Of a stretch of 64,000 nucleotides of DNA, positions 1 through 64,000 are shown piece by piece. The stretch is from Phycisphaerae bacterium (GTDB lineage: Bacteria; Planctomycetota; Phycisphaerae; UBA1845). The position numbers were made by a program, and so were the translations under genes. Below the pieces are notes generated by a model. That model was not told the DNA's origin. It ran no database searches and worked only from the letters and a program-made list of their open reading frames with translations. The DNA is taken from positions 17,565-81,564 of the forward strand of contig DAORAL010000018.1 of the NCBI GenBank assembly GCA_035344155.1, in the 5' to 3' direction. Position 1 is the stretch's first letter. The number at the start of each line of letters is the position of its first letter.

Positions 1-1437
1 CTGAGGCCAACCGAGTTGTCCCGGGTAGCCTTCGTCGGTGTTTTGTGCTTTGCCTTCGTCGATGTGCCAGATCGCGAGCCCACCTTGCGGCATGGCCGTT
101 TCGATGCCGATGGGTTGGCGGTTTTCGATGAGCAGAAATTCTTCGGAAGATTGGGCGTAACCCGCGTTGATGCGGTAGACGACCGGATTGAACTCAACGT
201 TGGGCGCTGTGTACCGATTCGGCTCATCGATGACGATGGGATCAAGCCACCCCAATTGCATTTTGGAATAAGCCGAAAAGTGGGGCGGGTGAAGTTGCGA
301 TTGATCGAATCCCCACGCGTTGGCCATCATGCCCCACGATCCTGCGCCCTGCCCACCGCCGTCTATATCGTAGTAATCGGGAAGGCCAAAAAAGTGACCC
401 GTTTCGTGGGCCGCAACGCCAATGCGGCTGATCGCATTGCCGGAACTACCCCACAATGCAGGTTCGGTGTGGTAGTCGAAGACATCAACCGCGACGCCGT
501 TGCTGTTGAGATCGTTGCTGACCCACCAGACCGTACCGGGAATCTGAAACAGTGCCCAGCGATGTGACCAGATCCAGTTTCCGCCGCCGCCACCGGTTTC
601 TGCGCCGTACCCGGAATGGATGATGCTGATGGCGTCAATGCGCCCATCGAGATCAAGGTCAAAATCCGCGAAGTCAATGAACGGGTCGACGGCGTCGAGT
701 GCATCCTTGACCATTCCCTGGGCATTGTTGGGATAGTTGAGTGTAAGACCATTTGAACCGGCTGCGTAGTATGCTTCCTCGTGCGGTAAAGTCACCCATG
801 CCGCGACGGTGCTGTTGATGGTGAGTTGCCCATACGAGTTTTCGAGAAAGCAATCGCGAACGCTGCCGGTTGGTGCGAGGGTTGGATCACCGCCGGCTGC
901 ATTCCATAGCACATCGAAATCTTCGCGCGAACGCGTGTGCACGCCGAAGTCGTGGTCTGCAAACTTGCAAAGCACGACGAGATTTTTCACCGTACCGGTT
1001 GCGCCCGCGTTTGACTTTGCCCGCGATTTGCTCAACACCGAGGGCGGTGGATCGCCGAGCAATCGCTCGCGGGTTGCTTCGATCACGCGGTGATCGGGTT
1101 GCAGTTTTGGCGCAAGACCCGCAGCCGCCGGATCCGACTTTCCGACCAGAAGGTCGGTGGCGGTCAGTTCACCGCGGGCATTGCGCTTTGCGTAAACGTA
1201 CTCTTTGTTCTTGAGGAGCACGGTGAAGCCTTGCATGTCTTCAAACCAGTGATACTCGGGGTAACCGAAGATGCGCAACGTGATCGTTGTGCCGTCGGGT
1301 TGAGTCAATTGAATGGGCGCGGGGGATGCCGGCATTGCAGAAACGCTTGCGGCGTTGCTGCAAAGCGCGAGAAGGAACGCGGACAGAAGCAGCGCACAGA
1401 CTCCCCCTGAATGCTCCGGTATCACTCGCGATGACAT
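1..1437 (-). CDS. Secreted M6-family (immune inhibitor A-like) zinc metalloprotease, C-terminus cut by the window edge
   Basis: Absent from the ORF track because it runs off base 1. My translation of the minus strand from ATG at 1437 gives MSSRVIPEHSGGVCALLLSAFLLALCSNAASVSA (signal peptide), then GVAAHETGHFFGLPDYYD (HExxH plus downstream Asp, M6 style) and FLLIENRQP...GGLAIWHIDE. The frame is open down to base 1. Confidence 0.85.
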   Translation of the reverse strand, partial: MSSRVIPEHSGGVCALLLSAFLLALCSNAASVSAMPASPAPIQLTQPDGTTITLRIFGYPEYHWFEDMQGFTVLLKNKEYVYAKRNARGELTATDLLVGKSDPAAAGLAPKLQPDHRVIEATRERLLGDPPPSVLSKSRAKSNAGATGTVKNLVVLCKFADHDFGVHTRSREDFDVLWNAAGGDPTLAPTGSVRDCFLENSYGQLTINSTVAAWVTLPHEEAYYAAGSNGLTLNYPNNAQGMVKDALDAVDPFIDFADFDLDLDGRIDAISIIHSGYGAETGGGGGNWIWSHRWALFQIPGTVWWVSNDLNSNGVAVDVFDYHTEPALWGSSGNAISRIGVAAHETGHFFGLPDYYDIDGGGQGAGSWGMMANAWGFDQSQLHPPHFSAYSKMQLGWLDPIVIDEPNRYTAPNVEFNPVVYRINAGYAQSSEEFLLIENRQPIGIETAMPQGGLAIWHIDEGKAQNTDEGYPGQLGWPQ

Positions 1438-1771
1438 CGTCGTTCCCATATGATTCGGCTGTCTACCCACACACCGTCCCCCATATTAATTTATGCACTT
1501 GACGCGATGGATTCAATGAATGATCACTTCAGTCCATTGACAGGTCCACATAATTTGACAAAACCGCGAAGTTATCCGAAGTGTGTCTGCAAAGTTGCCG
1601 CTGCCACTGGTTGCGATCGGCGAACAGAAACGACGCGGGATTGAACCCGGATTTGAATTGTCAGGTTCAAGGTTGCCGATTGGTGCGCCTCGCCCCATAC
1701 TTCCCTCGAACCTTGATGCGCCGGGCACATGAAGTTTTGATGCCACAAAAAGTCAAAAAGAGACTGCTGCG

Positions 1772-2638
1772 ATGAATTCAGGTCAACCGCAACCCGAAGT
1801 CGCCGAAAAGCGCAAGCTAACCTGCATGGAGATCATGGGGGGCAACAAGGCGTACGACGGCGCGGTTTCGGTTCCCGGTATCGATGCATGGATTTACAGC
1901 AAACCGTATGGCGGAGACGAAGCCGGCGGAGACATTCATTACCTTTCGGTGTGCGGGGGAAGCAAGATCACGCGGTTGGCGGTCGCGGATGTCTCCGGTC
2001 ATGGCGGCAGCGTCGGCGAACTCGCGAGCCAGTTGCGAAACTTCATGCGACGTTACATCAATCGTGCGAATCAGACGCGCATCGTCCGCCATCTCAATCG
2101 GAGTTTTCTGCGCCAAGCCGACGGTACGCATTTCGCGACCGCGATCGTGGCGACTTACTTCGCACCGTCCGAAGATCTGATCATCTGCAATGCTGGTCAT
2201 CCGCCACCGCTGCTCTATCGGGCGTCGAAGAAAACCTGGCACGAATTGAATCCGAACGAACCGGAAACGTCTGGGTCTGCCGCCAATCTTCCGTTGGGCA
2301 TCATCTCTGAGACGAAGTTCTACCAGTATGCCGTGAAACTCGAAGTCGATGATCTCGTGTTGTTTTATACCGACGGTCTTCCTGAAACGGCGGACGCCGA
2401 TGGCAAACAGCTTGGACAGGCCGGTCTCTTGAAACTGGTTGGGGAGATCGATGTAGACGATCAGGAATCGTTTGTCGCGTCGCTTCGCAGCCGATTGGCC
2501 GAGTTTCGAGGTGGCGCCGAGGAAGGTGACGATATCACGGCGATCCTGATTCGCCACAATGCCGCCCGCGCACCGCGTCCCTCGCTGGGCGAAAACCTCA
2601 AAGTCATCGGCAAGCTGTTGCACCTCGTGAAAGTCTGA
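1772..2638 (+). CDS. PP2C-family (SpoIIE/RsbU-like) serine phosphatase
   Basis: 288 aa. GGDIHYL, LAVADVSGHG, ICNAGHPPPLL, LFYTDGLPE and GDDITAILIRH match the PP2C/SpoIIE metal-binding blocks. Confidence 0.85.
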   Translation: MNSGQPQPEVAEKRKLTCMEIMGGNKAYDGAVSVPGIDAWIYSKPYGGDEAGGDIHYLSVCGGSKITRLAVADVSGHGGSVGELASQLRNFMRRYINRANQTRIVRHLNRSFLRQADGTHFATAIVATYFAPSEDLIICNAGHPPPLLYRASKKTWHELNPNEPETSGSAANLPLGIISETKFYQYAVKLEVDDLVLFYTDGLPETADADGKQLGQAGLLKLVGEIDVDDQESFVASLRSRLAEFRGGAEEGDDITAILIRHNAARAPRPSLGENLKVIGKLLHLVKV

Positions 2639-2643
2639 ACACC

Positions 2644-2708
2644 TAGGGTGGGCCGCGCCTTCCATGTTGTTGTACGGCCAAACGGCGGTGGGCACGGCCC
2701 ACCCTACG
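2644..2708. repeat. 65-nt palindromic REP-like element (family A, copy 1) between convergent gene ends
   Basis: TAGGGTGGGCCGCGCC...GGTGGGCACGGCCCACCCTACG. Its reverse complement aligns almost base for base with the element at 23522-23586. The terminal inverted repeats can fold into a long hairpin. Confidence 0.8.
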
Positions 2709-2731
2709 TCGACTTTCGGTAAAGCATTTTC

Positions 2732-3517
2732 CTAACCGGCCAACTCTTCGCGAAGTCTGTTGCCTCCGTTTTTGCGCAAACGGTCGAGCACGTCCTGGTG
2801 AATCTGGCTGACGCGCGATTCGGACAGTGACAACACGCTGCCGATTTCCGACATCGTCAGGTTCTCGTAGTAGTAAAGCACAAGAATGGCCTTTTCGTTT
2901 TTTGACAGACCGCGGCCCAGGTATGCGGCGAGCATCGATCGCGAAATGTTGTTGGCCGGGTCGACCGCTTGTGGGTCGGGAATGGAAAACGCCCGCTGCT
3001 CGCCAGCGTTTTGTTCGCGCGATGATTCCAGTGTGCTGAAGGGAATCGCTTGTCCCATTGACGAAATGCGCGACATGCGGTCGAACTTCGGGACGGGCAT
3101 GCCCATTCGGTTTGCGATTTCCTGCGGTAAGGGACTACGCTCGTGGGCCACGCGAAGAAGGTGCGCGATCTGGTCGCGTTTCTTTTCGAACGTGCGAATC
3201 GCCCGCCCGTGCGTATCGATCGTTCGCATCCAATCGACGACGGCGCCGAAGAGTCGTTGACGGCAGTACGTGGGAAAGGTCGCGCCACCGCTGGGGTTGT
3301 AGGTTTCGATGGCCTGCACCAGTCCGTCAAACGCGGCGCAACGGATTTCGTCGTATGAAATGTGCGGCGGGAGTCGGCGGGCCATCCTTCCTGCATGGCG
3401 ATTCACCAACGGAACATAGCGCTGGACCAATGCGTTTCGATCCGTCTTGGTGCGGTTTCGCAAGTACCGTCGCCACAATATTTGTTCAACATCCGTGTGT
3501 GCTTTTCCTGCTGTCAT
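2732..3517 (-). CDS. fliA: Flagellar RNA polymerase sigma factor (sigma-28, FliA/WhiG family)
   Basis: 261 aa. Region 2 (RYVPLVNRHAGRMARRLPPHISYDEIRCAAFDGLVQAIETYNP...FPTYCRQRLFGAVVDWMR) and region 4 (LVLYYYENLTMSEIGSVLSLSESRVSQIH). AAGGAGG Shine-Dalgarno just upstream of ATG 3517. Confidence 0.85.
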   Translation of the reverse strand: MTAGKAHTDVEQILWRRYLRNRTKTDRNALVQRYVPLVNRHAGRMARRLPPHISYDEIRCAAFDGLVQAIETYNPSGGATFPTYCRQRLFGAVVDWMRTIDTHGRAIRTFEKKRDQIAHLLRVAHERSPLPQEIANRMGMPVPKFDRMSRISSMGQAIPFSTLESSREQNAGEQRAFSIPDPQAVDPANNISRSMLAAYLGRGLSKNEKAILVLYYYENLTMSEIGSVLSLSESRVSQIHQDVLDRLRKNGGNRLREELAG

Positions 3518-3728
3518 CGCGTTCCTCCTTACCGCGGGCTGATTCCGGGCGCACGTTTTCCGTGCGTGGGATCTGGTGGCGTAAAGCGCGCATTAATCCT
3601 GACTGACGAAATTTGAGCTTTGATTTCAAACAGAGTGGGCGCGACTTGACCTGAAAAGGAGGACTCGATCTTGGCAGAAAGAAAGTACCCCCAAATAGGG
3701 GCGGCAGCTATAGGGAATGATCCTGAGA

Positions 3729-3755
3729 TTATCGGAACCTGGGGCCGGCGTTGGG
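3729..3755 (-). promoter_or_regulatory. Weak sigma-28-like promoter candidate upstream of fliA
   Basis: The minus strand reads TCCGATAA (7/8 to GCCGATAA) at 3736-3729. The -35 position (N15) reads CCCA, a poor match to TAAA. About 210 nt upstream of the fliA ATG. Confidence 0.2.
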
Positions 3756-3764
3756 GAAGAAGCC

Positions 3765-4562
3765 CTACGGTTCGTGATGCGGCAGCTTGATGCGTTCGAT
3801 GTGTTCGCAGCGACCGCTGTTCGGGTCGACGGTTGCGATGATGCCGCAGACGTTGATGTTGTCGGTGGCGACGTCGAACCGTGCGGGGATGGCGTGAACC
3901 ATCGATTGCAGGACGCGGGCTTTGTCGCGCCCGAGCACACCGTCATAAGGACCGGTCATGCCGAGGTCTGTGATGTATCCGGTTCCACCGGGCAGCACCT
4001 GCTCGTCGGCAGTCGGGATGTGTGTATGGGTTCCGAACATGACGCTGACGCGCCCATCGAGATGCCAGCCCATCGCGACCTTTTCGCTGGTGGCTTCCGC
4101 GTGCATGTCGCAGACGATGATCTTCACTTCGCTGGGAATTTTTGCGAGGACTCGGTCGGCGGCTTTGAATGGGCAGTCGGCTTGTGGCTTCATGTAGAGA
4201 CGCCCAAGCAAGGAGAAGACAGCGACCTTCGTACCGTTTTCGGTTTCGTGAATCGCGAACTCCCGCCCCGGCGCGGTGGGGGGCAGGTTGGCTGGCTTGA
4301 CGATCTGCGGCGCGGTTTCCAGGGTCGCGATGATTTCGCGGCGACGGTAAATGTGGTCGCCGAGTGTCACAAGGTTGACGCCTGATTTGAGCAGTTTTTC
4401 AAATAGCGTGGGCGTGATGCCCGATCCGGATGAGATGTTTTCTGCGTTGACAATGGCGCAATCAATGCCGCGTTCTTTGGTGATTTTCGGTAGTTCGTGC
4501 GCGATTGCCTTTCGGCCAGGATTTCCAACCACATCGCCTGCGCAGAGTACCTTGATCCCCAT
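3765..4562 (-). CDS. ymdB: YmdB-family metallophosphoesterase (2',3'-cyclic nucleotide phosphodiesterase)
   Basis: 265 aa, collinear with B. subtilis YmdB: MGIKVLCAGDVVGNPGR, VNAEN, DMHAEATSEK, GTHTHIPTADEQVLPGGTGYITDLGMTGPYDGVLG. Confidence 0.9.
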   Translation of the reverse strand: MGIKVLCAGDVVGNPGRKAIAHELPKITKERGIDCAIVNAENISSGSGITPTLFEKLLKSGVNLVTLGDHIYRRREIIATLETAPQIVKPANLPPTAPGREFAIHETENGTKVAVFSLLGRLYMKPQADCPFKAADRVLAKIPSEVKIIVCDMHAEATSEKVAMGWHLDGRVSVMFGTHTHIPTADEQVLPGGTGYITDLGMTGPYDGVLGRDKARVLQSMVHAIPARFDVATDNINVCGIIATVDPNSGRCEHIERIKLPHHEP

Positions 4563-4618
4563 AAACGGTGACTGCTTTCTGTAGGCCGACTCTTAGGAAG
4601 CGGCGACAAATGAATCGA

Positions 4619-6205
4619 CTAGCGGGCGATGCCCACCGCGCGAATCTCGCGCAACACGGTGACCCGTACTTCTCCGGGATAGGTCATTTCCTCTTCGATG
4701 CGCTTGGCGATGTCGTGGGCGATCTTTGACGCGCGGGCGTCGTCGACCTTTTTGGCATCGACAATCACACGCACTTCGCGACCGGCTTGAATCGCAAACG
4801 CCTGTCGCACGCCATGCTGTTCCGTCGCCAAAGACTCAAGCTGTTCGAGTCGCTTGATGTACCGTTCCAGCGACTCGCGACGACCTCCGGGACGCGATGC
4901 GCTAATCGCATCTGCAGCCGCGACCAGTGGTGTGTATGGACTGGTGGCTTCGACGTCGCCGTGGTGTCCCCAGATGGCGTTGAGAACTTCCGGCTTTTCA
5001 TTGTAGCGTTTGCAGAACTCGTATCCTACCAGCGGGTGACCGCCTTCCTGTTCGTGGTCGATGGCTTTGCCGATGTCGTGCAGCAAACCGCAACGACGGG
5101 CCAGGCGGCCATCGAGCCCGAGTTCGTCGGCCATGTTCTGACAAAGAAACGCGACTTCGATGCTGTGGCGGAGGACGTTTTGACCGTAACTGGTGCGGTA
5201 TGACAGACGGCCCAGAAGCTCCATCTGGCGTTTGTGAAGCCCGCCGATATTGGCTTCGACGCTTGCGGCTTTTCCGGCGGCCATCACGTCCTTTTCGACA
5301 TCCTTGGCCGTCTCCTCAACGAGTTCTTCGATGCGTCCCGGGTGGATGCGGCCGTCCTGAATAAGTCGCTCCAACGACCGACGGGCGACTTCGCGGCGGA
5401 CCGGGTCGAACGCGCTGACAATGACCACGCCAGGCGTGTCGTCAACGATGACGTCGACACCGGTGGCTTTTTCGAATGCGCGGATGTTACGACCTTCGCG
5501 ACCGATGACGCGGCCTTTCATCTCATCCGACGGGATATCGACGGTTGAGACGGTGCTGGCTGAGGTATGTTCAGCCGCCGAGCGCTGGATGGCGGTGATG
5601 ATGATTTCGCGGGCCTTTTCGTCGGCTTCTTCTTTGGCCTCGGTCAGGGTGCGGTCGATCAAGCGGGCCGCATCGTTTTCGATATCGTGCTTGACGATTT
5701 CGAGGAGGCGGCGCTTGGCTTCGTCGACGCTCATGCTGCTGATGCGGACGAGTTCGGCTTGCTCGCGTTCGAGGGCTTCGTCGAGCCTGGCTTCCTTGGC
5801 GGAAACTTCTTCCTCGCGTTTGGCGAGTTTCTTTTCGTTGGCTTCGATGTTGCGTTCTTTGGTGGCGAGAGTGTCGAGCTTGCTGTCGACGCTGTCTTCG
5901 CGTTTGGAGAGGCGTTTTTCGGTTTCTTTGAATTCGGCGCGGACGATCGCGGTTTCCTTGGCGAATTCTTCCTGCCGTTTGAGGGCTTCGGCTTTGGCGT
6001 CGACCTCTGCGGCTTTCAGCAGCGTTTCGGCTTCGCGGCGGGCGTCCTGCACGATGCTGTCAGCTTCGGCACGTTGCGACGCGGCTTTCATTTTGCTGCG
6101 TATGACCACGCCGACAATCGCGAGAACGATGCCGATGATGCCACCGTATACGAGGTCGGGCGAATCGAACGCCGCGATAAGCCCTGTGTTGATAATCGCG
6201 AGCAT
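4619..6205 (-). CDS. rny: Ribonuclease Y
   Basis: 528 aa. N-terminal TM helix, long Glu/Lys/Ala coiled coil, KH domain ([26 protein letters not shown]), HD domain ([10 protein letters not shown]...GLLHDIGK). Confidence 0.95.
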
Positions 6206-6445
6206 CTGAAGTCCATCCAGTTAGAGATACAATTGTTACGCGAACGTTCGCAGTGAAGCGCGACGATACCTTCGCGGGACTCTGTCGCTTGCAATGAGGG
6301 GGGCTTGACCGACCACCGACGACGATGGGGTCGAATTCAACCGAGAGGTCTTACAGCGATTTGGAGAAAGGGTGAGATCCCGGACCATCCATGCGTGGAG
6401 ATCGATTGATTGTCCTGATCGATTCAAACTGCTGAATCGGTCGCA

Positions 6446-6760
6446 CTACCCGGTTCGTTTGACGGGTAGAGGGGTGCAGGCCGGCAGATACCTGAGGGAT
6501 CGACGGTTTGCTTCCAAAGGACAACGCAGCGTCCGGCGAAACCGACCTGCACGACCATCACCTGGGGCAACGGGACAGGTTTGCAGTTTCGTAATTCCGA
6601 GCAGGGGCATTGCATACGCGGCAACCCCATTCGGGAAGAGATCTGGCCACTGGGCAGCCGCATAGCGCGATGCGCCCATCACCAACACCAGACTCAGGAT
6701 GAACCAGGACACCAACAACATGATCAGACGACTCGCTACACGATGGATTTCAGATGGCAT
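6446..6760 (-). CDS. Hypothetical small membrane-anchored protein
   Basis: 104-aa ORF with ATG start and one N-terminal hydrophobic helix (LIMLLVSWFILSLVLVMGA). No recognisable motif. It sits in an otherwise unassigned 1-kb spacer. Confidence 0.25.
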   Translation of the reverse strand: MPSEIHRVASRLIMLLVSWFILSLVLVMGASRYAAAQWPDLFPNGVAAYAMPLLGITKLQTCPVAPGDGRAGRFRRTLRCPLEANRRSLRYLPACTPLPVKRTG

Positions 6761-7229
6761 CGATCCGCTTGCCCAAACATTGAAACCGGCAACCGACGAT
6801 GCTCACTCGTGGTCAAGAGCGTTTAGAATCTCGAACGACCAACTTTCTCGTACGACAACTTCTTTAGTGGCAAAATCGCTGTGAGAGTTTGCTAACCCTC
6901 GCTGCAAACAAATTCCTTACCTGCCGATCACCGCCCAGCATCCCGCACGCTTTCAAATGTTGCCCGCACGGTTGCGGCTTTCGGTTGTTAACTGTTTGAT
7001 TACAAATACTTAGCGGACAATTCGTCCCGCCAATCGGAGTATAGGCCCAGGTGCCCGCCTGTCAAGCAGAATGCGGGGGACCTTCTTGACCATCGGGAGG
7101 CTCGGCGTCTGCCGTTCTTGATCCTGAGGCGATCAATCCGCGGAGCCCGCTCAAGCCCACTTTCGGAGGGGTCGCGCATGTCTTAGGATTCGAGGCTTGG
7201 TTTGAACAGACCCCCAGGGAGGACCACCG

Positions 7230-8462
7230 ATGGATTCACTTCTCGACCGGTTTTGCCGGTACGTCAAAATCGAAAGCGGAGCAGTTGAAGGCACGTCAAA
7301 TTACCCCAGTTCGCCAGGGCAGCTCGAAATGGGGAAATTGCTCAAGGGCGAGCTTGAGGCTTTGGGCATCAAGGATGTGTCGATGGACGAATACGGAATC
7401 GTCATGGGCACGATCCCCGGCAACATGCCCGACGCCCCGGTGATTGCCTGGATCGCCCACGTTGATACCTCGCCCGAGTTCACCGGTCGAAACGTCAAGC
7501 CGGTCGTGCACGAAAACTACGATGGTAAGGACATCGTTCTTCCCGGCTGCCCTTCGCGCGTGATTCGTCCGACTGAAAATGAGGACCTCGCGGAGCTGAA
7601 GGGGAAGACGATCATCACGACAGACGGCACCACGCTTCTTGGCGCGGACGACAAAGCCGGGGTGGCTGTCATCATGGATGCGGCGCAGTACCTAATGAAT
7701 CACGGTGAAATCAAACGCGGCGACATTCGCATTTGCTTTACCTGTGACGAAGAGATTGGTCATGGCGTCGATCACGTTGAGTTGAAAAAACTCGGCGCGG
7801 TGGTCGGTTATACACTCGATGGTGAAGGGCAGGGTTACGTTGAGTTTGAAACGTTTTCAGCCGACCTCGCGACGGTCACGGTGACCGGGGTCAACACGCA
7901 TCCGGGTTATGCCAAGGGCAAAATGGTCAACGCCATACGCATCGCATCGGAGTTTGTTCGTCGGATGCCAGCCGACCGACTGGACCCATCGGTAACGGAA
8001 GGGCGCGAAGGTTTCCTACATCCGTATGTGTTTGAAGGCGGGGTGGCCGAATCGAAAATTCGCATTTTGTTGCGAGATTTTGACGACGGCAAGTTGACCG
8101 AGTACCGCGACTTGTTGCATTCGATCGCCAACGAACTGCTCGACGAGTATCCGAAAGCGCAGATCAGCGTCGTGATCAAGGAGCAGTATCGCAACATGGC
8201 GGCTGGCATCGCCAAAGAACCGCGGGCTGTCGATCTTGCACGTCAGGCGATGACACGGGCTGGCATTGAACCGAAAAGTTCGCTTGTTCGCGGTGGAACC
8301 GATGGCTCGAGGTTGACCGAGATGGGATTGCCCACGCCAAATCTTTCAACCGGCATGCACGATTATCATTCGCCGAAAGAATGGGCGTGTCTTGAAGAGA
8401 TGGAATCGGCAGTTCGCGTACTGGTTGAATTAGCTAAACTTTGGGGTGAGCAGTCCGGCTGA
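7230..8462 (+). CDS. pepT: Peptidase T (tripeptide aminopeptidase, M20B)
   Basis: 410 aa, collinear with E. coli PepT: LLDRFCRYVKIES, IAHVDTSPEFTG, TTDGTTLLGADDKAGVA, CDEEIGHG, RGGTDGS. Confidence 0.95.
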   Translation: MDSLLDRFCRYVKIESGAVEGTSNYPSSPGQLEMGKLLKGELEALGIKDVSMDEYGIVMGTIPGNMPDAPVIAWIAHVDTSPEFTGRNVKPVVHENYDGKDIVLPGCPSRVIRPTENEDLAELKGKTIITTDGTTLLGADDKAGVAVIMDAAQYLMNHGEIKRGDIRICFTCDEEIGHGVDHVELKKLGAVVGYTLDGEGQGYVEFETFSADLATVTVTGVNTHPGYAKGKMVNAIRIASEFVRRMPADRLDPSVTEGREGFLHPYVFEGGVAESKIRILLRDFDDGKLTEYRDLLHSIANELLDEYPKAQISVVIKEQYRNMAAGIAKEPRAVDLARQAMTRAGIEPKSSLVRGGTDGSRLTEMGLPTPNLSTGMHDYHSPKEWACLEEMESAVRVLVELAKLWGEQSG

Positions 8463-9622
8463 TCGTAAAATCGCTTGGCCAGCAGTTGCGGCGTGATCGG
8501 CGTTGTTGCGAGGATTTCTGCGATACGTTTGGCGCTCTGCCCGTCGCCGTATGGGTTTACAAGGTCATTTAGCGTCGCGGCAAACTTGGCGGATTGAGCG
8601 TGTTGGATGGCGTCGCAGATCGCGGCGTATTCCGGCTCGGTGTCGATCACGTTGGCCGCCCTGACGCGTCCGTCCTGCCGCGTTCCCACATTCACAGCCG
8701 GTGTCTTAAAACTCGGCGCTTCAATAATGCCGGCAGAACTGTTGCCGATCATTAGCGTCGCGGTATCCATCAACGTCAAAAATGCTTGCCTTGGAATGGA
8801 CTGAAACTGCCGGGCCCGAGGGTGATGTTCGCAGAATGATTGAATTGTCTGGTCGATGCCGATGTGCCCGGAGTCGGCATTGGGCGAGACGATGACGAAA
8901 TTAGCATTGTTGTCCATGGAACATTTGACGGCATCGAGGAGTGTCGCCATCGACTCGGCTGGCGTCTGATCGGCAGTTGTTCGCGTCTCGGGATGGTAGA
9001 CGACAAGCACGTTGGTGTGCCCCAGTTGAAAGCCGTATGTTTCGCGAAGCGTCTCGGTGTCGATGGGCGTATGCGAAGCAATGTCGTCCAGCCCGGGTGC
9101 GCCGACACAATGAACGTTCTCGGGCAGCTCGCCCATCTGGATGACGCGGTTTGCATACTCGCACGTCGACGTGAAATGAATGTGGCTCAGTTTGGTGATG
9201 GCGTGGCGAATGCTTTCATCAATCGATCCTTCGGTTCGCTCGCCACCATGAATGTGCGCGACCGGGATGGACAGTGGAAGGGCCGCAATGACCGCGGGAA
9301 ACATATCGAAACGATCACCCAGCACGGTAACAATATCAGGGCGTGCACCCGCAAAACACCGTGCGAATGCAGTCACGCCTTGGCTTATCGACTGTGCGAT
9401 ATCAAACGGAGTATCACCTGGCGCGAGGTACGACAGACCGGCCGCCACGCCAAATCCGTCGGCTTGAATGTCTGCGACAGTGAGTCCGAATGCAGTGGAC
9501 AAATGCATGCCGCCCGCGACGATGCTCAATTCAACGTCATCGCGGTCTTGCAATGCCGCCACAATCGGTCGCTGGATGCCCCATTCACTGCGTGATGTCG
9601 TTACCAATGCTATGCGTCTCAC
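8366..9622 (-). CDS. neuC: UDP-N-acetylglucosamine 2-epimerase (hydrolysing), NeuC/LegG type
   Basis: 418 aa. VTTSRSEWGI, VLGDRFDMF, HIHGGERTEGSIDESIRHAITKLSHIHFTS. GTG start forming a GTGA overlap with the upstream gene's stop. The last ~35 aa overlap pepT on the other strand. Confidence 0.85.
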   Translation of the reverse strand: MRRIALVTTSRSEWGIQRPIVAALQDRDDVELSIVAGGMHLSTAFGLTVADIQADGFGVAAGLSYLAPGDTPFDIAQSISQGVTAFARCFAGARPDIVTVLGDRFDMFPAVIAALPLSIPVAHIHGGERTEGSIDESIRHAITKLSHIHFTSTCEYANRVIQMGELPENVHCVGAPGLDDIASHTPIDTETLRETYGFQLGHTNVLVVYHPETRTTADQTPAESMATLLDAVKCSMDNNANFVIVSPNADSGHIGIDQTIQSFCEHHPRARQFQSIPRQAFLTLMDTATLMIGNSSAGIIEAPSFKTPAVNVGTRQDGRVRAANVIDTEPEYAAICDAIQHAQSAKFAATLNDLVNPYGDGQSAKRIAEILATTPITPQLLAKRFYDQPDCSPQSLANSTSTRTADSISSRHAHSFGE

Positions 9623-11382
9623 CGCGGTATCTCCGCCGGGGCTACATGATTCCAGGTCAGAAGTTCGTCCGACCGAACATTCTTTACGATAATCTGTCCC
9701 AGTATCCGCTTTAGCTCGGAGGGCGGAATTGCTGTCCCGGGCCGCCTAGCGGTGAGGTGCTTTGATTCCAAAACTGTGCCGACCGCGAGATCCTGAGCAG
9801 CCACCAGGCTTCGGCGGGCGACTTGCCGCGTGTTCAACTCCGAATGGACGGGACGCTTGGTGCCGTCACCCATCGCCGATTCAATAACACGGATCGATTC
9901 AATCATGGCTTTCAGTTCTAACGGTTCCAGTGATGCGCGGTGGTCTGGTCCTTCGGCGTTCCTGTCGAGCGTGAAATGCTTTTCGATGATTCGCGCTCCC
10001 ATCGCGACAGCCGCCCCTGCGAGCGCGATTCCTTCTGTGTGGTCGCTGAATCCGATCGGCAGATTTGTCGCTTTCGCCAAAGTCGTCATCGCACGCAGGT
10101 TGGCGTCTTTGCAGGCGGCAGGGTATGCACTGACGCAATGAAGCAAAGCAAGATCGCTGCTTCCGTTTTCACGCAGGACGCGAACAGCGTCTTCGACTTC
10201 TTCCAACCAACTGCATCCGGTCGAAAGGATGATCGGGCGAAGCGTACCGGCTGCATGGGCCAACATCGGGTGGTTGGTGATCTCGGCGCTTCCAAGTTTG
10301 ATCGCGGAGACGTCCAGTGCGTCAAGCAAGTCGATGTCTTCGTTGGAAAACGCCGACGACAAAAAGCGGATGTGGTTCGCCTGGCAATGCTCGATCAACG
10401 CGCGGTGATCGTCGGGTGAAAGCTCCAAACGCTTGAGCATATCGAACTGCGTTTCGTCCGGCTGGGCGTTGCGTTTCTGGTATTCGGCTTTGGGTGCGTC
10501 GCGGGTGGCCAACCGCTCGGCTGAAAATGTCTGGAATTTGATGGCGTCCGCACCGCAACGGGCGGCTTCTTCGACGAGTTTTCGCGCGGTTTCGATGCAG
10601 CCGTTGTGATTGACGCCGGCTTCTGCGATCACGAAGCAGCGATCACCTGACCATGGGATGGAATTTGCATGGTGTTGGTTGGCGCGGTCGAGGTCTTCTG
10701 CAACGTCGATGTCGATGGACCGCCGAGCGGGCATAACGATGCCCACTGAGCGACTGGATTGGCACAGGCTTTCGTTTTCTTGAATCCATCGCGGCGAACT
10801 GACATACACCGCACCGTTTAATGCAACGGTTGAATCTTCGTTCGACTGGACGGTTGCGGCGACTGGCGTGAATAGCATTCCGTCGCGCAGTTCAAATTGC
10901 CATGCCTTTTCTGCATTGGGATTGTATGCGACCGTGACGCACGTGGCATTTGGGTTCTTGCGGAATTGATGAATACAACGCAATACATCGCCCGTCAGAC
11001 GAAATGGCGATGTCGGTTGAAGCAAGACGACTTCGGAAAACGAGTCACCGTGATCTGCGTACCAATCGATCATGTGACGGAGCGTTTCCACGGAGGTGGC
11101 TGCATCGCTGGCGAGTTCAGCCGAACGCGTAAATGGCACCTCGGCTCCCCATCGTCGGGCTTCGGTGGCGATCATGTCGTCGTCCGTGCTGACGACAATG
11201 GTGCAATCGTTTGTCAATCGACTGGCACATGCGCGGGCGCACTGAATCGCTCGACCCAACAGCGAAACGCCGCCGACTTCGAGCAGATTTTTACCCGGCA
11301 GGCGTTTGCTTCCGCCGCGGGCGAGTATCGCGAACAATGTTCGATGCGATTCTACTTTCACATCCGCACTTTCTTGAATCAC
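9619..11382 (-). CDS. neuA/neuB: Fusion protein: CMP-nonulosonate synthetase (NeuA-like, N-terminal) + nonulosonate synthase (NeuB-like with SAF domain, C-terminal)
   Basis: 587 aa. N-terminal FAILARGGSKRLPGKNLLEVGGVSLLGRAI (cytidylyltransferase). From about residue 245, CFVIAEAGVNHNGCIETARKLVEEAARCGADAIKFQTF (NeuB TIM barrel). C-terminal SAF-like ARRSLVAAQDLAVGTVLESKHLTARRPG. Confidence 0.85.
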   Translation of the reverse strand: MIQESADVKVESHRTLFAILARGGSKRLPGKNLLEVGGVSLLGRAIQCARACASRLTNDCTIVVSTDDDMIATEARRWGAEVPFTRSAELASDAATSVETLRHMIDWYADHGDSFSEVVLLQPTSPFRLTGDVLRCIHQFRKNPNATCVTVAYNPNAEKAWQFELRDGMLFTPVAATVQSNEDSTVALNGAVYVSSPRWIQENESLCQSSRSVGIVMPARRSIDIDVAEDLDRANQHHANSIPWSGDRCFVIAEAGVNHNGCIETARKLVEEAARCGADAIKFQTFSAERLATRDAPKAEYQKRNAQPDETQFDMLKRLELSPDDHRALIEHCQANHIRFLSSAFSNEDIDLLDALDVSAIKLGSAEITNHPMLAHAAGTLRPIILSTGCSWLEEVEDAVRVLRENGSSDLALLHCVSAYPAACKDANLRAMTTLAKATNLPIGFSDHTEGIALAGAAVAMGARIIEKHFTLDRNAEGPDHRASLEPLELKAMIESIRVIESAMGDGTKRPVHSELNTRQVARRSLVAAQDLAVGTVLESKHLTARRPGTAIPPSELKRILGQIIVKNVRSDELLTWNHVAPAEIPR

Positions 11383-12176
11383 TACGCCACGAACGGACGA
11401 ACCATGTCGTCGAACGTTCGCTCATTTAGCATCTTTTCCATGTCAGCCGCCGTCGGCGTTCGGGCGAGATACTCTGCCGCCACCTCATCCGTAAAGTCCG
11501 CGTTGCGAGAATAGCGGCGTTCGAGGGAACGGTCCTGCGCAACCGGTTCAACACGGAGCAACTCGCCCGACTGCAACATGCCAACCACCGCTCGATGGGC
11601 CGACTGCACGGCTCGCATGCCGACGACAAACGGGTCAGCCGACTCCGCACGAGGAAACGAATGGCAGATGATCGGTCCGGAATCCAAGCCCGCCGTCAAC
11701 CGATGAATCGTCGCGCCAACGTATTGCGGCGCGTTGTCGTACATCGCCCAGAAATTCGTCGAACTGCCTCGATAGTAGGGTGAAACACCCATGTGGATGT
11801 TCACAGCATGATGGGCCAACAGGTGATCGCACAACGGGCCTTTGATGTAACTCGCCCCGAACACCACATAAACATCCGACCGAAGCGCCGGGGCCAACAC
11901 GCTTGGCGATGTCTGTGACAAGTCGCCCATTCGAAGCGCCAACTGCCTCGCGTGGGCGGGCATAAATCTCGGTTGACCGAAAACCAACTGCTCCGCCGAC
12001 TGCACACGGCGAAAATAAGTCTGCATCGTGTCCGACTTGCGGAAGAAATCGTCCACTTGGCCGGGGAAGATCGTCGTGCATTCCTGAATCGCATAGACCT
12101 CGTCGGCAACGCCGGCCAGCGCTTCGATCAACGCGACGTGACGAGGCTGGTTGCCGGTGAAGACGGTGATTCGCAT
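11382..12176 (-). CDS. Formyltransferase-fold protein (Fmt/PurN N-terminal domain only)
   Basis: 264 aa. NIHMGVSPYYRGSSTNFWA matches the N-x-H-x-S-L-L-P-x-Y-RG block and GATIHRLTAGLDSGPII matches the catalytic Asp block. Confidence 0.8.
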   Translation of the reverse strand: MRITVFTGNQPRHVALIEALAGVADEVYAIQECTTIFPGQVDDFFRKSDTMQTYFRRVQSAEQLVFGQPRFMPAHARQLALRMGDLSQTSPSVLAPALRSDVYVVFGASYIKGPLCDHLLAHHAVNIHMGVSPYYRGSSTNFWAMYDNAPQYVGATIHRLTAGLDSGPIICHSFPRAESADPFVVGMRAVQSAHRAVVGMLQSGELLRVEPVAQDRSLERRYSRNADFTDEVAAEYLARTPTAADMEKMLNERTFDDMVRPFVA

Positions 12177-13099
12177 GCGTTCATTTCCCTGATGATGTTA
12201 CTGTGATCTTCCCGCGGACACTCCAGCTTCGACCAGTGGCCCTCGACCATGTTGGCGCGAAATCCGAATTGAATTCCCAACTCGCGCAACACCTCCAGCG
12301 TCTTGGCAGTATACGAATTGCACGGGTGGGCCATGATCCTTGGCATTTCGCCAAGTATTTTTTCAAGCTTCTGCGCGTTGGTTTTGTATTCCCACTTTTG
12401 ACGATCGGGCGGAAGTTCACCGATCGCCACCGGATGCGTGTGCGAATGCAGACCGATGACATGCCCGGTTTCAGACAGATTGCAGATGTCCGTCGCATCG
12501 ATCCACAGATTCTTCGCCAGTGTTTCGATCGACTGTCCAAACAGCACGATCATCTCATCCATGATTTTTGTGTAACGATCTTCGCCGAGTATCTGGTTGC
12601 GAATGAAGCGGAAGCGCCGGTCGGCTGGCGTGTAGAACGGGTACTCAGCCAGGTACGTTCCGATGTCGAGTCGATCGAGAGCGTTGGAAACGGTCTGGCA
12701 CCCAACGGTGTTGCGGGCTTGTTCTTCAAATGCGCTGTAGAACTGGATCAACGAGTCGAAGCACGTCTCGCGAAACTGTCGGTAGACTTCCAGCCGAGAG
12801 AATTCGCCTTCGAGCATCGACGTATGAACAAACCAGAAACCCGTCAAGTTGAATTCTTCCAGGACCGGGCGGGCGACATCGAGTTGGCAACGCAGGGCGT
12901 CGTCGAAAGTCAGGCAAATGTCCTGCGGTTCGAGGCTGTCGCTTTCGGCGCGTTGGAGCCACTCGTCGGCACGGACGATTCGTTCGACACCGACATGCCG
13001 GATCAAGTTCCGGAGGGCGTGCGCGTCGATCGATCCCTGGCTGGGCGCATGATCGCCGCCGTGAAAATGATGAAACATGATTCCGTGCGGGTGCATCAT
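12128..13099 (-). CDS. Polysaccharide deacetylase (NodB homology domain) family protein
   Basis: ICLTFDDALRCQ (TFDD motif), VIGLHSHTHP, MAHPCNSY. Start set to ATG 13099 (MMHPHG); the track start at 13174 is possible. The 3' end overlaps the next gene by 49 nt. Confidence 0.75.
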   Translation of the reverse strand: MMHPHGIMFHHFHGGDHAPSQGSIDAHALRNLIRHVGVERIVRADEWLQRAESDSLEPQDICLTFDDALRCQLDVARPVLEEFNLTGFWFVHTSMLEGEFSRLEVYRQFRETCFDSLIQFYSAFEEQARNTVGCQTVSNALDRLDIGTYLAEYPFYTPADRRFRFIRNQILGEDRYTKIMDEMIVLFGQSIETLAKNLWIDATDICNLSETGHVIGLHSHTHPVAIGELPPDRQKWEYKTNAQKLEKILGEMPRIMAHPCNSYTAKTLEVLRELGIQFGFRANMVEGHWSKLECPREDHSNIIREMNACESPSSPATSLVTSR

Positions 13100-13243
13100 T
13101 GGAGGTTCCGACTGTACCGAGTTCTTGATCGTTCGATGGGGTCTTGCACATGCACCGTGCGTGCGCACCGCCACCGGTCAGGATATCGGCCACCTGCCGC
13201 GTTGCAGTGCAGGCGCATATCGCCCATCAGTCGGCTGAAAGCT

Positions 13244-14209
13244 CTATGCCGGCGTCAATTCGTAGAGAATTTCCGCCGGTTCCTGCTTATGCGGTGCGAT
13301 ATTGAAGTTCGCATTGTGGATGGGCTGGAGCAGCTCGGAGAGCAAATCGATCCAATCTGACTTTATTTCCTGCCGGGTGTGTTCGTCCAGGGCGTTGGCC
13401 ATCCTCACGAGCAGCGGGGCGATGGGACGCAGACCGACATCCCAGATGTGCGCATGGGTGGCGGTAATGAACGGGGTGCGCGAGACGATGTCCAGGTTTG
13501 CTGCCTTAAACCGCTGCTTCCAAGTTTCATCGTTGGTCAGGCTTGGCCATGATTCGATCCGGCCACGGCCAATGATGTCAAGCCAGCGCTGACCGAACTT
13601 GTCGCGATGGGCATTGAGGGTGTAGTCACGCATTGAATCGAGCTTGACGGAGAGCAGGATCCGTCCATCTTTTCGCGTGATGCGACGCAGTTCGCTCATG
13701 AACTGGTCGATATTCTGGACCCAGTAGGCGGAGTTGCAGTGAACGGTCTGGAATGCTCCGTTTTCAAAAGGCATCACGTGGTTGTGATCGTGCTCGACGA
13801 GGCATTCGTAAAAATCAAGCCGGCACGCTTTCAGCAACATGTTGGGTTTAAGATCGGTCCCGACTTCAAACTTTCGGTCTGGGCGCAACGTGACCATGGG
13901 TTCGTAACCGACGTTGGTGTGATCGAACATGTCCGCAAAGGCATCGCGGACTTCATCCAGATTCCCGACCTCCATAAAGACATCGTACTCGCTGGAGAAA
14001 TCACCACCGGCGTGAAGAAAACTGAACACGCCGTCTCCGCAACTCAGGTCGATGCTCGGTCCCTTGATTGGATGCGATTCGAGCGCCTGACTTCGCAGGC
14101 TCATCCAAAAGGCATTCTCCGGCCGCAGCCAATAGCAATTCAGAAAGCGCTGCAGGCGCGATGACGACTGGGCTTGCGATGGATTGGATTCAATCTGGGT
14201 CGCTGGCAT
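13244..14209 (-). CDS. Class I SAM-dependent methyltransferase
   Basis: SIDLSCGDGVF (motif I), AFQTVHCNSAYWV, DGRILLSV. Start moved to ATG 14209; the track start at 14224 is TTG. Confidence 0.75.
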   Translation of the reverse strand: MPATQIESNPSQAQSSSRLQRFLNCYWLRPENAFWMSLRSQALESHPIKGPSIDLSCGDGVFSFLHAGGDFSSEYDVFMEVGNLDEVRDAFADMFDHTNVGYEPMVTLRPDRKFEVGTDLKPNMLLKACRLDFYECLVEHDHNHVMPFENGAFQTVHCNSAYWVQNIDQFMSELRRITRKDGRILLSVKLDSMRDYTLNAHRDKFGQRWLDIIGRGRIESWPSLTNDETWKQRFKAANLDIVSRTPFITATHAHIWDVGLRPIAPLLVRMANALDEHTRQEIKSDWIDLLSELLQPIHNANFNIAPHKQEPAEILYELTPA

Positions 14210-14301
14210 CGGTTGTATTCCCAAGGGCTGATCAGCCTGTTCAATGGTGCGATGTGTTGGTCAAAAACGAAACCGCGCCAGATGCACGGTGATTCCGTTT
14301 A

Positions 14302-14328
14302 TTATCGGCAATTCGTCCACGCGATTCG
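14302..14328 (-). promoter_or_regulatory. Sigma-28-type promoter candidate in front of the nonulosonate operon
   Basis: The minus strand reads CGAA-N15-GCCGATAA. The -10 is an exact 8/8 match to GCCGATAA at 14309-14302, about 90 nt upstream of ATG 14209, on the correct strand. Confidence 0.3.
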
Positions 14329-14640
14329 TGCAGAACGCTCCAAATCGCATTGCTGCAATTGAAAACGGTGTTTCTGGGCGATCAGCTGTCGCGCACGTGC
14401 AGCAAGATCCCCGACCAATCTCGGGAATCCGCCTTTCGAAACAGAGTCCGAAAACGAGCGCATGCCGGCGCGCGATTGTTTCCGATGCACGGTGAAGCTT
14501 GCGCCGATTTCAAGGCGGGAAGTTGCAATACGTGCAAATGTGGTGGTTGGGCGGCGGCTCAAGCGCCTTGCCGGGTTCTGATAACGAGCGCGATTCCTTG
14601 ATTGGCGCGGAGGCGGCTGATATCATGATGAGATCGGGCG

Positions 14641-15489
14641 ATGTCAACTGGAATCTGCGTTATGCGTGCTATGCGTACATTACTGGTGGTCGGTTTGCTG
14701 TCGGTGACGGTGGTGCGGGCGTTCGCGTCACAGGTTGTACCGATGAGTATCGAGCAACTCGCTGACCATTCGGGTGAAGTGATTGTCGGAACGGTTGCGA
14801 ACGTGACGTCGCAATGGCGAGAGAATCCGCGGCGGATTGAATCGCTGGTGACCTTTGAAGGCGTATCGCTTCTTAAGGGTGACCGAACACTCCAAGACAA
14901 TAAGTTCACACTGACTGTTCCCGGCGGATCCGTTGGCGAATTTCAGATGCGCGTTTGTTGTGCGCCGGAATTTGCCGTCGGTGACAAGTGGGTGCTGATG
15001 TTGCTCCCGACCTACAAGACCTATCCGGTTGTCGGTATCTATCGCGGGGCGCTGCGTATCGTTGAAGATGGCGACGGGGTTGAGCGGGTTTACAATGCTG
15101 CCGGTCGATCGGTTACGGGTTTCGATGAGTCCGGACACTTTGTGCTCGACGGAAAAGCCCAGCGACATGCCGCTGAGCATCTGGTCGCTGAAAACGGTGC
15201 TCATGTGAGAGCAGTCGCCGCTCGCGAAAGTTCCTCGATCAAAGCCATGCGATTGACGGAATTCGTCGACACGTTGACTCCGGTCCTTGCAGCCAGTCGC
15301 AAGCATTCGATGGATCGTCCCGCGGGCACGCCGGTTCGGGCGGATTTGAGTCCGGTTACTCTAAAGCAATCGCCAATGGCCCGATCCACGGACAATGGCG
15401 GCGACTCGCCGCACCGCGAGTTGCCAAGACCCGCACAAGCTGGTGCAGATCCGCGCAAAGTCGAATCGAAGAAGGAGGTGTCACGATGA
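14641..15489 (+). CDS. Secreted hypothetical protein, translationally coupled to the matrixin gene
   Basis: 282 aa. Signal peptide MRAMRTLLVVGLLSVTVVRAFA; alternative starts at 14662 and 14671. ATGA overlap with the next gene at 15486-15489. No motif recognised. Confidence 0.6.
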   Translation: MSTGICVMRAMRTLLVVGLLSVTVVRAFASQVVPMSIEQLADHSGEVIVGTVANVTSQWRENPRRIESLVTFEGVSLLKGDRTLQDNKFTLTVPGGSVGEFQMRVCCAPEFAVGDKWVLMLLPTYKTYPVVGIYRGALRIVEDGDGVERVYNAAGRSVTGFDESGHFVLDGKAQRHAAEHLVAENGAHVRAVAARESSSIKAMRLTEFVDTLTPVLAASRKHSMDRPAGTPVRADLSPVTLKQSPMARSTDNGGDSPHRELPRPAQAGADPRKVESKKEVSR

Positions 15490-17564
15490 AACGCGACCCT
15501 TCTTTCAAATACACCTGTCGATCATTAACCCTGGTGTTGGCCATGGCATGCTGCTTCGTGGCTGGGCACCGCGCTGACGGATTCAGCTACTTCCAGGTGG
15601 GCGGGATCAACGTCGTCTGGCAGGGCGGATTGAGCGTCCGCTATCTTTCGCCTTCCACGTTCCCGATCGATTCCGGTCCTGACATTCACTATCTCGCTTC
15701 GATGGGATTGTGGAACCTTGTGCCAGCCGCCGACTTTGAATACCAGTACATTCATGCCGATCAGGATTTTCCGATCGACAATTTCGATGGATTCAACGAC
15801 ACGGCGGCAGTGTCGGCTAGCGAACTTGATCCGGGCGTGCTTGGCGTGACGTTCCTCGTCAATCAGGGCAGCGTCTGGTTCGACATGGACATGGTGTTCA
15901 GCGATGTACCTGAGGGAATCGGCTGGTACTTCATCGACAATCCGCCATGCGACATGGTGGCGCAGCCGACTCCGATCAACGGATTTTCTTTTCTGTTGGT
16001 GGCCGTCCATGAATTGGGACACGCCCTCGGTTTGGGACACGATCCCATCGGTGATGAATCGCCCGGCACACCGTGGTTTATCGCCACGATGAACCCGCGT
16101 TATCCCAGTGGTGGGGCAACTGGACAGGAGAACATCGTCGAACTTCATGCCGACGATCAAAGCGGACTTCGATTCCTTTATCCGCACGCGGGGCCGTCCG
16201 AACCGCCGCATGTGGACTTGGCGACCGCTGCATTTACGAGCAGCACTACGCTTGGAAAAGCGGTCCCTTCGTTCTTTACGCCGTCCGCCGTCTATCCCGG
16301 TGATACCCTGACCGTTCGCAGCGTGATCGAAAACCTCGGCTCGACGAATGAATTCATGGTCGCGCAAGGTTTCTACCTGTCGGACGATCAGATGATTGAA
16401 GACTCAGACATGTTCCTCGGCGAACTGCTTTGGGATATTCCTTTCCAGGATGCCTTCGAGTTCGATGTTGACGTGGACATGCCGGAAGACCTGCCGGCTG
16501 GCGATTACATCGTCGGGACGATTCTCGACCGGCAGAATGAAATTGCAGAAGTCTATGAAGACAACAATGCGTTGTCGTATTGCGATCTGCTGACCATCAA
16601 TCAACTCGTTCCGGTCATCAACAACATTCCGCAGGAATCGACGGCGTGCGGTACGCCTTACACCGGACCGACGCCCGTAGTAACTCACCCGCTCAACATG
16701 GCCGCCCTAACCTGGAGCATCGACAATCCCCAGCCGGGCATGACCATTAACCCGTCGACGGGCGTGGTGTCATGGCCCGATCCGATTCGGTCGGAGTTTC
16801 CTTACGTCATTTTCCTGAGGGCGACCAACAGCGCTGGCTCATCGACGCAGTCGCTGTTTCTCGGTGTGTCGTCAGCCGAGCCGGATGTCCTTTCGGTTGC
16901 AACGCAGACGGCGCATTGTGGCGTGCCGTTTGACGGACCGATTCCGGCGATTTCCAACCCGGCGTGCATGGACCCGATCATCAACTGGTCGTTGGACTTC
17001 GGACCGGGCGGCATGTCCATCGATTTCAACACCGGGCAGGTGCATTGGAATGACCCACAGATCGGCGGTCCTTACTCCGTGACGATTCGCGCGACCAACG
17101 CCATGGGCAATGGGACGCAGACGTTCGACGTGAATGTCGTTGCGTCGGCTGATCGTGATGGCGACGCGGATGTGGATCTGGAAGACTACGCCGAAGTGAA
17201 CGCCTGCATCGCCGGGCCGGACCTGTCGGCGACGGGCGGTTGCGAGTGCGTCGATCTTGACGGAGACGGTGACGTCGATCTTGCGGATGCGGCTGAGTTC
17301 CAATTGCTCTTTACCGGCTCGATCACCGGTGCGTGTTGTTTGCCGAACGGGACGTGCGTTGAAGAATCGCCGATCCTGTGTGCGGCTGACGCTGGCGTTT
17401 ATCGTGGCGACGAAACAACCTGTACGGCGGACGCATGTGAAGGCGCGTGCTGTTTGCCGAATGGATTCTGCCTCGATCTGAGTGAATCCAATTGCAACGG
17501 GGCATCGGGTACGTTTGAAGGAATCGGGACGGATTGCGGCCAAACCAGTTGCCCAAGTCCCTAG
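15486..17564 (+). CDS. Secreted matrixin-like (M10) zinc metalloprotease with Ig-like repeats, dockerin-like repeats and two Cys-rich C-terminal modules
   Basis: 692 aa. VAVHELGHALGLGHD (HExxHxxGxxH), ATMNP Met-turn, LHADDQSGLRFLYP. Two repeats of the type PYTGP...W(S)ID..PGM(T/S)I(N/D)..TG(V/Q)V.W.DP. DRDGDADVDLED and DLDGDGDVDLAD. 2 x GACCLPNG.C modules. Confidence 0.85.
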   Translation: MKRDPSFKYTCRSLTLVLAMACCFVAGHRADGFSYFQVGGINVVWQGGLSVRYLSPSTFPIDSGPDIHYLASMGLWNLVPAADFEYQYIHADQDFPIDNFDGFNDTAAVSASELDPGVLGVTFLVNQGSVWFDMDMVFSDVPEGIGWYFIDNPPCDMVAQPTPINGFSFLLVAVHELGHALGLGHDPIGDESPGTPWFIATMNPRYPSGGATGQENIVELHADDQSGLRFLYPHAGPSEPPHVDLATAAFTSSTTLGKAVPSFFTPSAVYPGDTLTVRSVIENLGSTNEFMVAQGFYLSDDQMIEDSDMFLGELLWDIPFQDAFEFDVDVDMPEDLPAGDYIVGTILDRQNEIAEVYEDNNALSYCDLLTINQLVPVINNIPQESTACGTPYTGPTPVVTHPLNMAALTWSIDNPQPGMTINPSTGVVSWPDPIRSEFPYVIFLRATNSAGSSTQSLFLGVSSAEPDVLSVATQTAHCGVPFDGPIPAISNPACMDPIINWSLDFGPGGMSIDFNTGQVHWNDPQIGGPYSVTIRATNAMGNGTQTFDVNVVASADRDGDADVDLEDYAEVNACIAGPDLSATGGCECVDLDGDGDVDLADAAEFQLLFTGSITGACCLPNGTCVEESPILCAADAGVYRGDETTCTADACEGACCLPNGFCLDLSESNCNGASGTFEGIGTDCGQTSCPSP

Positions 17565-17767
17565 CAGGCCCAACCTGGGGCGTAAACCAACAGTCAACGG
17601 AATCCCTGCGCGCCGGGTGGAGAACTCGCGATTCTCGCCCATTATCCATCAAATCCAACAGCAAAGTTGCCAACAACCGCGAACAACGTTACTCATGTTG
17701 CCCACAGCCAAGTGCATCCGGGGTGGCATGCACTGGCGGCTGATGGGGATCACTGGAGGATCGGTTC

Positions 17768-18292
17768 ATGCGCAGGTTTGGCTTGTTGTTCATGTTGTTG
17801 GCGGTGATGTCACTTGCGACCGGTTGCGTAACGCAGGTTCCCGATGGGAACAATGGCGGTGACGATGGCGGTCCGCAGGATATGAATACCAACGGTGCGG
17901 ACATGAACTCCAATGGTGAAGATGTAAACACGAATGGCCCGGGCATGGACGATGGCGGTGATGACGTTGACGCAAATCTGGCGAAGTTCGAAGACCCCGA
18001 CAGTGATTTTTCCACCACCGAAGTCCGCGACGTCGACGGTGAGCTGATGCAGTTCGATACGTCGACCAACGAGTTGGTATGGTTGGCTGACGGAACCCGC
18101 ATCGCCAACTGGCGCGTCGAGGGCACGAGTCTGATTTTTGGCAACAGCCCGTTCCGTGCACGCTTTGGCACTGAGGACGGCGAGCGCCGAGTCTACTTCA
18201 CCGAAGTCAGCCCCCCGACGATTTGCGATCTGGTTGTGAACAACGGTTTTCTGAGCGTTTTCTCAACCAACGTTCAAGTCCCCCAGGAGTAA
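17768..18292 (+). CDS. Lipoprotein, hypothetical, with acidic Asp/Asn/Gly linker
   Basis: 174 aa. MRRFGLLFMLLAVMSLATGC lipobox and GGAGGA Shine-Dalgarno. Linker NNGGDDGGPQDMNTNGADMNSNGEDVNTNG. Confidence 0.7.
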   Translation: MRRFGLLFMLLAVMSLATGCVTQVPDGNNGGDDGGPQDMNTNGADMNSNGEDVNTNGPGMDDGGDDVDANLAKFEDPDSDFSTTEVRDVDGELMQFDTSTNELVWLADGTRIANWRVEGTSLIFGNSPFRARFGTEDGERRVYFTEVSPPTICDLVVNNGFLSVFSTNVQVPQE

Positions 18293-18376
18293 TACAGGCG
18301 TCTCTGCGCATGCGCCCCGCGTCAGATGGACTGCGAATCGCCTGCGCCATGATTCTGCTTAAGATTCAAATGATTG

Positions 18377-18410
18377 AACCGCGTCGAATCTGCGCGGTTG
18401 GTTTGTGCTG
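18377..18410 (+). terminator. Possible intrinsic terminator
   Basis: AACCGCG (18377-18383) pairs with CGCGGTT (18393-18399), 9-nt loop, followed by GGTTTGTG. Short stem and weak U tract. Confidence 0.35.
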
Positions 18411-18539
18411 TAAATAAGGGCCGATTCACCAATTCAAATTCAAGTTGTTGGTTTAGCGCGAATGAACCATGGGACCGATGGGCGGTCCGTATGGATTTGG
18501 GGCAGGTCGCAATGAGTGCGACCTATCAGGAGACACAAC

Positions 18540-19715
18540 ATGCTTTTGTCGAAGACACGATTTCTTACGCTGTTGCTCGCAATGGGGTTGGCGGGCGGGC
18601 TGGGCTGCACACCGATGGGCGGTGGCGGTGACAATGGAGGTGGAGACAACGGAGGTGACAATGGGGGAGACAACGGAGGCGATAACGGCGGCGATAACGG
18701 CGGCAATGACGGCGGTGGCGGCGACATGAACTCCAACGGGGGTGACAATGGCGGTGATGTCGACAACTCGATGCTGTTCGTCGTCAACAATGCTGGTCCG
18801 TCTGTCACATTCTACACCGGTGCGGAATCACTCAACGGCGAGATTGTCCCGGATGGAAAGCTTAATGCCGGCGCTGCGACGTCGCTCTTTCAACCGCGTT
18901 CAATCGTCGTGACGGAATCGGGTCGCCTGATTGTTAGTCGGCAGAACGGCGGCATCGTCGGGTACAACGATTCCACAACGCTGGATGACAACACAACCGC
19001 GAGTCTGGTGGTTGAAGGCAACAACACCGGTCTGGAGTCGCCGATCGCGATGGCCTATGACGCCGTCAACGATCGACTCTTTGTCGGCAATGTCATGGCC
19101 CAGGATGGAATCCTCGTGTTCGATGATGTTTCCGCGAACGAATTTGATATGGACGTTCCGCCCAATCGCATGTTTGGCCCGCCGGACCGCGCCCCGTTCG
19201 ATCCGACGCTATTCACCGTGGATTCACTGTTCATCGCGCCGAATGGCGACCTGTTTGTCAGTGACGGCATGGGGGATATCACCGTGAATCGCAATCGAGT
19301 CCTCGTCTTTACGAATCCCGGTGCTGCCAGCGGTGAAACGCCGTTTGCCCAGCGTCTCAACAGCAATGACTGGGAAAAGCATGAGGACATTTTCGTTGAT
19401 GACGAGGACAATCTCTACATCGTCGACGCGACCGATACGATCAAGATTGTTCCGAATGTCTCGACCATCGTTGACGAAACAGTGACGCCGACCACCCTGA
19501 CGGTCAACATTGCACTGACGGACCTGCAGGGAATCGTGGTGACCAAAAATGGTACGGGACTGGTGGCTGACCGCGAAAACAGCGCCATCTATTCGTACGA
19601 CGACATTGCCACAAAGTCCGGAACCCTGGGGCCGGATCGTACGCTTGACGGGACGGATACGCAGTTGCGTGCTCCGCGCCAGCTCTGGCTTGTCGAGGAA
19701 GACGATCAGAACTAG
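18540..19715 (+). CDS. Lipoprotein with GGDN tandem-repeat linker and NHL-type beta-propeller
   Basis: Start moved to ATG 18540 (AGGAG 8 nt upstream). MLLSKTRFLTLLLAMGLAGGLGC lipobox. About six blades of the type RSIVVTESGRLIVS, DRLFVGN, GDLFVSD, DNLYIVD, TGLVADRENSAIYSY. Confidence 0.8.
   Translation: MLLSKTRFLTLLLAMGLAGGLGCTPMGGGGDNGGGDNGGDNGGDNGGDNGGDNGGNDGGGGDMNSNGGDNGGDVDNSMLFVVNNAGPSVTFYTGAESLNGEIVPDGKLNAGAATSLFQPRSIVVTESGRLIVSRQNGGIVGYNDSTTLDDNTTASLVVEGNNTGLESPIAMAYDAVNDRLFVGNVMAQDGILVFDDVSANEFDMDVPPNRMFGPPDRAPFDPTLFTVDSLFIAPNGDLFVSDGMGDITVNRNRVLVFTNPGAASGETPFAQRLNSNDWEKHEDIFVDDEDNLYIVDATDTIKIVPNVSTIVDETVTPTTLTVNIALTDLQGIVVTKNGTGLVADRENSAIYSYDDIATKSGTLGPDRTLDGTDTQLRAPRQLWLVEEDDQN
18621..18725 (+). 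repeat. Imperfect 15-nt in-frame tandem repeat (encodes GGDNG x about 6)
   Basis: ggtgacaatggaggt ggagacaacggaggt gacaatgggggagac aacggaggcgataac ggcggcgataacggc ... Confidence 0.85.
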
Positions 19716-19734
19716 AACGCTTTGAGTTCTGACG

Positions 19735-19812
19735 TCGCGACGCGACATCGCTGTCATTCCCGCGCAAGCGGGAATCCAGAAGAAAGCGATGCCAATCCTG
19801 GTCAAGACGAGC
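19735..19812. repeat. Palindromic repeat family B, copy 1 (core CATTCCCGCGCAAGCGGGAATCC)
   Basis: The core at 19755-19777 and about 25 nt on each side align with 55013-55090 and, inverted, with 39735-39815. It generates the spurious peptides IPACAGMT and LDSRLRGND in the ORF track. Confidence 0.75.
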
Positions 19813-19880
19813 CCCCGTCCTGCAAAGGGATGACGGAGGCCATGCTAAGTCTGGATTGACATCCCCCAACTTGATTGACT

Positions 19881-19943
19881 ATGCAAACAAAAAGAGAGGC
19901 GAGTCATCAACACGATGGCTCGCCTCTTTGTCTATTTGTTTCG
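19881..19943. terminator. Bidirectional intrinsic terminator
   Basis: AGAGGCGAG (19895-19903) pairs with CTCGCCTCT (19919-19927), 15-nt loop. T-rich tails on both strands (TTGTCTATTTGTTT on plus, CTTTTTGTTTG on minus). Lies 12 nt past the stop of the minus-strand small gene. Confidence 0.7.
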
Positions 19944-19954
19944 CGTACCGGTCG

Positions 19955-20140
19955 CTAGTTGCCGTTGGCCCGGGCTTCGAGATTGTCGATGATGATGAGA
20001 TCAAGCAGGGTGGCTGCGACCGTCTTGACCGACGTTTCAACGATGTCTTTGTACGTCCGTCCCGAGACGCAGCCGACTGAACTCGTCAAGATCATACCGC
20101 ACATCGTGATGATGCCCAGAAGCCTGAATTGTTTCGTCAT
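19955..20140 (-). CDS. Small (61-aa) putative lipoprotein, hypothetical
   Basis: MTKQFRLLGIITMCGMILTSSVGC (loose lipobox) taking ATG 20140; the track start at 20212 adds 24 aa. Lower-GC segment, followed by a good terminator. Confidence 0.45.
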   Translation of the reverse strand: MTKQFRLLGIITMCGMILTSSVGCVSGRTYKDIVETSVKTVAATLLDLIIIDNLEARANGN

Positions 20141-20556
20141 TCGTTTCACGATCAGATTCCTTTCCAAGTATTCTGCACGTTGCTTGACTGTGGTCCTGAT
20201 TGAGGGCTTCAATTCTTGCCTCGGTCAGATTTAAGTCAAGTCCGTTCGATTGTCCTTTGCTTCGTTGGAACTTAAACCCAAACTCCGCAGAAGACAAATC
20301 AGGACTTTCACTGAAGCCATCGCCAGCAGTCGACGACCGTGTTCGGATCAGACCATGCTACTATATCGGCGCAATCGGTGGTCGGGTTTGGCGGCACGGG
20401 CAAATCGCGGTGCATGGCGTCCGAGGAGCCGCTCAATACGGCCGGTCGGACTTCCTCAGCTTGCTGGTATGTGGTTTTTCCCTGCCTTGGACCGATTCAG
20501 CCGGCATCGATATACTGCCTTGCGACAATTTTGAATGAACCTTCAGGCATGATTCG

Positions 20557-22613
<2,057 letters not shown>

Positions 22614-22617
<4 letters not shown>

Positions 22618-23525
22618 GTGACCGATCGTTGATTCCAATCGACCGCGATGCGCTGATCGAACAAACCAAAACACTCGCGCGAATGTCCAAGGAAGAAGAC
22701 CTGGGCCGTGGCGACCTGACCAGCAGCCTGCTTGGCGATCCAGGAACCGGCACGTTTCGTTTGATCAACAAGGAGCCGGGCGTGTTCGCCGGACGCGAGA
22801 TCGCCGCAACGATTGTGGCGGAATACGCATCGGACGTTTCGTTGTCGTGGCAGCCGAGTGGTGTGGATGGCCATGCGTTCGGAGCGGAGCATACATCGCT
22901 CGTTGAACTGTCTGGTCCGGTGAATACGATCCTGACGCTCGAACGCGTCTTGCTGAATTTTCTCCAACGACTTAGCGGTATTGCGACGAAGACGCGTCGA
23001 TTTGTCGATGCGGTGCGGGGGACGAACGCGATCATTCTCGATACGCGAAAGACGACACCGGGTTGGCGACACCTTGAGAAGTACGCGGTGCGTTGCGGCG
23101 GGGGACAGAATCACCGCATGGGATTGCACGATGCCGTTTTGATCAAGGACAACCATCTCGCGAGTCAACCGACATCGCAGACGTCAGCCGTCGTGTTCGA
23201 CATGCTCAACCGGGTTGCGAGCATCGATCCGCCGCCCAATTTCATCGAAGTGGAAGCCGACACGCTTGACCAGGTCCGCCAGCTGTTCAACGTCGTGGGT
23301 GTGGATGTGATCTTGTTGGACAATTTTTCGCTGGCCGATTCGCGAGAAGCCGTTGCGCTGCGGGCGTCGTTGAACCTTCAGGACAAGGTGAAATTGGAAG
23401 CATCCGGCGGCGTGAATCTTGATACAGTCGCCGACATTGCCAAGACGGGCGTGGATTACATTTCCGTCGGTGCGCTAACCCATTCGGCAACGGCGATTGA
23501 TTTATCGCTCGAACGCATCCGGTAG
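22614..23525 (+). CDS. nadC: Nicotinate-nucleotide diphosphorylase (carboxylating) / quinolinate phosphoribosyltransferase
   Basis: 303 aa. [41 protein letters not shown] and [15 protein letters not shown] overlap with uvrB. Confidence 0.93.
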
Positions 23526-23586
23526 GGTGGGCGGTGCCCACCGCCGTTTGAATGGCAACGACATGGTGGGCACGGCCCACCCTACG
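23522..23586. repeat. 65-nt palindromic REP-like element (family A, copy 2)
   Basis: GTAGGGTGGGCGGTGCCCACCGCCGTTTGAATGGCAACGACATGGTGGGCACGGCCCACCCTACG. It fills the nadC-rsgA convergent spacer almost exactly and contains the nadC TAG stop. Confidence 0.85.
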
Positions 23587-23588
23587 CG

Positions 23589-24719
23589 CTAGTCGATCTG
23601 CTCTTCAAACATTCGGCAATAACTTTCATACCGCATTTCCGAAATCGCTCCGTCTTTGACAGCTTGCATCACCGCGCACTTGATTTCGTGGCGATGCGTG
23701 CAATCGGCGAACTTGCAGTTCGGCACGTGCTCGGCGAACTCGACAAAATGCATTTCGATTTCGTTCAGCGGAATCGCCGAAAGGTCAAACGAACGCACGC
23801 CCGGCGTGTCAACCACAAACCCGCCGAACGGCAGTTTGTAGAGCATCGCCGTGGTCGTCGCGTGGCGTCCCTTGTTCGTGTCGTCAGCCACCTCAGCCGT
23901 GCGAAGGTTGAGCGATGGATCGAGTGCGTTGAGCAGCGAACTCTTCCCGACGCCGCTTTGACCAGCGACAGCCGACGTCTTATCGCGGAAGATTTCGCGC
24001 AACTGGTCGACGCCATGCCCGGTGATGGTGCTCGTCGTCAGCGTTTGATAGCCCAGACCTTCATAAAGTGTCAGCATGTTCTTGGCTTCGTCGTCTTCGT
24101 CGAGATCGATCTTGTTGCAGCAGATGACCGGGGTGATGTCGCCGGCATGGGCTGCGACGATGTAACGATCGATCAAGTGCGGTTTGGGACTCGGCTGAAC
24201 GGCTGACGTAACCACGATGACCTGATCGACGTTGGCGACGATCGCGTGCACGCGCTTGCCGCTGACCCGCTTGAGCATGCCCTTGCGCGGTTCGACCTGT
24301 TCGATAACGCCTTCGTTGGTGACAGCTTCCTGGTCGGCTTCGATGGAAAACAAAACGCGATCGCCAACGGTGACGGGCTGTCGCTCCTTGATCAACCGCG
24401 TGCGCAAGACCCGACGCACGGTGCACGGCCAAACGCGCTCGCCGTCATCGACTTCCGCGATCAGACCGCGCATCGCGATGACGACGCCCTTGGAAAGGTC
24501 CTGGTCCTTCGGGTCGTTCTCGATGATCGTCCGTTTGCGCGACATCGCGCCTTTTGAGATGACGTTTTCATCGAGGATGGCGTCGGCGGCTCGGTCTTCA
24601 TCATCGCGATGGATGCGGGTCCAGTCTTTGGCGCGGGCGGGCTTGCCGCGATTTCGGCGCAGGGAGACCCGGACCTTCTTGCCGGACTTGTCGTTGGTGT
24701 CTTTGTCATGCTTGGCCAT
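23589..24719 (-). CDS. rsgA: Ribosome small-subunit-dependent GTPase A
   Basis: GQSGVGKSSLLNAL, DTPG, circularly permuted GTPase order (CNKIDL before the P-loop), C-terminal zinc knuckle CKFADCTHRHEIKCAV. Basic N-terminal extension. ATG 24719; the track TTG is at 24722. Confidence 0.9.
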   Translation of the reverse strand: MAKHDKDTNDKSGKKVRVSLRRNRGKPARAKDWTRIHRDDEDRAADAILDENVISKGAMSRKRTIIENDPKDQDLSKGVVIAMRGLIAEVDDGERVWPCTVRRVLRTRLIKERQPVTVGDRVLFSIEADQEAVTNEGVIEQVEPRKGMLKRVSGKRVHAIVANVDQVIVVTSAVQPSPKPHLIDRYIVAAHAGDITPVICCNKIDLDEDDEAKNMLTLYEGLGYQTLTTSTITGHGVDQLREIFRDKTSAVAGQSGVGKSSLLNALDPSLNLRTAEVADDTNKGRHATTTAMLYKLPFGGFVVDTPGVRSFDLSAIPLNEIEMHFVEFAEHVPNCKFADCTHRHEIKCAVMQAVKDGAISEMRYESYCRMFEEQID

Positions 24720-24863
24720 CAACCTATTATCGCAACTCTGTGATCAGACGGAAGCGATTTTGGATCGATTGTTGGAATTGCCGTTGGGCAGTGCGTTGCG
24801 TGCACCGGTTCGCACCTTTATATTGCCAGCCTACCAACATACCTGACAACGGATGGAGAAAGC

Positions 24864-25775
24864 ATGGCCGAAGGATTCGCCGACAGGTTGATGCAGGGAA
24901 TCGAGCGATGTGGAACGTGCGCCTGCGTCGGGATTGATCCGGTCCTGGAACGTCTGCCGGAGTCATTGCGAGGCGGTGATATCGCCGATCGCAAGAGGTC
25001 GGCTGATTTGCTTGAACAGTTTTCCAAAGGCGTCATTGACGCGGTGGCTGATCGCGTTCCCGTCATCAAACTAAACATCGCATTCTTCGAACCGTTTCGC
25101 GGAGCCGGCGTCGACGCTTACCACGAGTCCGTTCGATATGCCCACGAACGCGGGTTGCTCGTCATCGGCGACATCAAACGCAGCGACATTGGGCATTCCA
25201 GTGCAAGCTATGCAGCCGCCCATTTGATTGGCGATGGTGCGGACGACGATTCGATTCCCGACGCTGTGACCATCAACGGTTATCTGGGAATTGACGGCGT
25301 CCTACCCTTTGTCGAGGCGGCGAGTAACACCGGTCGGGGCGTCTTCGTTCTGGTGCATACGAGCAACAAGTCAGCCGCCCAGTTGCAGCACCTGACGCTG
25401 AAGGATGACCGCATGGTGGTCGAGGAAGTTGCCGCCCTGGTTGAAGCGTGGGGCCAGTCGTCGATCGGATCGTCCGGTTTTAGTAGCATTGGTGCGGTGG
25501 CGGCTCCGGGCAATCTTGAAATCGCCCGCAAGCTGCGAAGCCTCATGCCGCATGGCATTTTTCTGGTGCCGGGATTCGGGGCGCAAGGGCGTTCGGTCGA
25601 GCAAGTGGCTGCTTGCTTTGATGAAGGCGGGCGTGGGGCGATTGTCAATGCGTCGCGCAGCGTCATTTATGCCTATGAAGAAGGCGAAAGCAGTGACACA
25701 ACGTGGCAGGAATCGGTGGCGCGGGCGTGCGATGAATTCATTACCGCGCTGAAGTCAATTCACGAAAACGTTTGA
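24864..25775 (+). CDS. pyrF: Orotidine-5'-phosphate decarboxylase (long, type 2)
   Basis: 303 aa. CVGIDPV, VIKLNIAFFE, VIGDIKRSDIGHS, LVPGFGAQG. Confidence 0.9.
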   Translation: MAEGFADRLMQGIERCGTCACVGIDPVLERLPESLRGGDIADRKRSADLLEQFSKGVIDAVADRVPVIKLNIAFFEPFRGAGVDAYHESVRYAHERGLLVIGDIKRSDIGHSSASYAAAHLIGDGADDDSIPDAVTINGYLGIDGVLPFVEAASNTGRGVFVLVHTSNKSAAQLQHLTLKDDRMVVEEVAALVEAWGQSSIGSSGFSSIGAVAAPGNLEIARKLRSLMPHGIFLVPGFGAQGRSVEQVAACFDEGGRGAIVNASRSVIYAYEEGESSDTTWQESVARACDEFITALKSIHENV

Positions 25776-25805
25776 GCCTGGTAGTCGTGGGCGGTGGTGC
25801 ATGCG

Positions 25806-27176
25806 ATGAACGTTATCCCGAATTACGTTTCGGATGAGCAGTTGGCCGGCGCTCGCGTCGTCGTGATGGGCTTGGGACGGTTTGGCGGTGGTGTTGGCGT
25901 GACGCGGTTCCTGGTGGGCCGAGGTGCGAACGTTCTCGTTACGGATATGGCCGACGCCGCGACATTGCAGACGCCGCTGAATGCACTGAGCGACCTGAAG
26001 ATCGAATACCGATTGGGTTCGCACGACGTTGCCGACCTCGATGGTGCTGACTTGCTGGTTGTCAGTCCGGCTGTCGATCGCACCAAGAGCGCATTCGTGC
26101 AAGCCGCACTGAATCGAGGCATCGCCTGGACGACCGAAATGGGGATGTTCATCGAGCGATGCCCGGGGCGGATGATCGGCGTGACCGGTTCGATCGGTAA
26201 AAGCACCACGTGCGCGATGCTGCATTGCATCTTGGAATCGGAGCGGGCGAAGGCGTCGGCCAACCACCGGCGGACATTTCTTGGGGGCAACATCGGGCGA
26301 TCGCTACTGGGCGACCTGACGGAGATGACGGCTGACGATCTAATCGTGCTGGAATTGTCGAGTTTTCAACTTGAAGCACTGCCGAATCTCACCGGCGATT
26401 GGCCCGTCGTCGGCATCACCAACATCGCACCGCACCACCTTGATCGACACGGTGGATACGAACCGTACATCGACGCAAAGCTGAACCTGATCCGTGGCAT
26501 GTCGCTGGGGGCCAGCGCTGTGGTCGGTCGGGTTGACGATAGCGTGCGCAAAGGAATTGAAGCGCTTGTGCGTTATCACAAAGGACACACGATCAAAGCC
26601 GACATCTTGTCTGAACACTTCGATTTGCAAGTTCCCGGTCCGCACAATCAGATGAATGCGCAGTTCGCGGCGCTGATCGCAAGGCAATTGGGCGTCGAAC
26701 TCGATGCGTCACGGGCGGCATTGAAAGATTTTGGCGGGTTGGCCCATCGCATCCAGTACGCCGACAGCGTGGATGGTGTGCGCTATTACAACGATTCCAA
26801 GTCAACATCGGTCGAAGCGATCGATACGGCGCTTCGTTCGTTTGCGGAACCCGTCGTGTTGTTGTGTGGCGGTAAGGACACCGGCAGTGAACTGGAGCGC
26901 ATCAAGAATTGCACCTGGCAATCGGTGCGGGCTGTCGTCAGTTTCGGCGACGCCGCAAAGCGGTTGGCCGACATGATCGGCACGCTGGAAGAGAACAAGC
27001 GGCCCAAGATCGTTCAATCAGAGCAGACGATTGACGCGGCGATCGCCAAGGCGCGAACCATCGCACAGAGCGGCGACGTTGTATTGCTCTCGCCCGGTTG
27101 CCCCAGCTACGACGCATTCAGCAATTACGAAGAGCGCGGCGACGCATTCATCGCCGCGGTTAAGTCGCTCCGCTGA
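25806..27176 (+). CDS. murD: UDP-N-acetylmuramoylalanine--D-glutamate ligase
   Basis: VVVMGLGRFGGGVGVTRFL (Rossmann), GVTGSIGKSTT (P-loop), NDSKSTS, SPGCPSYD. Start set to ATG 25806; the track GTG is at 25794. Confidence 0.9.
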   Translation: MNVIPNYVSDEQLAGARVVVMGLGRFGGGVGVTRFLVGRGANVLVTDMADAATLQTPLNALSDLKIEYRLGSHDVADLDGADLLVVSPAVDRTKSAFVQAALNRGIAWTTEMGMFIERCPGRMIGVTGSIGKSTTCAMLHCILESERAKASANHRRTFLGGNIGRSLLGDLTEMTADDLIVLELSSFQLEALPNLTGDWPVVGITNIAPHHLDRHGGYEPYIDAKLNLIRGMSLGASAVVGRVDDSVRKGIEALVRYHKGHTIKADILSEHFDLQVPGPHNQMNAQFAALIARQLGVELDASRAALKDFGGLAHRIQYADSVDGVRYYNDSKSTSVEAIDTALRSFAEPVVLLCGGKDTGSELERIKNCTWQSVRAVVSFGDAAKRLADMIGTLEENKRPKIVQSEQTIDAAIAKARTIAQSGDVVLLSPGCPSYDAFSNYEERGDAFIAAVKSLR

Positions 27177-27367
27177 TACGCGCACATTTCGTCAGTTTTC
27201 AAATCGATCGCCCGCAGTTCTTGCCGCCGACCGTGCGTATCCTGCGCGTTGTAGCGATCACGGCATGCCCCCGAGTGATCCCCTCAAAAAAATCCAAAGT
27301 TCATAAGTCCTGAACTGAGCTTAATTTATGGCGCATGGGCTGAGATGTTTTTTTCGGCTCACGCCAA

Positions 27368-27383
27368 TGGCACAGCCCCTGCA
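27368..27383 (+). promoter_or_regulatory. Sigma-54-type (-24/-12) promoter candidate upstream of the flgF operon
   Basis: TGGCACagccccTGCA. GG and GC are spaced exactly as in TGGCAC-N5-TTGCW, with one mismatch in the -12 box. About 285 nt upstream of the flgF ATG. Confidence 0.3.
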
Positions 27384-27667
27384 TTTAGCGAGGCTCGGAG
27401 GAACTGCGTCCAGCGTGTTCCTTCAGATTGCTTTCAGTGATTCGCAGATGGAGAGGCCAGTTTGCTTAAGAGAAGTCAACAACTTGGTGCGGTCGTCAGC
27501 GATGACGTGATCGGTGGCTTCGCGAACGACAATGGTTCGCAGGTCAACTGGTTGGCATTGGATTGCGCGGCGATCGGGCAACTCGTACGCGAGTCGGCCC
27601 ATCGTCGGGTGGCGAACCATCTTTGCGAAAGCGTCGCAAGTGGATGTGCGGATCGTGAGGTGAACGC

Positions 27668-28438
27668 ATGACTCACGGAATCTGGGCATCGGTCGGCGGC
27701 ATGCAGGTCAACGAATATCGCCAGTCACTCGCGGCCAACAACATGGCCAACCTCAATACGGTTGGTTTCAAGAATGACCTTGCAGTCATTCGTCAGCGTC
27801 GCAGCGAGTCGGGCGAAAACCCTTCACAGAAGATGTTTGAAACGAATCCGTACAGCGACCTTGGTGGCGGTTCATGGGTTCGGCCAACGTACACGAGTTT
27901 CACGCAAGGCACGCTTGAGCAGACCGGTCGATCGCTTGATGTCGCGCTCGATGGCGACGGCTTCTTTGCCGTGTCGGATGGCAACGAAGTGCGCTATACG
28001 CGTGATGGTCGTTTCGCACGCAACGCGGCAGGCGATATGGTGCTCAGCGCCGATGGTGGACGTTTTCGCGTTTTGGATCAGAACGGTTTGCCGATCAACA
28101 TCGCTGACCCGTCCATCGGTTCAATCAAAATCGGTCGCAACGGTGAAGTAAATCAAGGCGACGAGGTCTTGGGACGCATCGGCGTCGTCGATTTCGAAGA
28201 TCGAACCGCACTAAAGAAAGCCGGTCAAAGCACGTTCAAGCTGGTCGGTGATACGCCGACGATTCCGGCAACAGCAGATATTCACGGTGGCAATGTGGAA
28301 GCGTCCACGGTCGATTCCATTGCTGCATTGACAAGCATGATTGAAGTCAGCCGAGCGTACGATCTCAACGCCCGGATGATCTCATTGCAGGACGAAACCC
28401 TGGGGATGGCCACCACTCGTATTGGTCGAGTTGGCTAG
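27668..28438 (+). CDS. flgF: Flagellar basal-body rod protein FlgF
   Basis: 256 aa. N-terminal rod signature LAANNMANLNTVGFK and C-terminal VEASTVDSIAALTSMIEVSRAYDLNARM. Confidence 0.85.
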   Translation: MTHGIWASVGGMQVNEYRQSLAANNMANLNTVGFKNDLAVIRQRRSESGENPSQKMFETNPYSDLGGGSWVRPTYTSFTQGTLEQTGRSLDVALDGDGFFAVSDGNEVRYTRDGRFARNAAGDMVLSADGGRFRVLDQNGLPINIADPSIGSIKIGRNGEVNQGDEVLGRIGVVDFEDRTALKKAGQSTFKLVGDTPTIPATADIHGGNVEASTVDSIAALTSMIEVSRAYDLNARMISLQDETLGMATTRIGRVG

Positions 28439-28451
28439 GAGGACGCGATAG

Positions 28452-29261
28452 ATGGCGATTATGGCATTACACGCGGCAGCGAGCGGCATGAAGGCGCTCG
28501 ACACGAAACTGGATGTGACTGCCAACAACCTGGCGAACATCAACACAACCGGTTTCAAACGCAGCCGCGTCAACTTCGAAGACCTGCTCTATCAAACCAA
28601 GCGCGAGCCCGGTCTGCCAAACGTGGACGACGAGCCGATCCCGCATGGTATTCAGGTGGGTCTCGGTGTCCGCATCGCCGGAACGCAACTCGACTTCGAA
28701 CGCGGTCCCGTCGACCCGACCGACAAACCGCTCGACATGATGATCGAAGGGCCCGGTTTCTTTCAGGTGCGCACGAACTTCGACGGTGGACCGATCACCG
28801 CGTACACGCGAGCGGGTAACTTCACGACGAACTCGGAAGGCAACCTCGTACTGGGCACGCAAGCCGGGCCAATCCTCGAACCACCGATCTCCGTCCCACC
28901 GGATGCAACCGACATCGCCATCGGTCGAAACGGTGAGGTGCGCGTACGTCAGCCAGGACAGCAGCAATTGACGCAGGTCGGTCAGATCGAGTTGGCCCGG
29001 TTCGTCAATGAGGAAGGCCTCAAGCAGATCGGCGGCAATTTGTATTTGGATACGGATGCCTCGGGACCGGCAGTGACCGGTCCGCCGCAGCTCGATGGAC
29101 TCGGTGCGATTGCCCAGGGGCAGTTGGAGATGAGCAACGTCGATCCGGTGCGCGAGTTGATCGCACTGATCACGACGCAGCGTTCGTTTGAGATGAACAG
29201 CCAGGCGATTCAGTCGGCTGAGCAGGCGCTTCAGACCGTTTCGAACTTAAGGCGGTTCTAG
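28452..29261 (+). CDS. flgG: Flagellar distal rod protein FlgG
   Basis: 269 aa. LDVTANNLANINTTGFKRSRVNFEDLLYQ and C-terminal LEMSNVDPVRELIALITTQRSFEMNSQAIQSAEQ. AGGAGG Shine-Dalgarno. Confidence 0.92.
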   Translation: MAIMALHAAASGMKALDTKLDVTANNLANINTTGFKRSRVNFEDLLYQTKREPGLPNVDDEPIPHGIQVGLGVRIAGTQLDFERGPVDPTDKPLDMMIEGPGFFQVRTNFDGGPITAYTRAGNFTTNSEGNLVLGTQAGPILEPPISVPPDATDIAIGRNGEVRVRQPGQQQLTQVGQIELARFVNEEGLKQIGGNLYLDTDASGPAVTGPPQLDGLGAIAQGQLEMSNVDPVRELIALITTQRSFEMNSQAIQSAEQALQTVSNLRRF

Positions 29262-29309
29262 TCGGCTGATCTAAGCACGGTTTGAAACGACGCGCAGCAG
29301 GATGCTGAG

Positions 29310-30425
29310 ATGCAACGCAAGGATTGCGACATGATGAAAGCTTCAAATCAATTCAAAGTCGGACTGCTCATTGCGATCATCGCAGGTGTCAGCCAGTCCG
29401 CGCTTGCGGAATCGGTCGAGCTTTGGCGCGATGCTGCGATCACGGACGATCAAATCTATCTTCGCGACGTTTGTACCTTGTCACAATTCGACGAGGCGGT
29501 GCTTGATCGGTTCTATTCGATCGCGATCGCAAAGGCTCCGGAAATCGGCGAATCGGCGGCTATTTCGATGGCGGGGATTCGTCGCGTTCTCAGTGACAAC
29601 GGGTTGAACCCGGCATTGACGACGTTCAAAGGCGCGACCGATTGCCAGGTCAAGCGACTTGCCCGGACGTTTGAATCCGAACCGAACCAGGGTACTGCCC
29701 AAGTCGCGGACGCCTCCGGCAACAACGGAACACAACACGGTGGGCGCACGCTTCGCGAAGTCATTGAAGCGGACCTTGGCAGTGACGCTGAATCGCTGGG
29801 CGGTTGGGTCGAAGTGGTCTACGGAAAATCGGTCGGCTCGATGCTGGAGATGCGCGAAGGTGAATTCGAGTTCGAGATTCATCGGACGAATGACAAACAG
29901 TTGGGCCTCGTCAGCATGGATGTCATTGTCTATGCACAAGGGAAAGAGGTGCAGCGGGTTGGCGTGGTTGCGGATGTGACCTTCGTCAAGCCGACCGTCG
30001 TTGCAGCCCGTCCGATCAACTTGAACGCAACCGTATCCAAGCGCGACGTCAGCATCGTCAACAAGAGTTACAAGCGATTTGAAAGCGCCGGGTTCGCCTC
30101 GGCCGATGCGGTGGTGGGCCAGCGGGCGAAGCGATTCATCCGCGTCGGTGAAATCGTCCGCGATCGAAACCTTGAGCCGGTGCCGTTGGTCAAGCGCGGT
30201 CAGATCGTGCAGGTGCATTCAAAAGCGGGCGGTGTGGTGATCGAATCGGTCGGCCGGGTGATGAAAGCCGGGGCGTATGGCGACGTCATCGAACTGCAGA
30301 CCGCCGACCGCGCAAAAAGAAAATTCACGGCGATGGTCACCGGTCCGGGACTGGTCTCGGTCGGACCGATCCACGCCAACGGTTTGGGTGCTGATACACA
30401 CTTGGCCCTTGGAGGTGAGCAATGA
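29310..30425 (+). CDS. flgA: Flagellar P-ring assembly chaperone FlgA (long form)
   Basis: C-terminal SAF/FlgA region VVAARPINLNATVSKRDV...VKRGQIVQVHSKAGGVVIESVGRVMKAGAYGDVIELQ. Signal peptide after the alternative start MMKASNQ at 29331. Confidence 0.8.
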   Translation: MQRKDCDMMKASNQFKVGLLIAIIAGVSQSALAESVELWRDAAITDDQIYLRDVCTLSQFDEAVLDRFYSIAIAKAPEIGESAAISMAGIRRVLSDNGLNPALTTFKGATDCQVKRLARTFESEPNQGTAQVADASGNNGTQHGGRTLREVIEADLGSDAESLGGWVEVVYGKSVGSMLEMREGEFEFEIHRTNDKQLGLVSMDVIVYAQGKEVQRVGVVADVTFVKPTVVAARPINLNATVSKRDVSIVNKSYKRFESAGFASADAVVGQRAKRFIRVGEIVRDRNLEPVPLVKRGQIVQVHSKAGGVVIESVGRVMKAGAYGDVIELQTADRAKRKFTAMVTGPGLVSVGPIHANGLGADTHLALGGEQ

Positions 30426-31114
30426 GATTTACCGTCACCATCACATTGAGTTTGATGATCTGCCCGGTTGCGCTGGCGCAGTCGTCATCGATTGGCCGCT
30501 TCTCCGACCTGCCTCGGCAGACCACGCCTGCGCGTGAGGAAGAACCGAAACCGGCGAACCCCGTGATCGAATCGACTTCATTGATTTCGGTTAAAGCCGC
30601 TGAACCCAAAAAGTACAAGGTGCACGACCTCATCACCATCATCGTTCGCGAACGAACGCTCTATGAAGCTGAAGGCACAGCCAACGCCAGACGCCAAGCC
30701 GATCTTCGCAGCGAACTCGATGCATTCATCAAGTTCACCGGTGGCGGTATCGGCGCGACGCCATTTCGACGCGGCAAGCCCAACATCAATTACAAGAGCA
30801 CGTTCAACCAGCGCAATGACGCCGAGTCAGAACGCGAAGACAGTCTGACCACGCGCATCACCGCAAAGATCGTGGACGTCAAACCCAACGGCAACATCGT
30901 CCTCGAAGCAAGCGGACAAACGCATCACGACAAGGAAGTGCACACGCTGCGGTTCACCGGCATGTGTCGAAGCATTGACGTTTCGCCGGACAACACCGTG
31001 CTGAGCACGCAGATTGCTGACAAGAAAATTGACATCGTTACCAAGGGCACCATCCGCAATGCAACGCGGGCGGGCTGGGCTGGCGAACTCTACGATTGGA
31101 TTAGGCCGCTCTAA
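30422..31114 (+). CDS. flgH: Flagellar L-ring protein FlgH
   Basis: 230 aa. Signal peptide, VHDLITIIVRE, LRFTGMCRSIDVSPDNTVLSTQIADKKI. ATGA overlap with flgA. Confidence 0.88.
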   Translation: MRFTVTITLSLMICPVALAQSSSIGRFSDLPRQTTPAREEEPKPANPVIESTSLISVKAAEPKKYKVHDLITIIVRERTLYEAEGTANARRQADLRSELDAFIKFTGGGIGATPFRRGKPNINYKSTFNQRNDAESEREDSLTTRITAKIVDVKPNGNIVLEASGQTHHDKEVHTLRFTGMCRSIDVSPDNTVLSTQIADKKIDIVTKGTIRNATRAGWAGELYDWIRPL

Positions 31115-32256
31115 TGACTCGAATGAATCTCATCAAGTTCACTTTGGTTGTTGCACTCGTCGGGACGCTGTCGGGCACAACGCGCAGCGCGCGGGCGGCT
31201 GGCGTCAACGCACGGGTCGGCGATGTGACCAAGCTTAAAGGTCAGCGCACCAACAAGCTCATCGGTATGGGGCTGGTGACGGGACTCTCCGGAACGGGCG
31301 ATGGTGACGAGTACCTTCCGAGCATGCGACCGCTGGCTGCGGCGTTGAAGCGCTTCGCCAACCCGGTGTCGTCGATCGAGGAACTCGGCGGCAGCAACAA
31401 TTGCGCCATCGTGATGCTGGAAGCGGTGCTTCCTGAGTTTGGCGTTCGCGAAGGCGACACCGTTGACGTGCAGGTCACGGCGTTTGGGGCGGCAAAGAGT
31501 TTGAAAGGTGGACGCCTGCTGATCACACCGCTGCTCTATCACGACTTCAACGTGCAGAAAGTTTTTGCAAGGGCGTCCGGGGCGATCAAGGTCTTGAGCG
31601 AAAGCGACCTGGTGACCGGCATCATTCGAAACGGTGCGACCGTCGAGGAAGATGTGCTCGTTCGATTCCTGGCGACGGGCCGCGAACTGCCATACGGCGC
31701 CGATTGGATCGACCCCAACGAACATTACATTACGTTGGTGCTCGACGATGCCCATGCGAGTTGGGCGATGGTGCACGAGATTGCGACGTCGATCAATACC
31801 GAACTCGCCATGGCCGCCGATGTCGAACAGGTCGCGCTGGCAGTGGATCCCAAGAACGTGATTGTCCACGTGCCCAAGACGCAGTCGGTCGCGTCGTGGA
31901 TTCAGGAGGTAGAGAACGCGGTCCTTCTGGTTCCGGATGCTGAAGCCCGCGTCATCGTCGATCGCCTTAGCGGCACGATCGTGGTTTCGGGCAACGCGAA
32001 GATGTCGCCTGTGATTGTGTCGCAACGCGGTTTGACCGTCACGATTGCACCGCGTCAGAACGGCGACGCGGTCGCGAGCACCGGCGGACCGAATGCGTTT
32101 GTGGCGATCGATCCGAATGGGGCCGGTGACGTAAACGTCGGCGACCTACTTGAGGCATTGAAGCCGCTGAACGTTCCCATCGAAGATCGAATCGAAATCC
32201 TGACCAAGGTGCACGAGTTGGGCAAGCTGCACGCAAAGTTGATTTTTGAGAACTAG
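31114..32256 (+). CDS. flgI: Flagellar P-ring protein FlgI
   Basis: 380 aa. Signal peptide, VGDVTKLKGQRTNKLIGMGLVTGLSGTGDG, VVSGNAKMSPVIVSQRGLTVTI. TAATG overlap with flgH. Confidence 0.93.
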   Translation: MTRMNLIKFTLVVALVGTLSGTTRSARAAGVNARVGDVTKLKGQRTNKLIGMGLVTGLSGTGDGDEYLPSMRPLAAALKRFANPVSSIEELGGSNNCAIVMLEAVLPEFGVREGDTVDVQVTAFGAAKSLKGGRLLITPLLYHDFNVQKVFARASGAIKVLSESDLVTGIIRNGATVEEDVLVRFLATGRELPYGADWIDPNEHYITLVLDDAHASWAMVHEIATSINTELAMAADVEQVALAVDPKNVIVHVPKTQSVASWIQEVENAVLLVPDAEARVIVDRLSGTIVVSGNAKMSPVIVSQRGLTVTIAPRQNGDAVASTGGPNAFVAIDPNGAGDVNVGDLLEALKPLNVPIEDRIEILTKVHELGKLHAKLIFEN

Positions 32257-32258
32257 TT

Positions 32259-32645
32259 ATGCAAACGGTTACGCCGCCAACTTCAACCAATACGGACGTC
32301 GCCAAGTCGGCTGCCACTTCGCAGCTCAAGCAGGCCGCGGACGAGATCGTGGGCTCGGTCTTCTACGGAACGATGCTGCGCCAGATTCGTTCGTCGGAGT
32401 TCAAGGGCAAGTACGGTCATGGCGGTCGTGGCGAGGAAGTATTTCAGGCTCAGCTTGACCAGGTTTTCGCGAAGGAAATGGGACGCAGCAAGAACTGGAA
32501 TATCTCGGAAGCGATTGTGGACCGCTATCAGCGCAACGCCATTCATGCTGAGAAGGTGCGCACGCGACAGCAGGCGGCGATCGCCCAGGCACAACGAGAT
32601 CTTGACCAGTTGGCACAACCGAAAGCGGAGAAACCATCGTGGTAA
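32259..32645 (+). CDS. Rod-binding protein (FlgJ N-terminal-domain type, no muramidase domain)
   Basis: 128 aa. VGSVFYGTMLRQIRSSEF...GGRGEEVFQAQLDQVFAKEM resembles the rod-binding domain. Position between flgI and flgN/flgK. Confidence 0.7.
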   Translation: MQTVTPPTSTNTDVAKSAATSQLKQAADEIVGSVFYGTMLRQIRSSEFKGKYGHGGRGEEVFQAQLDQVFAKEMGRSKNWNISEAIVDRYQRNAIHAEKVRTRQQAAIAQAQRDLDQLAQPKAEKPSW

Positions 32646-33163
32646 TGCAGGGACCAGACAATTCGCGAATCACGACGCTGGTTCGATTGCTGGACGAGAT
32701 CGCCGAACTGCACGTTCGCTTGCTCGCAGCCATCGATGCGAAGATCGCCGCGATGAAGACGGCCGACACCGACCAGATTCGTGAGGCGATGCTTGGCGAA
32801 AAAGCCATCGTCGAGCAGATCAACGAGCGGGAAGGGCTTCGCAAGCAGTTGACCGTCAATCTCGGTCGGTCATATGGCGTCAGCCCGCAGCGGGCCCGTG
32901 CGATGACAGCGATGCAGCTTGCCGAACGGTTCGCCGGGACGGAAGCGCCGAAGATCGAAGCCGCAGTCAAGCGGATGCGCGAATTGACGAGTCAGATTGC
33001 CCGTCGCAACCACGTCGCCCAGTTGGTGTCGCAGAATATTTTGCGACACATGCGCGTGGTGTTTGCTTCGATGACGGCTCCGACGACGGGCGGCGCGGCG
33101 TACTCATCCGATGGTCAGGCGAGTGTGTCGGCGAACGAACGAATTTTTGATTTGGTGGGATAG
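32645..33163 (+). CDS. flgN: FlgN-like flagellar export chaperone
   Basis: 172 aa, helical. LVRLLDEIAELHVRLLAAIDAKIAAMKTADTDQI..., located directly upstream of flgK. ATG 32645 overlaps the previous TAA (TAATG). Assignment is by context and weak similarity. Confidence 0.55.
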   Translation: MQGPDNSRITTLVRLLDEIAELHVRLLAAIDAKIAAMKTADTDQIREAMLGEKAIVEQINEREGLRKQLTVNLGRSYGVSPQRARAMTAMQLAERFAGTEAPKIEAAVKRMRELTSQIARRNHVAQLVSQNILRHMRVVFASMTAPTTGGAAYSSDGQASVSANERIFDLVG

Positions 33164-33168
33164 GTCAT

Positions 33169-34899
33169 ATGGGACTTGTAACTTCAGGACTAACAGCCGG
33201 TCGTAACGCATTGCTTTCATATCAGGGAGCGTTGCAGGTCGTCGGTAACAACGTCGCCAATGCGGGCAACGTCGATTACACGCGGCAGTCGGCGGAATTG
33301 TCGGCGGTCAACGGCACGTCGATCGGTCCGGGGCTGCGTCCCGGTGCCGGCGTGGCGATCACCGGACTGAAGCGACACGTGGATGAGGCGTTGGACAATC
33401 GACTGCGTGCATCGGTCGGAGATTTGCAGTCGGCGATCGCCCAACGACAGGGGATCGGCCAGATCGAAGTGTATTTTAACGACCTGACCGGTTCGGGCAT
33501 CAGCTCGCAGATCACCGATTTCTTCAACAGCCTAAGCGACGTGCAGAATGCACCGGATGATCTGGCGATTCGGGCCGTTGCGATTTCAAACGGTGACGCA
33601 CTGACTCGAACGCTGCGGGCAACCCGGACTGACATCATCGAAACGTCGCTCGACTTCAACAACGAAATCCGTCGGGTCGTGAAAGACGCCGATCGCGTGG
33701 CCGCCGAAATTGCTGAACTCAATACGCAGATCGTGTCTGTCGAAGCCGGCGGAACCGGGCAGGCCAACGCCCTTCGCGATCGTCGCGATGCCTTGATCCG
33801 CGATCTCAGCGAAGTCTTCGACGTGCAGGTTCGCGAGCAACCAAGCGGAGCCGTCAGCGTTTACGTCGGTAACGAACCATTGATCCAACACGGTGCATCG
33901 CGCGGGCTCACCACCGAGGACGAACTCGATGGAAGTTTCGAGCGGACCACTGTGCGGTTCGCCGACACCAACGCAACGGTTAATGTCGCCGGCGGTGTGA
34001 TTGAAGGAATCATCCGGGCGCGTGACGACCAAGCCATCGCCCAAGTAGCAAAGCTAGATCAGTTGGCCGCCGGCATCATCGCAGAAGTCAACGCCATTCA
34101 TGCCGACGGCCAGGGGCTGCGTCCATTCACGTCGGTCGTTGCCAGCAACGTGGTCGATGACGTCACCGCGCCGCTGAACAGTCTCGAAGCCGGTCTTCAA
34201 AATCTCCCGCAGAACGGAAGCTTCTACATTTCCGTGACGGATAAAGCCACCGGATCACCGGTTTCGTATCGCATCGAAGTTGATTTGGACGGCCAGGGCG
34301 TGGACACGACGCTTGAGGATATCGTGACCGCGATCAACACGGATGTGGCCGGTGTGAACGCTTCGATTACGCCCGACCACCGTTTGAGTCTCAATGCCGA
34401 CGCGGGTTTTGCATTCACTTTTGGCAATGACGGCGATTCCTTCCGCGAAGATTCGTCCAAACTGCTCGCGGCGCTGGGCATCAACACGTTCTTTCAAGGT
34501 TCCGGCGCCGATGACATCGCCGTTCGTGAAGAACTCAAAAACGATTCGGGTTTTCTCGCGGCTGCCACGGTCAACCACGTCGGTGACGGAAACAATGCCG
34601 GGCGTATGTCGGCGCTGACCAACCAGGCGAGCGATGTGCTCAACGGTGCGACGATCTTTGAATATTACAACGGTATCGCCAACCGCATTGCAGCCGACGG
34701 TGCATCGGTTCAGAACACGTTGGAGGCGGCAGAGGTGATCACATCATCACTGGAAGAACAGCGTCAAAGCGTGAGCGGTGTGAGCCTTGACGAGGAAGCG
34801 ATTGGATTGCTCAAGTACGAAAGGGCGTTTCAAGGGGCGGCGCGATATGTCGGCGCGGTTGACTCGCTGCTCCAGGAACTGCTTGGGTTGGTGAGGTAG
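33169..34899 (+). CDS. flgK: Flagellar hook-associated protein 1 FlgK
   Basis: 576 aa. LQVVGNNVANAGNVDYTRQ at the N-terminus and VSGVSLDEEAIGLLKYERAFQGAARYV at the C-terminus. Confidence 0.9.
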   Translation: MGLVTSGLTAGRNALLSYQGALQVVGNNVANAGNVDYTRQSAELSAVNGTSIGPGLRPGAGVAITGLKRHVDEALDNRLRASVGDLQSAIAQRQGIGQIEVYFNDLTGSGISSQITDFFNSLSDVQNAPDDLAIRAVAISNGDALTRTLRATRTDIIETSLDFNNEIRRVVKDADRVAAEIAELNTQIVSVEAGGTGQANALRDRRDALIRDLSEVFDVQVREQPSGAVSVYVGNEPLIQHGASRGLTTEDELDGSFERTTVRFADTNATVNVAGGVIEGIIRARDDQAIAQVAKLDQLAAGIIAEVNAIHADGQGLRPFTSVVASNVVDDVTAPLNSLEAGLQNLPQNGSFYISVTDKATGSPVSYRIEVDLDGQGVDTTLEDIVTAINTDVAGVNASITPDHRLSLNADAGFAFTFGNDGDSFREDSSKLLAALGINTFFQGSGADDIAVREELKNDSGFLAAATVNHVGDGNNAGRMSALTNQASDVLNGATIFEYYNGIANRIAADGASVQNTLEAAEVITSSLEEQRQSVSGVSLDEEAIGLLKYERAFQGAARYVGAVDSLLQELLGLVR

Positions 34900-34903
34900 C
34901 TAA

Positions 34904-34917
34904 ACACACACACACAC
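34904..34917. repeat. (AC)7 dinucleotide microsatellite in the flgK-flgL spacer
   Basis: taaACACACACACACACttgg read directly. Confidence 0.9.
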
Positions 34918-34983
34918 TTGGTCGAAGTGGTTTGATGGCAGTTTGACGTTCGGGCGACACGAAACCGTCGCGAGGATAAAGAG

Positions 34984-36924
34984 ATGGCAATCAACTCAGT
35001 CAATCTAAGTCGCGTAACGACGACGCAGAAGACGGAAGCGTTGTTGTCGTCATTGCGCCGCAACACGGCCGAGCTCTTTACCGGTCAAGGGCGTCTCGCA
35101 TCCGGGCAACGGTTCCAGACGCCAAGCGAAGATCCGGGAAGTGCCGCCCGCGTGCTGAACATGTCCGAAATCCTCGGTGAGCAGTCGCAGTTCATCACCA
35201 ATATTCGTCACGCGGCAGACACCCTGGACGCCACGGACGTTTCGATGGGTGAAGTCAGCGCCCTGATCATCGATGCACAGGCGATCGCGAGTCAGAATAT
35301 CGGGACGTTGTCGAGCCCTGCGGAACGCGAGGCGGCGGCTGAACTGATTGCATCAATTCGCGACCAACTGGTTGCCGTCGGCAACCGCACATTTGAAGGG
35401 CGATACCTCTTCGCGGGCAGGGACACCGATCGCCAGCCGTTCATCGAGACGATCGACGGCGTGCGATACGTTGGCGACACCGGAGATGTTTATGCACGGA
35501 CCGATGTCGATGAACTGACGCCGATCAACCTGCCGGGCAACGTTCTGTTCGGCGCGATTTCGAGTCAGGTGCGGGGCACGGTCGATCTCAATCCGATCAT
35601 CTCCGACGGCACGAGATTGGAAGACCTCAGCGGCGCTCGTGAACTAGGCATTCGCAAGGGCTCGTTTCAGATCGTCGAAGATGGAGCGGCTGGCGTGGTG
35701 ACGGTTGACATTACGTCGGCGGACACGGCTGGCGATGTTGTTCAGTTGATCAACGATGCTGCGACGGCGGCTGGTGCAGGCTTTACGGCGACGCTGACGA
35801 ACAACGGGATCACGGTCACGCCGGGCGCGACTCCGATTTCGATTCGCGACATCAGCACGGGAACGACGGCTGGCGATCTTGGCATTACAACCGCGGCACC
35901 GACAGCCGCAGCAATTGTCGGAACGGATCTTGGTGTGTCGCTGTCGCGGACGACGCCGCTCACCGCATTGCTTGATGGCGCCGGTTTGGATGTGACGGCT
36001 GGCATCACTATGACGAATGGCGCGAGCTCGGCGACGATCGACTTGTCCACGGCCACGTCAATCCAGGACGTGCTCAACGCGATCAACAACTCCGGACTGT
36101 CGGTTAAAGCAAGTATCAATGAGGCGGGCACGGGGATCGACGTGGTGAACCTGCTCTCGGGTACGGAACTGTCGATCGGCGAAAACGGTGGAGCCGTCGC
36201 GAGCGGTCTTGGTATTCGCTCCCTGGATTTGGACACGCCGCTGGCAAGTTTGAACAACGGGCGCGGTGTGCGAATCGAAGAGGGCAAGACCGACCTGCTC
36301 ATCACCGCAAAAAATGGCAACTCGTTCGAAGTCAATCTCGATGGTTTAACCACGGTTGGCGAAGTGATCGATGCAATCAACCTCGCCGCCACCGGTGCAG
36401 GCGTCGGAATGACCGCGAGCCTCGCGGCGGTGGGTAGCGGCATCACGCTGACGGACTCATCGGGTGGTACAGGGTTCATGTCGGCTGGGCGAGCGAACCT
36501 GTCGTTCGCCGTGGATGATCTCGGTTTGACCGGAACGGTTGATGATCCGGAGACGCAGATTGTCGGTACGGATGTGGCATCGGCGCGGGCGACCGGTGTG
36601 TTGACGGCGCTGTTTGATCTGGAGCGTGCTTTGATCGCGGACGATTCGCAGGCCCTGACAATCGCCGCAGAAGACATCGATCGTCACCTCGTCGATTTCA
36701 ATAAATCGCGCGGCATCATTGGCGCACGCGGCAAGTCAATGCGTGACCGTCAGACGCAAACGGAAAACGCGGTCTTCGCGACCGAGCAGTTGATGAGCGA
36801 AGTTCGCGATCTGGATTACACAGAAGCTGTGACCCGATTTCAGCAGGCCCAGACGGCGCTTCAAGCCAGTTTGCTGACCGGTTCGCAGGTCTTGAATACG
36901 TCCCTGCTCGACTTCTTGCGATAG
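34984..36924 (+). CDS. flgL: Flagellar hook-associated protein 3 FlgL (long, with three flagellin-IN-like internal repeats)
   Basis: 646 aa. N-terminal RLASGQRFQTPSEDPGSAARVL, C-terminal DYTEAVTRFQQAQTALQASLLTGSQVLNTSLLDFL. Internal repeats DVVQLINDAATAAGAGFTATL / IQDVLNAINNSGLSVKASI / VGEVIDAINLAATGAGVGMTASL. Confidence 0.85.
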   Translation: MAINSVNLSRVTTTQKTEALLSSLRRNTAELFTGQGRLASGQRFQTPSEDPGSAARVLNMSEILGEQSQFITNIRHAADTLDATDVSMGEVSALIIDAQAIASQNIGTLSSPAEREAAAELIASIRDQLVAVGNRTFEGRYLFAGRDTDRQPFIETIDGVRYVGDTGDVYARTDVDELTPINLPGNVLFGAISSQVRGTVDLNPIISDGTRLEDLSGARELGIRKGSFQIVEDGAAGVVTVDITSADTAGDVVQLINDAATAAGAGFTATLTNNGITVTPGATPISIRDISTGTTAGDLGITTAAPTAAAIVGTDLGVSLSRTTPLTALLDGAGLDVTAGITMTNGASSATIDLSTATSIQDVLNAINNSGLSVKASINEAGTGIDVVNLLSGTELSIGENGGAVASGLGIRSLDLDTPLASLNNGRGVRIEEGKTDLLITAKNGNSFEVNLDGLTTVGEVIDAINLAATGAGVGMTASLAAVGSGITLTDSSGGTGFMSAGRANLSFAVDDLGLTGTVDDPETQIVGTDVASARATGVLTALFDLERALIADDSQALTIAAEDIDRHLVDFNKSRGIIGARGKSMRDRQTQTENAVFATEQLMSEVRDLDYTEAVTRFQQAQTALQASLLTGSQVLNTSLLDFLR

Positions 36925-37151
36925 GAGCGAGGCGGGTCGAACGGTCACCAAGTGGGGGCCGTTGGTGGTGCGGTGATTTGATTTCACCGCGAAGTGCAAA
37001 AGTTGAAACGTCATCAGCGTCTCGCAGTCGGTGCTGATCGGCGCATGGTTGTCCTGCGAGGAGATGCAGGAGCACGCGAAGACAACGCGTGAGAGCTTTC
37101 CGTCGTTCGGAAGCGCGCGGCCAAAATGGATCGACTGCAGGGAGAGGCGCG

Positions 37152-37604
37152 ATGACCATACAAACGTCGCGATTCGGACCGCTAGAGGTAAACGAAGAGA
37201 GGTTCATCACGTTTGAACAGGGTATTCTGGGTTTTCCGAACCAGAAACAATATGCCTTGATTCAAACCGGTGACAACAGTGGGTTCTATTGGCTCCAGGC
37301 TGTTGACCGCGCAGAGTTGGCGTTCGTGGTGTGTGACCCACGCCTGTTCGTCCAGGATTACCGCGCTCCGGTCAAGTCGGAAGAGTTGACGAATCTCGGT
37401 GTGACGGATCCGGATCAAGCCCAGGTTTTCATCATCGTCAACAAGATTGACAAGGTGTTGACTGGCAACCTTCAGGGACCGTTGGTCATCAACGTGAAAA
37501 CGCACGCGGCACGGCAGTTGGTGTTGAGCGATCGCAAGTACTCGACGCGACACCCGCTCATGCGATTGCCTGAACCGCAGCCCGCAATGAGCAAGACGGG
37601 CTAA
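37152..37604 (+). CDS. fliW: Flagellar assembly factor FliW (CsrA antagonist)
   Basis: Start at ATG 37152 (GGAGAGG upstream). MTIQTSRFGPLEVNEERFITFEQGILGFPNQKQYALIQ is collinear with B. subtilis FliW. NLQGPLVIN block. Confidence 0.88.
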   Translation: MTIQTSRFGPLEVNEERFITFEQGILGFPNQKQYALIQTGDNSGFYWLQAVDRAELAFVVCDPRLFVQDYRAPVKSEELTNLGVTDPDQAQVFIIVNKIDKVLTGNLQGPLVINVKTHAARQLVLSDRKYSTRHPLMRLPEPQPAMSKTG

Positions 37605-37800
37605 TACTTTTCATTCGCGCCGATTCAAGCAGTCTTTTGCTTGTACGTAGTGAAAATCGGTGCGTGGTCTCGGTGGTAAGACGACCGCTCTGTGTGCTTA
37701 CGAGCGATTTGGGTTGCGAAGTTTCGCCGACTAAGCGAATCCAGATGGTCTTGCCAACAATAAAGCGCAGATATAGGCCGACCCGAGGAAGGAGCCACGG

Positions 37801-38040
37801 ATGTTGGTGCTATCTAGGACGCGCGATGAAACGATCATGGTCGGAGACGACATTGAAATAACCGTCGTTGACGTTCGAGGAGACAAGGTACGGTTGGGCA
37901 TCAAAGCGCCAACCACCATCCCCGTTCATCGCAAGGAAGTCTATGAAGCAATCAAGACGGAAAATACAAACGCCGCGACACTCAGTGTCGATCAAATGGC
38001 ACAGGTGATTCAGCGGCATGAACATACACACGTGCGTTAG
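37801..38040 (+). CDS. csrA: Carbon storage regulator CsrA
   Basis: 79 aa. MLVLSRTRDETIMVGDDIEITVVDVRGDKVRLGIKAPTTIPVHRKEVYEAI. Confidence 0.93.
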   Translation: MLVLSRTRDETIMVGDDIEITVVDVRGDKVRLGIKAPTTIPVHRKEVYEAIKTENTNAATLSVDQMAQVIQRHEHTHVR

Positions 38041-38088
38041 TTGGCACACGCCCATTACCTAGGGCAGAAAGTCAGGGTGCTGGCCCGA

Positions 38089-38126
38089 CAAGGATGAGAG
38101 GGTCAGCGTAATGCAATCAAGGAGGA
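38089..38126 (+). promoter_or_regulatory. Two CsrA-type CAAGGA boxes in the flagellin 5' leader, the second overlapping the Shine-Dalgarno
   Basis: CAAGGATG at 38089-38096 and CAAGGAGGA at 38118-38126. fliC ATG at 38133. Confidence 0.5.
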
Positions 38127-38132
38127 TTGCTC

Positions 38133-39581
38133 ATGAGTCGTATTACAAACAACATACCCGCTGTCGTTTCCCAGAGAGAACTGTCGCAGTCGCAGCGATC
38201 ACTCAGTACCAGTCTGCAACGGTTGTCGAGCGGTTTGCAGATCAATCGCGGTGCCGACAACCCAGCCGGCTTGATCGTGTCTGAGCGATTGCGGTCGGAA
38301 ATCTCGGCTGTCACGCAGGCGATCGACAACTCGCAGCGAGCCATCAACGTCATTGCGACGACGGAAGGTGCGCTCAACGAGGTGAACTCGCTCCTCACGG
38401 ATATTCAAGCGCTGGTCGTCGAGGCGGCGAACCGCGGTGCCTTCAGCGACGAAGAAGTTGACGCCAACCAGTTGCAGATCGACTCGGCGATCGAGTCCAT
38501 CACGAGAATCGCAAACACGACGACGTTTGCAGGTCGGAAGCTGCTTGACGGTTCGCTCGATTACATCACGAGCGGTATCGATACGTCCGCTCTGGCTGAC
38601 GTGCAGGTCGAAGCCGCCAACTTTGGTCGGGCGAGCTATATTCCGGTGCAGGTCGATGTGACCGCGGCGGCTGAAAAAGCAGAGCTTCAGTTCCCCGGCG
38701 CAACCGTTGGTTCCGCAGATGTGGCGCTCGATATTCAGGGACCGAAGGGAATCGTCACGCTCAACTTCCCGGCGAGTGCGCCGATCAACGCAATCGTCAT
38801 CGCGATCAACAACCAGACGGACGCGACGGGCGTCACCGCAGAGTTCATCAACTCCGCGACCCAGTCGGGTATCCGCTTCCTCAGCGAAGGTTACGGAAGC
38901 AAGCAGTTCGTCTCGGTCAAGGCGCTGGATACCGGCGGTGCGTTTGACGTGACGGATACCAATGGTGGAACCGTGACCCGCACGAACGGCGTCGACGCGG
39001 AAGCTACGGTCAACGGCGCCGCCACGATCGCCGACGGACTCAACCTGTCGATGAACTCGCGACTGCTCAACGTCAAGATCGCACTCGACGAAGGACTCGG
39101 TACGCAGACGACGGGCAGCAGTACATCGTTTGCAATTACCGGCGGCGGTTCGCTCTTCCAGCTTGGACCGCGCGTCAACACCAACCAGCAGTCGAACATT
39201 GGTGTTCCGGCGATGCAGGCAAACAAACTCGGAAACCGCATCGATGGATTCCTGGCGCAGTTGGGAAGCGGTCAAGAGTATGCACTGCGGACGGGTAAAT
39301 TTGATCAGGCGTCCGACATCGTCGACGCGGTAATCACCGAAGTGACGACACTTCGTGGACGATTGGGTGCGTTTGAGCGAAACAACCTTCAACCGAACAT
39401 CACCCAGTTGCAGATCACGGCTGAGAACCTCACCGCTTCGGAATCGGTCATCCGTGATACGGACTTCGCACAAGAGACCACCGAGTTGACGCGTTCTCAG
39501 ATTCTGGTCCAAGCCGGTACATCCGTGTTGGCCATTGCCAACGCCCAGCAGCAAAACGTTCTGACGTTGCTCGGTGGATAG
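38133..39581 (+). CDS. fliC: Flagellin
   Basis: ATG 38133 (the track TTG is at 38127). MSRITNNIPAVVSQRELSQSQRSLSTSLQRLSSGLQINRGADNPAGLIVSERLRSE. C-terminal IRDTDFAQETTELTRSQILVQAGTSVLAIANAQQQNVLTLL. Confidence 0.93.
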   Translation: MSRITNNIPAVVSQRELSQSQRSLSTSLQRLSSGLQINRGADNPAGLIVSERLRSEISAVTQAIDNSQRAINVIATTEGALNEVNSLLTDIQALVVEAANRGAFSDEEVDANQLQIDSAIESITRIANTTTFAGRKLLDGSLDYITSGIDTSALADVQVEAANFGRASYIPVQVDVTAAAEKAELQFPGATVGSADVALDIQGPKGIVTLNFPASAPINAIVIAINNQTDATGVTAEFINSATQSGIRFLSEGYGSKQFVSVKALDTGGAFDVTDTNGGTVTRTNGVDAEATVNGAATIADGLNLSMNSRLLNVKIALDEGLGTQTTGSSTSFAITGGGSLFQLGPRVNTNQQSNIGVPAMQANKLGNRIDGFLAQLGSGQEYALRTGKFDQASDIVDAVITEVTTLRGRLGAFERNNLQPNITQLQITAENLTASESVIRDTDFAQETTELTRSQILVQAGTSVLAIANAQQQNVLTLLGG

Positions 39582-39614
39582 TCCGGACTCAGATCGCAGT
39601 CAGGGTTAGACACA

Positions 39615-39657
39615 CGGCTCCATTCTCTCTTCGAGGGGATGGAGCCGTTTTTTATTT
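39615..39657 (+). terminator. Intrinsic terminator of fliC
   Basis: CGGCTCCAT (39615-39623) pairs with ATGGAGCCG (39639-39647), followed by TTTTTTATTT. Confidence 0.85.
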
Positions 39658-39734
39658 GATTGGATTTATTGCGATCTTGATTCAAGCATTGTGTTTTGCT
39701 CTTTCATCCTTCGCAGCATTGGAGTCTCTATTCA

Positions 39735-39815
39735 CTCAGATTGACTTTGATTGTCTCCTGGATTCCCGCTTGCGGGGGAATGACGGCGCTATCGATTCGC
39801 TACGATTGGATTAGG
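39735..39815. repeat. Palindromic repeat family B, copy 2 (inverted relative to copies 1 and 3)
   Basis: CTGGATTCCCGCTTGCGGGGGAATGACGGCGCTATCGATTCGCTACGATTGG. Its reverse complement aligns with 55005-55090. Confidence 0.75.
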
Positions 39816-39822
39816 AAAAGCT

Positions 39823-41490
39823 CTAGCGAGCGGTGGGGTGGGTCTTGTCTAGGTCTGTCGCACCGGATCGCATGACGGCGAGGCGCACTTCAAATCGCGT
39901 GCCTTTATCCTTCGCGGTCTTCACTCGGATCTCGCCCTGCAATTCGTCGACAATTTTCTTCGCGGCTGCCAATCCCAAACCCGTTCCGCCTTGACCCTTT
40001 GAAGACCTGAAAGGCTCGAAGATGCCGCGCACATCGTCCGAATCGATGCCGGGACCATTGTCCGTGACGCGGATGGACACGACGTTTGCCTCCGAATCGT
40101 AGCGACTCTTGACCAGCACGCGGCCCGTGCCCGGTGGGCAGGCGTCGGTGGCGTTGAGAATCAGGTTGAACACGACCTGGTGAATGCCTTCGACGTCGGT
40201 CGGAATCGCCGGTACATCGTCAAGGTCGGCAAGCAACATCACTCCGCGTTCTTCGGCGTGGCGTTTGGCCAACTCGACCGCGTCATCGATGACGTTGTTG
40301 ACCTGCGCGAGCTCGATCTTCGGAACGCGATCCTTGCTGAACGTCAGCATGTTCGTCGTCAGGTTAAAGACGCGATCAAGGTTGTGCTCAACGATACGCC
40401 AACCAGTGCGGATTTTCTCGGAGTCGTCGCGGTTCAGACCCATGTCCACAATGTCGGCGCCGCTGCGAAGGCCTTGCAAGAGATTGCGAATGTGATGCGA
40501 CAGGTACGCAACGGTCTCACCCGTCGCGGCCAACCGCGCGTTTCGCATTCTTGCTTCGGTCAGACGCTGATTTTCGATCGCAAGACCGCACACGCGTCCA
40601 ATCGCGGTCGCAAGCCGCAGATGATCCTGGCTATAGGTGTGCCGCGCCATCGGGCAATCGATATGGATGACGCCAATGACTCCATCGTGCCCCGTGAGTG
40701 GAACGCATATGACACTGCGAAGCGCCAGGCTCTCCAGACTGGCCGTATTGGGATTGGATACGAATCGTTCGTCCGCATTGGCATTGGCGCAAAGCACACC
40801 GGCTTTCGTGTCGACCACCTGCTGGATGATGGCGCTCGACGTCTTGATCTGCTCATGCTTTTGCCCGGCTTTTGATCGATACCGAACGACAGCCGGTTCG
40901 AGTTTCGTGCTGCCATCTTTGCGAATCAAGATGAACAGGCGATCGACGATAAGACTGCGTAGAATGATGTCGGTGATGCGATCCAAGAACTCCCGCTCGG
41001 TTGCAATGACACCTGCCGCCTCGGCCAACTGGTACATCACGTTCCACGATCGAACCGCGGCTGCGTTTTCGGGAGCGGCGACGATAACGCTTTCTTCGCT
41101 CGATTGGATCGCGGAAAGGAGTGACGAGTCGATCGCGTCGCCTTCGCCACTGACGCGAACCATGTTCTCAGCCGTCAGCGGTCCGCCATAACCCTGCACG
41201 CCCAATTCGCCACGAAACGCAAGGAGCGTTCCGCCGATCTTGATCTGGTCGCCGTGGTGGAGTTCGGTCGCCTCTGAGATGCGTTCACCATTGACGTAAG
41301 TGCCGTTTGAACTGCCGAGGTGGGTGATGGTCCAGTTTTCGCCCTGGCGGGTAAGTTCGGCGTGGCGGCGCGACACGGTGTAGTCGGTCAGCGGCGCTTG
41401 CTGGGAATGACGCCCCAACAGCACCGACGATTCGGTGAGATCGATCGCCTGCCCTGCATCGGGACCTTGAAGAACATAAAGTATTGCCAC
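39823..41490 (-). CDS. FHA - GAF - histidine kinase (HisKA + HATPase_c) sensor
   Basis: 555 aa. FHA: LLGRHSQQAPLTDYTVSRRHAEL...LGSSNGTYVNGERI. GAF middle region. H-box ETVAYLSHHIRNLLQGL. N/G boxes ILNATDA, DNGPGI, GGTGLGLA. GTG start. Confidence 0.85.
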   Translation of the reverse strand: MAILYVLQGPDAGQAIDLTESSVLLGRHSQQAPLTDYTVSRRHAELTRQGENWTITHLGSSNGTYVNGERISEATELHHGDQIKIGGTLLAFRGELGVQGYGGPLTAENMVRVSGEGDAIDSSLLSAIQSSEESVIVAAPENAAAVRSWNVMYQLAEAAGVIATEREFLDRITDIILRSLIVDRLFILIRKDGSTKLEPAVVRYRSKAGQKHEQIKTSSAIIQQVVDTKAGVLCANANADERFVSNPNTASLESLALRSVICVPLTGHDGVIGVIHIDCPMARHTYSQDHLRLATAIGRVCGLAIENQRLTEARMRNARLAATGETVAYLSHHIRNLLQGLRSGADIVDMGLNRDDSEKIRTGWRIVEHNLDRVFNLTTNMLTFSKDRVPKIELAQVNNVIDDAVELAKRHAEERGVMLLADLDDVPAIPTDVEGIHQVVFNLILNATDACPPGTGRVLVKSRYDSEANVVSIRVTDNGPGIDSDDVRGIFEPFRSSKGQGGTGLGLAAAKKIVDELQGEIRVKTAKDKGTRFEVRLAVMRSGATDLDKTHPTAR

Positions 41491-41664
41491 GCTGAGTTTC
41501 TCGCAGCATCCTGTTGGCGTTGCTCAAAAACTCGCCCTGGACTCGGTGACCCACACCCCACCGACGATGACGTCGTCGATTTCAAGCAGAAACGATGTGA
41601 ATCCAGACACACAGGATGTTAACCGATGGTAAAAACCGCTTTCGCATAAGTCAATTCTGGGCGG

Positions 41665-43011
41665 TTAGGGCTGCTTCTTTAACTTGAACTGGGCCGACAC
41701 AAGGTTGTGATCGGAACCGTTGGTTTCGACCGTGCCCAGGATCACGTCGTAGCTCTTGGGCACATAAAGGCCGGCCATCCCCGGTGAACCCAACACGAAA
41801 TCGATCATCGACAGATAGCTGCGGTTGTAGGTGATTCGCTTGTCTTCGGGCAGGTCGTCGAAAAATGCGGTGAGCTTGGTGTCGCCGCTGCCCACCAACC
41901 GCTGCAATGGCTCGCTATCGAACGTATCGTTGAAATCGCCGCAGATCACAAACAACGCTTGCGGATCATTGGTCAAAATACGATCGAGTTTCTTGCGGAT
42001 CGCCAGCGTTTCACCCAGGCGGATGGGACGGGATTCATCGGCGCCGCCGTGCTTGCTCTTAAGATGGACGACAAACACATCGAACGGGGAATAGCCTTCC
42101 GGTTCGATACTGACTTGGAGCAGGTCACGTTTGAATCGCATGTCCTTGCCGTCGGCACTTCTGAAATCGACGTGGCGATGGGATGTCACCTCACCAACCG
42201 GCAGTCGCGAAATCAAGCCGACGTCAATTCCCCGGGGATTATTCCCCTCAATCAGCACAACATCACAATAGCCCATTCCCGACAGGTGCGTCGCCACGAA
42301 GTTCTCAAGCACGCCGCGATTCTCAACCTCCTGAAATGCGACAACATCGGCGTCGGCTTGGCGGATGATCTTGGCGAGATTCTCGATTTCCGAATCGCGC
42401 TTGCCCGGGTAATACTCCGAATCGACGTAAGGGTCGTCGAAGTTGTCGAACAGGTTCAAGACGTTAAACGTCGCAATCTTGACAACACCATCGGTCAATA
42501 CCTTTGGAGCAGCCGGTGTGAATGCGGTTGGCGCCTGCGCCTTGGGGGTGCCTGACTTGGCGGTTGCCTCCGGCGTGACTGTGTTGCCTTGTGTCTTAAC
42601 TTCTTCGCCTTTTTTCGGGGGTTCCGGGCTGTCGATGATCTGAATGTCGCCAGCTGCCGCGATGACGATCTCAGGTTTGTCCTTGAATTTGACGATCTCA
42701 CCGACAACGCGAACGTGTTTGTTGAGAAAAAGTTTCTGCGGGTTTGATGTAAATTGACCGTAGAGATTGCTCGGAACAACGGCAGTGAACGTCGTCCGAA
42801 AATCCTTGTCGAAGTTCAAGAAGCATCGACTCCCGATATCTTTGGACGCAACCACCGTACCATAGACAACGCAGCGCGTCCCATAATGGTCAACGGTGTC
42901 GCTCCAGGATATCTGTGGAAGGCCTGGATCGAATTGGCTGTCTTCAGCAAAAGTCGGGGCGGCTGCGATGCCGAACAGAATAATGAACAAACCAATAACG
43001 TTGCGTGTCAT
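41665..43011 (-). CDS. Secreted OB-fold + endonuclease/exonuclease/phosphatase (EEP) family nuclease
   Basis: Start at ATG 43011 (MTRNVIGLFIILFGIAAAPTFA signal). OB-like RCVVYGTVVASKD...HVRVVGEIVKFKDKPEIVI. EEP: KIATFNVLNLFD, VVAFQEVEN, GDFND, GSDHN. Confidence 0.8.
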   Translation of the reverse strand: MTRNVIGLFIILFGIAAAPTFAEDSQFDPGLPQISWSDTVDHYGTRCVVYGTVVASKDIGSRCFLNFDKDFRTTFTAVVPSNLYGQFTSNPQKLFLNKHVRVVGEIVKFKDKPEIVIAAAGDIQIIDSPEPPKKGEEVKTQGNTVTPEATAKSGTPKAQAPTAFTPAAPKVLTDGVVKIATFNVLNLFDNFDDPYVDSEYYPGKRDSEIENLAKIIRQADADVVAFQEVENRGVLENFVATHLSGMGYCDVVLIEGNNPRGIDVGLISRLPVGEVTSHRHVDFRSADGKDMRFKRDLLQVSIEPEGYSPFDVFVVHLKSKHGGADESRPIRLGETLAIRKKLDRILTNDPQALFVICGDFNDTFDSEPLQRLVGSGDTKLTAFFDDLPEDKRITYNRSYLSMIDFVLGSPGMAGLYVPKSYDVILGTVETNGSDHNLVSAQFKLKKQP

Positions 43012-43140
43012 CGTAATACTCCCATAAAAACGGGGGACCGACGGCAGTTTAACGCAATTTAATCGCAATGCCACCTTTCCGGGGCGTGATGATATCGTAG
43101 GGTTGAGGCAAGGCGAGAATTGGGCTCTGGAGGCAGGTCA

Positions 43141-43698
43141 ATGTTGCGAGTGAAAAACCCGAGACAATCGAATCAACTCAGCACAGCCAGTATGGGACCT
43201 GCGGAAGCCCCCAGGGGCGCCAGCGAATCTCTTTACAAACACCGCGAATGTGAAAGTCGCCTGGACGAGATGTTTGAACGCCATCAAATGCAGGCTTCAG
43301 AGCCAACGGAATCCTCCCCGCCCCCCAAAGAGTTGTCTCCCATGGATGCGCTGCGACAGTTGTTTGTCGAAGAGCTCATTCCGGTCGTGAACGAACTCCG
43401 CGAAAAGTACGCGCCGAAGGGGCTTTGCCTGCAAATGAACGCAGAACGGTTTCTCGATGGAAAGCGTGAAATCGTTATCTCAATGCAGTTCGATGGAATC
43501 GGAATGCGCTACAACGGTACCGTGATCGACGGGGCGATCGCCTTCAGCCAGACGCGGTTCGATGAAGAAGACCGCAGCGGACTCACGGCATCCGGTGCAG
43601 CGCTTCGGACACGGGGTTTAAACGCGGATCGTTTCCGTGCGTTTATCTGTGATCGAATCGCACACCTGGTCCAACAAGCCTCGAAACGCCATCGCTGA
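43141..43698 (+). CDS. Hypothetical protein
   Basis: 185 aa from ATG 43141 (GGAGG 9 nt upstream). No motif recognised. Confidence 0.55.
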   Translation: MLRVKNPRQSNQLSTASMGPAEAPRGASESLYKHRECESRLDEMFERHQMQASEPTESSPPPKELSPMDALRQLFVEELIPVVNELREKYAPKGLCLQMNAERFLDGKREIVISMQFDGIGMRYNGTVIDGAIAFSQTRFDEEDRSGLTASGAALRTRGLNADRFRAFICDRIAHLVQQASKRHR

Positions 43699-43744
43699 TC
43701 TTCCCGACCTTTGTGAACTGAATCATCTGCACTGACTTATACTG

Positions 43745-45811
43745 CTATTCAGAGACCTGTTTCGTGCCCTGCGAAACAGTTGGGTCGAAGTACCGGAGTT
43801 CATCCAACGTCGCTTCAGGATTCTTTCGGTACTCTTCCATACCGGGCGGTGTCGGCATCACCTTGTTGACGTCGAACGGCGGCTGGTGCAGGTTGCATTG
43901 ATATTCCACAAAGGGCCGCACATCGTCGTAGATCGCCCTTCGCGTGAGCAGGTCGAGCGACTTCCAGACCCGAGCCTTATCCTGCGCCGTATAGTCTGGA
44001 AGTTCCATAAACACTTTGGCGATGTCGCGCCGCATGACGCCGAGTTTCTGAAGGTTTCGGCGATTGTTGCGGTCGGTCTTGGTGTCGCTGTGGTAATATT
44101 CGTACCATTCCTTCGCCGTGGCAAAGCTATTCAAGCTGCGCTCAACGTCACCGACCGCCGCTTCTTTCAAAGATCTTAAGAGGAACGACTGGATGAAAAC
44201 AGTCGCGCCCGCCTGCGTGTCGAGCGCTTCCTTGAACTGCCGCTCGATGAATGCTTTGAACGTCGTGTTATATCGCGGCTTGGTGTGCCCGTCTTCGTCC
44301 AGGTCATACTTGCGAAGATAGAAATAGTATTCCTTGGCCTCATCGAAGTTCTTCTTGCCGCCCGTCAAGTAAAGCTGACGGATGGAGCGCATCAGGAAGT
44401 TTTCGTGCCCCGTCGAGTAGTTCGGACCGGCTGTTCCTTCGACAAAATCCGGATCATCGCCGAATTGCTCCTTGCCATACTTGAGATACGCCTCATGCAT
44501 ATGGCGGATGAAGCGCGCATCGGGTTGGTAGTCAATATATGACTTTCCGGGTTCATCGAAATCAGGTTCGAGCACGATCTTGCCCTTCAAGCTCAGTTGA
44601 TCGAGGGCAAAGAAGATGAACCGAACCGCGTTCATCGTGTCTGCCGGATCGCGGTTCTTGACGTCCGTGGTAACCTTGTCACCGTAAGATGACCAGTAAA
44701 GACAATGCGAGTACGGACTGCGCCAATCGAGTGGGCCATACTCTTCCATCAATGACAACATGTAATCGATATTCATGTTGTACATGTCGGGGTCGCGAAG
44801 AACACCCGACCGGACAGCCGCGCACAGCGCCTTGAGCGATTCTGCGTTCGCAGGATCGCTTAGCAGCTTGCGCTGCCGTTCATGATGAACGATGACATCG
44901 CCGTCATCGGCAACCACGAACTGTTCCAGATTTGAATATGTTCGCAGGTACTCGGCGACAAACGAAAGGAGTGTGATGTCCGGGTCGAGGACCACTTCGT
45001 CGTTGGCCGCTTTTTTCGCCTCTTCGCCCGTCAAGTCTGGATTCAATTCCCTAAGTTCGTCCTCGCTTTTGCGTTTCATCTGTTCGACGAGACGCTTGAT
45101 CGCGGGGGTCTCTTCAATCCACTTATTCAAGTCGCGGGGCGCTTCGACAATCTCGCGAAAACGCTGAACGGCTTGGTCGTCTTCCATCACCAGCGGCGGT
45201 TCACCGAAAACCCGTTCCATTTCGACCGCGAGTTCGGCTTTGTAGGCCATGTGCGAGTCGTCGAGTTTGTCTCCGATCTTGTGATTGAAGATCCATGCCA
45301 ACTCTTTATACAACGTGATTGACTTGGGATTGTAGACGAGTCCTTTGTTGCGAAGATTGCGGATGCCGTTGGACACCCAAAGCCAGCGGGCTTCGTCACC
45401 GTATTGGCAAACCGAAATGTTGTAGGCCATGTTCCATGCGGAATAAACCCAGACGGTCGGATAGCGGGGCGCCAGCTTGCAAAGCCAATTGGAAAGCTGC
45501 ATCAGTTCGAAGAATCGGTTTTCCTCTTTCAACTCCTCGAGCCGAATAAACGCCACGTCGATCGCCAGCGCCCGCAGCGTGCCCAACTTCGTCAACAGCG
45601 CGATGTCAGGCGGAAGACCTTCGACGGTGACGTCCATGGTCATCTGCTCGTCGCGACGGATGTCGTTGATGGGGCGGACCAGCATCATGGAACAGGCAAG
45701 GCACAGGATCGACAGCGTGCCCGCAACCAATCGAACCCAACGATCGCCGCGCATCGCGCTGGATCGACCGGCGAGGTATGCCTCCATCTTCGATTGGTTT
45801 ACTTGAGCCAT
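43745..45811 (-). CDS. N-terminally membrane-anchored, Trp/Tyr-rich helical protein of unknown function (last gene of the SPFH-ABC operon)
   Basis: 688 aa from ATG 45811. One TM helix (WVRLVAGTLSILCLACSMMLV). The rest is predicted soluble and helical-repeat-like (e.g. YPTVWVYSAWNMAYNISV, LYKELAWIFNHKIG, SHCLYWSSYG). No catalytic motif recognised. Confidence 0.75.
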   Translation of the reverse strand: MAQVNQSKMEAYLAGRSSAMRGDRWVRLVAGTLSILCLACSMMLVRPINDIRRDEQMTMDVTVEGLPPDIALLTKLGTLRALAIDVAFIRLEELKEENRFFELMQLSNWLCKLAPRYPTVWVYSAWNMAYNISVCQYGDEARWLWVSNGIRNLRNKGLVYNPKSITLYKELAWIFNHKIGDKLDDSHMAYKAELAVEMERVFGEPPLVMEDDQAVQRFREIVEAPRDLNKWIEETPAIKRLVEQMKRKSEDELRELNPDLTGEEAKKAANDEVVLDPDITLLSFVAEYLRTYSNLEQFVVADDGDVIVHHERQRKLLSDPANAESLKALCAAVRSGVLRDPDMYNMNIDYMLSLMEEYGPLDWRSPYSHCLYWSSYGDKVTTDVKNRDPADTMNAVRFIFFALDQLSLKGKIVLEPDFDEPGKSYIDYQPDARFIRHMHEAYLKYGKEQFGDDPDFVEGTAGPNYSTGHENFLMRSIRQLYLTGGKKNFDEAKEYYFYLRKYDLDEDGHTKPRYNTTFKAFIERQFKEALDTQAGATVFIQSFLLRSLKEAAVGDVERSLNSFATAKEWYEYYHSDTKTDRNNRRNLQKLGVMRRDIAKVFMELPDYTAQDKARVWKSLDLLTRRAIYDDVRPFVEYQCNLHQPPFDVNKVMPTPPGMEEYRKNPEATLDELRYFDPTVSQGTKQVSE

Positions 45812-45862
45812 GATCAAACCCACTACTTATTTGCAACTCGGTGATTCCGGTCCGTATTCGAG

Positions 45863-47251
45863 TTACAAGGAGACTTCGTCAACTTCCCTTCGCATGAACA
45901 TCAGGCAACCGGCGATGAGCAGAATCGTCGTCTTGATGAGCACAAGACTGCCAATCGTCAGCAAGACCCACATCAGTGTGACGTTACGCCCGTCCACCAG
46001 CAGGTCGAGGGAATTGAACTTGTCAAAATTCGGAATAATGAAATAGATCCCCCGCACGATATTGTTGAGCAGGAACTGGGCGAGGCCCAACGATCCTTTC
46101 TCGGGGATCCAACTGACCGAGTCCAGAAGGAACTCTTTGGTCGTCGCCAGGAGCAACACCGAAAACGCCCCGAGGCACGCGACCGGAAACGAGAACACCG
46201 TGGCAAAGGCAACGCCGATCGCGGCCAGGAACGCGAGCTTGCATAGCACCAGACTCAGCGTGCGAGTCAGGTTTCCGCCAAACGTTCCGACTTGAAAATA
46301 CACCTGAACGGCATCGTCCTTTTGGAAGACGACGGTGTTGTCGTATTGAACCTCACCGAATTGAACGTATGGATTGAGGTTTTCAAACACAACTTGCAGT
46401 GTATTGTCGGGCGCAACGCAGTCCGCCGGCACACTGACGGTATGAATGCGGTCGATGTAGTCGCGGCGGGGGGCAGGGTACAGCGCGGTCCCTTTTTCCG
46501 GATCGCCAAAGATCCACGTGTACTTGACGATTTCGTCGGGTGGAAAACCTGCAACATGGTGAACATACCGCAGGTGGATCATCGATTCTGGACTTCGGTC
46601 GCAACGGACATCCTCAAATTCAAAGAGACGTGATTCGCGGGGCCAGACAGCACGCCAGCGACCAATCATTTGTGCCTGTATCTCGTTCTTTGCTCTTTCC
46701 TCGTCGTGTTCAGCCAAGCCGGAGTACTTTCCGAGTTCGACATTCTCCTGATACTTGGCTTCGGCTTCGGCGGCAAAGTCCGGAATCTTGAAATTGGAGG
46801 CATGGCGGGCGCAAAGAATCTGCCCCTTGAGTCGCTCCGCGTCAATCTCATCCTGCGCAGGTCTTGATGCAAGGTACATCGTAAAACCATAGATCATCAA
46901 ACCCGCGACCGACAAGAGCGCCGTGTCGATGCAGACAATTCCAAACCAGCGACCGACCACGTACTTCCACCGCGCAATCGGTTTGGTCATCAGCGTCAGG
47001 ATTTGCTTTCCAGAAAGATCGTCTGAAATGGACTTTGCCAAGAAGATCGAAAGGAGCGAAAGCAATGCGCTAACCGCCGTCACGGAATACGACAGGAAGG
47101 CCTGAACCGCGCCGCTAACCGTGTTGTCACCCTTGGAGGCAAACGGAAGTCCGACGAGCAGCACGCCCAGCATGAAAATAAATGAGAGCGCGACCTTGTT
47201 GCGGATGCTCTCCGAAATCGTATGGCGGGCAACGGTCCAGATACTACCCAT
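45863..47251 (-). CDS. ABC-2-type transporter permease with a ~200-aa non-membrane insert
   Basis: 462 aa. N-terminal TMs (ALSFIFMLGVLLVGLPF, VTAVSALLSLLSIFLA, WFGIVCIDTALLSVAGLMIYGF), hydrophilic insert at residues ~135-335, then three C-terminal TMs. 8-nt overlap with the ATPase gene. Confidence 0.8.
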   Translation of the reverse strand: MGSIWTVARHTISESIRNKVALSFIFMLGVLLVGLPFASKGDNTVSGAVQAFLSYSVTAVSALLSLLSIFLAKSISDDLSGKQILTLMTKPIARWKYVVGRWFGIVCIDTALLSVAGLMIYGFTMYLASRPAQDEIDAERLKGQILCARHASNFKIPDFAAEAEAKYQENVELGKYSGLAEHDEERAKNEIQAQMIGRWRAVWPRESRLFEFEDVRCDRSPESMIHLRYVHHVAGFPPDEIVKYTWIFGDPEKGTALYPAPRRDYIDRIHTVSVPADCVAPDNTLQVVFENLNPYVQFGEVQYDNTVVFQKDDAVQVYFQVGTFGGNLTRTLSLVLCKLAFLAAIGVAFATVFSFPVACLGAFSVLLLATTKEFLLDSVSWIPEKGSLGLAQFLLNNIVRGIYFIIPNFDKFNSLDLLVDGRNVTLMWVLLTIGSLVLIKTTILLIAGCLMFMRREVDEVSL

Positions 47252-48464
47252 TACCGCGATCCTTTTCGGCGGCTGAATCCGACTGACCCATCAGTCCTTC
47301 GATGATGCTGCGGTCGGCCTGCACCGGTTTGGTGGGGCCGACTGGACTGGTGGATGGGGTTGCTTCCTCGGAAGATTGACCCGGTTCGTGCGCCGGCTGC
47401 TTGGGCTTGGTGAGTTCATCAAGCACTTTCTGTGAAGGTTTGGGTGCCACTGATTCCGGAGAGGCCATCGGGACCGGCTCCGACTTGACCTCTTTATCCG
47501 CAGCTTGAATGAGCGATTGAATCAACGTGCCACCGTCGTCGGTCGCGGCTCCTAAAAACTCAGGAATAGCACCCGCCTGACCGGCCCCTGACGTTTCAAC
47601 CTTGGCGGCTTGGGCGTCTTCGACGATTTTGAGAAACAGGTTTTCAAGTCGGCCTGTGGGTACGCTGACTTCGATTGACTTCGATTCGCGGCGTTCGACG
47701 ACTGATTTGATTTCTTCAATCGTGTCGGTGCGCAGTTTGTCGGCGCGGATTTGCGTCACGTCTTTTTGCGCGAGCAGTTCTTTGATCGTGCCTTCCGCCT
47801 GAACCTTGCCGCCATAAAGAATACAAACGCGATCGCAAACATCCTCCACATCGGCGAGCAGGTGGCTGCTCAAGAGAATCGTCTTGCCCATGTCACCCAG
47901 ACGACGAATGACGTCTTTGATCTGTCTTGTTCCGATGGGGTCGAGTCCCGAAGTCGGCTCGTCCAACACGAGGAATTCCGGATCGTTGATCAGCGCCTGA
48001 GCCAACCCGATGCGACGGGCCATACCCTTGGAATATTCGCCGATGCGCCGTTTGGATTCGTGCTGCAACCCGACCATATCGAGCAGCATGTCGCGGCGTT
48101 CGCGGCGGACTTGGCCATGCTGGCGAAACAGGCGTCCGTAAAAATCCAAGGTCTCGCGTGCGTCGAGGAACCGATAGAGATACGACTCCTCGGGCAGGTA
48201 TCCGATGCGCTGTTTGATGGCGACATCCGTCGGCGGGCGCCCGAAGATCGAGATTCGTCCCTTGGTCGGATACAGCAATCCAAGCAGCATCTTGATCGCC
48301 GTGCTCTTACCCGAACCGTTTGGACCCAACAGGCCAAACACTTCACCCGGTTTGATCTCGATGTTGAGGTTCTGAACCGCGGAAACGCGCGGGCGACGCC
48401 AGAAGTCTTTGAAGACTTTGTTAAGCCCGACGGTTTGAACCACTGGAAGGGATGCTTTGCTCAT
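47244..48464 (-). CDS. ABC transporter ATP-binding protein with low-complexity C-terminal tail
   Basis: GLLGPNGSGKST (Walker A), YSKGMARRIGLAQAL (signature variant), FLVLDEPTSGLD (Walker B), SSHLL. About 110-aa Pro/Ser/Glu-rich tail. ATG 48464; TTG 48497 is possible. Confidence 0.9.
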   Translation of the reverse strand: MSKASLPVVQTVGLNKVFKDFWRRPRVSAVQNLNIEIKPGEVFGLLGPNGSGKSTAIKMLLGLLYPTKGRISIFGRPPTDVAIKQRIGYLPEESYLYRFLDARETLDFYGRLFRQHGQVRRERRDMLLDMVGLQHESKRRIGEYSKGMARRIGLAQALINDPEFLVLDEPTSGLDPIGTRQIKDVIRRLGDMGKTILLSSHLLADVEDVCDRVCILYGGKVQAEGTIKELLAQKDVTQIRADKLRTDTIEEIKSVVERRESKSIEVSVPTGRLENLFLKIVEDAQAAKVETSGAGQAGAIPEFLGAATDDGGTLIQSLIQAADKEVKSEPVPMASPESVAPKPSQKVLDELTKPKQPAHEPGQSSEEATPSTSPVGPTKPVQADRSIIEGLMGQSDSAAEKDRGNG

Positions 48465-48492
48465 GGCACCGGTGCGTTTCTCAAGTGACGGC

Positions 48493-48537
48493 TTCAAGCC
48501 TTTTCAAATCAAGCTTTCAAGCCTTTTCAGTTCAAGC
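48493..48537. repeat. 23-nt tandem direct repeat x2 in the intercistronic gap between the third SPFH gene and the ABC ATPase gene
   Basis: TTCAAGCCTTTTCAAATCAAGC t TTCAAGCCTTTTCAGTTCAAGC (20/22 identical). Confidence 0.8.
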
Positions 48538-48583
48538 TGTTTCCGTTTGCGAATCGATCCAAACCGGAAGCATTCGTCTGCGC

Positions 48584-49900
48584 TTACGGCATAACCGTGT
48601 GAAGTTGCTTCTCGGGCTCAAACTTATAGCCTTGCGATTCCTTCTTAAGCCGGTCAGCTTCATCGCGGGCCGCCTGCTCAGGATCGGGTTCGATGTGAAT
48701 CCGCAACTCGTCGGCGCTACCGGCCACAAAGTGCTTGGTTAACCCGCTCTGCTGCAAGACCCGCTGCTTGGTCTGTTCCCACAAGCGATGCACCAACAAA
48801 TCGGGCGACTCAAGATACTCGTCCATCACGGCGAGGTACTGATCGACATCGCCATTGATCTGCTGGACAACCTGCGTGTAGTACCCGCGAGCCATCCGAA
48901 TACGCTGACCGGCTGCACCCGATGCCTCGTTTTCCAGTATGTTGTCAATCTCGGATTCGAGTGCGGATTGTGCGGATTGATCGTTTGCTTCGATCGCCGC
49001 ATCGAGTCGGTCGAGCAGTCCGATATGTCGCGTGCCATCCTTATCGACGTAGGTGGTCAGCTCTCGCCAAGCCGTTCCGGCTGTCGCGTTGAGTAGCTTG
49101 ATGCGTTCTTGCTGCGCTTCCTGCACCGACTTGTCACGATCGCTTTGGGCTTTGGCGACGTTGTCGAAAGCGCTCATGGTTGGTCCTGGGACCGATGAGT
49201 GCGGGATGTCGAGCGCAACAACGCTGACGCCCGTATCCAACGCATCGAGCCGTTCGTTCACGACCGCCCGAACCTTTAAAGCAACCTCGGTTGTCGATCC
49301 TCGGGTGACATCCTCTGCCGTATAGTTTGCAACCATCGCAATCGACGCATCATCGAGCAGGGACGTGATCAACGCTTGCACTTCGTTGGTCGATTCGTCA
49401 CCAACGTTCAGCACGTATTTGCTGATGTCGTCAACCCGATACTTGACGTCCCATTGGATGTGAACGATGCCGTTGTCTGCGGTCAAAAGGGAGCCATCGA
49501 GCGCAGGGTTGAGAATGCCGCCGGCGCGAACCTGGCTCAGCGGATCGTTGATCTGCGTTTCCTTGACATCCGGCCACAGATTCAAGCTGCGAAATGCATT
49601 GTTCTTCTTGGTCGCGAAGATCAACGTTTCCTCAATCGGATATGGGAAAGCGATCGACGCGCCCGATGGTCGTACGCGGTGCAGTTTGCCAAAGCGAAAG
49701 ACGACGGCTTCGGAGTCCTGATCAACGATTCGCACGCCGCTGAATGCATACAGCACCACAAGGATGACCATGACGAACTTGAGGATATTGAAACTCGCCC
49801 GCATGGCATCCGCGAGGGACTGGTTGGCCGCGTCGAGCGGTGCCTCCCCAGGTAGATCGCCTGCCGGTGGGTGATGATGATGGTGATGCGAGTGGGCCAT
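48584..49900 (-). CDS. SPFH/band-7 (HflK-like) membrane protein with natural N-terminal hexa-His
   Basis: 438 aa. MAHSHHHHHHPP, TM FNILKFVMVILVVLYAF, SPFH core IVDQDSEAVVFRFGKL...VHIQWDVKYRVDDISKYV...GVSVVALDI, coiled-coil tail. Confidence 0.85.
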   Translation of the reverse strand: MAHSHHHHHHPPAGDLPGEAPLDAANQSLADAMRASFNILKFVMVILVVLYAFSGVRIVDQDSEAVVFRFGKLHRVRPSGASIAFPYPIEETLIFATKKNNAFRSLNLWPDVKETQINDPLSQVRAGGILNPALDGSLLTADNGIVHIQWDVKYRVDDISKYVLNVGDESTNEVQALITSLLDDASIAMVANYTAEDVTRGSTTEVALKVRAVVNERLDALDTGVSVVALDIPHSSVPGPTMSAFDNVAKAQSDRDKSVQEAQQERIKLLNATAGTAWRELTTYVDKDGTRHIGLLDRLDAAIEANDQSAQSALESEIDNILENEASGAAGQRIRMARGYYTQVVQQINGDVDQYLAVMDEYLESPDLLVHRLWEQTKQRVLQQSGLTKHFVAGSADELRIHIEPDPEQAARDEADRLKKESQGYKFEPEKQLHTVMP

Positions 49901-49969
49901 AAAACTTGCCTTCTATAGAGTCGCCTGAATCGAATCCTTAACTTCGATTACAAGAGCATGGAACCGCGA

Positions 49970-50905
49970 TCAGTTCGCAGCCGCCGCGTTCGATTTCTCA
50001 ATTCTTGTGTCCTCGTTCCAAAGATTGAACGGTTGAATCTGCGTATCGAGGAAAATTTCCGCACGATTCTGGAGGATCAACTCAATCGAGCGCAGCTGGT
50101 CCAGGAAGATTCGAAGTTCTTCATGCCCTTCGAATTTTTTGTAAATCTCGCCGACTTGGGCCAGGCCTTCGCTTTCGATGCGGGCGGCTTTGCGCTCGAC
50201 CATCGCCATGATCCGACCGCTTGCCGCCTGAGCTGCCGCTTTGATTCGCGTGCCTTCGGCGTCGCCTTCCGAGCGGTACTTGTCGGCTTTAACTTCCTGC
50301 GTCTTCTTCATGGTTGTGAAGACTGCCTGCGTGACGTTGGCAGGAAGGGCCAACTGCTTGATGCCGAACATGCAGATTTCGACGCCGAAGTCTTTTTGGG
50401 CGTCGGCGGCGATGGCGTCCATCATTTCCTTCTCGATCTCCTGAAGTTTTCGATCCGATGCCTTGGTCGAAACGAAGTCGGAGAAGTTGTGGTTACCGAT
50501 CACCGCCTTCTTAAGGCTGCGAATTCGCGTCCGCAGGGCATCCTCACCCGATTTCACTTCGTTGTATCGTGTGTGGAATTTGTATGGATCGACGATGCGC
50601 CACGTCGCGAACGTGGTCACGATGATCTGCTTGCTGTCGAGCGTGGGGGCTTCCTCAATACGACCCTCCAGCAGTCGCAGGCGCGTGTCGTACTTGACGA
50701 CGCTCTGGATCGGCCAAGGCCACTTGAGATTCAATCCGGCGAAGAAGCTTGAGTCTTCATCGTCGATGCGAATCGGTTTTTCGCTGGCGTTGCCAAAGGT
50801 CTTCTTGATCGCCACTTCTGTTGACCGAACCTGAAACGTACACCAGTACATCAGCAGGATGGCCATCAGCAGGACGGCGGCAATGATCGATGGAGTGTTT
50901 TTCAT
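49970..50905 (-). CDS. SPFH/band-7 (HflC-like) membrane protein
   Basis: 311 aa. N-terminal TM IIAAVLLMAILLMYW. FQVRSTEVAIKKTFG, LKWPWPIQSVVKYDTR, ATWRIVDPYKF, GVEICMFGIKQLALP. Ala/Glu/Lys coiled coil. Confidence 0.85.
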   Translation of the reverse strand: MKNTPSIIAAVLLMAILLMYWCTFQVRSTEVAIKKTFGNASEKPIRIDDEDSSFFAGLNLKWPWPIQSVVKYDTRLRLLEGRIEEAPTLDSKQIIVTTFATWRIVDPYKFHTRYNEVKSGEDALRTRIRSLKKAVIGNHNFSDFVSTKASDRKLQEIEKEMMDAIAADAQKDFGVEICMFGIKQLALPANVTQAVFTTMKKTQEVKADKYRSEGDAEGTRIKAAAQAASGRIMAMVERKAARIESEGLAQVGEIYKKFEGHEELRIFLDQLRSIELILQNRAEIFLDTQIQPFNLWNEDTRIEKSNAAAAN

Positions 50906-50975
50906 CTTTTGCTTCCCCGCGATTCGAATTCAGTTCGAACGCGTGATCCAGATAGAGAGTTAATTCGTTTCAATG

Positions 50976-53123
50976 TCATTGAGTATCAATATCAATGGTG
51001 CCGGTCTGCGGCTTGTCATAGATGACGATGACGTTCTTTTTCGGATCCGTGACGACCACGTACTTACGAATTTGCGCAAGCGATCGTTGGAGCATGTCGA
51101 GGTACTTGCGCACCTTGTAAAGTCGCGGCGCGGATTGATACGCCGCGATCTCCGCACTGAACACGGTCAGTTTTCGCTTGGCCTCTGTCACTTCGGCGAG
51201 GATTCGCGCCTGAATCTCCGCGATTCGTGAGGCGGCTTGTCCACCGGCAGGCACGATCCCGTTTTCCGTTCCGACCGAACCCATCAGTAATTCGTCAACG
51301 CGATCAATCGACGCCTGGATCTGCTCGGGGGTGGAGGTCGCATCTTGCGAAATGCGGTCCATTTCAAGAATCGCCCGGTCGAGTCGAAGGGCGCGATTGC
51401 GGCTGCCTGCAACGGTCGTCAGAATGACTTCAGCCTGCCCGCGGGCCTCTTCAATGAAGGCGTCCTTTTCCATTTCCGCTTTGACGACTTCCTGGAATGC
51501 CTTGGCCACATCGTCGGTGGGGTGCGCTTCCTGAACGCCGCAGAAGAGAATCTCAACGCCGATACCCAGTTCATCCGCCCGCTGTTGAAGGATGCGATGG
51601 AGCGTCTTGTTGACCTCGGTGCGGCCCGGGCCAATGATCCGGTCAACGTCTACGCTGGCGGCATAGTCGGTCAGGACCTGATAGGCGATTGCCTCGACCA
51701 AACGTTCGGGCTCGTAGTATTCATAAAGATATTCGTGAAGATCTTTGACGCGGTATTGGATGTTGACCGAGACCATCAGCAGCCCGACCGCGACAGCTTT
51801 GCCTTCACTTCCGGGATCACTTTCGACGCTGTTTGCGTCTTCGGCGTCAACATCGACGTCGGCATCGGAATCGAAATTGGTGATATCGGGGCTGGCGACG
51901 ACCAACATCATCTCTGCGTTGAACTCGTGCTTCTCGCCCCAGAGGATCGGTTTCTCGCGCAACTTCCCTTTGACCAACTCGGTGTTGGTTTCCTTGTCCT
52001 GATCCACGGATGATCCAACCGTCAATGTCCGCACGCGGTCCACCCGGGCGCGATAGACTTTGTCGATTGGCCAGGGGCACTTGAAATGCAAGCCGGGGGA
52101 GAGCACCTCGTCACTGCTTTGGAGGCGGTGTCCGAATCGCTCGATCACGGCTTGTTCGTCGGCGTCCACGAATACGATGGTCGACAGGGCGATCAGTGCA
52201 AACACACCAAACGCGAGCATCGGCGCCATCGCCCGTTGGAGCAGTTCGTAGAACCAGGTCTTGCTGACTTCAAATCCGAATTGATAGTTGATCGCGTCGG
52301 CCAGCGACCGGGCAATTCCGCCCGTTTCGGTGATCAGCGCCAGCAGGCGACTGTCGAATGCCGGCCTGCTTTCCTGCCCGATGGTCCTCGGGCGGTAGAA
52401 GTCCAGAATGAAGTTGGCGATGAACTCGATACCCAGGACCAGCAGGGTGATGCGAATGATGTAGGTGACGATCGCTTCGGGGTTGGGCAGGTCACGTCCC
52501 TGAAGCGCGATGGCAATCAAAACGAACAGGCACGCCAACGCGTTCCCAGCAAGGAAACTCGCTCCGGAGCGAAGCATTCGCCAACCGGGCATGCGGGCCA
52601 TTCCTGCCGTATATCGCGAAAACAAAAACGACAGGAACCCGATCCCGCCGACAAACGCCATCGCCGGTCCCGAGTATTGCGTTTCATTCCACTTACCGCT
52701 GAGCGGGGTTCCGAAATCCCAATCCCAGGCCCAGATCGACGCACCGATATGGTAGAGCGCGACAAACAGCGCAGCTGTCGGTACCACCCAACGCAGAATC
52801 CACGCGAGCCGTTTTCTTTCGATCAGGTAGGCTTCGTCTTCGGTGTCGAAGATTGCGCCGACACCTTCTTGCGAACGGGAACGTTTGAGTTCTTCAGCTT
52901 CGAGCCGTTCCTTGGCCGTTCGACGACGCTGGCTGTAGACGATGGAGATAACCGGCCAAATGATCACGCCGCCCAGCATGAAACGTGCCGTCGCAAGAAT
53001 GACATCGGATTTGCAAATCCTTCCGACGACAAACATCACGATAAAGAAGGTCGCCTGGAAGATGAATCCGACGAGGGCGGTCAGTTGGGCACGCCGGTCT
53101 TTTAATACAGAAGAATCACTCAT
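50976..53123 (-). CDS. Polytopic membrane domain fused to an SPFH/band-7 (HflK-like) domain
   Basis: 715 aa. About 330 N-terminal residues with about eight hydrophobic helices, then VFVDADEQAVIERFGHRL...PGLHFKCPWPIDKV...VSVNIQYRVKDLHEYLY...GIGVEILFCGVQEAHP and a coiled-coil tail. Confidence 0.85.
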   Translation of the reverse strand: MSDSSVLKDRRAQLTALVGFIFQATFFIVMFVVGRICKSDVILATARFMLGGVIIWPVISIVYSQRRRTAKERLEAEELKRSRSQEGVGAIFDTEDEAYLIERKRLAWILRWVVPTAALFVALYHIGASIWAWDWDFGTPLSGKWNETQYSGPAMAFVGGIGFLSFLFSRYTAGMARMPGWRMLRSGASFLAGNALACLFVLIAIALQGRDLPNPEAIVTYIIRITLLVLGIEFIANFILDFYRPRTIGQESRPAFDSRLLALITETGGIARSLADAINYQFGFEVSKTWFYELLQRAMAPMLAFGVFALIALSTIVFVDADEQAVIERFGHRLQSSDEVLSPGLHFKCPWPIDKVYRARVDRVRTLTVGSSVDQDKETNTELVKGKLREKPILWGEKHEFNAEMMLVVASPDITNFDSDADVDVDAEDANSVESDPGSEGKAVAVGLLMVSVNIQYRVKDLHEYLYEYYEPERLVEAIAYQVLTDYAASVDVDRIIGPGRTEVNKTLHRILQQRADELGIGVEILFCGVQEAHPTDDVAKAFQEVVKAEMEKDAFIEEARGQAEVILTTVAGSRNRALRLDRAILEMDRISQDATSTPEQIQASIDRVDELLMGSVGTENGIVPAGGQAASRIAEIQARILAEVTEAKRKLTVFSAEIAAYQSAPRLYKVRKYLDMLQRSLAQIRKYVVVTDPKKNVIVIYDKPQTGTIDIDTQ

Positions 53124-53987
53124 GATGTCAGAATGCGTTTCTCGCTTTTTGACAGCGTTGGGACAGTGGTGCGCCCATCAGGGGCACCTCACAATCATTT
53201 CTACGGAATCCACGAACCCGCCGAACCGGACACCTGCCACCTCGTTTGCGGTTTGCTTGCCCCATGTCGGTGCCCTGAAGTTCTGTTCGTGCCCTGAGGT
53301 TCTGGCACGACCGACGCTGGTTGGGGCACGACCATACCGACCGGGGCGGGGGAGCTTACCGCAATTACAGCCCATTGCCAAGCTTGCACGCCCATCCGAT
53401 CACGCATGCAATCACCTGTGCATAACCGACTTACGATGCCCAAAGACTGCCCGCCATACCACCTTGAGGGCGGGTTTGCCAACCGGGCATTCACGACGAT
53501 GCCACAGTGAGCGGGCGCCTCATGGTCACCGGTTATCAAATGCGCAAAAGATCAACAGCCTGCCAGGACAGCAGGTAGGAATCGAAAGGACTGCACGGGG
53601 ACAGCAACGACAGCTCGCACACTACCCAAATTCCCGCAATCGCACAATTCCGAATCTTCAGAACCCTGCCAGGCGTTCAATGCCAAGCCTTCGAAACCTG
53701 GGCCTGAAATCGGAACCGTTGCCCAACCAACTTGGAATTCGGGCTCTCTCTCTGCCTACGCATCCTGCTCAAATCAACCGCGACCACCTTCAAGGCGCAA
53801 CATCACCGCAGTTTTCACGGTTACAGGAGGTACGATCCACCACGCGAAACGGTTCAGAGAATTTCTGATATTCTTATTCGCAAGCTCAGGATGGCCCCCG
53901 GGGGCAGCTGATGGATCATGGATTGTGCCCCGTGTGTCTGGACGTCGATCCGGTCGTTTCCTATGCTCTCAAAGCTGTACAACCCAA

Positions 53988-54018
53988 AACCACAAAGGAT
54001 CAGAACCACAAAGGATCA
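53988..54018 (+). promoter_or_regulatory. Perfect 15-nt direct repeat AACCACAAAGGATCA x2 (16-nt period) just upstream of the ABC-2 permease start; possible CsrA/translation-control site
   Basis: 53988-54002 and 54004-54018 are identical. Each carries a GGA core in the context ACAAAGGATCA. ATG at 54027. Confidence 0.3.
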
Positions 54019-54026
54019 TCTGCCCC

Positions 54027-54992
54027 ATGATGAAAATGCTGGCCATCACGATCACGACTTTCACCGAGACGGTGCGTCAACCGATCTTCGGGATCGTGCT
54101 GCTCGCGACATTGCTGCTGATGCCCCTCAATGTCGGGTTGGCGGCGTTTACCCTCAAAGACGACAACAAGCTCCTCATGGAACTCGGGCTGTCGACCCTC
54201 TTGCTGAGCGGGTTGTTTCTAGCTTCCTTTAGCGCGTCTTCCGTATTGACCCGTGAAATTGAGAACAAGACCGTTCTGACGGTGGTGAGCAAGCCCGTCA
54301 GCCGGCCCGTATTCCTGATGGGAAAATACGTCGGTTTGATCCTGGCGTTGGCGCTTGCGTTCTATATCGGGTTCCTTGGTTTCTTCATGTCGGTGCAGCA
54401 CAAGGTCCTCGAAAGCAGTGCCGACGAATGGCATTGGCCCGTACTCGTCTTTGGCCCCGGTGCGATGATGGCCGTCTTTGTCATCGCCGGTATTCTAAAC
54501 TTCTTTCGAGACAAGCCTTTTGTCGCAACCGTCTACAAACTGGGGACGCCGCTTCTGACCTTTGGCGCAATCGCCATTTGCTTCCTCGGGCGCTCGTGGG
54601 AAGTGGGGCCGTTCAATCTCGGACCGTTTGGCATTGATATTTTCAAAGCGGCCTTTCTTGTGTTCTGCTCGGTGATGGTTTTGACAGCCGTCGCGTTGGC
54701 AGCGTCGACTCGGCTTGGTCAGGTGATGACTTTGCTGACGTGCGTGTCGATGTTGATGCTGGGCATCATCTCGGACTACCTTCTAAGCCAAGCCGCCCAG
54801 ACGTCGACGTTCGCCCGGATTGCGTATCTGGTCATTCCAAACTTCAGCATCTTCTGGATCATCGACGCGGTTAATGGTGGGATGAACGTACCAGCCAAGT
54901 ATGTGGCGTTGAGTACCGCGTATGCAGCCGGCTTCTCGTTGTCTGCATTGTTCCTGGGGACCGCCCTCTTCCAACGCCGCGAAGTCGGTTAG
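54027..54992 (+). CDS. ABC-2-type transporter permease (no adjacent ATPase)
   Basis: 321 aa from ATG 54027 (MMKMLAITITTFTETVRQPIFGIVLL). Six hydrophobic helices. LTREIENKTVLTVVSKPVSRPVFLMGKY is typical of ABC-2/NosY-like permeases. Confidence 0.8.
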   Translation: MMKMLAITITTFTETVRQPIFGIVLLATLLLMPLNVGLAAFTLKDDNKLLMELGLSTLLLSGLFLASFSASSVLTREIENKTVLTVVSKPVSRPVFLMGKYVGLILALALAFYIGFLGFFMSVQHKVLESSADEWHWPVLVFGPGAMMAVFVIAGILNFFRDKPFVATVYKLGTPLLTFGAIAICFLGRSWEVGPFNLGPFGIDIFKAAFLVFCSVMVLTAVALAASTRLGQVMTLLTCVSMLMLGIISDYLLSQAAQTSTFARIAYLVIPNFSIFWIIDAVNGGMNVPAKYVALSTAYAAGFSLSALFLGTALFQRREVG

Positions 54993-55004
54993 AACACCTT
55001 GGGT

Positions 55005-55131
55005 CCAAACGTAGCGGCGCGACAGCGTCGTCATTCCCGCGCAGGCGGGAATCCAGGGGAAAAACGAAGTCAATCAGGGTGACAACCGGCGCCGGGCTCT
55101 GAAGAGCGTACGAGCAAATCGCTACGCTTGG
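55005..55131. mobile_element. MITE-like copy of repeat family B with terminal inverted repeats
   Basis: Left end CCAAACGTAGCG (55005-55016) and right end CGCTACGCTTGG (55120-55131) are an 11/12 inverted repeat. They flank the core CATTCCCGCGCAGGCGGGAATCC (55032-55054). No ORF. Confidence 0.6.
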
Positions 55132-55337
55132 ATTAAGATCGCTATAGAGCGCCTTCAATTCACCCCAAGCAACGCATCAACACCACCATTCCCGCGCGCG
55201 GAAATCCATGGCAACGCGCCGCCCGTGGGTTGAAATCGAATAAGCCACCCATTCCCGAAGAAGCGCAAACAAAAAAGGCGTGCCCGACAATCGCCAGGCA
55301 CGCCCCGTGATGTTTCTATTCCGTCGGCCAGGACCCA

Positions 55338-56375
55338 TTAGCTGGCGGCCAGGTATCCGTTTTCCAGCGCGTGGCGAATCTTCTTCAGCGCCTTGTTCTG
55401 GATCTGCCGCACACGCTCCTTGGTGACACCGATGATCGTGCCGACCTGCTCGAGCGTCTTGGGCGTGGGCACTTCGGAAGCCTTCGGCGCCAATGCGAAA
55501 CGCTCCAGGATGACCGTCTTCTCGACGTCGGACAGGGAAGCCGCGTTGGCTTCGATAATGTCCTTCAACTCGACGATGCAATCCGATTCCACCTGCGCCC
55601 GTTGGGTTTCAACGTGGTCGCTCTTCTCGATGGACGGATCGTATTCGACCGGGAATGTGCCACGATAGCGGCTGGCCTTCATGGCAACCCGCGAGAAACT
55701 CTTGAGAATCGCACGGCATGCGTAGGTGCTGAACTTGAACCCACGTCCGCAGTCGAACTTGTCGACGCTGCGGAGGAGCGCCATGTTGCCTTCGCTGATC
55801 ATCTCGTTGAAGTCAATATTGCTCAGTCGGGTGCGTTTGGCCATCGCCAAAACGAGCGGCATGTTGAGTTCGACCACCTGTTCGCGCACCTTCAGCTCCC
55901 AGTCGCCCCAGGCGATTAAGGTTCGGGCGGCTTTGGGCGTCAGGGGCCGATCCGTATAGCGATTGAGGATATTGCAGATCTTCATTCGCGTCAGGTTCAA
56001 CCGCAAGAAGAGCTGCTTTTCCTGGTTGCCGGTCAGCGTCGGCGCACGGGTCGCCGGTGAGATGCGGCCAGCCGTGATCTCCTTCGGCGGTTCAAATCGA
56101 AACCCGTCTGAAGGCGACAGCTTGGCTGCAACCCCGAACAACTCCACATCGGCTTTGGCCCGATGCAGATCGGGATGATCCATGTGCGGTACCGGCTCTG
56201 TGCAGAGGCGATGAATAATCTGGCGATTTTCGTCGCTAAGCATGTGCATGAAATCGCCAGTCGGAGGAAGCGGAGAACCGATACCCTCCGATTGGGTGGT
56301 TGGCGATTGGGTGGTTGGGTTTGGACCGTTGGCAACGGTCGTGTCCACTGTCGTTTGTGCTTGCGATTGAGCCAT
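55338..56375 (-). CDS. Sigma-70-family RNA polymerase sigma factor (RpoH/group-3-like) with an atypical N-terminal region
   Basis: Start at ATG 56375 (GGGAGA upstream). Region 2: LVLAMAKRTRLSNIDFNEMISEGNMALLRSVDKFDCGRGFKFSTYACRAI. Region 4: TLEQVGTIIGVTKERVRQIQNKALKKIR. Confidence 0.85.
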   Translation of the reverse strand: MAQSQAQTTVDTTVANGPNPTTQSPTTQSEGIGSPLPPTGDFMHMLSDENRQIIHRLCTEPVPHMDHPDLHRAKADVELFGVAAKLSPSDGFRFEPPKEITAGRISPATRAPTLTGNQEKQLFLRLNLTRMKICNILNRYTDRPLTPKAARTLIAWGDWELKVREQVVELNMPLVLAMAKRTRLSNIDFNEMISEGNMALLRSVDKFDCGRGFKFSTYACRAILKSFSRVAMKASRYRGTFPVEYDPSIEKSDHVETQRAQVESDCIVELKDIIEANAASLSDVEKTVILERFALAPKASEVPTPKTLEQVGTIIGVTKERVRQIQNKALKKIRHALENGYLAAS

Positions 56376-56573
56376 GATTCGTCTCCCTGGCACGCGTTGG
56401 CGACTGGTCGTCATCAACGCACTTGGCGAAGTCCCCCCTTAGGTCCCTCTTCCGATCCGCCTGACTTTGGCTCGTACCCTGAAAATCTGTCCCCTATCAG
56501 GTACGTCCTCTAATGAATACTACGCACAACAAACCCGATCGGATCTGACGATTCGGTCTGAATATGTCAGTTC

Positions 56574-56600
56574 TTATCGGTACCCTCCAAAATCCGTTCA
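56574..56600 (-). promoter_or_regulatory. Sigma-28-type promoter candidate upstream of the sigma-70-family gene
   Basis: The minus strand reads TGAA-N15-ACCGATAA (-10 is 7/8, -35 is 3/4), about 200 nt upstream of ATG 56375. Confidence 0.3.
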
Positions 56601-57034
56601 TCGGGCCCGATTTACGGTCAGGCCCTTTTCCAGAACCGTTGCCACCGGTCCAATGACGCGAGTCGGCCGGCGGTCCAGCAAAATTCAGCGCGCAAGCAAT
56701 CGGTGCGCACGAATCGTACAATTCAGCATGTCGTGGGGATTCAGTCGTGGGGGGAGCACTGCCAACTGCTAAAGTATACGACAGAAAAAGTGGAACAGCA
56801 AATTGACTTTCGTTCTCGGACGACGCAAAACCGCGTTTGTTTCTGAACCTTGTCAACACTTACAGGCGTATCGTACAGTTGTGTCGGATGTGTATCGGCG
56901 ATATTTCCCGGCGCGGTCCGGCGTATGAAAATCACATCAAAAAGTGCCAGTTCGTGACACTTTCTCGTGAATAACATCACGATCTCCCAAAAAAATTTTT
57001 ACAAAATTCGTGGAGTCGGTTGTTGCGAGGACGG

Positions 57035-58324
57035 TTATTGGTTGCGAAGCGCCTCAATTGGGTCAAGCTGGGCAGCTTTCATCGCCGGGTACATTCCAAA
57101 GAAAATCCCGATCATCACGCTCAGCCCGAAGCTCAAACCGATGGACCAGAACTTCACGATCGGGTTGCCCCAGGCGTAGATGTGGGCGATCGCGTAGGCG
57201 CCGGCGTATCCCAAAATGATCCCCAGCAGTCCGCCCGCCATCGAGATGACCGCCGTCTCGACGAGGAACTGAATGGTGATGTGCAAACGTTTGGCCCCCA
57301 GTGCCCGCCGCACCCCGATCTCCCGGGTTCGCTCGGTGACGGTGGCGAGCATGATATTCATGATGCCGATTCCACCAACCAACAGCGATATCCCCGCGAT
57401 GGAACCCAACTGGTACTGCGAGTTCTGCTTTTTCTTCTCGGCGAGTTGCAACGTCCGGTAGGGGACCACGATCTCGTAATCCACCTTCTCGTGGAGCAGT
57501 TGGAAGGTCCGGCGCGCCACCTCCGACACGGCGATCACGTTCTCGGTACTGTCCACCGCAAGGTACAGCGTGGTCAGGTCCACCCGCTTGAACTCTCGGG
57601 AAACCGACGATCCACGAACCGTGATGTCGCCGAACTGCTTGGAGGCGACCGTGAACGGGATGAAAATGTCCATGTTGATGTTGCGTTCTTCGACACCCTT
57701 GCGCGGGGTGCCGGCTGTCTTGACCCGATCGAGAACGCCCACAATCGTGTAGGGGGCTGTCTTGCTCGGCGTCGTGACCAACAGGTTTTGGCCCAGCGGA
57801 TCTTCAATACCGAAAAGCAGATCGCCCACGTCGGCGCCGATCACGCAGACGGAACGGGACTCCATCTCGTCGGTCGTGCTCAGTACGCGGCCCCTTGCAG
57901 CCGAGGTGTTGACCGTGGCAAAGAACTCAGGCGTTGTTCCGAAGACATCGGTTTCCACTTGCCGGTCCCGGTAGCGAACCGCGTATGCAACCTGCTTGAC
58001 CGGGACGACACGATCGAGATGGGGAACCGTCTTCTCGATGATCTCCAGATCCTTGTAAGTGATTCCGTAGGCGAGCATCTGCTGGTTGCCCTGCGACACC
58101 TGGATTTCGGCTTCGGGCTTGACCGAATTGACCACGATGTTCTGCGTACCCAGAAGTTGGATCATGCGCATTTCGTCGGCGGACGCGGTCTCGCTGATCG
58201 ATAACATGCAGATGACTGCCGCCACCCCGAAAATAATCCCGAGCGCGGTGAGCATCGTCCGCAACTTGTGCAGTCGCAGGCTGCTCATCCCCAGGCGAAG
58301 CATTTCGAGGCTGATGATATTCAT
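57035..58324 (-). CDS. MacB/LolC-type ABC permease (FtsX domain + periplasmic core domain), no ATPase or adaptor gene adjacent
   Basis: Start at ATG 58324. LRLHKLRTMLTALGIIFGVAAVI, large periplasmic domain, C-terminal TERTREIGVRRALGAKRLHITIQFLVE and PAMKAAQLDPIEALR. Confidence 0.85.
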   Translation of the reverse strand: MNIISLEMLRLGMSSLRLHKLRTMLTALGIIFGVAAVICMLSISETASADEMRMIQLLGTQNIVVNSVKPEAEIQVSQGNQQMLAYGITYKDLEIIEKTVPHLDRVVPVKQVAYAVRYRDRQVETDVFGTTPEFFATVNTSAARGRVLSTTDEMESRSVCVIGADVGDLLFGIEDPLGQNLLVTTPSKTAPYTIVGVLDRVKTAGTPRKGVEERNINMDIFIPFTVASKQFGDITVRGSSVSREFKRVDLTTLYLAVDSTENVIAVSEVARRTFQLLHEKVDYEIVVPYRTLQLAEKKKQNSQYQLGSIAGISLLVGGIGIMNIMLATVTERTREIGVRRALGAKRLHITIQFLVETAVISMAGGLLGIILGYAGAYAIAHIYAWGNPIVKFWSIGLSFGLSVMIGIFFGMYPAMKAAQLDPIEALRNQ

Positions 58325-58521
58325 GGTGGCTGCGTTCCACGCACCGTGGCGAATGCATAGACGTCGGCGCAAAAGGCAAGCGCCTCGCGTCACAAGATGC
58401 TACGGCAAGGAGTATATCGCGCCTCAAAAGCAAGTGGGGGGCATTTGGTCAGAACTTGTCGGTAACGAGCCGATGTCCGGGACTCGATGCACTCGATCAA
58501 CCGGCTCGCCAGCACCAGCGA

Positions 58522-59406
58522 CTAGCCGGGAACTTCCAGGTCGATTTCCGACACTTCGCCGGCTTTAATTGTGACGGTGACCGGATCGAGGTCGCCCAAG
58601 TCTTCGTGCCAACCGCCGATTTCATAATCGCCAGCCGGCAACTCGATGATGCAACTGCCGTCATCCCCGGTGGCTGCATGGTATGGGTGGTCAAAGACGC
58701 CGATGAAAGCACTCATCCACGGGTGCACGTCGCATTTGATCTTTACGATTTCGGCCCGTTTGAAAACGATGTCACGCTCGTCACCCTTCATTGGCTGGGC
58801 AAAGTTCTCCGATCGCTGCTTCTCCGCGAACGTGTGGATGTTGTGCAGGGTCGAGTCGGAATTGCGGACCGTAATCGCCTGATCAATCATTACCGTCTGA
58901 ACGTGCGGGTCGTACATGCAGCCGCGTTGGTTCAGCAGCGCCTTGTCGGCAGGTGGGGTGAAATCTTTATCGGTGGCGAAGTCTTTTACGAAGCAGATGA
59001 CATTGCGGACGGTCATGTCCTTGTTGACCAAAAGGTTGGCGTTTCCAACCTTCTTCCCATTGTTGCCTTCGGCGCATTTGGGGTCGGCAGCCATATTGAG
59101 GACGACGCGATTGGGGCGGGTGGTGCCCAGATAGCGGGCAGTGATCTTCACCGTACCTTTGGCACCGTTGGCGGGTGGTGCTTGTATGTCATCAGTACCT
59201 GATGGTGCCGGGGTAGCGGCTGGCTTGGGTGTTGGCGTCGATGCCGGTTCCGGTGTCGATGTTGGCACCGACGATGGTGACGGCGTGGGAGAAGGTGATG
59301 GCTTGTTCTCTTTCGATGTCGGCGAACAGCCACCCGTCCAAAGCCCGATTGTCAAGATGGCAGCCGCCCACGTCAGCGAATGACCGATTCCAATCTTTCC
59401 ATTCAT
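58522..59406 (-). CDS. Lipoprotein with Pro/Ser/Thr linker, cupredoxin-like domain (type-1 Cu-like ligand pattern) and C-terminal beta-sandwich
   Basis: 294 aa. LTIGLWTGGC lipobox, PSPSPTPSPSS linker. STLHNIH ... KCDVHPWM gives His...Cys-x2-His-x2-Met spacing as in amicyanin. C-terminal GSCIIELPAGDYEIGGWHE. Confidence 0.75.
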   Translation of the reverse strand: MNGKIGIGHSLTWAAAILTIGLWTGGCSPTSKENKPSPSPTPSPSSVPTSTPEPASTPTPKPAATPAPSGTDDIQAPPANGAKGTVKITARYLGTTRPNRVVLNMAADPKCAEGNNGKKVGNANLLVNKDMTVRNVICFVKDFATDKDFTPPADKALLNQRGCMYDPHVQTVMIDQAITVRNSDSTLHNIHTFAEKQRSENFAQPMKGDERDIVFKRAEIVKIKCDVHPWMSAFIGVFDHPYHAATGDDGSCIIELPAGDYEIGGWHEDLGDLDPVTVTIKAGEVSEIDLEVPG

Positions 59407-59446
59407 TTATTTGTCTCCCGTTCGTTGATTCGATCAGCCGCCTTGG

Positions 59447-60037
59447 TTACGCAGAACCTCCACCGGAACTCGAAGCTTCACCGGACCCTGCGGAATTCTG
59501 GCCCTGGTCCGATCCTTTTGATCGTTGACGTCGGGATCGCCGCCCGCGGTTGCGCGAACCGCCGCCACGTTTGCTTCCGCTTCGCTGCGAACCATTGCCG
59601 CCATTGTCTTTCTTTTCACCGTTGGCAGATTTCGATTCGCCGCGGTTGCCCTTGTCTTTGCCGTTCCCGTTCTTTCCGGAATCGGATGAACCATCGCGAC
59701 GCGAACCACCACGCCGTCCTCCGCGTCCGCGACGACTTGATGATTCCTTTTCGACCACCGGTTTGGATGCGTAACCTTCTTCAATGTCGATGCCGAGTTT
59801 CACCTGGCATGCCGGGCAATAGAACTTCGCGCCCTCGACAACCTTGGGCTCTGATTCGGGTTCTTCACCACCGACCAATGCCAGTCGCACCCATCCACCG
59901 TGCATGGCCTCCTTGGCGATGACCGACTCATCACAGTCGCCGCAGGGGAAAACGGTTGCCGGGTCACTGCCCATGGTCTTTGAGGCAAGCTCCCACCAAC
60001 CCCACTGCTCAGTATCTTTGATCTGAATCTTTTCCAT
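59447..60037 (-). CDS. Zinc-ribbon protein with long Arg/Gly/Ser-rich (RGG-like) disordered tail
   Basis: 196 aa. CGDC...(38 aa)...CPAC, then SSSRRGRGGRRGGSRRDGSS...SKRGGGSRNRGRRSRRQRSKG. Confidence 0.65.
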   Translation of the reverse strand: MEKIQIKDTEQWGWWELASKTMGSDPATVFPCGDCDESVIAKEAMHGGWVRLALVGGEEPESEPKVVEGAKFYCPACQVKLGIDIEEGYASKPVVEKESSSRRGRGGRRGGSRRDGSSDSGKNGNGKDKGNRGESKSANGEKKDNGGNGSQRSGSKRGGGSRNRGRRSRRQRSKGSDQGQNSAGSGEASSSGGGSA

Positions 60038-60137
60038 TCGCTATCCGTACCGCATTCGTAAACTGAAAAAACGGCATAAAAGGTACTGCGAAGTTAACCG
60101 AACCGTGCCAAACTGCCAACAAAAGAACTTTACAGGA

Positions 60138-61205
60138 TCAGCGTGTTCGATTGCCCGCCCAATGCGAATCATCGAACGATGGTTTGTCGGCTTGGGGTGT
60201 GGGTTCTAATTGAAAGGGTTCATACCTCGCGCTGTATTGCTCGTTTTCCCGCGTCCCCGAAGCTTGCAGATAGGCGATGGCGTCGTTTTCCCTCTGAACA
60301 TACGCCCGCATGAACACGCCGACCCAGTCGGCTGCGACCGCAATCGTCGCCTCTCGGTCGACAAGCTGCGCGTTTGCGTCGGTGATGGTTCCGGGCGGAT
60401 TGTCCAGATCGTTGACGGCAAAGTGGTTGGCCCCTGTCAGTCCAATCAGTTGCTTGTCGCCGTCATGAATTGCGTCGTAGGTTCGTTCGATATCCTGCTC
60501 GCGGGCGACGCCGTCACGTTCGCCCAGCATGATCTGGATCGCAATCCCTTTCGAATCGACCGCTATGATCTGGTCGTCGGGCGTTACCAGATGCGATGCA
60601 TACGTCGCTACCGCACGAACCGCGGCGGACGCTTCAAAAGGCGCAGCACAAAACGGAAAATTGCAGTCGCCTTGGACGTAGGTCAGTGCCGTCGCGCCAC
60701 CAAAGGAATGTCCGACGAGACCAATCCGATCCAGGTCTGGGATGCCACAAAGCAGATCGCCCTGCGTGACCGATTTGACCGCCAATGCGTCGAGCACCTC
60801 CTGCACGCTGTCCGTTGAAGTAAAGTAGCCAAGCAGCGAATCGTGGTTGGCGGCTGCGACGACAAATCCGTGGGCAGCAAGACGTGTACAGAATTGTGTG
60901 TAATAGGATTTGTGGACCCGTGCGCCTTGAAGCAGGACCAGCAGCGGCGTCGGTGAAGTGACACCGGTTGGCACATACACGTCGATGGCGCTGGCCCCGC
61001 TCTGGAACGAGTCCGTGGTTCGTGCAACTGTCGCATAAACCGGCGCGCCAACGCCTTCCAGGCCCATGCCGCTCACATTAAACTGAACGGTTATGGAAGG
61101 GTCAATTGCGGATTCAAGACAACCAACGGCAAATAGCATCAAGACCAACGAGAGATGCGCACCCAAGCCAGAACCCAGGTTGTAAAGCGAGCGTCGTCGG
61201 ATCAT
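60138..61205 (-). CDS. Alpha/beta hydrolase lipoprotein (chlorophyllase / PAF-acetylhydrolase / dienelactone-hydrolase-like)
   Basis: Start at ATG 61205 (ATGA overlap with the Nudix stop). MIRRRSLYNLGSGLGAHLSLVLMLFAVGC lipobox. GLVGHSFGG nucleophile elbow. LLVLLQGARVHKSYY. Confidence 0.8.
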   Translation of the reverse strand: MIRRRSLYNLGSGLGAHLSLVLMLFAVGCLESAIDPSITVQFNVSGMGLEGVGAPVYATVARTTDSFQSGASAIDVYVPTGVTSPTPLLVLLQGARVHKSYYTQFCTRLAAHGFVVAAANHDSLLGYFTSTDSVQEVLDALAVKSVTQGDLLCGIPDLDRIGLVGHSFGGATALTYVQGDCNFPFCAAPFEASAAVRAVATYASHLVTPDDQIIAVDSKGIAIQIMLGERDGVAREQDIERTYDAIHDGDKQLIGLTGANHFAVNDLDNPPGTITDANAQLVDREATIAVAADWVGVFMRAYVQRENDAIAYLQASGTRENEQYSARYEPFQLEPTPQADKPSFDDSHWAGNRTR

Positions 61206-61783
61206 TTTCTTTGCGCTTTTGTGCCGGTGCTCGAGCGTTGGGTCACCGGGCGCTGAAGCCACTTGCGGCGCATCCGGAGGATCGACTCGTCAAGATTCAT
61301 TTGCAACAGCTCCTGTGCATCGAACCATTGGAGGTCATGCGACTCGTCGCTGATGACCAGTTTCTTGCTGTCGGATTGGAGCAGAAATCGGACGTCGAAG
61401 TGTTCGTGGGCCGGGAGGCCGTTGTGCGCCGGGATCGTGTGAATATCCAGGTCGAAAATCTTCGGATCGACGACACAGATGTCTTCGATACCCGATTCTT
61501 CTTGTGCCTCGCGCATCGCCACCTCAATGATATCGCATTGACCATCAGCATGACCGCCGACCTGAAGCCAGCAATTCAGCTTGCGATGGTGCGTCAGTAG
61601 AACCTTGCAACCGGTCGGGTCCAAAAGCCATGCCGCCCCCGTGATATGCCCACAAGCCAGCGAACGCTCGAAGCAGTCGGGATTGGACCGCACAAACGCG
61701 ACGAAACGTTGTCGGCATTGCTCGTCGCGATCGTCTGAAGGGGTGTATTGCTCCAACAAATCCAGAATCATCTGTCGATGCAC
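61202..61783 (-). CDS. NUDIX hydrolase
   Basis: GGHADGQCDIIEVAMREAQEESGIED matches the Nudix box GX5EX7REUXEEXGU. GTG 61783 or ATG 61771 start. Confidence 0.85.
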   Translation of the reverse strand: MHRQMILDLLEQYTPSDDRDEQCRQRFVAFVRSNPDCFERSLACGHITGAAWLLDPTGCKVLLTHHRKLNCWLQVGGHADGQCDIIEVAMREAQEESGIEDICVVDPKIFDLDIHTIPAHNGLPAHEHFDVRFLLQSDSKKLVISDESHDLQWFDAQELLQMNLDESILRMRRKWLQRPVTQRSSTGTKAQRK

Positions 61784-62284
61784 GCGATGGTTTCCTTTTG
61801 TTGCGGTCGACTGTTCGTCAGAAGTTGGCTAATAGAGCCCGACAAAAAATCCACCAGTTTGGTTTCATCAAGGTAGCGATTGGCGCAAACCCGGGAGCAA
61901 ACAGCCACACCGAACGGATGCACGGAAACAATCGCACCAGCGACATTGACCGCGTTCATTCCGCAGCGAAATCGCTGCCAAAGTTGCCCCCAACGTCCTG
62001 CCGGCATGGCATCATGAATGGGGCATCCCCGGCGAAATCGTCCGCGCGGTGCCTGCGTCGGAAAACATTATATGAGCAGTCATGCGGACGTGCACGACAT
62101 TCAGACACCCGGTGGGGAGTATTTATCGAGGTTGAATCTTGGGGGGCATGCTCCATATCATGTCATCGGTTCACCCGATTGGGGTCGCGCGATTTGTGCA
62201 GAACCGGTCGATTGGCGTGGACTTGATTTCCCGTCAGGCAGTTTTCGCTTGAGCGTTTTGAAACGATGAAAGGTGGCTTGGGTT

Positions 62285-62761
62285 ATGAATCTTGAGAAGG
62301 CGACATTTGCAGCCGGTTGTTTCTGGGGCGTCGAGGCGCATTTCAGAAGTATTCGCGGTGTTGTCGATGCGGCTGTTGGTTATTGCGGTGGGACAACGAC
62401 CAACCCAACCTACGAAGAAGTGTGCCGCAAGAACACCGGTCATGCAGAAGCCGTCGAGGTTGATTTCGATCCCGACACCGTCAGCTATGAACAACTGCTC
62501 GATGCGTTTTGGAACATGCACGATCCAACCACGCTCAACCGTCAAGGGCCCGACGTTGGTTCGCAATACCGCTCGTCGATCTTCGTCCACAACGATGAGC
62601 AGCGCCGGCTCGCGGAAGCATCGAAAGAGCAACGCAATGCCAGCGAGCGGTACAAAGGATCGATCGTCACCGAAATCTGTGATGCACCAACGTTCTACCG
62701 CGCCGAAGAATACCACCAACGCTACGTCGAAAAGAACGGAGGAGCCGCCTGCTCCATGTAG
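62285..62761 (+). CDS. msrA: Peptide-methionine (S)-S-oxide reductase
   Basis: [62 protein letters not shown] 62285; the track GTG is at 62273. Confidence 0.93.
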
Positions 62762-63066
62762 CCGTCACTCCCGAATTGCTCCAATGACTGCGTTAAATCG
62801 GCATGTAGTCTGTACCATCGGTCACCCGTTTCGATGGAATCGCGCGTCAAGTTGCGAATTGGGGAACACACACTAGGAGTGTCGCAGTATGGCACAAGAA
62901 TCTTGTCCATCTTCCCAATCGCGGCCGTTTTGGTAGCAATTGAGGGTGAATATTGTACGCACTCTTCAGGATCGCGCAAACAATTTAGGCTTGCTGGCGA
63001 GAATTTTCGCATAAAAAGCTTGCCCAATGGCAAAGTCCGCGCGATGTTCTGCGGTTGAGAGAGCAC
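62722..63066 (-). CDS. Questionable hypothetical ORF
   Basis: 114-aa GTG-start ORF preceded by AGGAGGAGGGG about 11 nt upstream. No motif. It overlaps the msrA 3' end by 40 nt and lies in a lower-GC stretch. Confidence 0.2.
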
Positions 63067-63246
63067 GATGCTTCTTTCCCCTCCTCCTGAAGAAGGCGTC
63101 GCGAAAGCGTTTAACGTATTTCGTGGCGCCTTCGTTCATCGATGTTCGTTCAACCATGGGCTTCACCAAAGCGTTGTCGCATGCGACTGTGATTCAGACT
63201 ATGGCGGTACGCGAATGGATACGGTTCGCTCGTCAGCTTGGTGCGG

Positions 63247-63831
63247 TCAGTCGACAAATGCGCATTGCGCTTCAAGCGCCCGCGCCAATCGCTTCTGGTA
63301 TTCGTCGCGCGGAATTTCAAGGCAGTTGAATTGTTTGAGGTGGTCGGTGGTGAACTGCGTGTCGAGCAATTGGAAGCCGCGCTCGCGCATGCGCTCGACC
63401 AAATAGACGAGCGCAATTTTCGACGCATTGGTTTCGCGATGAAACATGCTCTCTCCGCAAAAGACCCCGCCAATCGCCACACCGTACAGCCCGCCAACCA
63501 GTTCGCCATCGCGCCAGGTTTCGACCGAGTGGGCAAACCCAATCCGATTCAATTCGATGTACGCTTCGCGGATTTCGTCGCTGATCCACGTCCCCTCGTG
63601 CCGGTCGGCGCAGGCATCAATAACCTGCGCAAACGCCTGGTCGACGCGCAGCTCAAACGGTTTCTGTCGATAGAGTTTTGCGAGGTTGTTGGGAACGTGA
63701 AAATGATCCAGGTCGAAAATCGCCCGAGGGTCCGGAGCAAACCAGAGGATCTCGCCATCGTCGTCGGCCATTGGGAATATGCCTTGCGAATAGGCGCTAA
63801 GCAATAACCGAGGTGTGAGCTTGATGTTCAT
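63247..63831 (-). CDS. aat: Leucyl/phenylalanyl-tRNA--protein transferase
   Basis: Start at ATG 63831 (MNIKLTPRLLLSAYSQGIFPM). WFAPDPRAIF, GELVGGLYGVAIGGVFCGESMFH, LLDTQ. Confidence 0.9.
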   Translation of the reverse strand: MNIKLTPRLLLSAYSQGIFPMADDDGEILWFAPDPRAIFDLDHFHVPNNLAKLYRQKPFELRVDQAFAQVIDACADRHEGTWISDEIREAYIELNRIGFAHSVETWRDGELVGGLYGVAIGGVFCGESMFHRETNASKIALVYLVERMRERGFQLLDTQFTTDHLKQFNCLEIPRDEYQKRLARALEAQCAFVD

Positions 63832-64000
63832 CGCGACGTAAGTGTTTCGATCTGGAAATGTTCGAGCAAGTCGCAAATCTGGCGGATCAGAATCTCGGGA
63901 CGGTATTTTGGCTTGGTCGGCATCGTTGTTCCACGAAGGGCTGCATACATGCCAACCCGATGCGCACCAATGACATCGATGTGCGGCTTGTCGCCAACGT
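63828..64000 (-). CDS. HAD-superfamily hydrolase, N-terminus cut by the window edge
   Basis: Not in the ORF track. Minus-strand translation gives VGDKPHIDVIGAHRVGMYAALRGTTMPTKPKYRPEILIRQICDLLEHFQIETLTSR* (HAD motif IV, VGDxxxxDxxGA). Its TGA overlaps the aat ATG (ATGA). Confidence 0.7.
   Translation of the reverse strand, partial: VGDKPHIDVIGAHRVGMYAALRGTTMPTKPKYRPEILIRQICDLLEHFQIETLTSR

Follow-up and report, generated by a model that had tools for sequence, protein, structure and literature searches.

Do three SPFH proteins, an ABC-2 exporter and an anchored helical protein that are encoded side by side in a planctomycetal genome belong together, and do they resemble any described system? 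The initial annotation of this locus, made in a window of 64,000 nt (the whole stretch of DNA that was analysed), had proposed a unit of six genes. Such a unit is indeed conserved, yet it comprises seven genes, since a divergent second permease is conserved equally well.

Organization of the gene block

The block opens with g1 (positions 50976 to 53123; 715 aa), a 7-TM membrane domain fused to an HflK-like SPFH/coiled-coil domain, followed by g2 (49970 to 50905; 311 aa), an HflC-like SPFH protein anchored by a TM helix at its N-terminus, and g3 (48584 to 49900; 438 aa), an HflK-like SPFH protein with the N-terminus MAHSHHHHHH. Downstream are the DrrA/GldA/NodI-type ABC ATPase g4 (47244 to 48497; 417 aa from a TTG, or 406 aa from the likelier start, an ATG at residue 12 at 48464), the NosY-fold ABC-2 permease g5 (45863 to 47251; 462 aa) and, as the final gene of the unit, the anchored helical-repeat (TPR-like) protein g6 (43745 to 45823; 692 aa from a GTG, or 688 aa from M5 as in the public annotation). 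All six lie on the reverse strand, and the measured gaps agree with the 39 to 120 nt or overlaps first reported for these co-directional genes: 70, 69 and 86 nt for g1/g2, g2/g3 and g3/g4 (119 nt with the ATG start of g4), an 8-nt overlap of g4 and g5, and 39 nt between g5 and g6 (51 nt with the M5 start). A convergent gene past g6 (43120 to 43698) is outside the block, and terminator-like sites are absent from the window's intergenic gaps.

The second permease, perm2 (54027 to 54992, forward strand), is of NosY type without a periplasmic insert. Its ORF (53925 to 54992) opens with a GTG and its probable start is M35 near 54027, so that the spacer to g1 measures about 900 nt, as originally described. 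Within this spacer, some 230 nt before the start codon (ATG) of g1, the reverse-strand element TTGGCA-17 nt-TAAGCT (53353 to 53381) is promoter-like by consensus match; it is unique in the window and belongs to the conserved islands of a spacer alignment with loci L004 and L005.

Conservation across Phycisphaerae

We examined 81 species-level genomes found via g6 (the best ca. 80 of at least 597) and metagenome loci from a reciprocal search with the g1 N-domain (the best 80 of 310), counting each gene over the loci with a long enough contig. Among these best genome loci, g5 is present in 73/74, g4 in 69/70, g3 in 64/66, g2 in 60/63 and g1 in 55/58, and perm2 is divergent and adjacent in 53/55; the respective values for the best metagenome loci are 54/54 for g2, 44/44 for g3, 38/39 for g4, 36/36 for g5, 31/32 for g6 and 62/63 for perm2. 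Order and orientation are kept in at least about 95% of the ca. 80 genomes and ca. 80 metagenome contigs that head each list, at 24% to 45% identity, and among the best genome loci the identity of block proteins drops to 24% to 30% while median HSP gaps within the block stay short (52 to 143 nt). Synteny in relatives, chosen beforehand as a test that could refute the proposed unit, is thus retained in both sets of loci. The block ends exactly at perm2 and g6, and no outside gene is common to more than 17 of the loci examined. The SPFH genes are located between perm2 and the ATPase gene, so transporter genes flank them in about 95% of loci.

The seven genes are one conserved unit of Phycisphaerae (Planctomycetota) in shuffled surroundings, and their functional linkage is strongly supported. 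Band_7, ABC_tran and ABC-2 families are all common in bacteria, but adjacency of unrelated genes by chance is practically ruled out by the conserved order and orientation (at least about 95%) and the unconserved flanks. Nor is the block itself a chance product, because its long ORFs have significant family matches and recur in at least some 95% of the loci that allow a test. Carriers include cultured strains (Poriferisphaera sp. WC338, strain ZRK34) and complete genomes (CP050848.1, NZ_CP194516.1). Locus L053 carries perm2 and g4-g5-g6 without the SPFH genes, and locus L012 carries g6 alone. In CP070744.1, an apparent split of the block runs through g3 itself; it thus stems from a rearrangement or a break in the assembly and does not separate two intact modules.

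Three HflK/HflC-related SPFH proteins

The SPFH assignments of g1 to g3 were confirmed. Band_7 (Pfam) matches g1 at 1.8e-18, g2 at 5.1e-21 and g3 at 3.1e-19, and the nearest NCBIfam families are HflK for g1 and g3 (113.6 and 132.2 bits; TIGR01933, cut-off 159.4) and HflC for g2 (114 bits; TIGR01932, cut-off 134.4), all under the equivalog cut-offs. PDB profile searches likewise recover HflK with the g1 family (1e-23) and g3 (1.1e-14) and HflC with g2 (1.4e-20), and g3 is paralogous to the C-terminal part of g1 (22% identity over 423 residues, E 7e-9). The ORFs scanned, including every window ORF of at least 550 aa, contain no FtsH or NfeD domain. This absence had been observed correctly, yet as an argument it says little because E. 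coli hflKC is not adjacent to ftsH either.

The first six of the seven TM helices of g1 (residues 1 to 240; 52404 to 53123, reverse strand) show weak, colinear similarity to the membrane domain of cation-diffusion-facilitator (CDF) proteins. PF01545 (Cation_efflux) matches 13/46 members of the g1 family at E≤1, with a best match of 4.4e-7 (30.3 bits, cut-off 26.6), and three of six tested relatives pass the Pfam cut-off; residues 20 to 71 align to profile positions 3 to 54 and residues 148 to 245 to positions 98 to 197. Models for MamV, MamB, TIGR01297 (CDF) and ZitB weakly match the same segments. The g1 protein of the window itself matches no CDF model at significance, a PDB profile search did not find a CDF structure, and the CDF cytoplasmic domain is absent from g1. 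By inspection of two family alignments, the canonical HxxxD/DxxxD metal-site residues are missing, with the TM2 and TM5 ligands replaced (TM5 reads AGNALAC). The most conserved stretch of g1 is a loop ahead of TM7 (residues 241 to 300; 52224 to 52403, reverse strand), predicted to be cytoplasmic by positive-inside topology analysis, that has dense invariant columns in two family alignments (DFYRPR...RPAFDSRLL..ISEPGGIARS.ADAINYQFGFEVS.TWFY.LLQR).

A His-rich, predicted cytoplasmic tail (MAHSHHHHHH...; residues 1 to 21; 49838 to 49900, reverse strand) opens g3; between it and the TM helix lies the conserved motif PLDAANQSLADA(M/L)RASF. What had been read as a natural His tag is truly His-rich, yet it is a family-wide tail and not a quirk of one genome: across 48 homologues, 253 of 1,425 tail residues are His (17.8%), often in HD or HG repeats, with at least three His in 31/48 tails, at least five in 23/48 and two or fewer in 17/48.

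A single ATPase and two paralogous permeases

In agreement with its description as an ABC ATPase with a low-complexity tail, g4 matches ABC_tran (Pfam, 2.8e-31), and its translation contains Walker A (GPNGSGKS), signature (YSKGM), Walker B (LVLDEP) and H-loop (SSH) motifs. The top NCBIfam matches are DrrA (208.7 bits), GldA (196.4 bits) and NodI, all under cut-offs. A disordered C-terminal tail of about 100 aa, rich in Pro, Ala, Ser and Glu, closes with the conserved amphipathic motif ADRSIIEGLMG (residues 394 to 404; 47286 to 47318, reverse strand). In 71 homologues, the C-termini read AD(R/Q)SVID(G/S/E)LL past variable low-complexity linkers (family form ADRSVIDGLLG-like), and a loose pattern for this end matches 103/108, a count without control comparison. 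The motif is a candidate docking peptide.

The permease g5 scores just below the cut-off of ABC2_membrane_2 (PF12679; 25.3 bits vs 27.2), while perm2 exceeds it (28.1 bits). Foldseek searches with the AF2 model of g5 (pLDDT 88.0, pTM 0.82) give LptG as top match (global TM-score 0.25 to 0.32) and NosY with probability 1.00 (TM-score by target 0.57 to 0.65); the family profile finds PDB NosY at 1.6e-7, and NosY, from a copper-enzyme assembly machine, is the closest solved permease. The insert of about 200 aa recognized initially (residues ~125 to 325; 46277 to 46879, reverse strand) lies between TM3 and TM4, on the periplasmic side by positive-inside analysis, and is rich in invariant polar residues in the family alignment. 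In the model it folds into three helices and then a nine-strand beta-sandwich resembling CBM61, CBM16, BcsB, MAM and GOLD domains (Foldseek probability 0.95 to 1.0 but E 0.01 to 0.05). Aligned with g5 over the C-terminal half of the latter, perm2 is 27% identical and has the IPNF and RREV motifs in common, which makes it a paralogue of g5 and likely its heterodimer partner; the block has one ATPase gene for these two NosY-fold permeases.

An anchored helical protein of an unnamed family

The previous description of g6 as anchored, helical, motif-less and Tyr-rich (5.1%) stands, but its Trp content is ordinary (1.7%). A single N-terminal TM helix (residues ~30 to 52) precedes an all-helical remainder, and g6 has no Pfam, NCBIfam or PDB sequence match. 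Its AF2 model (pLDDT 86.6, pTM 0.84) comprises about 30 helices and finds only generic TPR solenoids in Foldseek (TM-score ~0.12, none at E≤1e-3). TPR_14 matches 5/47 family members, and on the predicted structure we are confident that g6 is a TPR-like solenoid of an unnamed family. This family counts 2,356 representative clusters at E≤1e-3 (898 at ≤1e-30), occurs in at least 597 species genomes and has 16 Trp/Tyr among the 137 alignment columns with at least 90% conservation. The solenoid is probably periplasmic, an orientation that rests on a modest charge bias only (K+R 4.6 before the TM helix vs 2.5 after). All large soluble domains, i.e., the three SPFH domains, the g5 insert and the g6 solenoid, are predicted to be periplasmic.

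A putative envelope machine and alternative readings

The block points to an undescribed envelope machine with an SPFH scaffold dedicated to an ABC transporter, not a protease, and we put even weight for and against the seven genes forming one machine of SPFH assembly, heterodimeric ABC-2 transporter and g6. Two copies of g4 would join g5 and perm2, and ATP hydrolysis would move the periplasmic insert of g5, as in NosFY or LptB2FG, instead of simply pumping a solute; the insert may then pass cargo to the g6 solenoid or remodel it. On its periplasmic side, the cytoplasmic membrane would bear an HflK/C-like ring or cage of g1, g2 and g3 which, we infer, physically encloses the transporter and confines or organizes it within a membrane patch of its own; the seven TM helices of g1 would thicken the rim of the cage in the membrane. 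Three conserved elements may tie the parts together on the cytoplasmic side: the motif tethered at the C-terminus of g4, the loop of g1 at residues 241 to 300 and the motif near the N-terminus of g3.

Against a single machine, the modules are separable in L053 and L012, and the SPFH trio could serve a distant FtsH because E. coli HflK/C acts on an FtsH encoded far away. It is conceivable, if doubtful, that g1 to g3 are ordinary HflK/HflC modulators of an FtsH encoded elsewhere beside an independent ABC-2 system of perm2, g4, g5 and g6, adjacent through co-regulation (e.g., an envelope-stress regulon) or with the transporter as FtsH substrate. All three SPFH proteins have HflK or HflC as their nearest family, and the missing ftsH neighbour is uninformative given the unlinked E. 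coli genes; yet all three score below the equivalog cut-offs, a third paralogue with a 7-TM fusion is foreign to canonical HflKC, the SPFH genes are enclosed by transporter genes at about 95% of loci in a block that ends exactly at perm2 and g6, and the split in CP070744.1 cuts g3.

Two further readings concern the cargo, for which divalent metal and glycolipid or glycan are both weak leads. In a specific version of the single machine, the His-rich g3 tail could gather a divalent cation, to be moved or presented by either the CDF-like g1 domain or the ABC-2 transporter, with the g5 insert and g6 loading a periplasmic client as NosDFYL does with copper. We consider this improbable: the 17.8% His in g3 tails with their HD/HG repeats, the colinear Cation_efflux matches (13/46 relatives; 3/6 passing the cut-off), the independent weak CDF models and the kinship to NosY are set against a window g1 that matches no CDF model significantly, a PDB profile search that did not recover any CDF, replaced TM2/TM5 ligands, an absent CDF cytoplasmic domain, two or fewer His in 17/48 tails and a block that has no metallochaperone or metalloenzyme gene. 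Alternatively, the heterodimeric permeases with their sandwich might extract or export a glycolipid or glycan like LptB2FG or Wzm/Wzt-type transporters, with g6 as periplasmic receiver. The insert position as in LptF/G, the top Foldseek match to LptG, the likeness of the sandwich to carbohydrate-binding modules and BcsB domains, two paralogous permeases per ATPase and the conserved Trp/Tyr of g6 speak for it, but global TM-scores to LptG and the E-values of this very common fold are poor, LptF_LptG and LptB equivalog matches are lacking, and genes for glycosyltransferases or polysaccharides are not conserved beside the block, which makes this reading improbable as well.

Comparison with known systems

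None of the characterised systems compared (Nos, Gld, Lpt, defence) matches the block, in line with the initial view that its ABC and g6 part stands apart from them. The GldA and LptB models score g4 under their cut-offs (196 bits vs 402.6 and 148 vs 240), GldG, NosD and NosL partners are absent, the block permeases have no Pfam match to LptF_LptG, and PADLOC gives no match beyond a generic ATPase. Targeted full-text literature searches found no description of an SPFH and ABC-2 pairing, which had been suspected to be new. NosFY powers its periplasmic partner NosD (7O0Y), and in LptF/G a beta-jellyroll is inserted after TM3 and before TM4 (5X5Y, 8UFG), the same place as the insert of g5. HflK/C form a 24-mer cage around FtsH (7VHP, 7WI3, 9CZ1); a third paralogue with a 7-TM fusion, such as g1, does not belong to this canonical system.

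Organization of the gene block and its flanks

Identical proteins carry names that assign the window to a Phycisphaerae MAG, and six open reading frames follow one another in the same orientation on its minus strand. The first three encode the SPFH proteins g1 (50976-53123; 715 aa), g2 (49970-50905; 311 aa), and g3 (48584-49900; 438 aa). They are followed by the genes of an ABC ATPase, g4 (47244-48497; 417 aa from a TTG codon, with a probable ATG start at residue 12), an ABC-2 permease, g5 (45863-47251; 462 aa), and an anchored helical protein, g6 (43745-45823; 692 aa from a GTG codon and 688 aa in its public annotation entry P0001). Adjacent genes are separated by 70, 69, 86, and 39 nt, except for g4 and g5, which overlap by 8 nt. 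As described in the initial annotation, a second ABC-2 permease gene is transcribed divergently across a spacer of about 900 nt; this gene, perm2, lies at ~54027-54992 on the plus strand.

The spacer between g1 and perm2 (53124-54026) is unusually long compared to the 140 to 400 nt found in most relatives, and it contains several sequence islands that are conserved with the related loci L004 and L005. One of these islands is a sigma-70-like element (TTGGCA-17-TAAGCT; 53353-53381, minus strand) located ~230 nt upstream of g1, implying a long 5' leader. An Rfam search of the whole window gave no RNA family, and the spacer is thus devoid of known riboswitches or sRNAs. Scans for regulatory elements were uninformative, with fewer promoter-like sites than in shuffled sequences and every terminator-like site inside coding sequence.

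At the other end, a 192-aa ORF on the plus strand (43120-43698) with neither a Pfam match nor a TM helix converges on g6 and is kept at the same position in 17 related loci, which marks g6 as the end of the unit. Beyond it lie the gene of a membrane-anchored or secreted protein of the endonuclease/exonuclease/phosphatase family similar to ExeM/NucH (41665-43074, minus strand), kept downstream of the block in closer relatives only (5 loci), and the gene of a cytoplasmic histidine kinase with FHA-GAF-HisKA-HATPase architecture (39823-41490, minus strand), which follows g6 at a distance of ~1 kb in 11 related loci. Both were rejected as parts of the block, given that they are linked to it in only 5 and 11 loci, respectively, and are separated from g6 by the convergent gene. 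In L004 and L005, the kinase has 91% to 92% identity as against only 73% to 76% for g6, and it is therefore under much stronger constraint than its neighbors; it may be a regulator of the block.

A run of flagellar genes on the plus strand (27668-39581; FlgF/G-type rod proteins, FlgA, FlgH, FlgI, FlgK, a FlgL-like protein, and flagellin) is not kept beside the block in relatives, and a flagellar link was dismissed. Farther away, a protein in which a cytidylyltransferase domain is joined to NeuB and SAF domains (9619-11382, minus strand) is of the sialic/nonulosonic acid synthase type and may be related to flagellin or surface glycosylation. Just past perm2, the minus strand encodes a sigma-70 family protein with regions 2 and 4 (55338-56417) and a permease of the MacB/FtsX type that includes a periplasmic core domain (57035-58393); neither is conserved with the block.

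Conservation of the block across genomes

We used g6 as an anchor to compare the best 80 of at least 597 species-representative genome loci plus one genome-scale contig (L001), scoring a gene at a locus only if the contig extended far enough. Among the testable genome loci, g5 is present in 73 of 74, g4 in 69 of 70, g3 in 64 of 66, g2 in 60 of 63, g1 in 55 of 58, and the divergent perm2 in 53 of 55, and gene order and strand are identical throughout, bar three exceptions. Minimum protein identities among these loci are 24% to 34% (48% for the ATPase). Of the exceptions, L012 has g6 without the rest of the block, and L053 has perm2 next to g4, g5, and g6 with the SPFH genes missing. The third is a 5.67-Mb MAG chromosome (CP070744.1) on which the block is split inside g3: a perm2-like gene, g1, g2, and a 93-aa fragment (L084, at 1.53 Mb) lie 2.2 Mb away from the remaining g3 together with g4, g5, and g6 (L023, at 3.69 Mb). 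The split reflects either a rearrangement (a genuine inversion that would have disrupted g3) or a fault or break in the assembly.

As an independent second anchor, the N-domain of g1 was used on metagenome contigs, in a set of best-scoring loci that may overlap with the MAG loci. Here, g2 accompanies g1 in all 54 testable loci, g3 in all 44, and g5 in all 36, while g4 was found in 38 of 39, g6 in 31 of 32, and perm2 in 62 of 63. The initial annotation had considered that the six genes might not be syntenic in relatives; instead, the block is kept in ~95% or more of testable loci. No gene family outside the block is common to more than 17 loci, so that the neighborhoods are shuffled and exactly these seven genes are retained. 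Retention amid shuffled flanks is a classical signature of functional coupling, and the seven genes are a selected unit.

Two contigs with a complete Phycisphaerae-type block carry labels of other lineages. These are L004 (JANQQE010000027.1; "Alphaproteobacteria bacterium"), with 75% to 91% identity to the window, and L058 (CAZPFK010000001.1; "Vicinamibacteraceae bacterium"), and both are probably mis-binned or mislabeled MAG contigs.

Three SPFH paralogues with unusual additions

All three SPFH proteins match Band_7 (PF01145; 1.8e-18 for g1, 5.1e-21 for g2, and 3.1e-19 for g3) and remain below the NCBIfam equivalog cut-offs of hflK (TIGR01933, 159.4 bits; g3 132.2 and g1 113.6) and hflC (TIGR01932, 134.4 bits; g2 114.0). 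In sequence searches against the PDB, the g1 family profile (1e-23) and g3 (1.1e-14) retrieved HflK, and g2 (1.4e-20) retrieved HflC. As paralogues, g1 and g3 align along their entire SPFH and coiled-coil regions, with 22% identity over 423 residues. While g2 and g3 are each predicted to have a single N-terminal TM anchor and a periplasmic SPFH domain, the SPFH domain of g1 is preceded by seven predicted TM helices. Family-averaged hydropathy and positive-inside analysis places the N-terminus of g1 inside, which predicts an SPFH domain on the outside as in HflK/C. The most conserved stretch of g1 is a predicted cytoplasmic loop (residues 241 to 300) rather than the SPFH domain.

The N-terminal His6 reported for g3 in the initial annotation is indeed present (MAHSHHHHHH), but it is not peculiar to this genome: across 48 homologues, the tails preceding a conserved PLDAANQSL motif contain 253 histidines among 1,425 residues (17.8%), frequently in HD or HG repeats, and 17 of these 48 tails have two or fewer histidines. 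No FtsH was found among the scanned ORFs of the 64-kb window, in line with its earlier reported absence from the neighborhood.

The N-domain of g1 shows a possible, weak resemblance to cation diffusion facilitators (CDFs) like YiiP, ZitB, or MamB/MamM/MamV. Only a minority of the family has weak, colinear CDF-model matches across helices 1 to 6: PF01545 is matched by 13 of 46 at E<=1 (best 30.3 bits versus a cut-off of 26.6), and three of six g1 relatives tested exceed this cut-off colinearly. The MamV, MamB, TIGR01297, and ZitB models weakly touch the same segments, and a His-rich cytoplasmic tail as in many CDFs is found in the block on g3. However, the g1 of the window itself has no significant match to PF01545 or TIGR01297, and the ligands of CDF metal site A are absent from the consensus of the g1 family alignments A3 and A5 (no conserved Asp/His in TM2; AGNALAC as TM5). 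The C-terminal cytoplasmic CDF domain is lacking as well, with TM6 being followed by the conserved loop, TM7, and the SPFH domain. A PDB profile search with the g1 N-domain retrieved neither a CDF nor any other match, and the CDF link is therefore no more than a lead, with about even odds of being right.

One ATPase gene for two permeases

The g4 protein is an ABC ATPase (PF00005 ABC_tran, 2.8e-31) with Walker A, signature, Walker B, and H-loop all present, and it is nearest to DrrA, GldA, and NodI without reaching any NCBIfam cut-off. Its low-complexity tail is a variable linker of ~100 residues followed by a conserved amphipathic motif, AD(R/Q)SVID(G/S/E)LL, that looks like a candidate tethered docking peptide. 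In the window, this tail (47247-47600, minus strand) ends in ADRSIIEGLMG and contains the two look-alikes TLIQSLI and KVLDELT; judging from these, the putative docking motif may be repeated within the tail.

Both permeases resemble ABC2_membrane_2 (28.1 bits for perm2, above the cut-off of 27.2, and 25.3 bits for g5, just below it), and neither gave a match to LptF_LptG (PF03739) in the Pfam search. They are paralogues, and a single ATPase gene thus serves two different permeases, as in LptB2FG. The AF2 model of g5 is confident (pLDDT 88.0), and Foldseek aligns its membrane region with NosY (probability 1.0, TM-score by target 0.57-0.65; family profile E 1.6e-7). Between TM3 and TM4, the model shows a predicted periplasmic insert of ~200 residues composed of three helices and a nine-strand beta-sandwich, which is found in g5 only and not in perm2. 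Taken by itself, the sandwich is similar to CBM, BcsB, MAM, and GOLD domains, although the Foldseek E-values are weak. A weak profile match of residues 150 to 234 to the N-terminal domain of PBP5/PBP2a (E 0.003-0.02) found no support in the fold search and was rejected.

A large family of anchored, putative solenoids

The initial annotation had recognized no motif in g6, and this assessment holds: no Pfam or NCBIfam model matches the protein, and nothing but generic TPR similarity emerged from PDB searches with the sequence and with a profile, from Foldseek comparisons to PDB and BFVD, or from a Pfam scan of individual family members. A confident AF2 model (pLDDT 86.6, pTM 0.84) shows a long N-terminal TM helix followed by ~30 helices, for which Foldseek finds only generic TPR solenoids (TM-scores ~0.12, E>=7.6e-3); TPR_14 is matched weakly (E>=0.006) by 5 of 47 family members. 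The unnamed family is large, with 2,356 representative clusters at E<=1e-3 (898 at <=1e-30), and occurs in at least 597 species-level genomes; the cluster names of distant relatives gave "Planctomycetota" or nothing. Many of the invariant residues are polar or aromatic (e.g., in AWNMAYNISV, E.RW.WV.NG, and DD.H..YK), which suggests that g6 has a putative binding site and is not just a passive spacer.

A possible envelope machine and its alternatives

All large soluble domains of the block are predicted to lie on the periplasmic side, and the seven genes quite likely act in one pathway. In NosDFY, ATP hydrolysis drives a periplasmic partner instead of solute flux, with NosFY acting on NosD. LptB2FG acts through its jellyrolls. 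By analogy, two copies of g4 with g5 and perm2 would make up a heterodimeric ABC-2 machine, which would drive its own periplasmic insert, with g6 as a possible periplasmic receiver or scaffold. The three SPFH proteins would assemble with one another into a ring similar to that of HflK/C, keeping the transporter within a membrane patch, the helices of g1 forming a thick rim, and candidate cytoplasmic contacts are the C-terminal motif of g4, the loop of g1, and the N-terminal motif of g3. A physical enclosure or binding of the transporter by the SPFH proteins is plausible, though somewhat less likely than not.

The main rival reading is that the SPFH trio may be the ordinary HflKC of this lineage, serving a distant FtsH, and that the transporter is merely co-regulated. 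HflK and HflC are the nearest families of these proteins, ftsH and hflKC are unlinked in E. coli, and the ABC/g6 module of L053 lacks adjacent SPFH genes, all of which would fit this scenario. Yet it accounts poorly for the sub-threshold scores, for the third, fused paralogue, and for the location of the SPFH genes between perm2 and the ATPase gene in ~95% of loci.

As for the cargo, two leads seem each improbable and to the same degree: a metal, as hinted at by the His-rich tail, the CDF-like domain, and the kinship to NosY, or a glycolipid or glycan, in view of the Lpt-like architecture and the CBM-like sandwich. A more far-reaching and rather unlikely proposal is a new class of "caged transporter", in which a periplasm-facing SPFH cage would have an ABC-2 mechanotransducer and its putative solenoid partner as its dedicated, co-encoded client. 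In that case, the SPFH microdomain would belong to the machine and would not be a protease regulator. The caged transporter would serve a class-wide, possibly essential envelope function of Phycisphaerae, and a CDF-derived g1 rim and the His tail of g3 would feed metal into the enclosed space.

The block is real and strongly conserved and, as far as targeted full-text searches go, undescribed; its parts are of familiar types but newly combined, and they include three new domain architectures. Unrecorded so far are the 7-TM/HflK fusion, the permease that combines a NosY fold with a periplasmic insert of Lpt type, and the unnamed family of anchored, putative solenoids that has no Pfam entry. With its unusually clean synteny, the block links a putatively hetero-oligomeric set of HflK/C-like proteins to an ABC transporter in hundreds of species. 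It thereby makes directly testable what SPFH assemblies do apart from regulating FtsH-type and NfeD-type proteases, and it offers them a client that is defined genetically and is not a protease, presuming that the two physically associate. Phycisphaerae have unusual envelopes and cell division, and their biology is scarcely known; a class-wide conserved membrane machine would be a good entry point, with Poriferisphaera sp. WC338 and strain ZRK34 as cultured carriers of the block.

Comparison with known systems

Among known systems, E. coli HflK/HflC-FtsH (PDB 7VHP, 7WI3, and 9CZ1), in which the SPFH3 proteins HflK and HflC modulate FtsH, shares with the block an HflC-like protein (g2) and HflK-like proteins (g1 and g3), the predicted N-terminal anchor and periplasmic location of the SPFH domain, and the adjacency of K-like and C-like genes. 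By analogy to the 24-mer cage of HflK/C with FtsH, the SPFH proteins of the block would be expected to enclose part of the membrane in a large ring or cage. Different from HflK/HflC, the block has three paralogues instead of two, all below equivalog cut-offs, with g1 fused to a 7-TM domain that has a highly conserved cytoplasmic loop and with a His-rich tail on g3; the genes conserved alongside encode an ABC-2 transporter and a TPR-like protein but no protease. Eukaryotic stomatin is similar in that an SPFH protein acts on a transporter and not on a protease, and a passage of one article states that stomatins down-regulate many channels and transporters (PMC5383999). However, these partnerships are not operon-encoded and involve single SPFH proteins at the cytoplasmic face.

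The NosDFY(L) machine for nitrous-oxide-reductase assembly (PDB 7O0Y, 7ZNQ, and 7QBA) shares the NosY fold of g5 and an ATPase of the same ABC-2 class, and by analogy ATP hydrolysis in the block may likewise drive a periplasmic partner. It differs in that the periplasmic element of the block is an insert in the permease plus a separate, putative solenoid, in the two permease paralogues versus a NosY homodimer, and in the SPFH genes. No nosD, nosL, or nosZ was found in the block or the scanned ORFs of the window, nor is there a conserved neighbor outside the block. The lipopolysaccharide extractor LptB2FG (PDB 5X5Y, 8UFG, and 6MIT) also combines one ATPase gene with two paralogous six-TM permeases and has a periplasmic beta-sandwich between TM3 and TM4, as the model predicts for g5; LptG is the top Foldseek match of g5, with the same insertion point but global TM-scores of just 0.25-0.32. 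In contrast to LptB2FG, g5 matches ABC2_membrane_2 and not LptF_LptG, g4 stays below the LptB cut-off (TIGR04406; 148.1 of 240 bits), and only one of the two permeases carries an insert. The gliding-motility transporter GldAFG of Bacteroidota shares the NosY-like permease class and a large accessory membrane-anchored protein, and GldA is the second-best NCBIfam match of g4, yet at 196.4 bits far below the cut-off of 402.6; moreover, g6 has no similarity to GldG, and GldAFG has no SPFH genes.

PADLOC models detected generic ABC/AAA ATPase similarity in g4 and nothing in the other seven proteins scanned. Membership in Gld, Nos, Lpt, or known anti-phage defense systems was rejected with cut-offs unreached and partner genes missing, and the possibility raised in the initial annotation that the ABC and 688-aa part belongs to a characterized system like GldAFG or Nos found no match. 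On the tests listed, the block does not belong to the HflKC equivalogs, the Nos, Lpt, or Gld families, or PADLOC defense systems, nor does it appear to belong to the CDF family. ABC transporters are not mentioned at all in a 2009 survey of SPFH operons in prokaryotes (PMC2636767), a paper on ZRK32 (Poriferisphaera heterotrophicis, eLife 2024, PMC10945688) mentions none of the block's genes, and targeted full-text literature searches retrieved no description of the SPFH-ABC-2 pairing. By analogy, the block would work most like an HflK/C-type scaffold combined with an ABC mechanotransducer of the NosFY/LptB2FG type.
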